A stretch of 64,000 bases of DNA, from positions 15,748,001 to 15,812,000 of the forward strand of contig JBHGNT010000008.1 in NCBI GenBank assembly GCA_043228905.1, given 5' to 3'. Positions 1 to 64,000 of the stretch are shown in pieces (within the stretch, counting starts at the first letter, position 1; each line of letters opens with the position of its first letter). Source of the DNA: Azolla caroliniana. Taxonomy: Eukaryota; Plantae; Polypodiophyta. The notes beneath the pieces are model-generated. The model was not told where the DNA came from, made no database searches, and saw nothing but the letters and a program-made list of their open reading frames with translations. The position numbers and the translations under genes were made by a program.

Positions 1-226
1 TGGTAATAATATTGACTTCTGGTGTGTATTAATTTTAACAGTAAAACGTGAGCATATCAAAGAAACTACCATAAAACAACTAAATCTAGCATGAAGCCAT
101 AGATTTACTAGAGATCAGTTATTGTCTGACAGGAAATTGCATCTAAGAATTTCTTGCTCAATGAAATAATATAAGACTCTATGTTCTTTAGCATACAAGT
201 GGCAGGCATGTATTTTCTTGAAACAG

Positions 227-3200
227 GCAACGGAGCTGGTTCTGGAAGAGCTTTATATCTGGACATCAAAGCTCATTGGGGCCATCTGTTCGTGGACTTT
301 ATCTGTATGGTGGAGTTGGAACTGGAAAAACCATGCTGATGGACCTTTTTTATGAAGAGCTGTAAGGAAATAAGTAGACAATCTCTTTTAGTTTAGTTGG
401 GGTATGTACCCTTGTCGTCCACCTAATCCATTGCATGGCAGACCTGAAACATGGAGAAAAAGGAGGACACATTTTCATGATTTTATGCTGAATGTGCATA
501 GTCGCCTACAAGTAAGAGAATCCTTGTTCTTTCATCATCTTTCCATTTATCTCATTAAGTGAGGAAGTCACATATCTCTCTCTACAATATTTCAGAAACA
601 GAGGGTAATGGAAGATCCATTAGAAGTTGTAGCAGAGGAACTTGCGAAAGAATCTGTCCTACTATGCTTGGATGAGTTTATGGTATGTTTTCCTGGAGGT
701 AATTTATCAAAGTTGCTCTTGTAGGACATACGGTTCTGATCTATTTGCTAGGCTTGAAGTTATTAGCTACCCTGCATAATCACAAATGATTGGGTAAATA
801 TGATATTGAATAAGCGTGATAGTTTATAGTATATACCTTTTGTTATGAAGAAAATGTAAAGCTGGTCTAACCATTATTGAAAACGTCCCTAGCCTTCATA
901 GGCAAAAGTTTATTAATGAAGAATTCATATTTCTCTGAGGATACTTTTTTATCTACCTTCACTTGGCTCCTCTTGATTGTTTAATGCTTTGCATATTATG
1001 AAACAACACAAAGAAAGTCTTAGTGCCAAACTTTGATGTATTAAAAGCATGCAGGCAGCATCTTTTATGCATAGTGTTTTACTGAGGATTGCTGGAATAC
1101 CCTGAATACAACGAAGCCATATGTTTTAAGTTTATTTCCAAAGATATGCATATTGCCTTGTTGTGTCACAGGTAACAGATGTTGCAGACGCCCTCATCTT
1201 GAACAGATTATTTGGGTATTTGTTCAGGAAAGGCACTGTAAGGAATCTTCTTAGTTGATATTCAGTTAATGAAGAAAACATTTCAGCACATTAGAATGTT
1301 TTCTTGTATTTTCGTGGTTCAGGTTCTGGTTACAACTTCAAACAGGCCGCCTGATAAGTTGTATGAAGGTGGCCTTCAGAGAGACTTGTTTTTACCATTC
1401 ATTGCTTTGCTAAAGGTATAGGTCTAACCTTCTCTTACCGTGGAAAACATCTTCGTTTGTGAATAATACAAGTTATGAAACTCTTTCGCTCTTACTATTG
1501 TAGGAACGTTGTGTTGTACATGCCATTGGTTCTTCCATTGATTACAGAAAACTGAATGCGGTAAGTTCTTGCGTACGTGCATTATTCGGAGCTTATGTTT
1601 AACAATAAGGAGTCAATAAGTTCAAAGATTGATCGATCGTGTGTTTGTGGACTGTCCCATGGCTTTAGACTTAGGGAATACCTATGCATGGTACATGATG
1701 CGCTAGCTGGCCTAAGTCTATGTATAAACCACGGCCATTAATTGATTGGTCAATATCTGGCGTCATTGACTCCATTAGTTCACACATATGCTTATAATAA
1801 TGTGTCTTTTTAGTTAATGAATGCAAGAAGAATCCTCGAACCTTACCAATCTGACACTCGTATATGATGCTGATAGTTTGAAGAAGGTTTCTACTTTTTT
1901 GGGCAAGGATCTTCTCAGTTACTCAGGGATAAGTTCCAGTTGATAACTGATGGTAACCTTGCGAAGCCAACATCAGTAGAGGTTGTAATGGGGCGAAAGC
2001 TTCAGGTGGGTTTTCTGGAGACCAGACATCTAATTGTTGATATATATACGTACACAATCTATCACTAAGCATTTTATTATTGCACTCCTGTTGTCTTGGC
2101 CATTTTCAACTATGAAAGACTTTGATGAGCCACTTATCTTCTCTTTGTCATTTTAGGTTCCCTTTGCTGCAAATGGCTGTGCATACTTCCAATTTCATGA
2201 ACTATGCGAGATGCCTCTAGGTGCAGCAGATTATATTGGACTTTTCAGTAAGCACTAGACTCTTTATGATCATCTCCATCATATTTATGCAAAGAGTGTA
2301 GTCATTCATATTCCCTCTTGAATTGCATTTCACAAGATCAGTAATCAGCGTTGTTTACCCGGTCATTAGTCCTGGCCTAAGAGTAAAATTTTGTCTTGCT
2401 CTTTGTTTGTGAGGTTAATACATGCAGTTATGTCTATGCAGACAATTTCCATACTTTAGCACTAGAAGGTATACCTGTCTTTGGATCTCATAATCGGGTT
2501 GCAGCATATCGGTTTGTAACACTCATTGATGTAAGTTTTTTTTTCTTGAAATTTCTATAATGACATGTTACAGCAGCAATTTTACTTCTTGAATGTTCTA
2601 TAGCTTCTTATTTGAAACTTCTTTTCAGGTTTGTTTACACCGTTTCTATGTTTATGCGTGCTAAATTTGTCAATATAAGAATTGAGCATAGCATGCATAT
2701 AGTTATTGTTAGACGAATCCAAAAACCCATAGGGAACCCTATCTTTTTTTTACAAAGAAATGAACGCATGTGCAGTTTCTTAGTGATGTGGATGTCCTGA
2801 TTTATAATTGCCAGGTAATGTATGAGAACAAGGGAAGGTTACTTTGCTCTGCAGAGGCTGAGCCTATAGTTCTTTTTGAACGTTGTGTCACTGTTGCGGA
2901 TGCACCCAAGCTCAACTTTGATTCGAGAGCAAGGCGTCATGATGATGCAGATCTTTGTGTTGACAATGAACTTGGTTTTGCCAAAGAAAGGACCATTAGC
3001 AGGTGTGATGTGGTTTGCATTGTTTTATAAATATATGCCTTCTGCAGTTTAATTTCCACAAGTTTGGCAAAATGCTATAATAATGGAAGTACAAAATAAG
3101 TATGGCTCATATCCTCAAAGAAACACCATAGAGAACTACATGTCAACTATACAGCAACATGCATACGAAAGATTACCATGTTTAAAACTATTTTAGATTT

Positions 3201-3388
3201 AACATTAGAGATGTTCAAACTTCATCCTTAAAATCATGAAACTTCCCGATGCTGTTTATGTCTGTGTGTTATGCATATTAAACTTACTGAAACCAAATGA
3301 AATGTGATCTTTTTGCAGGTTAACAGAAATGAACAGTCAACCTTATCTTGAGGGACATGCAATCGCAGTTCTTCAAAGATACGCGTAA
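227..3388 (+). CDS. AFG1-like (LACE1/ZapE family) AAA+ ATPase, spliced, 5' exons lie upstream of the window
   Basis: GT-AG exons read by eye (approx. 227-361, 442-511, 596-682, 1172-1237, 1323-1416, 1504-1560, 1877-2005, 2157-2247, 2442-2530, 2815-3003, 3319-3388). They give Walker [28 protein letters not shown], Walker [45 protein letters not shown] and [13 protein letters not shown]. Stop TAA at 3386-3388. Confidence 0.92.
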
Positions 3389-6300
3389 AAAGGAACGGGT
3401 ATTAAGAACACTTACTTTGATGGAAATGGTTTGTATTGAATGCCCTTGATAATTAAAATCAAAACTCATTTATAAAAGACTTAAGAATAAGCAGCAGAAT
3501 GGATGCAATACGTGTTATATGTAACATATGCTGTCTTGGGGTATGGCCACATTCTTAGGGACATGCATTTCTTTCATATATAATGTCTAGATATGGGTTC
3601 ATCTTCGTACAAGGCTCTTTAAAATCTTTGTGAGCTGATAATTAAATATCAGTTGGTGGGTGGGCTAACTGAAACAAGTTGTCTGGTGCAGGAATTTAAA
3701 GATGTAGGGAAGACATTGAACATAACATAAAGCTTTTAACAATTTCTGGCCAGAATTATTCCGTTGCTGGGTTGGTTACATTGTAATGTTAAATAAACCC
3801 CCATTATTATATATCAATTAAATCATGTATTAAAAAAATGAATCAATTTGGGTTGGAAATTACCCTTTATTGTATATCAACAATATCATCGAACTCCTTC
3901 CTTTGAACTAGTTATTGTATTTATATCTTAGTGTGGTTTATCAATCTCTACATTGTAAGAAGTATAGGCGAGCCTCAAGCCTAAGTCTTCTATAACCATA
4001 GTGACACTAGAGTTGTTGTCCGTTAAAGAACGACAAAAATAATGCCAAGTGATACTTAACTACAAAGATATTAAACTATGAACAAAATGATAATTCTTCT
4101 CTTTCAACTCAATTGTGTTTTAAAAGTGGGAAATAATATTCTTGGTTAATTTGGCATTAACATATGCACTAAGCATATATTTCGGGAGATACAAAATACT
4201 AATCGTAGTCATTATGCAAAACTATTTGAATAATCCAGGCAAAATATTATTGCTAAATGTTTGATCACTATCACAAGGTAAATAATTCCTCGATGGGTTC
4301 TATCATGCAATGTCAAGCACAATCCAGTATAGAACTCGTGACCATGATAGGTTTGTCACTAAACTATGATAGTTTTTTTCTTTTTATTTCACTCATTGAA
4401 CATAAAATAGTCCTTTGACAAGTTTTATTGTGCAATAGAACTAGGTTTAGAGGCAACATGCAACAAAAAAGAATATTTTGGTGCTTAATGTGCTTCTTGA
4501 TCACATTTATTCCAAATCTTAGTTGATAAATATGGAGTATACTTTAACTTAGAAGTTGAAATTTTAATATCAAAAGCTCTCAACATGCCCCAAATTGGGT
4601 TTAGTTAGAAACTATGTCACAAAATATGGGAAAGTTTACCCTTGATGTTTACTAGTAGAAATTTTGGTTTCTACTAGATGGTTAGGTCCAATTCGATTTA
4701 ACTTCATGTATCTCACCAAAGATATACAACATTATCACCACATTAGCAAGTTATACTCATAGACCTATACAATTAATTCTTATGCTAGAACACCACAAAT
4801 TGACAAGAGCATGGTAAAGTCATATCGATAGAGTTTAATGTGGTGGCAACTTTTGGCAATTAAAGGCAAACCATCTTGCATGTATTCCAAGTAGATAGCA
4901 AGGCAAGATGTTGGGATGGGTTAGGAGGAGATATTCTCATTGGAACTAGATGAATTCATAGAGACAAGTTATCAATATATTATACATTCCACTCACAAGC
5001 TATGCAATCAACCAAAATTTGCAAACTACTAGATAGATTCAAGGAAACCTGTAACAAAGTGTCATATCAATGGATTTTTGAAGGTTCGGACGAAGTAAAG
5101 GAAGGCAAGTCTGTGAAAGCACTCAAAGAACAGAAAGCCTTGAGGAGTCTCAATCAAATATTGAAGTTTGGAAATATTGGAGGAGAACAAATTCATCAAA
5201 ATACACGCATTTATAAAATATAAATGTTTTCCCCTCTCATTAACTCAAGACTAAATATTGTTTGCTTATGATCTAAATCTACAATGGAATAAGTTAAGGT
5301 AAATTTCAAGAATGATAGAAAGAAACTTGTATAGGTGTTCTTTAAATGTAAAAGTGAAAATTTGAGTAAAGATGGCTTCAAAAGCATCATGAAATGGTGA
5401 CATGTCATTGCTTCAAACTTTTAAAGGCGAGTGGGAGAAAGTGTCCTTGAGCTAGTGGGTTGTTGTATATGGCGACACTTCCAAGAGATTAGCCGAATGT
5501 TGAAAGAATAATAGAAAAGAAATTAAAAAAGCTCATGATATTTTTGCGAAACCCTATGGAAAGACAATATATTTCTCACACAACTTGGTGCTTCATAATT
5601 GGGAGCATGCATATTGTACACATGCATCATGGAATCTTGGAAAGATCAAATGTTGGGAGGAAAGAGAATGTAGTTATTTGGGGGGCAATAAATCAGAATG
5701 GAAGAGCAACAAAGATAGCATCTACATAGATTTGTTATTTTAGGAAGATTCCTAATGTGTTGACCACAGATGGAGTAGGGAAATAATGAAAGACATTTTC
5801 TTTGCGTTAACAACCGTCCCACACTAAAATTGGTGCTTACTTTCTAGGGTAAAGTTTTTCTACCTTCGCCACTAGACGACGATTTGTATTTAAGAATGGT
5901 CATTGTTGTGCAACATGAATGGATTTTTTGGGATTGCGAGACATTTCTAAGGGTTTGTATGCCATTCCATCGATGGAGTCTGAATCGAACCATTAACATG
6001 AGATATAAGCAACATCGGGGCATGGTCTGTAATGAGGCGATCCCTTAAGAAGGTGAGACTTAATTAGGCAACCTCCCCTCCTCCCCCATAACCTGGAGCA
6101 TGGAGACGGGAAGTGTTTTCTGGTAAATGCAAGCGAGGAGCACGGGTATAACACAGGTTGCATGTACTTGAAACGAGATTTCTTGCAAGTAGTTTTGTAG
6201 CGGGCAGAAAACGAGACGGACAAACATTTGAGCGACGGACAATGCTGTCAGAACCGGATAGGAACCCATGACAGGGAGACAATAGTCTGTCTCACACACA

Positions 6301-6538
6301 CACAGACACACAAACTTACTACAACATAGATACAAATAGAGAGTGGACATATGGACGGAAAATTCATATTGACAGACAGACAGTCCAACGAGCATATGTA
6401 TATGCATGCGCATGCACGTGCGCACGACTCCTACAACATAGATACACAGATAAGAGATTCGACAGATGGACAGGAAACTCGTATGACAAGACAGACAGAC
6501 CGACCGACAAAGCATATATGTATGTATACATATGCATA

Positions 6539-6595
6539 GAGAGAGAGAGAGAGAGAGATGGTGAAGGAAGGAAGGAAGCATGTGAAAGACCCCCT

Positions 6596-6630
<35 letters not shown>
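6539..6630. repeat. (AG)n and (CT)n microsatellites in inverted arrangement
   Basis: (AG)n at about 6539-6558 and (CT)n at about 6600-6630. Confidence 0.9.
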
Positions 6631-6631
<1 letters not shown>

Positions 6632-6676
6632 AACAAGATCAATGAATGAAGGAAAAGCAAAAAGCAATTGTCAAAC

Positions 6677-6778
6677 TACATACATACATACATACATACA
6701 TACATACATACATAACATACATACATACATACATACATAACATACATACATAACATACATACATACATACATACATAC
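6677..6778. repeat. (TACA)n microsatellite
   Basis: About 100 bp of near-perfect TACA repeats; source of the MYVC-type spurious ORFs. Confidence 0.95.
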
Positions 6779-7319
6779 TCTGTTTCCTTGTTTTGTTTAT
6801 TTCTGCCTTTTGGTTCAAACCCAAAACCGCCCACAACAAAGCCATGAGGCAGAGAGGAGGTTTTGTGTGAGATCTCTCTCTCTCTCTCTCTGTCTGTGTC
6901 TGTAGAATCAAAATAGAAAACATACAGAAGCTCCAATATTAACCCTAATCCTCAGAGAAAGAAAAAGAGAAGGAGGAGCTGGAGCCTGAATGGGAACAGA
7001 AAGCGCTGTAGGAATCAAGAACAAAGACAAACCAACGCAAAGAAAATGGAAAACGCACACGCATTGAAAACCTGCGAAAGTTAATTCTCTTACAGACCAT
7101 GGTTCTGTGGTTGGGCTCTTCTTCTTCTTCTTCTTCTTCTTTTACATCTCTTCTTGGATCTCAGGGTCCCTCTCTGTCTGTCTTTCTGTGAAGCTCCATA
7201 CATTGAAGTTATATTGAAGAAGATCCGTATTCTCCTAGTATAGTGATTGAGATTGAAGAAGAAGAAGAAGAAGAAGAAGAAGAAGAAGAGAGATAGGGGT
7301 CCGGATTAATATCCATCAA

Positions 7320-9153
7320 ATGGGTGGATGGCTTTGTTGCTTGCCTCGTCGAGACGAATTTGATTCGAGTGAGGATCGATGCAGAGCTCACTGCTTCCGC
7401 TCGTGCTGTGGCATGGTATATACTATATACACACACACCTTTGTTTTTATTTATTTATCATACTGTCTTTTCTTGCCCCTCATGTTTCTCTGAACAGTTA
7501 TATATGATATCCATATGAGACATTGCATGGATCATTCAGCCTCCTCTTTCTCAATTTTCTGTTTTTGCGCAATTTATATACATAATTGATTGATCGTCCT
7601 TTTCTATCTCTGTTCCCATATGGATGTGTGTGTTTGTTGTTTTTGTTGATATGTGTGATGAATATTGGTCATATTTATGGCCTGGAAAGCATTGGATGCA
7701 TGCTATTCGTGGGCTGTATAGAAGGTATTTGTTTATAGCAAGATTATCCATATGGTATCAGCACAAAAATTTATTTCACAGAGAATGCTATTTGTGGTTC
7801 TAATGAACTGGGCTCTCATTCTACACACACATGGTTGATAAGCTGAACTAGGAAGTGTTTTAATGCAGAAGAGAAGTCTTTTCTAGTAGTACCATAATCT
7901 TGAGAGCTGTGCCGCAGACAATGGATACAGTTTCTGTAAAAAATAGAATTAGGGCTAATAATGAGTGCATAGTTATATATACATATTTCATGTTACAAAC
8001 CAACTATGTTTATTACCAATGGAATGTCTCTGAACTGAAGGCTGCTGAGTTTTGTTATTCTATGTGTGATCTCTTTCTTCTTAATATCAATAGAAATGTT
8101 TGTAACTTTTTTTATGCAGTATGAAGCTCTGGTTCAACCATCGGAGGAGCATGAGAATCAAACCACTCCAACACATAATCTATCGCTCTCAGCTAATTCA
8201 GGGCTCATTGAAGGAACGACTTCTGGAAGCTCAAATGGATCGATTGACTGTAAATGCATCAATAAACAGCATTGCCCACTAGAGAAAGATGCACCTAGTG
8301 TGGTGCTGTACACCCTGGAAAACAGCAAAAATACTATGGGAGGTAGAGAGGTTGGAGGTCTTGCCATTGGCCACACTAAGGCCACAGCCAATTTTAGTGG
8401 AGATGAAAAGAAGGCTACAGTGGAGAATGACTTTTGCAGGGTTCAATTGTTGAACGGGAATAGCCAAGTGGAATCTCTAGCATCATTAGTTGATGATGAC
8501 GATATTTGCCCAATTTGCCTTGAAGGTAAGTAAATCACAAATTGTCATTTCAATGATTCAATGTGAACCAGTAGCCAAATGTCTAGTTTTAATGAGTTTG
8601 GAAACATTGGCTATGTTTATAACCAAAGTTTTAGAGAATTTTATCCAATTTTACGGTAAAGAATATTTGCCAAAATAAGCTAAATCCTGTGAAGATTGGA
8701 ATGGTTACTCCAATAAATCTGCACTATTAAGGGTTTCATAACCTTAAATTTGCGCAGTCATTTATTTAGTTCATGAGATTCCCGTTTTTTAACTGTTGTG
8801 TGAGTACACCTTTAGTTGTACTGAGGAGGGTGAGGTTATAGAATGAGATTGTGAATGTATTCAAGTTTAATTGATCTGATTTGAATATGGAAGCATCCTA
8901 AAATATCTGTTTCCATTGTGTATGAAATTTCCAGGTTATGATTGTGAAAACCCAAAGCTCACCACCAAGTGTGGCCATTGTTTTCATCTTGCATGCGTTC
9001 TAGAATGGATGGAAAGAAGCAGTCATTGTGCAATATGTTACAAGGTATCAATACGTTCATTCTATTTCAAACGAACATAGTATGAGATTGTTTCCATGGA
9101 ATATTTACAATATCTTGTTTGATCAGGAGACAGAGTTTGACGAGAGGATTTAA
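7320..9153 (+). CDS. RING-H2 zinc-finger E3 ubiquitin ligase with MGxxxCC N-terminus (probable acylation motif)
   Basis: Exons 7320-7415 (MGGWLCCLPRR...), 8120-8525 (...DDDDICPICLE), 8935-9044 (GYDCENPKLTTKCGHCFHLACVLEWMERSSHCAICYK) and 9127-9153 (ETEFDERI*). Splice phases are consistent and the C3H2C3 pattern is intact. Confidence 0.88.
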
Positions 9154-10931
9154 AAAGAAGCATCGATGGTATTCTGTTATTGTCATCACAATGCAACAGT
9201 ATATCCATCGAAGGTATTTTATTTTCAAAGTGTAGAAGTTGTTTTCTTTTTTCTGCAGTTGGGTCATTGTAGATAAGTGAAGAGGTAAGACCCAATCTTC
9301 ATTGTATATATATAGTTCACCAGCATATTGTGTGGCTAAAAAGAGATTCATTTTCAGCCTTTCAAAATGGGAGGCTGAGCTACAAAGAGCAATAATATAA
9401 TCTGTCTTTCAAGTCAGAAGTTTCTGTGCCATTTCTTTCGCCGGGTAATCAGTAATGATGTGGCTCTTTATTGTGTACTCATACAAGAAATATCCATGTC
9501 CCTATTGTCTGTGTACATATTATTATATAAAATTGATCAATGTTGTAAAATTATGGTTGTTTGTGGATGTTTATGCATCATGATACCGATGTTTATTTGT
9601 GCAAGCATAGTCCTACATGATTCACACTTCACTAAGTTGATCTGGTGTCCATTTTGGAATGATCCCTGTAAGCCAGATCTCTTTGGTATGGCTTTATAAT
9701 ATCAAGGAGATCATGGATAAATGAACTTTTGATGTGTTGATTGCAAGGTTTCTTGTATAATTTTCATGCTCCATGCTCTGGAACATTTCTTATGAGTACT
9801 TGGAGTAGATACCTCAGATGTATGTTGTCTTAAATAGATGTAACAGAATTTTGCATAAATATGTGAGGTTTCTTTGGTTTTGCCATAATTGAGTCGTTCA
9901 ACATGATGTTACTTGTAACAATCTGTGCATATATTCTTTGTTTGCTAAGCAGTTGTGCAATGGGTCTCCTGAAAATAAGAATGGAAAGAGCCAGTATGTT
10001 GAGTTGAAATGACCACTGGATTGGATACAATCAATGGGATGGGATTGAGTCTGGCAAGGATCAAGCTTGGGTGAGCCATGACCCAACAGCTAGTGAGATA
10101 TTTCGTGTTTATGGGAGTCAGAATACGATGAAACTTGAGTTATTTCGATTGGTTATGTATCTTAGGGTGTTTTCCCATCCATTTCCTACCACAATCTTAC
10201 CTCATCATAGACGGTTGTAGAGTAAACATTTCTTGACTCTTTGCGATGAGGCATAGGTGATTTTGGTGCTTACAACGGACACACGAATTTCAAGGTCTGC
10301 GACGGATATGCATTACACCGGTAGAAGTATCTAACAGTCTTGCGATGTTTTCTATTTTGTTTTATCGGATACTCTTTCCAGATTCTGTTTTTTTATTTGA
10401 CCAATTCATAATCCTTTTGAGATCCTAAACCCTAGACCTAAAGTCTGAAAGCCACCTAAGGTTTAGAAAATGCCAAGATTGGCGATTTGGTTGTAAGAGG
10501 AGAACATCAAGGAAAATGCATCTCTGCTTTATAATTCCCAACATGCCAATTTAGTATCCTATAATTCCTGCAACCCCAAAAAGGGCAAATGATTGAAATG
10601 CCGCATTAGTTTACATAAATTGGAACACTAATTACTTCAGGGTCTTAAATGAATTATCAAAGTTAATTCAATGTAATTAGTGGCAAATGTAATCGTCATT
10701 AGATTTATGGTAAATACTCATTTGTTTTGCAAATTGTATCCAATTTTATTGAAAGTTAAGTAGTTTAATGAGCATTACTTCAATGAAGTACGAAGTAGCA
10801 TTTTGGGAACTTTGAGAAAAATGTTGAAGTAGAGAACGGCTTGACATTTTGCCCTAGGATTGTCGCCATAAACATGAAAAATACAAAATGTCTAGGCTTT
10901 TGTATGGCACAACACGAAATAACCACGCTTA

Positions 10932-11079
10932 TAGTAGGGTGGATGAGGCCCTACACATTTTTAATTGGTTTTATTGTAATGCATCATATGAATTGTTTGG
11001 GATCGTAGTAGGGTGGATGAGGCCCTACACATTTTTAATTGGTTTTATTGTAATGCATCATATGAATTGTTTGGGATCG
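10932..11079. repeat. Perfect 74-bp tandem duplication
   Basis: TAGTAGGGTGGATGAGG...TTTGGGATCG at 10932-11005 and again at 11006-11079. Confidence 0.9.
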
Positions 11080-11438
11080 GAGGTTATGTGTCTTGTGTTG
11101 ATACTTGTTGTGGTATCTAGGAGCTATAATGAGAATTGGGTGTGTGTCTAATCATATATATGTATCACAATATACGCAACATTGAGTTGTTATAAAATCT
11201 TGTGATCTTAAAGCGTGGATACTACAGAAAAAGATGCTTATATGTGCGCCCAAGGATCACAGAAGGATGCTTGCTTGGTTTTAAAACTTCATCAAGTTGA
11301 TATTCTCAATGAATATGAGCATTATGTAGGTACTGATCATCAAAGTAACAAGAGTTAAGAAATGTGTTTGAGTAGAAAAAGGCTCTTTGTTTAGAAACTA
11401 TGTTTAATTTAATAGAAAAGGGGGTCTCTCATCATCAG

Positions 11439-11523
11439 GGGGTGGTGGCGCAGTTGGCTAGCGCGTAGGTCTCATAGCTCCTGAGGTATCCTGAGGTCGA
11501 GAGTTCGAGCCTCTCTCACCCCA
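11439..11523 (+). tRNA. tRNA-Met(CAT), elongator, with 11-nt intron (11477-11487)
   Basis: GGGGTGGTGGCGCAGTTGGCTAGCGCGTAGGTCTCATA-[GCTCCTGAGGT]-ATCCTGAGGTCGAGAGTTCGAGCCTCTCTCACCCCA. The cloverleaf is intact and the intron is at the canonical 37/38 position, as in plant elongator tRNA-Met genes. Confidence 0.95.
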
Positions 11524-12415
11524 CTTGATTTAAAAGCCCTTCACAAATTTTTGTTATAGCTATCTACTTATAAGACTCCAATATAATGTAAGACTAGTGT
11601 AGCAGTAGTTTTCATGGTTCATGCTGATGCTAGTTACATGTATCATATCCCAAATGGAGGAAGAGGAATTCTAGATGGTTCTTCCCGTTATATAAATACA
11701 AGGCAAGCGAGTACTCTATTGGTAGGAGAAATTACCCGATGAGCGATGAGCGTACCCTTATAGATGTGTGCTTTTTTAATGAGAATTGCACTGAGGAAAT
11801 ATATAAGTAACAACCTCTACTTCCATCTTGAAGACTCTCAATGCATGTCTCGTGCCCCCGCACTATTTTGCTTTGTTTGCATCTCAAAAGGTCTCGGGGA
11901 AAAAAAGGCATTGTGCTTGTTTTCTGAACTTCATTAGCAACAAATGTTCCGTTGTTACTTTCAAAAACCCCACAAACTTCTCCTTCACAATGTTGTAAAG
12001 AAAATAATTTTCAACGAGAGTATTTACCACCCAAATCAAGAATCTACATAATCAAATAGCTATACTCTCCATGAAAATGTCTAAGAAAGAACTTGTACTG
12101 CGAAGTTTATTCAAACATATATAACACTGTGAAAGCTACCAAGAGTTTTAGTATGAGATGGTATTAGTGTGAAATAAACCAATCTTAGTAGAGGTGGACC
12201 AAGGATATTCCCTCGATGGATAGATAGCCTTTATTTGGATTCTTGTGGTAGCGCATAATGGTTCCTATAGAAATGAAAAAATACACACACTCGTCAATTA
12301 CATAAGAAAGCATTTACTAGAAGATATTTTGCTTGCTACTTAATTTATGAACATGTATATAAAATGTGATGTGGTGAATGAACTTAATTCTCAAACTATT
12401 AAGAAAGTTATGGTA

Positions 12416-12474
12416 CCCTTGCCCAATTCCATTAAAAGCTTTGGCAATCATGCAAGAAAGAACGAAGACAAGCG
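12416..12474. repeat. 59-bp flanking direct repeat of the Copia element (other copy at 17995-18053)
   Basis: CCCTTGCCCAATTCC...GAAGACAAGCG directly abuts both LTR ends and is identical on both sides. Confidence 0.95.
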
Positions 12475-12525
12475 TGTTGGGATTACGGTCCCTCCGGATG
12501 GGATAGTCAGATGTCCGGGAATCGG

Positions 12526-12693
12526 GATGAAGACCCAGTTACGGAACCGGATGATGAAGACCCCGGTTACGGAACCGGATGATGAAGACCCGGTTACGGA
12601 ACCGGATGATGAAGACCCGACTACGGAGCCGGATGACGAAGACCCGGCTACGGAGCCGGATGATGAAGACCCGGCTACGGAGCCGGATGACGA
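12526..12693 (+). repeat. About 6 x 27-bp tandem array inside the Copia LTR (second copy at about 17343-17510)
   Basis: Unit GATGAAGACCCGGYTACGGARCCGGAT. Confidence 0.92.
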
Positions 12694-13207
12694 ATGTACC
12701 CGGAGAGAGATCCGGATGCGGGGACATATTTGTGAATATGTTTGCCAAGGGCCCTTTGAGGCTATATTTGTAAATAGCCCGAAAGTCATATGCGTATAAA
12801 TATGACTTAGGGCAAACAGTTTGTGTCGCTACTCATTTTTCTGTTTTTCAACTCAAGAGGAGTGAAGAGAGAGCAGCCGAGAGAGAGATAGAGCGTGAGG
12901 GAGGAAGAGGTCGACGCCTCTGTGTAATACCGCCGCCTGTGGCGAGGATAGCGAGCTCAAGGTCGTCGCCTTGCAGCTCGCCATTGTATACTTCTCTGTG
13001 CATAGTTTTGGTTTGGAGTCTGGCACTCCCGTGGTTTTTCCCGTATAGGGTTTTCCACGTTAATCCCTGTGTTATCGTGTCTTTCTCTGTATTTCCCATT
13101 CTCTGTAACAACGATTCGTGTGTTTCCTCGGTTGTGGCCGAGTGGTGAAGGTGAATCGGAGCGTCGATTCTACAACAAAGTGGTATCAGAGCGAGTTGCT
13201 GCAGAAA

Positions 13208-16200
13208 ATGGAAGCCGGCGGCAGCGGGCAGCCGGGGATGATTGTGCTGAATGCGCAGAATTACGCCGACTGGAAGATCAAGATGGAGGATCTTCTGATT
13301 GTTCGGGACCTGTACGAACCGATTGACAGGTCGGAAATACCGAAGGGGGTACTTGAGACGGAATGGAGGCTTCTGAACCGGAAAGCCGTTGCAACCATTC
13401 GGCAATACGTCGACGTGAGTGTTCTGCAACATGTGGCGAACGACACCAACGCATATGAGATGTGGAAGAAGCTGTCGGGCCTCTACGAGAGGAAGAATGC
13501 GTTGAACCGGACTTCCCTGATGAGGAAGATAGTGAATCTCAAGTACCGGGACGGCGAGAGTATGGTGGAACACGTAAGCACGTTCATGGGATTCGTGAAC
13601 CAGCTTGTGGCGATCAAGTTCCCGTTGGAGGATGCAATGCAAGCCATCATATTGATGTGTACATTGCCGGAAAGCTGGGAGAACTTGGTGGTGACTCTCA
13701 GCACCTCCTGCACCGAAGATAACTTGTCTCTACAAACGGTAAAGACAAGTATTCTAAATGAAGAAGCGCGTCGGAGAGATAAAGAACCGGCCTCTGACTC
13801 GAAGGCGCTGCTTACCGAATCGGAACGGGGAAGACAATGGAACCGGAGTCCGCAAAGACGGGAGAAGTCGGGGACCCGGTCGCAATCAAGAGGAAGGCCC
13901 ACATGCTTCCACTGTGGGAAGCCGGGGCACTTCCGGAAGAATTGTCGGCATTACCGAAAAGACAACGGAGCCGACGACACCGATTCGAAGAAGTCACCGG
14001 AGCGAAACGGTGCATACCGGGGAGCCACGGACCGGAGAGGTCCGGATCGGCGAGGGCAGGACCGGAAAGGAACGACGGCACTCGCGGCAAGTGAAGAAGA
14101 GATAATGCTCATTACCGAAGAGACAGAGCTGAACCTTGCCGGTGAAGAGATGACCTGGGTGGTCGATTCCGGAGCGTCGTTCCACCTGACTCCGGAGAAG
14201 AAATACTTCTCATCCTACACAGCCGGTGAGCACGGCTGTGTCCAGATGGGAAATGAAGGTACGTGCCGGATTGCCGGCATAGGAGACGTGTGGCTGATGA
14301 CATCAACCGGATGCAAGATGCTGCTGAAGGATGTTCGACACGTTCCGGAGGTTCGATTGAACCTGATTTCGGCCGGGAGGCTAGACGATGAAGGCTACAC
14401 AGGTAGCATCCGGAACGGCGTAATGAAGTTCAGCAAGGGGAGCCTGATAGTGGCTCGGGCCCGGAAAGTCAACACGCTGTACCTTATGAATGCCCGGTTG
14501 TGTCCGGAAGAGTTGAACGTGGCAGCAGACACTGCCGGTGAGCTGTGGCACAAGAGACTGTGCCACATGAGTGAGAAGGGGATGAAGAGGCTTGCAGAAG
14601 ACAACCTCATTCCAGTGAAGCATGTGCACCTGGAGAAGTGCACCGATTGCCTGGCCGGTAAGCAGAACCGAACCTCCTTCCACTCAAGGCCACCGACGAG
14701 ACGTAGCGCACCATTGGAGCTGGTGCACACTGATGTGTGTCAGATAGAAACGAAGTCACATGGCGGAGCCCAGTACTTCGTAACATTCATAGATGACCAT
14801 AGCCGGAAGCTGTGGACGGCACCGTTGAAGACAAAGGACCAAGTATTGTCCGTCTTCAAAGAACTCCACGCGAGAGTGGAAAGAGAATCTGGCAAGAAGC
14901 TGAAAGTGATACGAGCGGATAACGGAGGGGAATACCGGGGGCAGTTCGCGGAGTACTGTCGCTCGAAGGGAATCCGGCTCGAGTTTACAGTGCCGAAGAC
15001 GCCGGAACTGAACGGGCTGGCCGAGAGGATGAACCGGACCATAATGGAGAGGGTCCGGAGTATGCTGGCGCATGCGAAATTACCCAAGGGGTTTTGGGCT
15101 GAGGCAATGTCGACGGCGACATACGTGATAAACAGATCACCCTCAGTACCTTTGGACGGAGACACGCCGCAGAGAGTGTGGACCGGTAAGGAAGTGTCCT
15201 ACCGGCATCTGAAGGTGTTCGGGTGTCTCGCATACGTGCATGTGGCGAAGGACCGGAGAGGAAAGTTAGATCCAAAGACCCGGCCACGCATATTCCTCGG
15301 TTACGGCGACGACAAGTTCGGCTACCGAGTATGGGACCCGGTCGACAAGAAGATATTCAGGAGTCGAGATATCATCTTCATGGAGGACAAGACACTCGCC
15401 GACTGGGAGTCGGAGAAGAAGATGAAGAGCTCCAAGTCGACCGGTGAGAATCAACTCTACGAGGAGCAGTCCCGACCGGCAAGGGACCGGTTAACACTCG
15501 AAGATCCGGCCGAAGACGGTGAAGAAACAGAACCGGCCGAAGAAGATGAAAATGATACCGGAACCGGCCCCGATCCCGAAATGGATTCGGATGAAGAAGA
15601 ATCGGAAGAACCGGTTACCGAAGCTCCGGAACGGAGATACCCTCTAAGAGAGAGAAGGGCCCCCCGGAGATTTCCGGAACCAGAGCACGTGCTGCTAACC
15701 GACGAGGGGGAGCCGGAGAGTTTTGAAGAAGCAAAGCTTGACACCCATAGCCGCAGGTGGTTAAGTGCCATGCAGGAGGAGATGGATTCCCTGCATGAGA
15801 ACCACACATATGAACTTGTGGAGTTGCCGAAAGGAAAGCAGGCACTTCGAAACAAGTGGGTTTTCAAGCTGAAACCGGGAGATGCCGGAAACCCCCCGAG
15901 ATACAAAGCCAGGATCGTGGTGAAGGGGTTCCAGCAGAAGAAGGGCGTCGACTTCGACGAGATATTTGCCCCGGTAGTGAAGATGACCTCCATCCGGACG
16001 GTGCTGAGCATAGCGGCAAGCATGGACCTCGAGGTAGAACAGATGGACGTGAAGACGGCATTCCTTCACGGTGACCTCGAAGAAGAGATCTACATGCAGC
16101 AACCGGAAGGATTCGAGAAGAAAGGGAAGGAGCACCTGGTATGCTGGTTGAAGAAGAGCCTCTACGGTCTGAAGCAGGCTCCCCGGCAATGGTACCGGAA

Positions 16201-17281
16201 GTTCGACTCCTTCATGACCGACGAAGGGTACCACAAAACGCAGTCCGATCACTGCGTGTTTGTGAAGAAGTTCGAAGGAGGAGACTCTCTAATACTCCTC
16301 CTGTACGTGGACGACATGTTGATCGTCGGACGGGACCAGGGCAAGATACGGATGCTGAAGAAAGCACTTCACCGAACCTTCTCAATGAAGGACCTGGGTC
16401 CGGCGAGGCAAATACTAGGGATGCACATCATCCGGGACCGGAAGAAGAAGCAGTTCTGGCTGTCACAGGAGAAGTACGTGACAAAGGTGCTTCACCGGTT
16501 CAACATGTCGGAAGCAAGACCGGTCGGGTCAACCCTCCCGGCAAACTGCAAGTTGTCCAGCAAGCAAAGCCCCAAGACAAAGGCTGAGAAGGAGGACATG
16601 ATGAAAGTACCATATGCCTCTGCCGTCGGAAGCTTGATGTACGCAATGGTGTGTACAAGACCGGACATAGGATATGCAGTCGGAGTGGTGAGCCGGTACA
16701 TGAGCAATCCCGACAAGGAGCACTGGAACGCGGTCAAGTGGATACTCCGATACCTGAAGGGCACGACAAACGTGTGCCTCCGATTCGGCTCCGGTAAGCC
16801 TGAACTCGATGGAGTTACCGATTCGGATATGTCGGCTGATGCAGATACCAGCCGGTCCACATCAGGGTATGTGATGACGTATGCAGGGGGAGCTGTTTCG
16901 TGGCAGTCGAGGCTGCAGAAGACGGTTGCGTTGTCAACCACGGAGGCGGAGTACATGGCGGCTGTCGAAGCCGACAAGGAAATAATATGGATGAAGGACT
17001 TCATTAGAGAGCTCGGTATCCGGCAGGAGGAGTACCGACTCTACTGCGACAGTCAGAGTGCCATCCACCTTGCGAAGAACGCGGCCTATCACTCCCGAAC
17101 GAAGCACATCCAGCGAAGATATCACTGGATCCGGGAAAGGATAGAAGACAAGGAGTTCGTGCTGACGAAGATCCACACGGACGAGAACGGGTCAGATATG
17201 CTGACCAAAGTGCTCACACCCGACAAGCTGGAAGCGTGCCGGAAGAGGGTCGGACTGGAAAGACATCCCATGCCGAAGTGA
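13208..17281 (+). CDS. Copia Gag-Pol polyprotein (Gag, zinc knuckle, protease, integrase, RT, RNase H)
   Basis: First ATG after the PBS at 13208. Motifs: CFHCGKPGHFRKNC, WVVDSGAS, HKRLCH...CTDC, HTDV/RADNGGEY/AERMN, LYVDDM, TDSD...STTEAEY. Copia domain order PR-INT-RT-RH. Confidence 0.96.
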   Translation: MEAGGSGQPGMIVLNAQNYADWKIKMEDLLIVRDLYEPIDRSEIPKGVLETEWRLLNRKAVATIRQYVDVSVLQHVANDTNAYEMWKKLSGLYERKNALNRTSLMRKIVNLKYRDGESMVEHVSTFMGFVNQLVAIKFPLEDAMQAIILMCTLPESWENLVVTLSTSCTEDNLSLQTVKTSILNEEARRRDKEPASDSKALLTESERGRQWNRSPQRREKSGTRSQSRGRPTCFHCGKPGHFRKNCRHYRKDNGADDTDSKKSPERNGAYRGATDRRGPDRRGQDRKGTTALAASEEEIMLITEETELNLAGEEMTWVVDSGASFHLTPEKKYFSSYTAGEHGCVQMGNEGTCRIAGIGDVWLMTSTGCKMLLKDVRHVPEVRLNLISAGRLDDEGYTGSIRNGVMKFSKGSLIVARARKVNTLYLMNARLCPEELNVAADTAGELWHKRLCHMSEKGMKRLAEDNLIPVKHVHLEKCTDCLAGKQNRTSFHSRPPTRRSAPLELVHTDVCQIETKSHGGAQYFVTFIDDHSRKLWTAPLKTKDQVLSVFKELHARVERESGKKLKVIRADNGGEYRGQFAEYCRSKGIRLEFTVPKTPELNGLAERMNRTIMERVRSMLAHAKLPKGFWAEAMSTATYVINRSPSVPLDGDTPQRVWTGKEVSYRHLKVFGCLAYVHVAKDRRGKLDPKTRPRIFLGYGDDKFGYRVWDPVDKKIFRSRDIIFMEDKTLADWESEKKMKSSKSTGENQLYEEQSRPARDRLTLEDPAEDGEETEPAEEDENDTGTGPDPEMDSDEEESEEPVTEAPERRYPLRERRAPRRFPEPEHVLLTDEGEPESFEEAKLDTHSRRWLSAMQEEMDSLHENHTYELVELPKGKQALRNKWVFKLKPGDAGNPPRYKARIVVKGFQQKKGVDFDEIFAPVVKMTSIRTVLSIAASMDLEVEQMDVKTAFLHGDLEEEIYMQQPEGFEKKGKEHLVCWLKKSLYGLKQAPRQWYRKFDSFMTDEGYHKTQSDHCVFVKKFEGGDSLILLLYVDDMLIVGRDQGKIRMLKKALHRTFSMKDLGPARQILGMHIIRDRKKKQFWLSQEKYVTKVLHRFNMSEARPVGSTLPANCKLSSKQSPKTKAEKEDMMKVPYASAVGSLMYAMVCTRPDIGYAVGVVSRYMSNPDKEHWNAVKWILRYLKGTTNVCLRFGSGKPELDGVTDSDMSADADTSRSTSGYVMTYAGGAVSWQSRLQKTVALSTTEAEYMAAVEADKEIIWMKDFIRELGIRQEEYRLYCDSQSAIHLAKNAAYHSRTKHIQRRYHWIRERIEDKEFVLTKIHTDENGSDMLTKVLTPDKLEACRKRVGLERHPMPK

Positions 17282-19212
17282 AGGGGGAGTTTGTTGGGAT
17301 TACGGTCCCTCCGGATGGGATAGTCAGATGTCCGGGAATCAGGATGAAGACCCGGTTACGGAACCGGATGATGAAGACCCCGGTTACGGAACCGGATGAT
17401 GAAGACCCGGTTACGGAACCAGATGATGAAGACCCGGCTACGGAGCCGGATGACGAAGACCCGGCTACGGAGCCGGATGATGAAGACCCGGCTACGGAGC
17501 CGGATGACGAATGTACCCGGAGAGAGATCCGGATGCGGGGACATATTTGTGAATATGTTTGCCAAGGGCCCTTTGAGGCTATATTTGTAAATAGCCCGAA
17601 AGTCATATGCGTATAAATATGACTTAGGGCAAACAGTTTGTGTCGCTACTCATTTTTCTGTTTTTCCACTCAAGAGGAGTGAAGAGAGAGCAGCCGAGAG
17701 AGAGATAGAGCGTGAGGGAGGAAGAGGTCGACGCCTCTGTGTAATACCGCCGCCTGTGGCGAGGATAGCGAGCTCAAGGTCGTCGCCTTGCAGCTCGCCA
17801 TTGTATACTTCTCTGTGCATAGTTTTGGTTTGGAGTCTGGCACTCCCGTGGTTTTTCCCGTATAGGGTTTTCCACGTTAATCCCTGTGTTATCGTGTCTT
17901 TCTCTGTATTTCCCATTCTCTGTAACAACGATTCGTGTGTTTCCTCGGTTGTGGCCGAGTGGTGAAGGTAAATCGGAGCGTCGATTCTACAACACCCTTG
18001 CCCAATTCCATTAAAAGCTTTGGCAATCATGCAAGAAAGAACGAAGACAAGCGTATTGTAGATGCTAGTTAGTTTGGAATTATAGTGTTTTGATTCAAAT
18101 GACCTTGATCGTGTGGATGTGTACAGAATGCATAATATGGGTTCATCTCATGTTGACACCTCTTGATCAACAGTTTAAAAAGGCTTTTTGGTGGTCTGGA
18201 TTGTGTGTTAACAACGATATGGTGTGTTAAGATTCAAGAGTATGCACGAATTAGTTTCATGTCGACACATCCTGAGTTATTTTTTACTACATTCTAAGTT
18301 TTGTTTTGTTTTGTTTATTTACATTTGATGTACAACGGTTAGGTTAACTACCTTCCAAACAATAGATGGGTTTGACCCCTGGTGGATACTTTTTGTACCT
18401 TCACGTGTGTCGCATGTTGCAATAGACATGGGTTTGGCTCCCAGTGGATGCATAATTTGACTATATAAAACCCGACTTTTTTGCATTTTCATGTATAATA
18501 CATACCCCCCAATTATAAACAAATCATATTCTCGTACAACCTTTGAATTGTATATTATTAAACATGATGAACATATCTACTATCTAGTACCATCTTTGAA
18601 TTGTCTATTGTTAAATATGATGAACATATGTTTGGTGCATGAAAATGTAAACTTTAGAGCGCCATTTCCTACATCAATGCCCAAGTCTTCCTAATTTTCA
18701 CAAGAGAAATGGAAAATAGAATCATTGCATTATTGAGAAAACATTTCCTTGATGAAATTGAAATAATTGAAATTGCGTCCCTCAACGTTGATCTGATTGA
18801 TGCCATACTTTGACATTTCCAATGATACAAAAGTCTTGCAAAAACATGCAAAGTAAATATACTTAACATTGCTATTTGGATCAATACAAATATTAAATGA
18901 TGTCGTTAGCTATAATATAATGCTATTGTGACACTCAACTTGTCAACAATTTTTGGAGATGTCCAATAGCCAAAAAATAATTCCAAAAATAAAGATTTAG
19001 AAATTAAATGAGAAATGTAACAAATGTGAATAATTTGTTGTTACTTGTGTCATATGATGATCATGATGTAACATGTGTTTCTATAAACTTGACTAACCTA
19101 TAGGAATGGGGATGCTTGTATCCGAGTTTGCAAGAAGACCAGCACCTTGGAAGCCCGGAGGAAAAGGTTAATATAATATTAGAGCTTACCTATTGCGGAT
19201 GTACTAGATGCT

Positions 19213-20394
19213 TTACACCGAGTTTGCGAAACTCGTTAGGAAGCTCGGGAAAGGGTGGGAAAAGGACACATTCGAGTTCTCGACCCCATGAAGGAAGAGG
19301 TCTACGAGAACTCTATTCACGGCATCGGTCATGTGAACACCATCCCAACCAATGTATGTCCAAGGGTCCCAACAATGGGTCCGACCTGTGGCATCATAGC
19401 AATAAGTGTCTATGAGGTTATAGAACCCAAATTCGGGCGCGTGGGCGAGGATGTATCGGAACGCGGCCGAGCTATCGAGGAAGACGATGGAGACGGACGG
19501 GTGCCGGGCCGAGATGGCCGGGATGATCGCGGACTGGATGAGCTGGTTCTGGAGGTCACTTATGGCATTCACGGACACGACGCAACCCAAGTCATCGAAA
19601 TCGGATGGGGCCGAGTTGCGCTCGGCCCGTCTCCCGATCACATAAGAAGGCAAGCAGCCTATCGGGAATTGGCCTTGGATCACAACCCGGGTGATGGGGG
19701 CCGATCCGAGATCGACGGACAGGATGCGATCGAGCTGGGCGGTCATCGCGGCGATGACCGAGGGTAACAAGCGCTCGCGGATGAATTCGTCGGGCCGGCC
19801 ATCCCGGAGCGCAAAGTGGAGGTCATTACCGCCATTCTCCCCGAAGAAGATGAGGGAGGTCCCGACGCGCTCGATGCCGTACACCGCCCCGGCCTCGAAC
19901 CACCCGGCTTGGACATCTAGTGAGTCCGGGGTGGAGGAGGTGAGGCCCGCGACTTCCTCGAGCGCACGCGGGTCGAGTGCGGCCGACCCCGAGACCGCGT
20001 AATTCTGGCCCGAGGGCCCGGACCCACCGGACCCGGACCCGGACCCGGTGCCGAGATGAGGGGGTAGGAGGGATCCCCCGAATGCGAGGAGGCATAGCCA
20101 GTCGATGACCAGCCGGCCGTCACAACGCCGGCCCGCACCCCGCCCCGGCCATGTCATGCCGAACGGGTACTGTAACACGTCGCCGTCGTCCGATGGGTCC
20201 GAGATCGGGCTGTTCCCCGTGTCCGTGTTGGAGTCGCCGAATGCAAAGACATACGTCGGCAATGCCGCACTGCCGGTGCCGGCTGCCGAGGAAGCTGTAA
20301 TGCTTGTTTGTGTTGTTAGACATATTAAGGTGGATGCTATGAGGAGGAGGATATGAAGGTGATGATAATGTAGTGAGGGTGATGAGGTTGCCAT
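19213..20394 (-). CDS. GDSL/SGNH esterase-lipase, probably secreted, single exon
   Basis: 393-aa ORF with a hydrophobic signal-like N-terminus. Block I FAFGDSNTDTGN, GRRCDGRLVID, NYAVSGS, block III GGND, PIGCLP, block V WDGVHMT. Confidence 0.93.
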   Translation of the reverse strand: MATSSPSLHYHHLHILLLIASTLICLTTQTSITASSAAGTGSAALPTYVFAFGDSNTDTGNSPISDPSDDGDVLQYPFGMTWPGRGAGRRCDGRLVIDWLCLLAFGGSLLPPHLGTGSGSGSGGSGPSGQNYAVSGSAALDPRALEEVAGLTSSTPDSLDVQAGWFEAGAVYGIERVGTSLIFFGENGGNDLHFALRDGRPDEFIRERLLPSVIAAMTAQLDRILSVDLGSAPITRVVIQGQFPIGCLPSYVIGRRAERNSAPSDFDDLGCVVSVNAISDLQNQLIQSAIIPAISARHPSVSIVFLDSSAAFRYILAHAPEFGFYNLIDTYCYDATGRTHCWDPWTYIGWDGVHMTDAVNRVLVDLFLHGVENSNVSFSHPFPSFLTSFANSV

Positions 20395-20427
20395 AGTTTC
20401 CTTTCTTCTTCACTTCACTACCCTCTC

Positions 20428-20431
<4 letters not shown>

Positions 20432-20468
<37 letters not shown>

Positions 20469-20664
20469 TGTGTATATATATGTGTGCTTTTTTTTTAAAG
20501 CTAAATATATTTGTATGTATGTATGTATGCTTATACATATGTGTGTGTGTATGTATGTATATGTATGTATGCATGCTTATACATGTACGGATGCTAGCTT
20601 ATATATGTGTGTAATATGTATGCATGCATGCTTATGTATGTATGTATGTATGTATGTATGTATG
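20432..20664. repeat. (AT)n and degenerate (TATG)n microsatellites upstream of the GDSL gene
   Basis: Directly visible. Confidence 0.9.
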
Positions 20665-23267
20665 AGTGTAGGTGTATTTGCAACATTTCTTGTGATGAGT
20701 AAGTTGTGTTTTGTTTGTATTTTTACGCACATCATTAGGGGAGAGTATCTATGCTTCTCTCGAACACATGTTTCTTGAACAACCTTGCATTTAACATGAT
20801 TTCATTCCAAAAAAAGTTGGTCTTTCAGAGGGGTTGGGGGGGGGGGGGTTATCCGATGTAGGGCTGACTCCCCCATTGTTGTCGATTCATGTGTGAAGTG
20901 TACTCAATTCCCATCTATTCTCAAACCCTCTGGGTTCAAAAGCCATATGTTCTGCGAGGATAATGTTAGTTAAATGTCAGTGTAATGATCTCAAACTAAA
21001 AGTATGACTACATTTTTTAGAACGACTCTCCTCCACATGATCAAATTTACATTTAGATTATACTCGAAATTTCATTTCAAGTTCTCCAATAAAAATGTAG
21101 ATGCTTTCCTTTTATTTATTTGTGTTTGTTTCAATCGACCAATCTCGGAATTCATGCCGACCTTAATGCATGACTAATTGTCACATACAAAACATTTTAA
21201 AATCTAAAGTGTCCAACTTTGTTGTCATCTACTTGATGTATATATTACAAGTTTCTTTTTTAATTGTTTTCAACCCATGGGTCATGGATTGAAATGAATT
21301 TCTAAAAGCCTATCTTCTGGATGACATTGGTATTATGGTGATATGAAACTAACAACTGAATGTGTTAATGAACGAGAAGTGTACTCGATGTTGATGATTA
21401 CATTTGGCTTCAACAAATTTTCCTAACAAAATGTTGCCTTGCATCCACTCATGCATTTAGTCCATATCAATGTGAGTCGGACTAACAGTGGCCTTAGTGT
21501 GTTATTACGTGTTGCATCTATTTTTTCGTACTAAAAATCCGAAATCTCTATTTCAAGTTTTTTCCTATTTAGTTAAACTTGTGTGAGGGATCTTTATTTC
21601 ATTTTCTAGTTTGAACATCTACGAACAATTTTATCATGTTGTTACTAGATCATATCATGATATTGTATATTTATCTTTGCCTTTCTTGCCCTCCATTATG
21701 ATTTCTTCGAACTTCCAGAGGAGCGAGTCTTATGGTTCTCTCAACTTACTTCTATCCTTCATGAATTTCTTGACTTCTTTCACTTGTAAGTTACCTCTCT
21801 TTAATGGTCACTAAGGATTCTGGTTTTGAATATCTTAGTTAACTCCTATGTTGTTATCATTTCAATGTTATTGTCCTCCCTATATTACTATTAATTGATG
21901 GATTTTTCCTTCCCATTCAAAACTCTTGTTCTATCATCATCCATGTAATGGTTTATATCTTTCATTAATTTTGCTCTCTTCATGTCCTCTTTTTTACCAT
22001 TCATTAGGTTTAGGATGTAATCTTGTAAAGAAGGCATATTTTAGGAATGTCAGTTAATTATTAGTGTAATGACATTATATAATGGTATTTCTTTAACAAA
22101 AATATTTTTGCATGAATTGTATATGCATTTTAGTTCTAGCTTCATATTCAATAAATCTCTTCGAGGAACTTTAATGTGTTCCTTTGATTAGTCATTTTGA
22201 ATTAATAGTCTACTTAATTCATGGTCAATTATCACATATAAAATATTTTCGCCCACAAATGCGCCAACGTATTGAACTTAGGCATCAAGGATTCGTCAAC
22301 ATATTTCAGCTTTCTTTTGGGATCATTTGCAACACGTCAATGAAAGTAAAGGTGCTAATTAACTCTTTGAGTAAGATAATATAATCAATGAAGATAAATT
22401 TGCTTATAGGGAGTTTGCATGAGTGGCGAGGAAACTTCAACGGGTGTTTAAAAATCCATTGTGTTTACATGCCAATAGTTATATGGACACCACCCCAAGT
22501 CATAAATCATTGTTTGCAAGGATTCATGGTCAGTTCAAATTACTAAGACATATGATGACATGAAACATAAGGGAAATGACCTTGGCTAACATCTTACGTG
22601 ATGCAATTGGGGTAAAGTCAATACACATTGTGCGACCAAGCTTATAACCATTGTAAAAACATAATGATACGTACACCAATAAATAAAATGGAGGTGGTTT
22701 AAAGATACATTGATATACCTCACTTACAATTAGAGTAAAGATTGTGAAGAACTAGAGAATATTGCTCTATGAAGAATCAACGTATATACGTAATGGAATA
22801 ATAGATGTTTCTTAGTATGTGTGTTTGGGGGGGGGGGGGGAGAGAGGGGAGAGAGAGAGAGAGGATTCTATTATCGTCCGTTGAGGTCAAATATGACCTA
22901 TGAGACCAAAATTATTACATTCACATAATACATGTGAAAGTGAGTAGCGACTCCACATGTTCAAGAACTTTACCAAAGTACCAAATATTAAGAGCTTCTA
23001 TTTACAAATGGGGGGGAATTACAATAAGGTGCAACTCAAAATTAATCAACTACCAACGAACACTTTATACAAAGGAACTTGATTTATATAGTTTTACCTT
23101 CTCACTATTTTGTAACTACCTTCTCACTTCTTGTCATGATGGAGAGTGGATGGGTGACAAGTGTTATTCTCTTTAGATTGAATACTTCTACATATGAAAA
23201 GGGAGGCTGCATTCTTAAAGTTTGTTAAGGGAGGTGGTCTTCAATGCACACAAGTGGTCCCACCAAG

Positions 23268-23670
23268 TAACAATCAACAACAGTTCGGTTTGGTTCAAGA
23301 GTGTCAAAACCGAACTGTTTAAACATTTTCAAACTTGAACCGAACCACGAAATTGTTAAACTGAACCATCTTAAAAAATTGAAACCATTAAACTGTTAAA
23401 ACCGCAGTTTCATGGTTCGGTTTCGTTTTTTAAACTTAGGTCAAGATTCAAATTTTAAAATTTTAAAATTTTCATTATTTTTAATTTGAAGTTCTCAAAA
23501 TTTTAAAGATTTTCCTAAAATGTGAGAATAAGGCTTGAAAATGAAAAGATTGCTTTAATAATAATAATAAAACTGTTAAATAGTTTAAACCGCAGTTTCT
23601 AATTGTTGAAAGAGAACCGAACCATTTAAACCGTTAAGCCGTGGTTTCACGGTTAGGTTCGGTTCAAACC
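23268..23670. mobile_element. MITE copy (AACCG/CGGTT-rich family), one end lost or degenerate
   Basis: Starts TAACAATCAACAACAGTTCGG and is collinear with the reverse complement of the complete copy at 60354-60827. Confidence 0.75.
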
Positions 23671-25009
23671 TAAGGATGTATTCACACACAATGCCAATGG
23701 TTGGGCTTTCTATCTCAAGACACCTTTTCAAGCTTGGTTATGTTATATCATCATGTGTTGTTCTTCTAAATAACATTGTAATATCAGTAAGGAAATCAAC
23801 CACTTCAAACTTAGAGTAGTTAATATCCTAATAGACTCATAAGGCAAGTATGATACTCATGTGTAAAGGGTCAAACCAACTTCAATGAAGTTATGGTGGG
23901 TGTTGGAGGTACGATCTCACGTCATCACCCACCTTTTAAAATAGCAATGGTTAGCAAGCTACAACTTCACTTGGTCAGCAAGCTACTTAAAATTAGTTGG
24001 CTCTTCGTAATGAGGAAACCACCTAGTTAGATAGGAAGGTAATTACATATAATCCTTACAATAACAAATAAGCTTTGGTTTTGGGTGGCCTAGACAAAAT
24101 GAATGGATTGAATGGGATTGAAGGCCGAGGGTATGTAAGCTTTGACAATCCTTTCTATCCTTCAATCAATCAAGAGAATATCTCATCTCGCAACAAAGTC
24201 CAGTTTTCATTTCTAGCGTAAAAATCCCTTCAATGAAATAAAATCTGAAGAAGAAAGGGCAAAAATCACACCATCACAACCTCTTTTACATTAGTTTGGG
24301 TGTTTTCCCGCTTTTCTAAACTTGGAGTTTGTTTTTCTCATTGTACATGGGCACCTAGTTTTCGGAGACCTTTCATCATCCTAGTTATCATGTGTTTTTT
24401 TTCATTTTCTTTCAAGTAAGTCTTGAACTTAAAACTTTTGTTTTAGTAACATTTTTACCAATCATTTTTTATTGAGCATCAAACTAACTTCCTTCATTGT
24501 TTCCTCTTGTTATGCACATGCCACGACATGACAATGGTTAGTTTGATGTTGCTCACTTCTATAGTGATTTCCTCCATTGTTTCTAATTCAAACATGTAGT
24601 AGACCAAGGCGTCCTAAACAAGAGAGAGCATTAGGGAAGGTTGGATTAGGCAAACGTAGTCACATAATTGTTACCCTTAGGGGTTTATAGTTGAAGCCAA
24701 AGGTCGAAAGGGCCGATGGTCAGAAAGAAGTATGAAAGGGTCGAAGACCGAAATAATTATATATTGTGGAATTATGTAAAGTTGAATTATATATTGCCGA
24801 AATATGTATAATAGATTTAATGTAAAATAGAGAGGATCCAAAACGGTATGTCTGTATGATGACATTGTAACTTTTAGATTCAAAACGTTGTGTCGGATGG
24901 CATTGTAACTACTATTGCTTTCCTATATAAAGGGAGCGTGTTCATTGTATCAACAAGACTTAATAGAGAAATATTTCTTGGTTATACATTGTCAGTTTTT
25001 GTGTCTGTG

Positions 25010-25283
25010 TAACAATCGGTGACGGTTTGGTCCGGTTTGAGAGTGTCCAAACCGAACCGGTTTGAAACCAAACTATTTAAAAATTTTGAAACCTGAACCG
25101 AACCATGAAACTGTTAAACTGAAACCATTTAAACCGAACGATTCAGTAAAAATCCAAACCGTTAAACCATTAAACCGCTACAACCACGGTTTTGTGGTTC
25201 GGTTTCGGTTTTCAACTTAGGTCAAAATTCAAATTTAAAATTTAAAATTTTCAAAATTTTAAAGATTTTCCCTAAAATGTGGG
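25010..25283. mobile_element. Truncated MITE copy of the same family
   Basis: TAACAATCGGTGACGGTTTGG...AAAGATTTTCCCTAAAATGTG aligns with the 23268 copy and with the reverse complement of the 60354-60827 copy. Confidence 0.75.
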
Positions 25284-26768
25284 ATATTATATGGTCGTGC
25301 CCGTAATATCCCATGGTAAGTTGTACCGTAGTATTCTACACACGAGGATAACTTACCACGGGATATTATATGGTCATGCTCGTTACACTTCTCGAGCTTC
25401 TGATTTCCGCCTCTTGCTCTCCTTTGGTCAAACCTAGCAACCCTAAACCCAACCAAGAGATTTACAAGAAGTGGTCCAATATCCACTCTTCTACTCAACG
25501 CAAAGAAACCCTAAAGGAAGTAGAGGGAATAATACCCAAACCCTAATAATCGGGGGAGGAAAAAGAGATCCTACTAAAAAATGGATAACTTCCAAAAAGG
25601 AAAAGATGAGTACACAAAAAAAAAAGAACTCAATAGGTCTTTATTTTTTGATTTAGGGTTTCTTCTTCTTATTTCAATTGGTCTTAGGGTTGGTGAGAGT
25701 GGAGTTGGAACATCTCTCCTTCATAGTCTTCTTTTCTTGTTTTGAGTTTTGGTCACCATCATCGAATTGTCGTAGGGTGTTGGGAGTTCAAGCGAAGAAA
25801 GAAAGCTTGGCTATTGATTGAGGAAGGAAGCTCAAAGTGACACAAGGACACTGCATCAACAAAAGGCAGTCTTGTCATTGATCATAGGAGAAGCCTCCTC
25901 AATACTACATACCTTGGAACCTCACTGTTAGCTTAATCACTATACCATCATTACCATCATTACCATCATTCGAGGGAAAAACAAAGCTTGGCTACCAATC
26001 GAGAAAGGAAGCCCAAATCGGCACAAGGCACTACATTAACTGTTGGAGAGGAATGATGGAGGTGGACGAGCTGTTGTTTTTACCTGCAGAGAAATGTCGA
26101 ACAACACACACAGAAGACGGCACACAGAGAAATAGAAAAATACAAACACAACTTTTTGGGGGCACACCGAAACCCTCATTTCTATTGAGTTTTATACCTA
26201 TGCACTAATAGTGAGAAATTACCTTTTTGGCCTTTTTCTCACTATCAATCTCCCACGAAAGGCCAAACAAGGGATTAGCAAAGCTGATGGGACAATTGAA
26301 CAAGACCTACACATCCTACTTGATGAGTATGTTACACAATATACAAAAACAATGTGTAACCTCATGACCTAAGTAATTCCCATCAAGTGGCAAAAATGCT
26401 TTAGCGCATCATGCGGTAGAGCTTTGGTCAATGCATCTGCGGCATTTTCTTGAGAGACAACTTTCTCAAGACTGATGTAGCAAGCAGCAATGCATTCTCG
26501 AATGAAGTGATATCTCACTCCAATGTGCTTGGTCTTTGCATGGTATACTGGGTTTTTAGCCAATGCAATGGCATTCTGACTATCACAAAACAGTATGGGT
26601 ACAAGTTTAGATATGCCCATGTCACACGCTAATCTGGACAGCCATATGGTTTCCTTCAATGCTTCGCTAGCTCCAACATACTCCGCTTCTATAGTGGACA
26701 GGGCAGTACATTTTTGGAGATGAGATCTCCAAGATATCGCACCTCCCATAAATTGAAAAATGTATCCT

Positions 26769-29700
26769 TGTTGAGAGACAAGCTCAACATCGGCCGGATC
26801 GGCTGAAGAAGCCAAGGACCGGATCGGTTGGGACCGATCGGTTAGGCCGAGTGCGTAAATCGGGAGGCCGTTAGGAAAGATATTCCGTGAGGAATATATT
26901 TGGGAGTTAGTGTAGGAGCTCTTAAAGAGCATTGAAGTACAGTCAGTACTTCGGTCAGTCCTTCGAGGACTTGTATAAAAGTGTTCATGGAACACACATA
27001 TGTATAGAGTAGTGAATCGAGATCTTTTGTGGAATATAGTTATTGTGTTTTTCTCTCTATCACTCTCTCTCTGTCTCTCCCGCGTATACTGCGGAGGTGA
27101 GTACACCTCAAGAGCCTTCAAACAATACCTGTCCAGTAAGGGGATCCGACATCAAAAGACCGTTCCCTACACACCCATCCAGAATGGGGTGGCTGAATAG
27201 ATCAACCGAACGATCCAGGAGAGGATGACGACAATGCTCCAGCAAGCTGGACTGAAGCTAGAATTCTGGGCCGAAGCATTGTAGACGACAGTATACTTGA
27301 TAAATCTAGCTTTGTCAAGAGCAATCAAGCTCGAAGTGCCACAAGCACTATGGTCTGGCAAACAACCGACCTATGACATGCTTCGTATATTCGAATGCGA
27401 AGCCTATGCGTTCATCCCTAGGGAGAAAAGGACGAAGTTGGCACCCCATGCAACGAAGTGCATATTTCTCGGTTATGGAATTGATGGGGACTTCGGCTAT
27501 AGGCTATGGGACCCTGAGAACCGGAGATTAATCCGGAGCAGTGACGTGGTCTTCAATGAAGACTCTATCTTCTCTCAACGGAACCAGCAGAAAGCAGTGG
27601 GCAAGAAGGTATCCTTCGAAGACGATCACATCATAGAAGGACTGACCCACCGGGACGAAACAGAGAACCAATAGACAGTTGAACTCGAACTAGTTCACAA
27701 CATCCCAGCAGACACCGAAACGGCAACAAACCCCAATGTCGAACTCAAAGACAAAATCATCAAAGACAGAGCCGAGTCGACAAAGACCGACAAAGGCAGA
27801 GTCAATAAGAGACAAGTCCGGAAAGAGTCGACAACAACTGCAGGGGAGGACGTACAAACACCGCCAAAATCCCAGAACGGGGGGGGGACTCCGAACAAGA
27901 CTCCTGACACACATGGTTCAACAAATACCGATTGTCAAACTGAACTGATCGAAGAATCGGAACAAAATAATTCGGCATCCAGGAGATCTGGACAAGCTCG
28001 AAGGCAAACAGAGTTCTATCGACCGGGCCTCGACTACGTCAACTACAACACGGATGCAGGCGAACCAAGCACGTATGACGAAGTTATGGCTGCACCGGAC
28101 GCCAACACATGGCTACAGGCCATGAAAGGCCATGAAATCCGAAATGGACTCGATTCATCAGAATCAAACATGGGAGCTGATTGAACTACCAGTAGGAAGA
28201 AAGCCGCTACCCTGCAAATGGGTATTCCGATACAAATATGTATCTGACAAAGCTCGGCTTGTCGCAAAAGGATTCAAGAAGGAATACGGGGTTGATTACG
28301 ACGAGATATTCTCACCAGTAGTCAAGATGACCACCCTTCGACTCCTACTAGGAGTTGTTACGACAGAAGACCTAGAGCTAGAGTAGATGGACGTAAAGAC
28401 AACATTCCTACACGGAGATCTAGAAGAAGACATATACATGTCTCAACCGGCAGGCTTCACGGCGATGGGGGAGGATAGTCACCTCATATGCAGACTAAAG
28501 AAAAGTCTATATGGCCTGAAACAAGCGCCGAGGATGTGGTACCAGAAGTTTGACTCCTACATAAGGCAGCTTGGATACAACATATCAGACTCCGACCCAT
28601 GCATGTATGTTCGGCAACTGGCCGACGAGTCCAGGATCTATCTGATCCTATACGTCGACGACGTGCTGATTGCAGGAAGCAATCAAGTAGAGATCGGTAA
28701 GCTCAAGCGGAGCCTTCACGCATAGTTCACGATGAAGGAATTGGGGCAAGCCCGACACATACTGGGCATGAGGATAGAGCAAAATCGGACGACCAAGACT
28801 CTCTGACTCTGATAATCATACTATATCCGCAAAGTGCTGAATCGCTTCAACATGGAGAGTGTGAAGCCAGCACTAACACCGCTTCCGACATCGATCAGAC
28901 TATCGGACAGAGACTCTCCTACTACTGACAAGGAGAGAGAGCTTAATGAAAAGATACCCTACGCATCGGCAATAGGAAGTATCATGTACGCAATGGTGGC
29001 GACCCGACCCGACCTAGCTTACGCCGTAGCAGTGGTCAACCGGTACATGTCAAACCCAAGAAAGAAGGATTGGGAGGCCGTCAAGCACATCCTAAGGTAT
29101 CTGAAAGGAACCTTGGATGCACAACTGACTTTCAGATTGACAACCTCAACAGAAGTCGAAGGCTACACCAATTCCGACTATGCTGGTAACATAGACAATC
29201 AGAAATCAACGTCAGGCTACATCTTCACCTATGGTGGCAGTGCGATATCATGGAGGTCGAAAATTCAAGAGTGCACGGCTTTGTCTACCATAGAGGCCGA
29301 GTACATAGCAACATCGGAAGTGGCAAAGGAAGCGATCTGGCTGCACCAACTATCTGCACATTTCGGAACCAAGAGCCGAACTGACCGATCAACACTGACC
29401 ATCCATTGTGACTCACAGAGCGCAATACACCTCATCAACAATCCCGTCAATCATGCGAAGACGAAGCACATTGAGGTGCGGTATCATCATATTTGGGAGC
29501 TCGTGACAGAGAAGAAACTCGAAGTTCGGAAGATCGACACTGAGGTGTGTTGTCCATAGGCCAGAAATATAAATACATTATGTAAACTCGCCGTTAGGTA
29601 GAAGAGTAGGTGAGGAAATAGATAGCCGTGTTTTAGCCCTCACAATCAGCCGATGGCTCGGCTCTGTCTCAAGAGGAAAACTATATAACCCGAGTTATGC

Positions 29701-32700
29701 ATAACTCAAGGGGGGATTATCTAGATCATTCTTAACGAGAGTAATATCCTAGCATCAAGCTCTGTACGAACTGTTTCCGGCTAAGAGCCGAGTACTGTAA
29801 TCACTATGAGCTTTATCATTTAATATAAGTTTCGTTTTGTTCTAATCTTCTATCTGTGTATTCTCCCCGTACTCATAAATCGAGCTACGTTTATACCTAA
29901 CAGGTTGTAGCCCATGTACGCTCCTCATTCTCCTTTCTTTTCCCCCGTGTAGAAGAGGCTTCCACGTAACACGATCCATTGACACCGATAGCCTGTTGGC
30001 TCATCGAAGGTGTTCCCCCAGAAACGGTTAACGCAATTTGGCACGCCCGGTTATAGCTGTAAGATCATAGCGAACTACGTTGGAAGCAAACCCCAGCCGC
30101 CATTACGGTGCCCAATCGCATCACACGGTCTCAGCCACCTTCCCGACCCCCTGAGCCAGTCGAAGGAACTTCCGACTCGGCGGTCACTGACCAATCATTC
30201 CAGGAACTATCGGAGGCTCACCAGGTGCAATCCTCGCCACCCGATACCCAGTCACGAGTTGATTCCGCACCAACATCCCCGCCGAGCCCTCCAGAGGTCA
30301 CCCAACCTGACCCTAACCCTTTTTCGGCTTTACCCGAGGACCCGGATCTCGATACCATGCCTTACCCTTACCCACGATATACCGACGGCCCCGATGCGGA
30401 ATCACACACCCGGGCGTTCTTATCCACATGGCAGGCCAACCACTCGATGCAGTGGTTATCGGCTGCCGAAATCGAGGCCTCCAAAATCGCGGAATTTGCT
30501 TTATCCCTCGTTGGCCCGGCTGCTCGATGGTACTCCCGCCTCGACATGGGGGAAGTGACAACATTCTAGGACGTCCGGACAAAGTTCCTAGAATTATTTC
30601 ACTGCCAAGTTCCGAAGCAGGAACTACTTCGGCAATTCTTTTCCATGAGCCAAGAACCTCACGAGACGGTCGCCCAGTTCACGATCCGGTTTCAGGATCT
30701 CTACCAACAACTGGCCGACGATGTCTCCGCTCATCACATTCCGGATACCTTCCTGTCCAGCCTACGGGAGCCTCTATGGACGACTCTCACACTTACAAAT
30801 TTCTCCAACCAAACTATCAAGCAAGTCATCGCACGCGTCCTCGCCATGGATCGGACACAACATAACACTGTTTTCTCCATGGGCTCTTTGCAAAGCTCCC
30901 TTCCTCAGGAGGACAATCATTTCCAACAAGCCCTCCAATGCACGGCCTGCTCTGGCTTAGGCCATCTGGCTCTTGAGGGCCCTCACCGGCCACACTGCCC
31001 AATATGTCAGTCCCGAGCTCACACGATCGAACAATGTGTGTACAACATGCTCAACCGCATAATGACGGCTCCGGTTCACCAGATCGGGCTGCGCAATACA
31101 TACTCCCGGCAAGATGAACGTCAATCATACCGACATCGGGCAAACGAGCGACCACGATCCCCGGATCGCTAGCGCTGCGATGACGACTACCATCATCCCA
31201 ACGACCGGTACCGCCACAACAATCGCAGGAGATCATACGACCATGACCAGTACCACGACGACCAATATAGAGCGAATGATGAGTACGATCGGTATGACAA
31301 CAACCGGGAGGACCGGTACGATCAGCGGTATTCACGAAACGATCAACAAAACTCTTATAGAGGTCCGAGGAACAATCAACGTCAGAACGACAATCGTCGT
31401 CGGGACCCCCCTCCAAACGCCCCGCACATCGCACACCGCGCCACGGGCCAACACGCCTACCCAAGCGGCTGGGAACCAATCACAATCCTTCCCACACATT
31501 GAGCACGGTGACACCAGCAACTCGGCATCCGTTATCTGCTTTAAGTGTAACCAACCCGGCCACTACGCTACCCAATGCCCAACCACGGAACCGGTTGTGA
31601 ATACTGTTATGGCCGATGTCCAAGACGTCACTACAAGTAGCAAGACCCACTCCAGCCAATGGCAAGAACAAGATGACATCTGACAAGCAACCAAGGAATG
31701 GATTGAGACCGCCAATAAAAGCAACGTGGCACGGATGCACACAGAGATGCGGTACGTGACCATCGACGCACCACCGGTCACAGGACCATCCGCCATGGCA
31801 GAAGATGACCATCTATGGGAAGCCCTTACAAGCGCTAGGATCTCGCTGCCATTACATAAGTTGTTACCGCTCATGCAACGCTTTCGGGATACCGTGGCTA
31901 AGCTCACGGCTAACGACATATCCTAGCAGGTAAAAGCATCAAAGCTCGAGTCACTGAACCTCGGCTCAGACGAGAACCCGCGGACACTTCAAATTGCTAA
32001 TAACTTACCAACCGACGAACGGCCAACCCTGACACGCCTGCTCACGGAATATCATGATGTATTCGCTTGCTCTTACACTGATATGAAGGGATTGGATCCC
32101 CCAATGTTACCAACACCAAGTACACCTAGTACCAGACACTCGGCCGATCCAACAACGACGGTACCGTATGAACCCCAACTACGCGGCTAAGGTCAAAGAG
32201 GAAATTGAGAAAATCCTTCGAGTAGGCTTTATACGCCTAGTAAAAAGAGCCACATGGTTAAGCCCAATCGTCGTGGTCCCCAAGAAAAACGGGAAAATCC
32301 GCGTTTGCGTTGATTACCGCAAACTCAATGCTACGACAGTCACGGATGAGTTTCCTCTTCCGTTCATGGATAGTGTCCTCGACACGGTGGCTGGTCATGA
32401 ATGCTACAGTTTCCTCGATGGGTTCAGTGGCTATAATCAAATGCGAATGCACTGGTGCCGATATGGATGCCCAATCGAGCTCATTAGTGACCAAGGCTGG
32501 CATTTTCTAAACCACATAATTCACGAACTCACTACACACTATGCGGTCATACATAAGAAAAGTACGCCGTACTATCCACAAGCAAACGGATTGGCGGAGT
32601 CGACTAATAAAATTTTGCAAACAATCCTGAAAAAGATCATCAATGAGAACCACACCGATTGGGATGACAAGTGCCAGAGTGCATTATGGGCGTATCGCAC

Positions 32701-34309
32701 CACATTCAAAACTAGCATTCAATCTACACCCTTTCGGACGGCCTTTGGTTTGGAAGCAGTCATGCCGATCGAGTTCCAAGTTCCGAGTCAGGACGCTTGG
32801 AGACAGGACATGGACGAAACGGTAGCTCAGGTCACCAAACGTTATGAGCAAACAATCGCGCTCATCACCGAAAAAGCAAAAGATAATCAAGCTACTTTAG
32901 CCAAGAAGAAGCCAAGGCCGCAAGGGAAGAAGTGGAAGTTCACCGAGGTAGCATCGGCATGGACGATACTAAAATCAAGATCCTGATCAACAAGTATCGC
33001 CAACAATTCACCAAGAAGATCAAGGAAATGCTTGACCATGTCTGGCAGGAGTGGTCAGCCCAAGCCGCAGACCTACACATACTACGCGCGGATGCCAAGA
33101 ACCGATGGAAGGAGGCCCGAGGGTTTTACAAAACGGATGACACCAGCATCCAAACCCTCCGTGAAGACTTGACTGAGGAATATCATACCTTAGCAACATC
33201 CCACACCGCATCCATCAAGCAACTTTTAGAGGAATTCAACAACGATCTAATGGTGTTTCGCTTAGAAGCCGAAGCTTACGAGGAGGAACGCTTAGCTACC
33301 GGGACTAACAGAGCTCCCATGACCAACGAGTAGGGAACCGAGCCGCCCACCACGAAAGCCAGACTGGAGGAACCTGCCCATACAGACCCCCACATTCCAC
33401 CCGAGCCACAAACTACAACCACGACCTTGCCTGAATCGGTACCAACAGAGGGCGGCGCACACTACGACACATCCATCCCCGATTCAGCAATAAAACCTCC
33501 ATCACCAACCCCACCTTCCGAGCAGCCAGACCAACCCCACGCTCCCGAGGATATCCTCGGCATATTAGAAGAGGAGTAAAACAAACCTATCAACCCTTGT
33601 ATAAACGAGCAATTTTTGGAATTTGTTTTGCCAAATCCATGGTTACCCCTCCACATTGTGAACCGTGGGTCCGACGGACAAATTCCTATCCCACGGGCGT
33701 GCCAGGTGTTGTCCATAGGCCAGAAATATAAATACATTACGTAAACTCGTCGTTAGGTAGAAGAGTAGGTGAGGAAATAGATAGCCGTGTTTTAGCCCTC
33801 ACAATCAGCCGATGGCTCGGCTCTGTCTCAAGAGGAAAACTATATAACCCGAGTTATGCATAACTCAAGGGGGGATTATCTAAATCATTCTAAGCGAGAG
33901 TAATATCCTAACAGCAAGCTCTATACGAACTGTTTCCGGCTGAGAGCCAAGTACTGTAATCACTATGAGCTTTATCATTTAATATAAGTTTCATTTTATT
34001 CTAATCTTCTATCTGTGTATTCTCCCCATACTCATAAATCGAGCTACGTTTATACCTAACAGGTTGTAGCCCATGTACGCTCCTCGTTCTCCTTTCTTTT
34101 CCCCCGTGTAGAAGAGGCTTCCACGTAACACGATCCATTGACACCGATAGCATGTGGGTTCATCGAAGGTGTTCCCCCAGAAACAGTTAACAAGGTGAAC
34201 ATCGCCGATTGCCTGACAAAGTCACTCCCAAATCAACGCTTTGGAGCACTAAGGACGAAGATGGGACTACGACAAGTGACCGAACGAGGAGCAGAAGGTA
34301 AAAATTGAT
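26769..34309 (+). mobile_element. Copia element B, degenerate: partial 5' LTR fused to integrase, then RT and RNase H, split by Gypsy C
   Basis: TGTTGAGAG start interrupts the RNase H of A. The LTR-like segment runs directly into GGEYTS...QNGVAE. RT (LYVDD) and RNase H carry stops and frameshifts. The reading frame KIDTEV|NIADCLTK resumes after 34197. Confidence 0.85.
29548..34192 (+). mobile_element. Ty3/Gypsy element C (non-chromovirus-like), internally deleted
   Basis: 486-bp LTRs 29548-30033 and 33707-34192 (about 19 differences by eye). TSD AGGTG. PBS TGGCACGCCCGGT (tRNA-Arg UCU type) at 30039. Broken gag with zinc knuckles. RT start (WLSPIVVVPKKNGKIRVCVDYR, LDGFSGYNQ) is fused to the integrase core (ISDQG, YYPQANGLAE). 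No PPT. Confidence 0.93.
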
Positions 34310-37300
34310 TGATGATCATGTCACGCCTTTGCCGACTCGGCTGCATGCCGACAAACTTGTAAATATTAAATCTAGGTAAATTTGTAATCTAGGTTTACGG
34401 GGGAGATAAACCCCAAAACATTTGTATATACTAAAAAGAGTAGTCCTTTTACGGGGGAGTTTGTTGGTATAAAAGGCTGACTCCTTCCAAGTTGTATCCA
34501 TTCGAGTGTGAACTCGTTAATAAGTTAGGGCTTAGTATATAAGCGAAGACCTAACATTGTAATAGATGACGAAGAGCATTGTAATCTCTGAGTGAGAAAC
34601 GCATTGTGAATAATTGAGAAGTTTTCCATTCGAGCTCAAATCTGTGTAAGTCTCAAATATGTCATATTTCTGTTTTTGTCCATACGTTGTCGTGAAGAAT
34701 TTCGGCCAGAGGCGGAAACCGGGAAACATTGGCTACCTCAGCGGGGTGCAGCGTGTGTACGCACCCATGTACATTTAGTGTGAATAACGAGGGGCCTTTA
34801 TGGCGCCGAAGAGTAGTCAAGTCGGGACAGACGATCCCATGTAAGTCGGGATTTCTCCCACATTGTAACGCATCCCTTTCCTTGTTCTATAAAAGGAAGG
34901 GAACGCCCTTTGTGAAAGGGTTGCCCATTTTGCTTTAGAGGGTATACCGTTAGGTTTAGAGTTAGTTTCTTCTTCTTCTTCTTCTTCTTCTTCTCCTTCG
35001 TGTTCGCTTAGGGTTTGCTTCAGCTCATCTCCTGTGCAAGACCCCGCTTGGTGCGACGAGCCCGTGAGCTCCCCGACGGCGGCTTGGCAGCTGACGACTA
35101 CTGTAACCTGCCTTGGAACGGCTCGAAGCCGGGAATGTATTCTTCTTTTTATATACATATATACGTTTGCGTCTGTCTGTGTATATTCGCGTCTTCGTTG
35201 GTGTCGGGTGCTTCCCCTTTCCTGCACTTCCTGTACTTAAGGGTGTGAGTCGGGTTGGCATGTGTGTGTGTGTGTGTGTGTGTGAGTGTGCCTGAGTCGG
35301 TGTTAAGCACGTGCTCTCTCTCTCTCTCTCTCCCTTCGGTTGCTTCCGGTGTGCTTCTGGGATGCCCCGGAAACGGTGAAGCACGACTTCCTACGCTCCA
35401 TCACTCCCTAGTCCAAGACCCCCGTGGTCCCGCCTTTCTCCATGCACGCGCGTAACAACGCAACATATTTGGTGAACCCGACATGAAAGGCGGCAAGGGA
35501 GGATGGAGTCGGAATATGACGACCTTGCGGACATGGTGGCCGAAGTGGTGTTGGAGTTGGCACAAGTGGTGATGAGGCGAGAAGCAGCGCAACAGGTGGT
35601 TGAGCGAGTGGTCGAAAGAGTCGGCCGTTTCAACGGGGACAAAGTCCCATCTTTCTTGGAAGCCTACAACGTGGAAATGGAGGAGCGTGACGTAGACGAG
35701 GTGTTGAGGCTGGAGTTCTTCTGTCGGGTCGTGGCTATCCGGATGCATGCAGAAATAAAGGAGCTCCATGAGGCTCATAGTTCGTGGGAGGCCTTCGAAG
35801 AGGCGCTCCTGAAGGCATAAGGAGGACGGCGGAAGAGCCGGGGACGACACGACTTTGACCAGTGGGTAGCATCGGCAAAGACCCACCGGGGCGCGACCAA
35901 GGCGTTCCGAGAGTTCGAGCGACGGCTTGCTCGACTCCCGGAGCGGGAACAAGGTTTGGTGGGGGCGGACAAGGTCCTATTGTTCGTCAGGTCGATCGAC
36001 CGAACGGAACGGGAGGCCATCGGGATTGAGCTCGAAGACGATGATGGAGCGAATGGGCTTACGAAGGACTGGTCGAAGGTCGGAAGGGTGTGCCAACGGC
36101 TAGACAACGAGCGAGCCAAGAAGGCTAAGAGGAAGGGACGCGACGGCGTGCCATCACAGCGGGAAGAGGCCGAACGGCAAAGAGAGTCGGCAAGGGTCGG
36201 TGTTGGGGCCAGGATTGCGGAGGCGTACGCAGCTCTCGAGGCGATGCTCGAGGAAGAGGAAAGATCAAGGCCGCAAGCCGAGACTGAGGAGACGGACCTG
36301 CCCCACGCGACGGCGGAAGATAGGTACCACGGTACCACGGGAGAGGGCGCGAAACAAAACGCCCTCTCGACTTGCAGAGATAGAACGGCCGAGGACGAGG
36401 CCGAGATACCGATCGCGGGATCGGAACGTTGGGACCAGCGGTTTCGGGCGTGTCAGCCCGAGATCCCGGAAATCGGAGAAGCAAGCCCAGGCGGGGCTTG
36501 CGCGATCGGTAAGAAGACGACCGCCGACCACGGAGAGTCGGTGGCTACGGACAAAAGCGTAAAACGGACGGGCGATTCTTTGTGCCTTCCCACACTTGCT
36601 CCCGAGACGATGGCAGTCGGGCCCGAGTGCCCAGGTAAGTCCCAAGCGGAGGAAGGCGGCGGCGATGGACCAAGAATCACCGATGAGACGATACGGGGAA
36701 GGAACGGACGAAAGCCCACGGACCCGATTCCGGAGAACTCGGCATTCGGGCCCGTATGCCCATGTAAGACCGAGGAGATGGATGGCGATACCGAGGAGTC
36801 CTGGCACGATGCCAGCGAAGTCGAATGGAAAACGGCCTGCGAGGAGGCTGAGGACGGACGCGGCACGAGGAGATCGGCATTCCGATACGGATGGAGCGTA
36901 ATCCGGTCATGGATCGTTCGATTGGGGCCGGATTCGGCATGAAAGTGCCGATACGAAAGGGGGTGCGGGACGAGCTGCCCTCTTTTACATGGGGAGAAAG
37001 ACCGACCGGGCGAAGGTCAAGATTTGGAAAGAGAATGAAAGCCGGTCCTATGGGATTCCTTACGCCGATCCAGCTGCAGGCCTGAGTGCCGGCGTGAGTC
37101 CTATAAGAGAGATCGGTGGCGACAGGAGAACGGGACTCGGCAATCCGGAGAAGGACAAACGGACCTGGACGAGAACCGGGCGGAGCGAACTCCCGGATGA
37201 CCATTCCGGGAGGGAGGAAGAGAGCAGGCCTACGAAGAGGCCGAGGACACGGTACGTCGGTACCATGGGAGAGGGTGCAGAACAAAACGCCCTCTTGGCA

Positions 37301-39051
37301 TGCGGAAAAGGACGACCCGGGACAGGGTCAGGAAGACAAAACGGCGGTCTACGGAGGATCCTTCACACCGGTTCTAGAGACTTCAGCAGTCGGCAACGCG
37401 GTCGACGTAAGACAGAGATACTGACGCTGGCGGCGAGGTGACGAAGGCAATGGGCGTAAGGAAGTCCGGTCCTACAGGATCTCCACACTTAACCAGAGAC
37501 TCCGGTAGTTCGGCCAACGTGGCAACATGAGACCGAGAGAGAAGGATGGTGGCGGCGGGAAACGGGACCCAACTAAGCGGAAGACACGAGGAGAGTCCAG
37601 GAGGGACTCAAACAAAAGGCACCCGAATTTCGGCAAGCATAGAAACGGAGTCCGGTCCTATGGGACCCTCACACTGATCCGGAGACTCCGGCAGTTCGGC
37701 CAACGTGGCAACGTGAGACCGAGGGAGAAGGACGGTGGCGGCAGGGAACGGGACCCGACGACACGAGGTTTCGGAAGGAGCCGGTAGGGGCAAACACGGG
37801 GAGGTGTGTCGGGCCGGAAATGCACACCTAGGACGGAATAAGAGTCTCGCAAGTGGCCGTCGCGGGCCGGATCAAAGCGTGACTAAGGGACGGTGTTCGG
37901 CACGGGTGGTGCCGAACGAAGGAAGCGACAGACGGCACAAGAGAAGTGCCAGGAACGAGGTGACAAGTGCCTAGTGGACTGCAAAGGGTCGGAGTCAGGG
38001 GATGGCAAGAGAGGGCGAAGGAGGATCCTCCACACTCGCTTCGTAGATCTCGATAGCTCCGTCGAAGTAGCGAAGACTGACACGGCAAGCCGGGGTGACA
38101 AGCTGGTGGGGGCGAGGGGACGACGGCAAACGAAAGACTAAGAACCTGTTGTAGCAGCACGAAGACGGGAAGGGCCAAGCGGGCCGCTATGAGCATTCCT
38201 CAAGCGGAGGACATCGGGCATACGGCGGGAAGCGGGGCGTTCATACGGTCGAACAAACGCGACAACGGAAGTACGCGTACTACGGAGATCACGGCAGAGG
38301 ACCCATCGACGGGTCGAACGAGCCTACGGGGAGTTAAGCGCGAAGGAAGAATCGAAGCCGACGGATCAAACCGGCAGCGAGCCGGGATGCGGATCACGGA
38401 AGACCGGTTTCTCGCCAGCCGAAATCTCTCACCTTTCAACCAGTTTTGGCACGTACCAGTGGACGTGCAGTTAGGTGGGGGCGGATGTCGTGAAGAATTT
38501 CGGCTAGAGGCGGAAACCGGGAAACATTGGCTACCTCAGCGGGGTGCAGCGTGTGTACGCACCCATGTACATTTAGTGTGAATAACGAGGGGCCTTTATG
38601 GCGCCGAAGAGTAGTCAAGTCGGGACAAACGATCCCATGTAAGTCGGGATTTCTCCCACATTGTAACGCATCCCTTTCCTTGTTCTATAAAAGGAAGGGA
38701 ACGCCCTTTGTGAAAGGGTTGCCCATTTTGCTTTAGAGGGTATACCGTTAGGTTTAGAGTTAGTTTCTTCTTCTTCTTCTTCTTCTCCTTCGTGTTCGCT
38801 TAGGGTTTGCTTCAGCTCATCTCCTGCGCAAGACCCCGCTCGGTGCGACGAGCCCATGAGCTCCCCGACGGCGGCTTGGTAGCTGACGACTACTGTAACC
38901 TGCCTTGGAACGGCTCGAAGCCGGGAATGTATTCTTCTTTTTATATACATAAATACGTTTGCGGTTGTCTGTGTATATTCGCATCTTCGTTGGTGTCGGG
39001 TGCTTCCCCTTTCCTGCACTTCCTGTACTTAAGGGTGTGAGTCGGGTTGGC

Positions 39052-39102
<51 letters not shown>

Positions 39103-39350
39103 TGAGTGTGCCTGAGTCGGTGTTAAGTGTGCGCTCTCTCTCTCTCTCTCTCCCTTCGGTTGCTTCCGGTGTGCTTCTGGGATGCCCCGGAAACGGTGAA
39201 GCACGACTTCCTACGCTCCATCACTCCCTAGTCCAAGACCCCCGTGGTCCCGCCTTTCTCCACGCACGCGCGTAACAACGCGACAACGTTGTTTGTTGTA
39301 CACAGTCGTAAGATCTGAACAGACGCATCCGCATAAACGTAAGATCATCA
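34310..39350. mobile_element. Solo-LTR-like unit G (about 440 bp; 34310-34687 plus 39290-39350) split by element D
   Basis: Terminal 8-bp inverted repeat TGATGATC...GATCATCA, TATA-like motifs inside, flanks do not form a TSD. Confidence 0.6.
34688..39285 (+). mobile_element. Non-autonomous Gypsy element D (gag fragment plus GC-rich repetitive interior)
   Basis: LTRs 34688-35465 and 38486-39285. 4-bp TSD ACGT. PBS TGGTGAACCCGACATGA (tRNA-Trp type) at 35470. PPT AGGTGGGGGCGGA. Gag-like fragment RFNGDKVPSFLEAY at about 35503-36130. No pol motifs seen. Confidence 0.9.
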
Positions 39351-42300
39351 ACGCCGCCCAAACAAAGCAGCCCGGAAGAAAAGACGATTGATGACGACAT
39401 CATCGAAGAACTACTGAAAAAGTTCGAGATGGTCACGCTAGCCAACATGAATTGTCGAGGCCCCAAAGGAAAAGAACCCTTTAGATGCGTGCGGTGCGAT
39501 AGCATGGACCACATGAGAAGGGATTGTGTAAGCCTTCGAGATGTCATTCGACAAAATATCGTATACATGGATGACAACATGATCTGCTCGAGTGAGACTA
39601 AAGGACTCCTACGAGTGAATTTTGGAAGAGGGGGAATGAAGAAAGTTATGGAGGATGCTGAGGCGACTCATGTGGATGCGATGCACTATGTTGCGTTGGC
39701 CGGAATAAGAGTTGGGAAAGACAAAACTGAAGTTGCGAAAGCGGGAGCAAAGTTTTGGTCTATCGTTCTTGAGTATGAGAACAAGGGAAAGGTCACTCCC
39801 AACGAGGTAGAGCTTGTGGACCGAAGTGTGCAAAGCATAACCGGATGGTCAGATCCTGTGGATGACAAGGAAGTGATGTGCGACAACCACGAGGTGTTTG
39901 TCGAACAAAAGAGAAAAGAATAGAAGAGCAAGGCCCATCGAAAAGACATGAAACAGGGAACGCGTAAAAGAAGGAAAATGCGGAAACGAGTCGAGCTTTA
40001 CAAACGGAGGGACGAGAATCAAACCGAAAAGGGGAGTCAAGCAAACGAGTCGAAGAAACCATTCAGCATGTGAAGGTTGGCCGCTCGGAAGACAAGAACT
40101 ATGCCTACCTATAAGCTAAGGTCGGACATAGAGCAGACTACAGATCTGAAGAAGATTCTCGAGGAACGTGTTCTCGATAGCCACGTGACCTTGTCCTTGA
40201 GGGAATTGCTCGGCATTAAGAAGAAGGAGTTCCATGATACGATCATGGACCTTGTGAAGAGAAAAAGGCAACAGTCGGACGAGGAAGAAGAGAAGTCGTT
40301 AAAAGCAAAAACAAATGCCATAACTATGGCAAGGGATGAAGTCGATGAAGATTTGGTGGACAACCACTATACTTGACCTCATTGGGCATGAGCGACAACG
40401 GAGACGCCAGTGAAGATCGGGGAGAAGAAAGAGACCGTGGTAGCCTTGATCGACCATGGCTTGGAGATCAACCTCATGTCGACCGACTTCTACAAAAATG
40501 GAAGATGGCCAATTAATACAAACCACGGATGGAAGATTCAAGCGGCAACAAAGGTGACAGAAGACTTATACGAAGCTTATCCAAATGTTAAAGTCACGAT
40601 CAGGGATGTGAAGATGGATCAACACTTCTTTGTACAAGAATCGGCTTCGCATCCTGTCATCCTAGAACAACAATATATCACATCATCCCGGATGGAGACC
40701 AAGGTGTTCGATAATGGAGCAACCTTTGTGCGAATCAAGATTCTTGACAATCAAAGATCTGTTCAATTCCTGACGGTGCGAGCTAATCATGAAAGAAATC
40801 GAGATAGTCTTGGAGGCGAAACCTCGGATTTTTAGAGCGGACTATTGAAGCATGGGGCACAAATAGTCCGAGAGATCAAAAGTCCCCACAAGAAGGTAGA
40901 GCGCGTGGATTGCAAGGAGAAGCAACATGTGTCACACCTAGTGGCGCATGTAAACTAGTACTACCCAACAAGAAGGACAAGCGTTGGATACAAGTTTTCG
41001 AGAAGATGCTGAAAGAAGAAAACATAATAGAAGAAGAAGAGTTTGTGACTCATATTATGGAAGAAGCCTCATTTAACAACACCATCGGCGAAATCGAGGA
41101 CGTCGTGGACTTGAGCTATCTTCACGATCGACACATGGTTTCGGTTAACTCCATTAACATGTACGCTATCATCGATGACTATCATCGAAGCATCTTGATG
41201 AAGGAAGCTAACATCAACACAATATAAAACAGTGGATTGGAAGATCAAGCCAGTTACGGTTCCGCTACCGGAAGATAGCTGGCAAAAGATGAAGGAAGTT
41301 GTTAACGATCCAAGCCTAAGAGATCCAAAGGCAATAGGTCATGTCTTCACCGAAGAGATGAAAGGAAAGCTATGAGTTGGAAGGGAGGATTTCCTCCTCC
41401 CTGAAGAGGAGCAAATGTTTTGCGACATGCTTGAGAGACATGGGAAGGCTTTCGCATTTTTCCCACAAGAAATTGGATGTGCTGATCCAAGGACAATAGA
41501 GCCAATGGTAATCTTCACGGTACCGCACGTGCCTTGGAATTTGAAACCGATACCGGTTCCGAGAGCACACCTACTGAAGCTGATCGAGCTCTTAAAGGAG
41601 AAGGTGGATATGGGAATTTTGGAACCGCCGAATGCTCCCTATTCTAATAGGTGGTTCACGGTGCCGAAGAAGAATGGATCATTGCGATTCATCCAAGATC
41701 TTCAACACGTCAACAAGGTGACAATTTGGAATGCTAGAATCGGACTAGGTGTGGATGAATTTGCCAAAGCGTTTGCGGGCCGGTTCATCTACTCTATTGG
41801 CGATCTCTACTCCGGGTATGACCAATTCCAGTTGGCAATCAATAGTCGTGACATTACGACCATGACGACTCCGATTGGGCTCATGCGGATGTGTACCTTA
41901 CCTCAAGGTGCAACGAACTCGGTGGCTCATATGGTGAATGCCATGAACAAGGTCTTGAAGGACTGCATCCCGGACATCACGATGCCATTCTTGGATGATA
42001 TTTCGATAAAAGGATGTTTGGATGAGGAGAAAGATGAATTGAAAGATAAGGAAGGGTGTAGAAAGTTCCTCACGGATCATATGAAAGATTACGAGAAGGT
42101 GCTTCAAAGGCTCGAAGACGCGAATTTCACATTTTCGGGAGAAAAGTCCGCATTCGGGCAACCGGAGATCTTGGTGGTAGGTCACTTGTGTTGAGCATAC
42201 GGCCGGAAGCCTTCGCCATCCAAGGTGAACGTGATCCAAGACATGAAAGAAGAATGCGTAAACCAAACGGAGGTTCGAAGGTTCCTTGGAGCATGCGCGT

Positions 42301-45300
42301 TTTATCATATCTGGATTCTACACTACACTCATGTCGTCGAGCCATTATATGAACTACTAAAGAAAAGAATGAAGTTCGAATAGAGAAGCGAGCATACTAA
42401 CGCGATGCGAAGATTGAAGAAACTACTTCTTGAAGCTCCAGCACTAAGAAAGGCCGACTATACCGGAGGGAAGCCGATTTATGTGACTGTAGATACGAGC
42501 CCAACCGGAATCGGGTGGGTCATCAATCAAGAAGGAGAAGAAAATGCGCGGTATGTCATCCAATTTGGAGCAAAGGTTCTCAGGGAACAACAATGAGGAT
42601 ACGCCCAAGTGAAGCGGGAACTTTGGGGTATTGTGTCGGTAGTGAAGACGGACAAAGACTACCTGATCAGGTCGGAAGTGATAATTGAGACAGATTGTCT
42701 CTCAATCCTTGGGTTGATCTCAGGATGTGCGACACCAGATCTGGTTATGCTAAGATGGATCGCTTATATTAAATGTTTAAACCCAGAGATCCGCCACATT
42801 GCAGGAAAGAAGAACACCATGGCTGACATGTTGTCCAGGGCAAGATTTGAGAATGAAGGTGACATGGTTTCAGAAGATGAAGACGTCACCCTGGGCTTCT
42901 TCAAGATGGCTCGACTATTGGCGAAAGAGAAGGGCACGCTAACCCTCCACGCCTTCAATGAGGACGAGTACGAAGGGGAGTGGTTACTAATCGGTTGATT
43001 CCTAAGAACAATGACAACGGATGCTTCGTTGACAAAGGAGGAGGCCCTACGAATCCGAAAGAAAGCTTACCAATACTTCTTGAAGGGAGGATTCCTTTGG
43101 CGACACCCAAAAAGAAGGATAGGAATACCATGTCGAGTGGTGGTGAAGAAAGAAGAGCAAGTGATGCAAATGACCGAATTCCACGAGAGTGCCTGGTCAG
43201 GTCATAGAGGAACATGGGTGACGTTCGAGAAGTTGAAGGAGAAGTACTGGTGGCCAAGAATGTACAAAGATGTACTCCATTTCGTGTCCACATGCAAAAC
43301 ATGCCAAGTACATTCGAATATACGTCATCGTGATGAGCTACGACCGACATACCCGCTCACCATACACTTCAAATGGATGGTGGATCTAGTCTCAATGCCA
43401 ATGGGAGTGGGACAAATGAAGTACTTAGCTCTAGCAAGAGAAGACTTGACAAATCAAGTGGAAGGACGGGCCTTGACAAATAAGACGACGTCGGCAGTTT
43501 GCAAATTTCTACTCGAAGAGGTTGTCTGCCGATACGGATGTGTGGGAAAGATAGTGGCCGACCGAGGGGAGTTGGATGCACACGAAGCAATGGAGCTTTT
43601 TGAACGACTAGGTGTGAAGCTCTCCCTCATGATTGCCTACAATCCAGAAGTGAATGGGAAGATCAAGCGAGGGCATGGACCTATCGTCAAAGCCATTGTA
43701 CAAGCATGCAACGATCGAGTCGGGAATTGGCCACGACTATTGCCCTATGCCTTGTGGGCTAACAGAACGACACACAACTCGGTGTTAAGGTATATGCCAA
43801 CGGATCTTATGTATGGACAAAAGCCGGTAATGCCCATCGAAAGGACGATTGTCTCATGGGTAGTGATACCATGGGAGAACGAGATGAGCCAAGAAGAGTT
43901 ATTAGCGGCACGGATAAGGCAACTTGAAAGAAGACCTGAAGATCTAGAAAAAGCGTGAAAGATGATGGAGGCAGCCCGAGTGAAGAACAAAATTCGATTC
44001 GACAAGACGCATCGACTGCGTCCCAAGAAGATCGAAGAAGGAGATTGGGTATTGGTCTACGACAGCAGCCTTGACAATCAACAGAGTACAACAAGAAAGT
44101 TCGCAAGAAGATGGTTCGGACCATATGTGGTGACAAGTGCCAACGATAATGCCACACCCATTGCAGGGAAAGACGGATCAAGGTTGGCCGTACCCATTGC
44201 GGTGAAAAGAGTAAAGATTTTCAAGAAAAGACAAGATGAGGATCCTGACCTCGATCACCTCGATGATGAAGATAATAGGACAGATGTGAATGAGGACGTA
44301 GAAGAATCTGATTGATCATCGTAGCTGAAATCTCGCACTCTCTCTTTTTGGCACGTACCGGAGGACGTGCAATTTGTTGGGGGTGGATGTTGTGAAGATT
44401 TTCGGCGATAGTGTAAAACTTGTGAGGAACATACGAAATCAAGTGTGGTTCTTCTCACGAAATATAAAACAATAATAGTGAAGATACTATTTTAAATAAG
44501 TTTAATATCTTGGTACAAAAAGATGGAGGTCTTGAAGAGCTTTTGAATGCACTTTGCTACATAACAAACGGTCATCTAAGTGTAAAGTTATATGGGTATG
44601 AAGTTGTGAAAAAAGAAAAGAAAAGAAAAGAAAAACAAACCTATGAGATGTGCCACATAGATAGGACAAACAAGGATCCTACAATATATAAAGCAAAGCC
44701 AAAAGCTATTATTTTGTGTCTATGTGTGGAGCATAAAGAGTTCAAGGAGACTTGAACTAAGTTAATCAAATGAATGGGTGTGGCCTAGCTACTTGCAAAG
44801 GTTTTGGCCAACCAAAACCGGACCGGCGGCAACCGGCATCCGGCCGCCGGCGAGGCAGTGACGGAACCGGATCGAGATGCGGCAACCGGCTGGTGACGGA
44901 ACCGGCTAGGGATGCGGACCAAACGGGTGCAAATTGGACGGATCAGTTGATCGCGGTACATGGTGTCTTAGAAATATTTGGTGCAATTACAAGACCAAAA
45001 GCCTAATAGTATTTTGTGCTTAAAAAAGGGGTGTATGCAAGACTTGAACATTGCACCTCCAAGTTGAGAGTTTATAGGCTTACCACTATGCTTTTACATG
45101 TAATTCTCATACATGAGAGCTTAGATGATGACATGGCAAGCATGCATTTCATGCATGTCTTGCACCCTCACATGCACCATATGCATGGGGGCATTTATAA
45201 AAGAGTGGAGGAATCAAGAAAGTGTGGACTAAGGTAAAAAAAATTGGAATGTAATTTTTGGGGGAAAATAATAAGAAAACTCATTATCCTATTGATATAT

Positions 45301-45473
45301 CTTGTCTCTCAAATCTAAAGTCAAGCGTTCAATCTTTATCTTAATCTCTCTCTCTCTTTTAATCTATCTTAAATACTTTCTCACTAAAGCTAGTGCAAAC
45401 TTCGAATCCTTCTTGTCCAGGACCCCGGTGGTTCCGCCTCACGATCCGCACCTAGTGACGGATCTTCACGACA
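39351..45473 (+). mobile_element. Gypsy element E (Ylt1-like motifs), 5' end missing, pseudogenised gag-pol and 1.09-kb 3' LTR
   Basis: Knuckle CVRCDSMDHMRRDC. Protease LIDHGLEINLM. RT YSNRWFTVPKKNGSLRFIQDL, DLYSGYDQF, PQGATNS, FLDD. RNase H VDTSPTGIG. Integrase HESAWSGH...CKTC, ADRGE. 3' LTR 44388-45473 (TGTTGTGAAG...CTTCACGACA). Confidence 0.9.
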
Positions 45474-46879
45474 ACGTAACTGCCAATGTCACAATCTCGC
45501 ATCAAGTGAGCGAGGATTGAAAAAAAAAAACCAAATGCAAGTTTTCACGTGTAAATCCTCTCTTTTGTATACTAGAAACAGTGAGTCCTCTCTGTTTCTA
45601 GGTTTAGTGGAGGAAGGATACCTTTCACCAAAAGTCTATTTTCCCCAAAAATAGGCATGGAAAAAAAAGTTCACATAGAAACATGTACTAGATATTATCT
45701 TTGTTGAGTTCTTGAAAAATAGCATTCGCAGAGGGATAAAAACAGAGAAGTTGGATGCTTTCTGCCACACACAGTCTTCACGAAGTCCTGCGCTCTGATA
45801 CCACTGTTGGAGAGGAACGATGGAGGCGGACGAGCTGTTGTTTTTACCTACAAAGAAATGTTGAACAACACACACAGAAGACAGTACACAAAGAAATAGA
45901 AAAATACAAACACAACTTTTTGGGGGCACACCGAAACCCTCATTTCTATTGAGTTTTATACCTATACACTAATAGTGAGAAATTACCTTTTTGGCCTTTT
46001 CTCACTATCATTAACAAAGGGCGGTGTTGCCATTGATCTTAAGAGAAACCTCATTGGTAGTATGTAGCTTGGAACCTCACTGTTAGCTTAATCATTCTAC
46101 CTTGATTAACCTTATAATCATGCTTGTAATTATTTTGTGATAGCATTCAAAACTCTATTTAGCAAAAAGGGTATCTTGTAAAAGCTTATATTTTGGACTT
46201 TAACAGATGTAACTTTAATCTCATCCTAACCACTTCCGTGCTTTTGAAAGAGAGAGGGTGGACGGGAGGGAGGTTGATTCACATAGCTAGTGGAGTAAGC
46301 CCTGGGATCAAGGCGACCCTCAACTCTGACCAACCATCGATTGTAGCCTTCGACTCAAGTGAGCCTTCGAGTCTAGCGAGCCTTCGAGTCTAGTGAGCGC
46401 TTGACTTTAGTAAGCCTTCGATTCTAGCAAGCCTTGGGTCTAACGAGCCTTTGAGTCCAACGACCCCTCAACTCGAATAGAATCACCCAAAAACATTATT
46501 CACACTAAAAAAGGGAAGTTTATGTCTGATGACCCATGAAGGGGTTTTAAGTCTTCTCTCATGGCATCACACCTTCTCTAGTTTAGGTACCTATTTCACG
46601 CGAGTAGGACACGCACGCGCATTAATGAGACGTCACTACAACATGACCCCAAATGGCCCATGGAAATTTAACTTGCATGACCTACTACTCACTAGATTGT
46701 ATCATCTCTACCTTGAGATGGGTGTTGAGCACAAGGTAGACCTATTGTTCCTATCACAAAACATTAGTACAAGTAACAAGAAGAAAGACAAACAACAACA
46801 AGCATTACTTAATGAATTTTTATGTTGAGAAGACATGGAGATGAATAAATGTGAGTTTGGCCAATAGGTGGCATCAAGA

Positions 46880-47290
46880 AAAGGAGAGAACAACCTCATG
46901 ATGGTAAAATGTCAAATTGGAATAGTACATTGCAAATATTAAGCCCCAATATTGGTTTCAATACAAGGAAAAAAATGCCAAAACATATATGATCGCTTCT
47001 CACTACCCCCATGAGCCTTGACTATCAGAGAGCCTGAACACTTTTCTGAACTCGCTCACACAAGTTAGGTGTTGAGGTAGCAGCATGACATCATCACCCA
47101 AATATGAAGAAATGCAGGGTATGCAATGAAAACCTGATGGAGGATGAGTATCACTTAATTATCACATGCTCAACATAAAAGGTAAGTCGCAAGAAATATG
47201 ATGACTTGTTAGACAAGTATGATAATGTGATTATCATACTCAAATTTCCTCAAAGGGTGAACACATATGTGTGCCTTATTTTCACATCAA
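46880..47290 (+). mobile_element. Degraded 3' end of a non-LTR retrotransposon (RTE/L2-like C-terminal zinc finger)
   Basis: Broken frames read RTRSHKLGVEV...KCRVCNENLMEDEYHLIITCST, resembling the CxxC...H...C tail of LINE ORF2. Boundaries are approximate. Confidence 0.5.
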
Positions 47291-47387
47291 GATATTTTTA
47301 CTAGAGACTAATAACCCCCTTCTTAGGAAGGATTCGCATACAAGATGAGATGTTGATTTGGTTCCATAGGTAAATTTCAATCTCATC

Positions 47388-49827
47388 ATGGACAATAATT
47401 CATAATGCTCAATATGGGTTTTTAGCAAAAAGAGACATTTTACATAATATTTTAAATGTTCAAATGGCAATTGACTATGCAAAGGATTCGAAGCAAGAAT
47501 TGGTGTTGCTACAATTAGATATCGAGAAAGCCTATGATAATGTGGATTGGTTGTTTATAAATCAATTGATGTCTCATATGGGTTTTGGTGATCGTATGTC
47601 TAAGTTGATATACACATTAGGGAGGGGAGGGTTCAGTTTCACATGTGATGTTTAATGGAGGAGTAACACAACCGATTTCTATTCGGAGGTCAGTTAGACA
47701 AGGATACCCGGTAAGTCCTTTACTATTCACTATTGTGACACATCCTATTCTTGTTAAGTTACACAATATGGCTATGGAGGAAGAATTGCTTGGACTAAGG
47801 TTGCCATCAAGGAAGCCATGTATTGTTCAAGCTCTAGCAGATGACCATATTATGTTTTTGGCACCTAATCGGGAAAATATTAGTAAGACAAGAGATGTGT
47901 GGGAATTGTTTTCAAATGCTTCAGGGTTCAGAATTAATATACATAAATCTGTCCTCATTTCATGAACAGAACAAGATGTGTTGGGGTTGGGGTGGTTAGG
48001 AAGGATAGTACATCGTGGTATGATTTTTCATCACCTTGAATATCCAATTGGGGTGGAAGTTTCTCATGTGAAACTTATTCAGTGGGTGTCCAAAAATTTG
48101 GAGGATAAGTTTATGTATTGGAGGTCTCAAATTTGGCCTTTTCATGTATGACTTAAGGTGGCCCAATTGATTATGGTCTCTATGGTATCTTATTATCTTC
48201 CTTTGCTCCCATGGTCAAAGAAAGCTCTTGAAATATTGACACGCTCAATGCGAATGTTGTTATGGAAAAGAAAAGGGAAAAGTGCCTTGTCGTGGTTGGC
48301 ATGGGATCATATTTGTACTCTGAAGCGTCTTGGCGAGGCATCAATATTAAATCTATATGAGCATATGGTGGCTCGCCAATTTACTTTCATTCTATTTATG
48401 TTTGAAGGTGTACAACCTTGGACAGAAATGGTGGCATACTTTATAGAGAAGAACGGAATAAAGCTTGGAAACATGAAGGTTGAAGCAAATTGGTGGAATG
48501 TAATTAATTCTGATAGGGATGTCAAATGTGCAGGGTCTATGATAGTTGATCATTTGTTGACATCATGGCAAAGTATGTTAGATTTTGTGGAATGGCATCC
48601 CCCACAAGAAAGGGGATGTGCCAATTCATTACAAATGGAGGTTTTGGCGACATCAAGGTTATTGAAGTGGGAAGGTAAGCAAATTTTTAACCTTCAATTT
48701 AATCGGATGGCTAGATTGGGTTTGGTAACAATTAAGGATGCTATGTTGGTGTCACAAAAAAGATTAATGGCTTTTCGAACAATCAAATCAACATTTCGTA
48801 TTCCAAAAGGTTATACCTTTATTTGGGATAAGTTGCAACAAATACTATCTTCGTATGAGCCAATTCCTTATTTAGATGGACGATCTCAAGAGCTTGATTG
48901 GAGGTTTGTTGGAAATAAGAGATTGACTATGATCTCAACAAATGTTGCTTATCACACATTGATTAACAAACATAAGTGGTTGGAAGGAAGGGTTATAAAG
49001 ATATGGGGGTTTCATAAGCCCATTACTTGGTGGCTTCATGTGATCAAGGCAGGTTGGTGTTCTCGATTAATGCTATGAGCCAAGGTATTTGTTTCGAGAG
49101 TTATGATTGGAGTTTTACCATTGGGGGATGCATTAAAAAAAAAGAAACATTACTAAAGGATTGTGTTTCTTTTGTTCGGTAGAATTGGAACATAGTAGGC
49201 ATCGATTTATTTCCTGATGAGCCAAGGTATTTGTTTCGAGAGTTATGATTGGAGTTTTACCATTGGGGGATGCATTAAAAAAAAAGAAACATTACTAAAG
49301 GATTGTGTTTCTTTTGTTCGGTAGAATTGGAACATAGTAGGCATCGATTTATTTCCTGCCCGATGGCAAGGATGGTTTGGAGGTGTATCATTTTAGTGTG
49401 GATGTCTCTAACCAGAGTACGTCTATCTTCCTTCAATTGGGTTTTTGCACATATGGAGAACAATGAACCAAGGCCTCATTCTCAAATTATTTTTGAGTTC
49501 TTGAGGTATTGGGGGCTATGGTTCAATTGGAATATGCGGAATGCCTTCATTTTTTATTCGCAAGTGGGGGTGAGAAAATATGTTCTAAAGTTAAAAAGAC
49601 TTATTTTGTGGCAATTGACAGTGCTAGAGAAGTCACGAAATCTCAACCAGGAAGAGAGAGAACTCTGCCAGGTCACATATCATCATATTCGCCATTTGAA
49701 TGGGTGTGTAGGGTGGCATTGAATTTGGTGTCGTAGTTTTCTTTAGATCCCTAGATAGAAGGGGTTCTATAGTTTGTTGTAAGTTAATCATGGTGGTGTT
49801 TTTTCTTTCGTAATGAAAGCCATTATT

Positions 49828-49830
<3 letters not shown>
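47388..49830 (+). mobile_element. 5'-truncated L1-like LINE (RT plus zf-RVT), pseudogenised
   Basis: QYGFLAKRDILHNI, LQLDIEKAYDNVDW, SVRQGYPVSPLLF, ALADD, SGFRINIHKS, CFFC...HSRHRFISC. Ends at a (TC)n/(TA)n tract. Confidence 0.88.
49075..49358. repeat. 142-bp tandem duplication inside the LINE
   Basis: 49075-49216 is repeated at 49217-49358. Confidence 0.9.
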
Positions 49831-49878
<48 letters not shown>

Positions 49879-52800
49879 TCTCTTGTTATATATATATACA
49901 TATATATATTGTGGTGTCCCTTGGATGCAAGTGCATGCCTTCATGTTGGGTCTGCATGTGTTCCTTTGTGCCCCTTTTAGCATACCCTTGTTAGGACGCA
50001 TGTAGCTAAGTAGAGCCAACCCAAATGGGTACCTTTGTACGACTATAAATTGAATAGGAAGTAAGAAGCTAAGCAAGTTGGTTTTGGATTCCATTTATGT
50101 GCATTTCACATAATTGGTAGAGAAGCGGGGTAAAATTTTAGCCACTATCACCTCGTTCATGGCGTCCCAATTCCCTCCTGTCGTCGACTAAGTCGATATC
50201 CCTATGCAAGCTGAGTTCCCACAACCTCCTGAGCGACCACCCCCCTTCCAAATGGAGCAACTCCTACAAGTCCTCTCCAACGCCATGCTTCAAATCAGCC
50301 ACACGAACCAAGTTATGCTCTCCTTCCTCTCCGCTACCAATGATCAGTCTCCAGATCGGCCCGATTCCAAGGTTCGCCCAAAGTTCTTCTCCGGCTTGCC
50401 CTCTAAGGATGTCTTAGCATGGTTGGATCACTTTGAGATGATCTCAAGTTACCACAAATGGTCTGACGAGCGCAAGTCTTTGGAAGTTCGCACCTTGCTC
50501 GAAAATGTCGTTGCCACTTGGTACATACAACAAGCCAACGAAGTGACGGAGAACTGGGTGATCCTCTGGGATCTCCTCATGCAAAACTTCGCCCATCAAA
50601 ATTCGGCCCAGACGGCATTGCAACAACTCGAGACATTGCAACAACAAGCGCACGAACCAGTAGGCCAATTTGGTGTTCACCTAAATCAGCTCGAAGCTTC
50701 AACAATGTGATCCTCATTGCCCAACGCATCGAAGCTTGTACGCTATCTGACTCCCAACCAAGATGGCCCCCTCCACCATCGACTGACTTGTGCGCGCAGT
50801 ACCAAGGAGCGACCCCCATGGACATTGACGTCCAAAATATGCAGATGCAGACTCGCTGAAACCTTCCTAATCGTGATGCCCAAGGACGCCTGAAGTGTTT
50901 CTACTGCCACAATTATGGACACGTCCGACCTTATTGCCGGAAATTGCAGCAACAATCTCACAAGCAGCAAGCCCAGATAACCATGATTGACGCCGCATCG
51001 TTGGCTGAGCTTCCGGGAAACTAACTTCCGGGGTACTGATGGAAGAGCCAGCCCGCCACGTCCAAGCATCTGCCTCTTCTAGTTCACAGGTATGCACCGC
51101 TCTCGCCACCATTAATCACTCCACACACACCATCCTATTAGACTCTGGTAGTAGTATCTCTTCAATTAGCACCACCTTAGTTCACCAATTAGGCCACCCC
51201 ACAACCACCGCTCCTTCCATCTAAGTCCTTTTTGGCGATCGCCAACATCTATACCACTCTCACACGCAAGCCCATTGCACCGTTACCTTAGGCACTCTCA
51301 CATTCTCACACCACTTTTATGTCTTGCCCCTCCAACTCTTCCCCCTCACCTTAGGTTGCGATTGGCTCCTCAAGCGTCGCGCTATGATTGATTTCGATGC
51401 TCACAAACTGATTGTCCCACAAGCTCCCCCTATCCCCCTCCTACACAATAGTCCCCATGTCCCCCACCTCAGCCAAGTCCAGGTGGCCCTCAGTCCCAAA
51501 GAGCGGTTAATCTCCGTCCGCCAATTGTTAGCTCGTTTTCCGTCACTAGCCCCCCAACCCACGCATGCCGCTACTGTCTCTTTCCCGGTACAACATGTCA
51601 TTCGTACCGGGGATGTTGCTCCCATCTGCATGGCTACACGCCGACGTTCCCCCCTCGACCACGATCGCATCGATGCTGCCGTCACCGATATGCTCACCAA
51701 AGTTATTATCATTCCTTCCACCACCGATTGGGTTTCGGAACCCCACCTCGTCAAGAAGGATGATGGCACCTTCCACTTTTGCATCGATTTTAGGCCTCTC
51801 AACAAAGTGACGATCCATGACCGCTACCCGGTCCCTCGCGTGGACGACCTCTTGGACCTCCCGTTATTTCACCTCCCTCGACTTAGCCTCGGGATATTGG
51901 CAGATCCCCTTAAAGCCGTCTGACGCCCACAAGACCGCATTCCGCACACGACGCAGCCTGTTCCAATTCACCCGTATGCCATTTGGCTTGTCTGACGCCA
52001 GCAGCACATTCCAACGCATGGAAAACTCCATCTTTGCCGACCTTATCAGTAAAGGCGTCCTCCTTGTTTATCTCGACGACATCCTTATCCACACGACCAC
52101 TTGGGAGGATCATCTACAAACTCTCGTTGAAGTCCTCTCTTGCATAACTAAGCATAACTTGCAACTCCAATGGAAGAAGTGTCGATGGGGAAGCACCAGC
52201 CTCCGTTTTCTCGGCTTCATCATCTCTGGCGATGGAATCCGTATGGACCCTACAAAGGTAGTTGCCATCACCGACTACCCCCGCCCCAGCTCAATAAAAA
52301 CATTGCAACATTTTTTGGGCATGATCATCTTTTCCCTTCGCTTCATCCCGAACCTCAGGTTGGTCACTTTCCCCCTCCGTCATCTCATGAAGAAAGGTGT
52401 GTCATTCGTTTGGGATCCTGCTTGCGAAGACAGCTTTCGTCGCCTCAAAACAATGGTCCAAGAATCAGGGTTGCTCGCCTATCCTAACTTTGACCAGCCG
52501 TTTACGTCGCAGACAGATGCCTCTAACCATGGGTTAGGAACCGTCCTCATGCAAACTAATTGCCACGGGCAAGAGAAGGCGGTCGCCTTCATTAGCCGAA
52601 CTCTCACGCCAGCTGAACGGAACTACTCAACCACTGAGAAGGAACTACTTGCGATCTTCTGGTCTTTCCAACGTCTTCACCCATACCTTCATGGCAGGCA
52701 GGTTACGGTTGAGACTGCCCACCATCCCTTACTTTCTCTGATTCATCGACCTCACCCCCCGGGCCGCTTGTTGCGATGGACATTGGCACTTCAAGATTAT

Positions 52801-53877
52801 CAGTTTACCCTCTCCTATCGAAAAGGTGTAACCAATTTGGTCGCTGATAGTCTCTCTCGCGCCGATTTCCAAGTTGTCCAATTTCTACCCGCGACGTCTG
52901 ACCTTCCACTACCACTACCACAACTTGCTACACTTCAGCAACACGACCCTGCCATCCGAGAGATAAAGTTGCGCTCCCTCCAACCATTTCCCTCACAACA
53001 ACGGTTCATGCTCCACGATAACTTGGTGTCCTTCATTCAGGCGCATCACGAGCCGCGTCTCTACATCCCTCATGCCCTACAACAGACGTATCTCCAATTT
53101 TATCACGACCACCCATTGTCGGGTCATCTGGGTTTCCACAAGGTTCTTGAAAAATTACGTCTCAAGTATTATTGGCCCAACATGCGACACTCTGTCTCTA
53201 CCTACATCAACCAATGTGCTTTGTGTCAACACATCAAACCCGCGAGCAGGCCCGCCGGAACACTCCAACCCATCACCGTCACATCGCCTTTCGAGCTCGT
53301 CAAATGGGATTTCATGGGACCTTTTCCCAAAACCCCTAGTGGTGACAAGTATATCCTGGTCATAATAGAATACCTCACCAGATGGGTTGAAACTGTTGCC
53401 ATCCCTAACGTCACTACGCCAACAATCGCATCTCAACTTTTGCATAAGGTAATTTTTCAACATGGTTGCCCTGTCCAACTCTTATCTAATCAGGGCCACC
53501 AGTTCCATGGGGACGTCCTCAATGCGGTTGCAACTCAACTAGGTGTCCAGCAGGTGTTTACATCCCCGTACCATCCGCAAACAAAGGGCCTCACCGAACG
53601 CCTCAACAAGACCCTCAAGCAGGAGATTGTCGCTTACATTGATCCAGGCCACAAAACCTAGGATCAAATCTTGCCTTTCGTCACCCACGCCTACAATACA
53701 TCTGTTCAAGCGTCAACACAAATCAGCCCTTTTCGAGCACTCTATGGGCGTGACCCTCGGCTCCCACCAAAACCATCCATTGACGTCCATTCCAAACCTA
53801 CCAACATGGATGGTTCCACTTGGGGGCTCTATCTCCAACAACTGCTACCTCTCCTTCGATAGCAAGCTCTCGAAACC

Positions 53878-56800
53878 TGTTACCGGCCGGCAAGGAGTCC
53901 AAAATACGGAATTAATTAGATGGTTGTAAATGAGCATAGTGTGGACGGACGGACTGGAAACGGTATGCCGTTCCAGATCCGGACGGATCCCGAATAGGTG
54001 CGAGAGACACCGTTTTGTAATACGGGCCGGAAACCTATTTAAAGGCCCGGACCCCATTGTAATGACAGCGGATAATTAATAGAGCTTATGATGTTTGTAT
54101 TTTTGTCTTGATTTCCGTTCTGTAATTACTGTTATATCTTACGCGTGTAATTAACCAGAGCAATCTAATCGTGTAACCTACGTAAATCGGTGTAATCGTT
54201 GAATCTTAATCCTATGCCGTAATCACCTTTGGTGAAGTGTCTCCGTGACACCTTGTGTTAGGCCTTGTCCGGCTAAGAGAATAACACAGTTTTGGCGACC
54301 ACGATTCCTGCTTTCTCGCAGCGAACGACGGTAATGGATGACTAGACCAACGCACGACTTGGGTACAGACCGAGCTCGACGCCTCGCCGAACGGCAAAGA
54401 CGGCGTGAGACTTTCCAGCAAGCAGCGCAGGAAATTCGCTCGGATCGTTCGTTCTCCAACGAGATCCGGAGAGTCGCGGAGGAATCTCTCCGGTTACGGC
54501 AAACTCGCGACCAGGACGACGGAAGCAGTCTAAGTAGTCTCCGGGAAACCGAACGACTCCTGGAGGCGCTGGCAAGCGGAGAAAACGAGGCAGAAGCCTT
54601 TTCAGCCTACGAATCGGATTCCGAAGGGGGATACAGCGTGCACACGAACTACCGGAGCAGCAACGATACCCCCGGCGGCCCGGAAGACGACGGGTCGGAT
54701 AACGTGCCGACTCCAGAACCGGAACCGCTCAACCAGGGCTATCCGGAACCGCAAACGGAAGCCGTCAACCCACCAACACCGGAAGTGGAACAAGCAAAGC
54801 CACCAACACCAACGAAAGGGCCGGCAAAGGTACCGGAAGAAGAGCCGGAAAAAGAACCGGAAGAAGGACCGGCAAAAGAACCGGAAGTGGAACCGGAGAA
54901 AGAACCGGAAAAATATCAACAAACGCCACTAAACCGCGGCTTAATATTGGACGACGACATGCCGTTCCAATACTCAAAGTACCGCGATGATCCGGATGCG
55001 GAAGCACATGTGGATGACTTCGAGCAGACATGGGAAGCAAATCACACGTCCCAGCGAATGACACCGGAGGAAGAAGAACGCTCGAAGATAGCGGAATTCG
55101 GAGTCACGTTGGAGGGACCAGCGACACGATGGCGGCGGTCGAAGGACCCGGCGACCATCACAACATTTGCAGAATTAAAAGCAAAATTCTTGCATTTTTT
55201 CCACAAGGAGGTCGACCAGACGACAATGGTGGGGCTGTTTTATACGATCCGGCAGGAGGCAGGGGAAAGCATTCCCCAATTCGTCATCCGTTTCCAACGA
55301 ATGCATAGCCAGCTTGCCCGTGCACCCCCGGAGGAGGAATTACGGACGATATTTTTAAACGCACTCCGGGAACCGTTACGCACGGTGTGTACGGTGATTG
55401 ACTTTCGAGGATGCACCATCGATCAGGTCATTGATCGGGTCAGAGAAATGGAAAAGACAAGCTCATGGCTTACGCTGGGAACACTGCAACGGGCGTTACC
55501 CACCGAGGAAGATCTCCGGTTCCGGCAGGCAATTCAATGCACAATCTGCTTGAATGCCGGACACTCGGCAGTAGAGTGCACCATGCGCACTCAGTGTGTG
55601 ATTTGTCAATCCAAGAGTCATACAACGGACCGGTGCGAGTACAACCTGTTAAATCGACAAGCACCACCCGTCCGACGGATCGAGCCAAGAAGCAGCCGAG
55701 ACGAAGATGACGATCGTTGGCAAAGAGGGAACCGGTACCCACCGGCACAAGATGTCCGGTACGGAGACAGGCAAGAGAATGATGGCCGGTACGGGAATCG
55801 GCGTGATAACTACGACCGGTATGAGCGATCGGACCGTTATCGGGAGCCCAACAGGCGACACGAGCAATACGATAGAGACCATTCCCCTGGTTACCGAAGG
55901 CACCAGGAGGACTACGACCGATGTTACGATCCACCACGGCCGGACTACCGAAATAAACATAAGAATAATAAGAAACGTAACTTCAAGAAAGGTGGTCACC
56001 CTAGGGACCCGGAACATGGAATCCCAAGGAGCCAACCGGCACAGAACGCACCACTCGCTACGGGACCAACTCCGGCTACCAACAATGCTGAATCCAGCAA
56101 TACCCGTAAAGAGTACTGCTACTACTGCAGGCAGGAAGGCCACTACAGTAACCAGTGCCCGGTAAAGAGCTACGAGAGGTCCCGGATCCGGGGAGAGAAA
56201 GAACGAGAACCAGTTACGGTCAACCTCAGTGATGAGGAACCGTTACTGGAAGGAGACCAGACCGGAAGCAGTCAAACGGAGATGCCGGAGCCAGAGAGAC
56301 AAACGGAGCAGCCGGAGTCAGCGAAACAAATGGAGCAGCAGCAGCCAGCAGAGCAGCCGGAGCAACCTCAGTCACAACCGCAATCACAGCAGCAGCAGCA
56401 AGCACAGCCGCAACAACCACAACCGAAAGAACAAGCGGAAATTCTTGAACCAAGTATTTTGGACAATTTGGGTGAACAATGAAGGGGCCGAGAAGGGTTC
56501 GACGTACAAGGTACTGTCCCACGGGCATGCCATGTGTTACCGGCCGGCAAGGAGTCCAAAATACGGAATTAATTAGATGGTTGTAAATGAGCATAGTGTG
56601 GACGGACGGACTGGAAACGGTATGCCGTTCCAGATCCGGACGGATCCCGAATAGGTGCGAGAGACACCGTTTTGTAATACGGGCCGGAAACCTATTTAAA
56701 GGCCCGGACCCCATTGTAATGACAGCGGATAATTAATAGAGCTTATGATGTTTGTATTTCTGTCTTGATTTCCGTTCTGTAATTACTGTTATATCTTACG

Positions 56801-56943
56801 CGTGTAATTAACCAGAGCAATCTAATCGTGTAACCTACGTAAATCGGTGTAATCGTTGAATCTTAATCCTATGCCGTAATCACCTTTGGTGAAGTGTCTC
56901 CGTGACACCTTGTGTTAGGCCTTGTCCGGCTAAGAGAATAACA
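53878..56943 (+). mobile_element. Gag-only Gypsy element F, very young, related to element C
   Basis: 409-bp LTRs 53878-54286 and 56535-56943 differing at 1 position seen. TSD AAACC. PBS TGGCGACCAC (tRNA-Arg UCG type) at 54293. No pol and no PPT. Confidence 0.95.
54338..56482 (+). CDS. Retrotransposon Gag-like protein (714 aa) with three CCHC knuckles, acidic/Pro-rich N-terminal linker and Gln-rich tail
   Basis: Open ORF. Capsid-like core homologous to the gag of element C (MPFQYSKYRDDPDAEAH vs MPYPYPRYTDGPDAESH). CTICLNAGHSAVEC, CVICQSKSHTTDRC, CYYCRQEGHYSNQC. Confidence 0.88.
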   Translation: MTRPTHDLGTDRARRLAERQRRRETFQQAAQEIRSDRSFSNEIRRVAEESLRLRQTRDQDDGSSLSSLRETERLLEALASGENEAEAFSAYESDSEGGYSVHTNYRSSNDTPGGPEDDGSDNVPTPEPEPLNQGYPEPQTEAVNPPTPEVEQAKPPTPTKGPAKVPEEEPEKEPEEGPAKEPEVEPEKEPEKYQQTPLNRGLILDDDMPFQYSKYRDDPDAEAHVDDFEQTWEANHTSQRMTPEEEERSKIAEFGVTLEGPATRWRRSKDPATITTFAELKAKFLHFFHKEVDQTTMVGLFYTIRQEAGESIPQFVIRFQRMHSQLARAPPEEELRTIFLNALREPLRTVCTVIDFRGCTIDQVIDRVREMEKTSSWLTLGTLQRALPTEEDLRFRQAIQCTICLNAGHSAVECTMRTQCVICQSKSHTTDRCEYNLLNRQAPPVRRIEPRSSRDEDDDRWQRGNRYPPAQDVRYGDRQENDGRYGNRRDNYDRYERSDRYREPNRRHEQYDRDHSPGYRRHQEDYDRCYDPPRPDYRNKHKNNKKRNFKKGGHPRDPEHGIPRSQPAQNAPLATGPTPATNNAESSNTRKEYCYYCRQEGHYSNQCPVKSYERSRIRGEKEREPVTVNLSDEEPLLEGDQTGSSQTEMPEPERQTEQPESAKQMEQQQPAEQPEQPQSQPQSQQQQQAQPQQPQPKEQAEILEPSILDNLGEQ

Positions 56944-57472
56944 AAACCTACAAGTCGCACAACAACGCCAAAAGCGACACTACGACGTGGGTCGAATTAC
57001 CCCAACTTATGATGATGGAACCAAAGTCCTTATTTACTTCCCGGTCCGACGGCGCAGTCTTAGCGAATCACTCATGCACTGATGGATCGGCCCATTCACC
57101 GCGGTTCATGCAATCAAATCCACGACTTACTTGCTCTGATGCGATTCCAATGGTCGCTTCACCTCCGCCCATGTTGCCCGCATCAAGCCCTATGCTACCC
57201 CAAGCCCATCTTCTAGCACTAGTCCTTTCCCCATATCGTAAAAATCCTTGTTTCTCTCAGGGGGGAAATGTGGTGTCCCTTGGATGCAAGTGCATGCCTT
57301 CACGTTGGGTCTACATGTGTTCCTTTGTGCCCCTTTTAGCATACCCTTGTTAGGACGCATGTAGCTAAGTAGAGCCAACCCAAATGGGTACCTTTGTACG
57401 ACTATAAATTGAATAGGAAGTAAGAAGCTAAGCAAGCTGGTTTTGGATTCCATTTATGTGCATTTCACAATA

Positions 57473-57509
<37 letters not shown>

Positions 57510-58840
57510 ACACCCCATATCCCAAAGCCAAGGTCTAGTAACTTGCTAATGGAACTAACGCATTGATACTATGCCCAAAGGAATCTTATAGGTTAGGATC
57601 ATTGTGCACATTATGACAAATCAAATGGTAAGCGACCATTCATATTGAAGAGATCCATGGATTAGAGTTATGTCGCAAGAATGGAAGTAAGAGTGCAAGA
57701 TGTTATCACTTAGAGGTCATCCATTAGTTAATGGGAGCCTACTCTAACATTAACCCCCACTAATGTAGCTTTATGTATGCATAAACAAAAGTGTGCAAAT
57801 GATAGGTTTTATTTCATCATATAGTTCAATTAGTTGTACTAGATTTTTCTTAGATATTCTTTTTCCATTTTATGAGAGATTATGTATCATTTTGTACATG
57901 TGTGTGGCTCTCCTAAACCTGGTTTAGGTTATGTTGGAATGTTCTATATACTGTTATATATAGCTATTTTTGGAAAGTCATTTTGGTTTTGCTTGTCCTT
58001 TTAAAGTTATAGCATTACACCGAATCGCATGGGGAAGAAGTTACATGGAGATGCTCAGGGATTCAAAAGAGGAGTATTCCTTGAAATGGCCATTGTTCAA
58101 AGCTTCATGTTAGTATGGGCAATGTGGAACATGTCTAAAATTTAAAAATCCATTCCAAGGATTGACGCCAAGGTATCCCATGTTTTTTCATAGGCCCATG
58201 GAAATGAAGATGTGGTTTACTGTTTATGTAAGCACCCCATCACAACATATGTAATATTACATACTTTGAGGTGCATGCTTGAGATACTTGTGCTTCAAGC
58301 ATGTAAATGTAATATTACTTTGAAGCACATGTCTTAGATTATGGCATATTATTGCACAAATGATTCGGGTATCACACCACTACTTTCAAGTGGATTTGGC
58401 CTCACAACCTCCAGTATTATATAGTGTTATTTCGGAACACATGTGTTAGGTTATGTCATACTCCTTTGAAGCCATTTCTTAAGAGTCATCATCATGGTTT
58501 CGAATGGTTATGGCACAAATGATTCAAACATCAAACAACCATTCAATTTATTCCATAGTTTGTACATTCATTAGCTAAATTTCTGTTATCTAAATGCAGT
58601 CACAAATATACAAGCATTTTCAAAATTAGTTTGTTTAGCTTATGGCCGCTACTTACATTTACTCCTGAACTCCTAAACGAAAAGACAGATTTTAAAACTT
58701 AGAATTTCTTAAGAACATCATTTAAAAGAGTGCCCTTAATTTGAAGGTAGAAACCTCGATTGTCGGGTATTTCCACAATTTGCACGGGTTCTTAACTTCA
58801 ATCCTTTCTCATTTCTTAACACCCATGCTTTGCCATTGAA

Positions 58841-58986
58841 CTTGGGTTTGAACCATGCCAACTAGTTAGCATAAAATGGTTCAATCACAATCACCATTAC
58901 ATGGGGTCGAAGTTGGGTTGAACCATGCCAATTAGTTAGCTTAAAATGATTCGATGATCACAATCACCATTATATGTGGTCGAAGC
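58841..58986. repeat. About 70-bp diverged tandem duplication
   Basis: TTGGGTT(T)GAACCATGCCAA...CACCATTA...GGTCGAAG occurs twice. Confidence 0.75.
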
Positions 58987-59042
58987 TGTGTTGCTACATA
59001 TACCAATGTAGTGAGCTTAAATTGATTCAATCGCAAACATCC

Positions 59043-59262
59043 GATAAAAATGGACCAAATCCCTCAACAAGTTCAAGGAAAAATAGGGTCATGTGTTCGA
59101 ATTTGAAATAGGGTATCCCCGATAAAATGGACCAAATCCCTCGACAAGAAGGAACAATAGGGTCATGTGTTCGAATTTGAAATAGGGTACCAGATAAAAT
59201 GGACCAAATGCCTCAACAAGAGGGAACAATAGGGTCATGTGTTCGAATTTGAAAATAGGTTC
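59043..59262. repeat. 3 x about 72-78-bp tandem repeat downstream of psaD
   Basis: Unit GATAAAATGGACCAAATCCCTCAACAAG...AATAGGGTCATGTGTTCGAATTTGAAATAGG. Confidence 0.88.
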
Positions 59263-59460
59263 CGAATCGTGTGTGTGTGGGGGTATTCAACATCGATTAT
59301 TAAGCAAATTAAACTAAGAGAGATTCTAATACATCACATTATAATTTTATAAAAGAAAAACAAAACATGAGGTTTTCCACCACAAACCATCCACCAAAAA
59401 AGCAAGGAGAAAGAAAATACATGGGAGGAGGGGCTATGAAGAAATAATATAAGAGTGAGT

Positions 59461-60099
59461 TTACAGATCAAAGGCATTCTTGCCGGTGAATTTGACGGCG
59501 ATCGGGTTCACATTCTTACCGATGGAGCGTAAGTTTTGTCCGACTCCCTTGCGGCCGGCATTGACCTTCTCGGGGTACACTCCGTCCTTGGGGTGAAGGT
59601 ATTGGACTTCGCCATTGGGGAAGACACGGTAGAATTGGTAGTTGATCTTGAATTTCGAGCGGAGCCTATTGCCGAGGGCAAGGCATTGCTCCTTGCGAGC
59701 AAGCTTGAGGAGGTTGGGGCCCGACCTCATGATGGCCGCGCCTCCGGTCGGCATCTCGAAGATCTGCTCCTTGGGGGATTCCCACGTGATCACGTAGAAT
59801 TCCTCGACTTGCGCCTTGCGGAGGAGGCCCCCCGTGCTACCCCCGAAGATGGGAGAGGGAGTGTTGGGCTTGAGCTCGGGCGGGGTGAAGCCCGCGGGAG
59901 CCGGGGGGGCTTCGGGAGCCGGAGGAGCCGATGCATCGGAGGAGAGGACAACAAGGCGGCGAGAAGCCGGGGTGCATGGCATGGCTATGGAGGAGGATGA
60001 GGCGGCCGCGGAGAGCTTCATGTGGCCTGTCCCCATTAGGGTTGAGGAGGATTGGGCCAATGAGAGGGAGGAGTAAGGAGTGGTGGTAAGAGAAGCCAT
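59461..60099 (-). CDS. psaD: Photosystem I reaction centre subunit II (PsaD), chloroplast precursor
   Basis: Ser/Ala-rich transit peptide followed by [44 protein letters not shown]...[11 protein letters not shown]...[15 protein letters not shown]. Single exon. Confidence 0.98.
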
Positions 60100-60254
60100 G
60101 GGTGCACCACAAAATTTTGCTGATTTTGATGGCTTTCTTGCTAGCTTGCTTCCTTTAGATCTCTTACAATGAAGAAGAAGAAAGAAGAAGAAGAAGAAGA
60201 AGAAAGAGTAGGATGAAGAGAATGATCAATAGAGTTCACTCAAAAAGAAGAAGA

Positions 60255-60265
60255 GATAAGGCCAC
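60255..60265. promoter_or_regulatory. Candidate light-responsive I-box (GATAAG) with adjacent GCCAC (SORLIP1-like)
   Basis: GATAAGGCCAC about 160 bp upstream of the psaD ATG. The motifs are short and could occur by chance. Confidence 0.35.
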
Positions 60266-60353
60266 AACCAATGATATCTCTCCCTTCACATTATCATTAT
60301 TATTAGATGATCCTTTATGCCATTCTTGTCCACTCAAAACCTCCCTTACCTCC

Positions 60354-60827
60354 TAACAATCGGCAACGGTTCGGTTAGTTTTGGTTTGAACCATCGAACC
60401 GAACCGCAAAACCTTGGCTTAATAGTTTTAACGGTTCGGTTCAGGTTCAAGTTTTTTTAACTGTCTGGTTTGGGGATGAACGGTTCGGTTTGAACTACGG
60501 TTTAAATGGTTCGATGGATTAGGGTTGCCAAATGATTTTTTTTTAAATAACCTTTTCGTTTTTAAGCCTAGTCCTCACATTTTAAGAAAAATCTTTAAAA
60601 TTTTGAAAAATTAAAATTTGTAATAATGAAAATTGAAATTTTGAATTTTGACCGAAAGTGAAAACCAAAACCGAACCACGAAACCGCGGTTTTAACGGTT
60701 TAATGGTTTGGATTCTTTGTAATGAATCGGTTTAAATGGTTTCTGGTTGGTTTGGTTTGGTTCAAGTTTCAAAATTTTAAAACGGTTTGGTTTTGACACT
60801 CTCCAACCAAACCGTTGCTGATTGTTA
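60354..60827. mobile_element. Complete 474-bp MITE (hAT- or Mutator-type non-autonomous DNA transposon)
   Basis: TIRs TAACAATCGGCAACGGTT and AACCGTTGCTGATTGTTA. Flanks CTTACCTC(C) and CTTACCTC(T) give an 8-9-bp TSD. Many AACCG/CGGTT subterminal motifs. Confidence 0.85.
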
Positions 60828-63800
60828 CTTACCTCTCTCTCTCTCTCCTCCTTATAACCTCACCTTTCTTACTAAGAAGAAGACACACATCCATAAGAAA
60901 ACTTTGTGTAGTACTTAACCTCCAATGAGTCACTATTGGCCTCTTTCTCTCTCTATGGATACTAGAAAACACTTCTAATCCAATCGCTAACCCCCGACTA
61001 TTCCTAAACCACTTGCCCTAGTTTCCTTGACAACGTTAGGACCTGACATAACTAGCAGTGAATAGCTACTTTGCTACATTCTATCAAGGGCCATCTCGAT
61101 GAATAGTTTATGTCTAGCCAACCTTAATAAGAAATAAAAAAGAACGGGAGTACATAGTAGTATATGGCATCATGGCCAAAGTTTTAGCATCACACCTTCA
61201 TGATGCCTGCTTTCAACAACATTTTACATGACACCTTTTCAATTCAAAGAAATGGCACCCCACCCCCTAAGGTCGCATGTTTATATTAGGATGATTACAC
61301 TAACATAGAGTCGCATCCATCTCTTGTTAAACTTAGTGGACCTTTCGTATAGTTTAAACTATTTTACTTTGTGCATGTGAAAGGAAACTCAACCTATTAG
61401 TGAATTTCTTTCCACATTCAAACTCCTAAGTTGTTCTTTCTTAACGTGGCTCTGTGTGAATCAAATCTCAACCTAGTCTTATGCATGTACACGGTTGGTT
61501 CTTGGTGTTTCCAAATTTGGCCTTTGCTAGTCAATCAACATTTCTTTTGATGCATAAAGTAGTGTGGAAACACAACAAACATATAAGAATTCAGAAGAAG
61601 TATTACACCTTTTGTCAAATTTTGTTCAAAAAGCTAGTCCAAAATGAACGAGGACAACTTTTCCCCTCTGTTCACAGACTCCTCTCATGGATCGTTATGG
61701 AAATATCATCACCCATGGTCCTTGCCCTGACCATTTGTTTTATATAATACTTTCTAATTTTACATTTTTGTAGCCCTCCGATGCTTTTCTTAATATTAAT
61801 GAAGGAAATCTTTTTGAGAAAAAAAAATGAATGAGGACAACATATTCCCAAACACTACAATGCTAATTTGGACTTTCTTTACTTACTTGAACATGAACAT
61901 GAAGCTAGTCTCTTATCTGTTTACAGTATATGTAGATATGCACAAGCCTTGCCAAGAGAAGTTTCTTTGGTAACCAATCAAGTTTCTTTTTCATGCAAGA
62001 CATTATCAGAGCTTGTGAGAAAACATGATATATAGTCCAAAAGTTAGCAAATGAACTTCTTTATGTTATTCACAATTCATAATGGACAAGTTACAAATTT
62101 CAAGTAGCTTTTTAATGAAGAAGGGTAGTTTTTTCTAGAAGGATGTCTAGAAAATCATTTTACCACATCTAAATTTGTGGGCATTGGGAACTATTACGTA
62201 CCAAATTTCTCACTATCTCAAGATCTTTATCTTAAAGGCAAGTTTGAAACACACTAAACCTAGATGCTTTTTTAACATTGTTTTTCTAGGCTCAAGCTAT
62301 GGATTATGGCCCCCATCCCAAGAATCACTCAAAACACCATGATTAAAATGGTTCCTCTCTAACTTTTGGTATGTTAGACATGCCACCACTGTCCCTCATT
62401 ATGGCTTATCTCTCCCCATTAAAAGAGTGCATTGGTGACCGTTTTCACAACTCCGTGGACTACACTATGTATGTACATTGTATACCAAGACAAACTAATA
62501 ATTAGAGCACATCCATGAACATTGGCACCATATCAAAATTTCTTAATTAGAGCATTTGTAGAATGTTAAGTATTTTGCACTCAAGGATATTAGGCTTATT
62601 TTCTTGAAGGAGATGGAGACACTCATATTTAGGGATGTCTCACATCCCATTTTAAACGACCACTATAACTTACCGAACAGAAGAATAATATCAAAGACCG
62701 AAACCTAACTTCATTCTTCTATTTTCCATATTGTTTTATAGTAGTAGACAACATTAAAAAAAACCATATGCTTTGCCATATCCTACCATGTATTGGAAGA
62801 TAATGTAGACAAAAGTAACATCTTATGGGAGTACTAAAGCCTTCTTACAAATAACATTGTTCACCTTTTATATACATGTGTGAGAGAAGTATCTTCCGAT
62901 GAAGATACTCCTAAGAGGATATTCTTTCAACATCAAGATTGTTTCTACTTAGGAATATCCTTTTTCATTAGACATTGGATTCTAAGTGTACGGTATGGTC
63001 GAATGAGGAGCATCCTTGTTCGATATCATGTTGGTCTCATTTCAGAATATCTCTTGTCAAGATGCTCTATGAATTCAAGCGAAGAAGTTGTGTTAACACA
63101 TGCACACAAAATGATAAAACGTATTATTTCTTCTAATGCCACTTCCATTTACTCACTCGCCCTTCATCGAGTGTAGAGGAGATAAACCACACATGCAAAC
63201 ATCTGATAGAAGGCCTTGTGTCTCCTTTTACGCCACTTCCATGGGAATTGTTTCTTATAAGGAATACACATTTGAGGAAGGTATGGACATTGTAATCTTT
63301 TCTTCCAGGAATATAGATCTATCACGATGGAATCAAAGTGATGGTTTCAAAGGACAAACCGTCACAAAACCATTGAAATTGTTTCTTCTTGCTCTCAAAT
63401 ATCAAATCATCATACACACAAGTGACAACATGTTCCTCCTTCATTTGAGGGGGATGAAGAATTGCAAACATGAGAAGGCATCGTTTCTTCCATTGGTTTC
63501 GAAAGGAGAAGAATGAGACGATGAAAGTACACTCAAAATGTGAGGGAAAAGAACTCCATGCAATCAATATGGCTAACCATGCATAGAAAGTGATATATAG
63601 AAAAACATTGGTATCAATGATATGATGGAGCCAACACAAATAAGGGTGATTGTAATGTAAAATAAACACAAAGAATCTATACACAAACATATAGCTATAC
63701 CATAAAAATAATTTTTGTGTATATGTCAAATTGTTATGGAGATCATTTTACCATAAAAATAATGGAGGTGTTGTGGATTAACAACACCTCCATTCCTCTC

Positions 63801-64000
63801 TAATTATGAAGTGAGCTAAGATGTGTTAATTAGAGATGGTGATTCCGATAAAGGTTACAAATCGAGGTGTGCTCTAAGAATCAAGCACAAGAGTAAGGAG
63901 ATTACGAGTTCGAGATGTGTTGGGCACGAGATTATGATGGTAGCATCGTTGAAGCATGTGTGATTAGGAGGCAATGGGCATTGTTTTAAGTGTGTGATTA

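Follow-up and report, generated by a model that had tools for sequence, protein, structure and literature searches.

Priming of the second strand by a polypurine tract (PPT) is, to our knowledge, regarded as universal in retroviruses and long terminal repeat (LTR) retrotransposons. In Ty3 the primer binding site (PBS) is bipartite, the second tRNA-related part lying close to the 3' end; the tRNA is bound on the genomic RNA and the 3' part is dispensable. Drosophila Gypsy has 5' and 3' tRNA-Lys2 sites that also bind tRNA on the genomic RNA, the 3' one being dispensable according to the available text of PMC1635307. The lineage described here shares with Gypsy an additional tRNA-related site close to the 3' end, but differs from both Gypsy and Ty3 in that its RNA is identical to the tRNA, only minus-strand DNA could bind the tRNA and the PPT is replaced. 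Canonical reverse transcription, as outlined in the available part of PMC3185662, is recognizable in the tRNA at the 5' PBS, the LTRs, the 5-bp target site duplication (TSD) and a primer end 2 nt from the LTR, whereas the RNase H-resistant PPT of that scheme is here replaced by a tRNA-sense site plus a hairpin. A full-text literature search, mostly without subscription papers, returned no case of an LTR element that carries a tRNA-sense site where the PPT would be.

The closest described lineages are Tat Z1 and Tat Z2 of non-flowering plants, non-chromovirus Ty3/gypsy elements that resemble the present lineage in having an intact native RNase H and no additional RNase H (aRH); the terms PPT, PBS and primers have 0 occurrences in the accessible text of the two papers on them (PMC10508981, PMC13468544). 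An Arg-type PBS, as found here, also occurs in TatIII, Ogre and Retand (PMC6317226, supplement 5), a source that in its accessible part gives PBS types only. Non-standard primers are found in the self-priming elements Tf1, Tcn1 and TAR, which replace the first-strand tRNA (PMC6317226, as accessible), whereas the present lineage keeps a tRNA-type PBS, and so was rejected as a member of that group, and would change the second-strand primer. The Helenus TRIMs also hold tRNA-derived sequence, as a probable promoter within the LTR, with PBS and PPT kept and a priming role excluded by the author (PMC10886601, in the text available); membership of Helenus/TRIMp3 was rejected, the module here lying outside the LTR in elements with no PPT. 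Phygy (4-bp NCGN TSD, tRNA-Trp PBS) was rejected on the 5-bp TSD and different PBS found here, and Athila because neither its Asp/Asn PBS TGGCGCCGTTGCC nor its conserved PPT junction was found. The available portions of the S. osmophilus preprint and of ATHILAfinder describe ordinary PPTs.

Element F and its 3' junction

The window, a 64,000-nt stretch of Azolla caroliniana DNA, is nested LTR-retrotransposon DNA. The element designated F has the following features.

53873..53877, no strand: left TSD AAACC; F is inserted in Gypsy element E, at the 3' end of its pol
53878..54286, + strand: 5' LTR, 409 bp, TG...CA, with a TATA-like box on the + strand at LTR position 158
54293..54302, + strand: 5' PBS TGGCGACCAC, 6 nt from the LTR; identical PBS in the autonomous relative L037
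54335..56482, + strand: gag-only ORF, 715 aa stop to stop, with Retrotrans_gag and a zinc knuckle
56493..56502, + strand: 5' strand and loop resembling a tRNA T arm; F has AAGGG TTCGA, most relatives GTGGG TNCGA
56504..56514, no strand: inner hairpin GTAC-AAG-GTAC, in which families differ by compensatory changes; in an extension, 56501-56503 pairs with 56516-56518
56516..56532, + strand: 17-nt tRNA-sense 3' end GTCCCACGGGCATGCCA, CCA-terminal and one C short; a PBS on the minus strand
56533..56534, + strand: 2-nt spacer TG (NG in 11/11 complete junctions), at the place that follows the PPT in ordinary elements
56535..56943, + strand: 3' LTR, 409 bp, with one mismatch between the two F LTRs
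56944..56948, no strand: right TSD AAACC

The 5' PBS TGGCGACCAC is one that we take to be of the Arg-UCG type. F is an internal-deletion derivative of the family of L037, with 90% nucleotide identity over 54247-56175 (~1.9 kb) and the same PBS, and as a non-autonomous element it would borrow enzymes from full-length relatives. Of the features expected of Ty3/gypsy elements, the TG...CA LTR pair with TSD, the tRNA-type PBS and, in autonomous relatives, the gypsy order are present and the PPT is absent. The module recurs in element C:

29548-30032 and 33707-34192: LTRs of C, with TSD AGGTG and a broken gag-pol between them
30039..30051, + strand: 5' PBS TGGCACGCCCGGT, whose complement holds both C's, one of which the 3' site is without
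33665..33706, + strand: module, the same as that of F
33688-33704, + strand: 17-nt site ATCCCACGGGCGTGCCA, followed by the spacer GG and the LTR from 33707

A reading of the window from sequence only had described F as recently transposed, as lacking a PPT and as carrying a tRNA-sense site with the same 2-nt spacing and the same missing C as in element C. These descriptions hold: the LTRs of F differ at one position and AAACC stands on both sides, the site is at 56516-56532 followed by TG, and neither strand has a purine tract. In both F and C the PPT is absent in either orientation, the + strand having 7/13 purines with a longest run of 3 and the minus strand 7/13 purines with a run of 5. The same reading had placed F in a different family from C, with no LTR similarity. 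The LTRs are indeed unrelated (best blastn match 12 nt, E 1.0), but the sites in F and C are shared by descent rather than independent in origin, because the Gag proteins are homologous (40% identity over 376 aa, E 2e-69) and belong to one lineage. The 16-mer of the site occurs twice in the window against 0.02 copies expected, a count reached in 0/100 shuffles.

In the control elements A, D, E and L081, a purine tract occupies the place of the module (in D the run is merely 5, with 9/13 purines), and the position and spacer of the module are the same as those of their PPTs. Upstream of the 3' LTR, 7/13 purines with a run of 3 were counted in 11/11 junctions, compared to runs of 5-11 in the controls, and the register of CCA, 2 nt and TG is kept in 11/11 complete junctions. 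CCA is located exactly 2 nt before the 3' LTR; the end of the 17-mer coincides with the required end of a plus-strand primer.

Relatives in public assemblies and sequencing runs

Relatives were sought in public (metagenome) assemblies with integrase as the seed rather than the motif, yielding at least 409 confirmed stretches, the best 80 of which were used. Among these 80 loci, 12 reach at least 3,200 nt beyond the integrase core, and all eight native 3' junctions carry the site followed by 2 nt and TGTT, with no PPT. A ninth contig (L030) ends within the site; L008 is too short and L002 is truncated, and both stand outside the junction count. L058, in which no module precedes the LTR, was rejected as a counter-example: it is not a native junction, because homology to the family stops at ~4120 and D-like DNA follows. 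From another collection comes L082, a distant relative (66% RT-RNase H identity) with both LTRs, a third PBS type and the variant site CTCCACCAGGTGTGCCA followed by AG, which is likewise one C short, at a different place; its TSD is imperfect and its contig likely chimeric. In that contig (C10 of G001, with loci L120-L123), from a collection of prokaryote genomes, ~18 kb of retrotransposon sequence is joined to genes of bacterial type. LTR starts were fixed without the motif for F, C, L009 and L082 by their two LTRs, for the L021 family by the 5' LTR in L055 and for L003 by likeness to C; those of L007, L012 and L013 were set from their first bases alone. The 80 loci come from one assembly series and some contigs are collapsed, so the honest count is five families in one clade; this spread among families excludes a one-off accident. 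The PPT has been lost throughout this lineage and a structured, tRNA-derived module stands in its place. The eight native junctions among the best 80 loci plus F, C and L082 support the claim of the sequence-only reading that the site is functional, in that it appears to behave as a lineage-wide replacement of the PPT.

Among the homologues is a Gag-Pol of 1,836 aa that contains RT, RNase H and integrase; Pfam finds neither an additional RNase H nor a chromodomain in it. Gag, RT, RNase H and integrase are in gypsy order in the autonomous relatives P0028, L009 and L082, and protease in autonomous relatives has a weak Pfam match (E 0.002-0.008). The native RNase H is intact, with three catalytic motifs found and the fourth visible by eye in P0028. 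Quick trees were built from integrase (45 rows) and from RT-RNase H (33 rows, five proteins with too little RT-RNase H omitted). In both, all carriers of the module fall on the same side of a branch, close to unnamed elements and to those of the liverworts Marchantia and Riccia and apart from aRH-bearing Tat; the nearest named proteins are from liverworts. Because all carriers form one clade, they represent one origin and not repeated evidence. The lineage appears to be a Tat-like, aRH-less clade and would fit Tat Z1/Z2. The 5' PBS of nine elements starts with TGG, lies 2-6 nt after the LTR and is of three tRNA types, the names of which are presumed. TATA-like boxes were found on the + strand in F, C and L027, on the - strand in L082, and not at all in three others. 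Viral contigs yielded no close relatives and one distant element, L081, with a normal PPT; seven pattern matches there were rejected as unrelated phage repeats.

Autonomous relatives have an extra ORF of 940-1190 aa between pol and the module (7515-11099 in L009, 6958-9888 in L021), with no credible Pfam match; its top match in Atlas is an unnamed plant cluster (0.91), with leads below 0.9 to Transposase_32 and an ATHILA ORF. In L082 (6428-13762), pol extends a further ~1,100 aa downstream of the integrase core; this part, which Pfam does not match, may be the extra ORF fused to Pol. Element C retains a remnant of this ORF at window 32801-33573, and an in-frame deletion at window 32452 fuses the start of its RT to the integrase core. 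A look-alike of the site within the extra ORF of L002, L005 and L006 was rejected as a central primer site, since it encodes NPTSMPQ and varies at synonymous sites.

Four sequencing runs from three organisms contain the family of F, and their contigs were placed on window positions 56470-56560. Summed contig depth is maximal at 56522-56525, at 8 to 176 times that of the two end bins, and the peak reaches 4-6 nt into the LTR end. In each run, 32-52 contigs cease to match at 56495 and 21-37 do so at 56538, their flanks agreeing at ~0.5; because the contigs diverge on both sides into dozens of unrelated flanks, many unrelated families share just this stretch of ~45 nt. The sole difference listed in the runs is at 56527, where the A of F is private to this copy (G makes up 95-97% of contig depth in the four runs and is the letter at the equivalent position in C). 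The missing C, which the sequence-only reading had called persistent, is missing in 11/11 aligned sites, and no insertion reaches 2% in the four runs; the run data support, and do not prove, that it is fixed, because contig depth does not measure copy number and some differences established from the loci are absent from the run table.

The module and candidate primers of the plus strand

The sequence-only reading had the site begin at 56516; the conserved unit is longer, starting at ~56493 in F and consisting, in order, of GTGGG-TNCGA, a hairpin and the 17-mer. If the hairpin is taken out and the rest is completed with the complement of the 5' PBS, the module corresponds to the T arm and the 3' acceptor strand of a tRNA. 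When viral contigs were searched with that completed pattern, 70 of 84 matches lay within ARAGORN tRNAs of many types, five of them Arg(TCT). By what we take to be standard tRNA numbering, the hairpin is inserted after A58 and the 17-mer is bases 59-76; the 3' site is presumably of the Arg-UCU type. Bases 49-62 of that tRNA are likewise presumed, with viral tRNAs as stand-ins for the host gene; no tRNA-Arg host gene was found in the 50 loci scanned (of 82) or in contig C10 of G001. Rfam has no match over the module of L009. Upstream of the module no acceptor 5' strand is conserved, and hence there is no full tRNA-like fold.

Within the 17-mer, 8 of 170 aligned cells differ, all of them G to A and attributable to four events. 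Such changes would yield T-G wobbles; a single one is fixed in a family, and the other three may be methylation decay. Wobble offers no explanation for a G to T in L030 and a possible C to T in L082. The hairpin shows compensation at three pairs (10 cells, 0/500 shuffles, at the best of seven registers), a figure inflated by related sequences. In the outer stem the 3' strand is invariant and its cis partner varies, and L082 keeps the 17 tRNA-like bases without the outer stem. The minimum-energy fold contains the covarying hairpin in 7/7 modules as minus-strand DNA and in ~4/7 as plus-strand RNA, and the CCA-proximal 10-12 nt are open in five of the seven minus-strand DNA folds; no fold is better than shuffles (z -1.3 to +0.4). 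Both the identity and the number of the T-loop-like bases vary, which makes pairing to tRNA bases 49-58 doubtful. The 3' site stays while the type of 5' PBS differs among families; in L012 and L021 a change in the 3' site coincides with one in the 5' PBS, as one event on the tree.

These patterns suggest that a host tRNA probably primes the plus strand on minus-strand DNA, replacing the PPT. One tRNA would start the minus strand at the 5' PBS, and RNase H would then clear the RNA. The minus-strand DNA is predicted to fold the covarying hairpin, leaving free the 10-12 nt that match the CCA end of a tRNA. A second tRNA, presumably of the Arg-UCU type, would anneal to these nucleotides with one of its C's bulged out, and its T stem would probably open the outer stem through strand exchange. 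RT would extend this tRNA across the spacer and the LTR; the tRNA would be removed by RNase H, and integrase would trim the 2 nt. Because the site reads as tRNA on the RNA, a tRNA could pair with minus-strand DNA only. A partner in trans is indicated by tRNA-like letters that remain constant beside a freely covarying hairpin and are retained in L082 without the outer stem. The missing C would persist because the 3' site is copied from RNA and never from tRNA, and the C family keeps both C's in its 5' PBS, as expected if the 5' PBS alone is recopied from tRNA. On balance, the lineage is likely to be an abundant and recently active one of plant LTR elements without a PPT in which both strands are primed by host tRNAs, often two different ones, the second being loaded on a DNA hairpin derived from a captured tRNA 3' half split at m1A58.

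The sequence-only reading had also favored two different tRNA primers; its case against simple self-pairing was upheld, but it overlooked the element's own tRNA-like RNA as a primer. By this route, which is possible though on the unlikely side, the hairpin and the GGGCGUGCCA tail of the genomic RNA would escape RNase H and, like a PPT, prime after a cut behind CCA, the place of the cut being explained by likeness to the end of a tRNA primer. It requires no new trans factor, matches the position and spacer of a PPT, makes use of the conserved hairpin, and agrees with the place of the missing C, precisely at the boundary between the hairpin and the 10-nt tail. However, any RNA pairs perfectly with the DNA copied from it, so it would be unexplained why every letter stays constant to one tRNA type in families with other types of first primer; nor is an acceptor 5' strand conserved upstream to complete a tRNA-like fold, or any Rfam match obtained. 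If instead the module were a captured tRNA relic with another job (packaging, dimerization, integrase end or small-RNA decoy), the plus strand would begin from a non-purine RNA remnant or elsewhere. The depth peak runs 4-6 nt into the LTR end, as such a relic would allow, but the register of CCA, 2 nt and TG in 11/11 complete junctions defines the end of the cDNA, where no other conserved mark exists, and the relic is quite improbable.

A reversal of strands, with the minus strand packaged, the 3' site as first-strand PBS and the 5' PBS priming the second strand, would still leave both strands tRNA-primed. The 3' site lies at the classic distance of 2 nt from the LTR and matches tRNA over 17 nt, compared to 10-14 nt and a spacer of 2-6 nt at the 5' PBS, and a PPT is absent on both sides. 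However, gag-pol and the extra ORF lie on the + strand, as do the TATA-like boxes of F, C and L027 (against the - strand in L082 and none found in three), and a first-strand PBS would regain its C from tRNA, a regain not seen; spacers of 3-6 nt are normal for the 5' PBS of Athila in the accessible text of 10.64898/2026.03.20.713144. Reversal is therefore very improbable. Self-priming, in which the 3' site pairs with the element's own 5' PBS and circularizes the RNA, draws on 11 contiguous pairs (~-25 kcal/mol) in the C family, but just four are available in the recently integrated F and in L082, which already contradict it and bear out the earlier claim that the site cannot depend on the element's own PBS. 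L012 and L021 offer eight contiguous pairs without compensation, and the plus strand would be left without a primer. Self-pairing is also unnecessary, because the 5' PBS changes among three tRNA types beside a constant 3' site, and it is exceedingly improbable.

Priming by a host tRNA predicts an extra C and tRNA modifications on the primer, and implies that tRNA is loaded on DNA. Under either leading mechanism, host tRNA or the element's own RNA, a successful lineage without a PPT would be a second solution, and a natural system for how RT and RNase H pick the plus-strand primer. Such elements will be missed or reversed by annotation tools that require a PPT or take the orientation from the PBS; the 45-nt module is usable as a search seed.

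Neighboring elements in the window

Element B (26039-46010) is an ordinary Copia on the minus strand and served as the control for a simply inverted element; nested within it are C, D, a further Copia-type stretch and a Gypsy-type pol (41376-43958). The module-bearing elements were rejected as ordinary inverted elements like B, having gag on the + strand, a PBS at both ends and no minus-strand PPT. Element D has a 4-bp NCGN TSD as in moss Phygy (here ACGT). This Phygy-like element and a related one carry a sense PBS-like stretch, TTTTGGCACGTACC..GGAC, at 38447-38465 and 44349-44367, ~40 nt before an ordinary purine tract, possibly as a second tRNA-binding box on the RNA. Element A (12475-17994) is a young Copia with 703-bp LTRs that are 99% identical and a 1390-aa ORF; its insertion is flanked by a 65-bp duplication (12415-12479 and 17994-18058). 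ARAGORN predicts a tRNA gene at 11439-11524, probably for Met and interrupted by a short intron. Exact tandem duplications span 49075-49358 (142 bp) and 10932-11079 (74 bp), and a 72-bp tandem array lies at 58838-59261.
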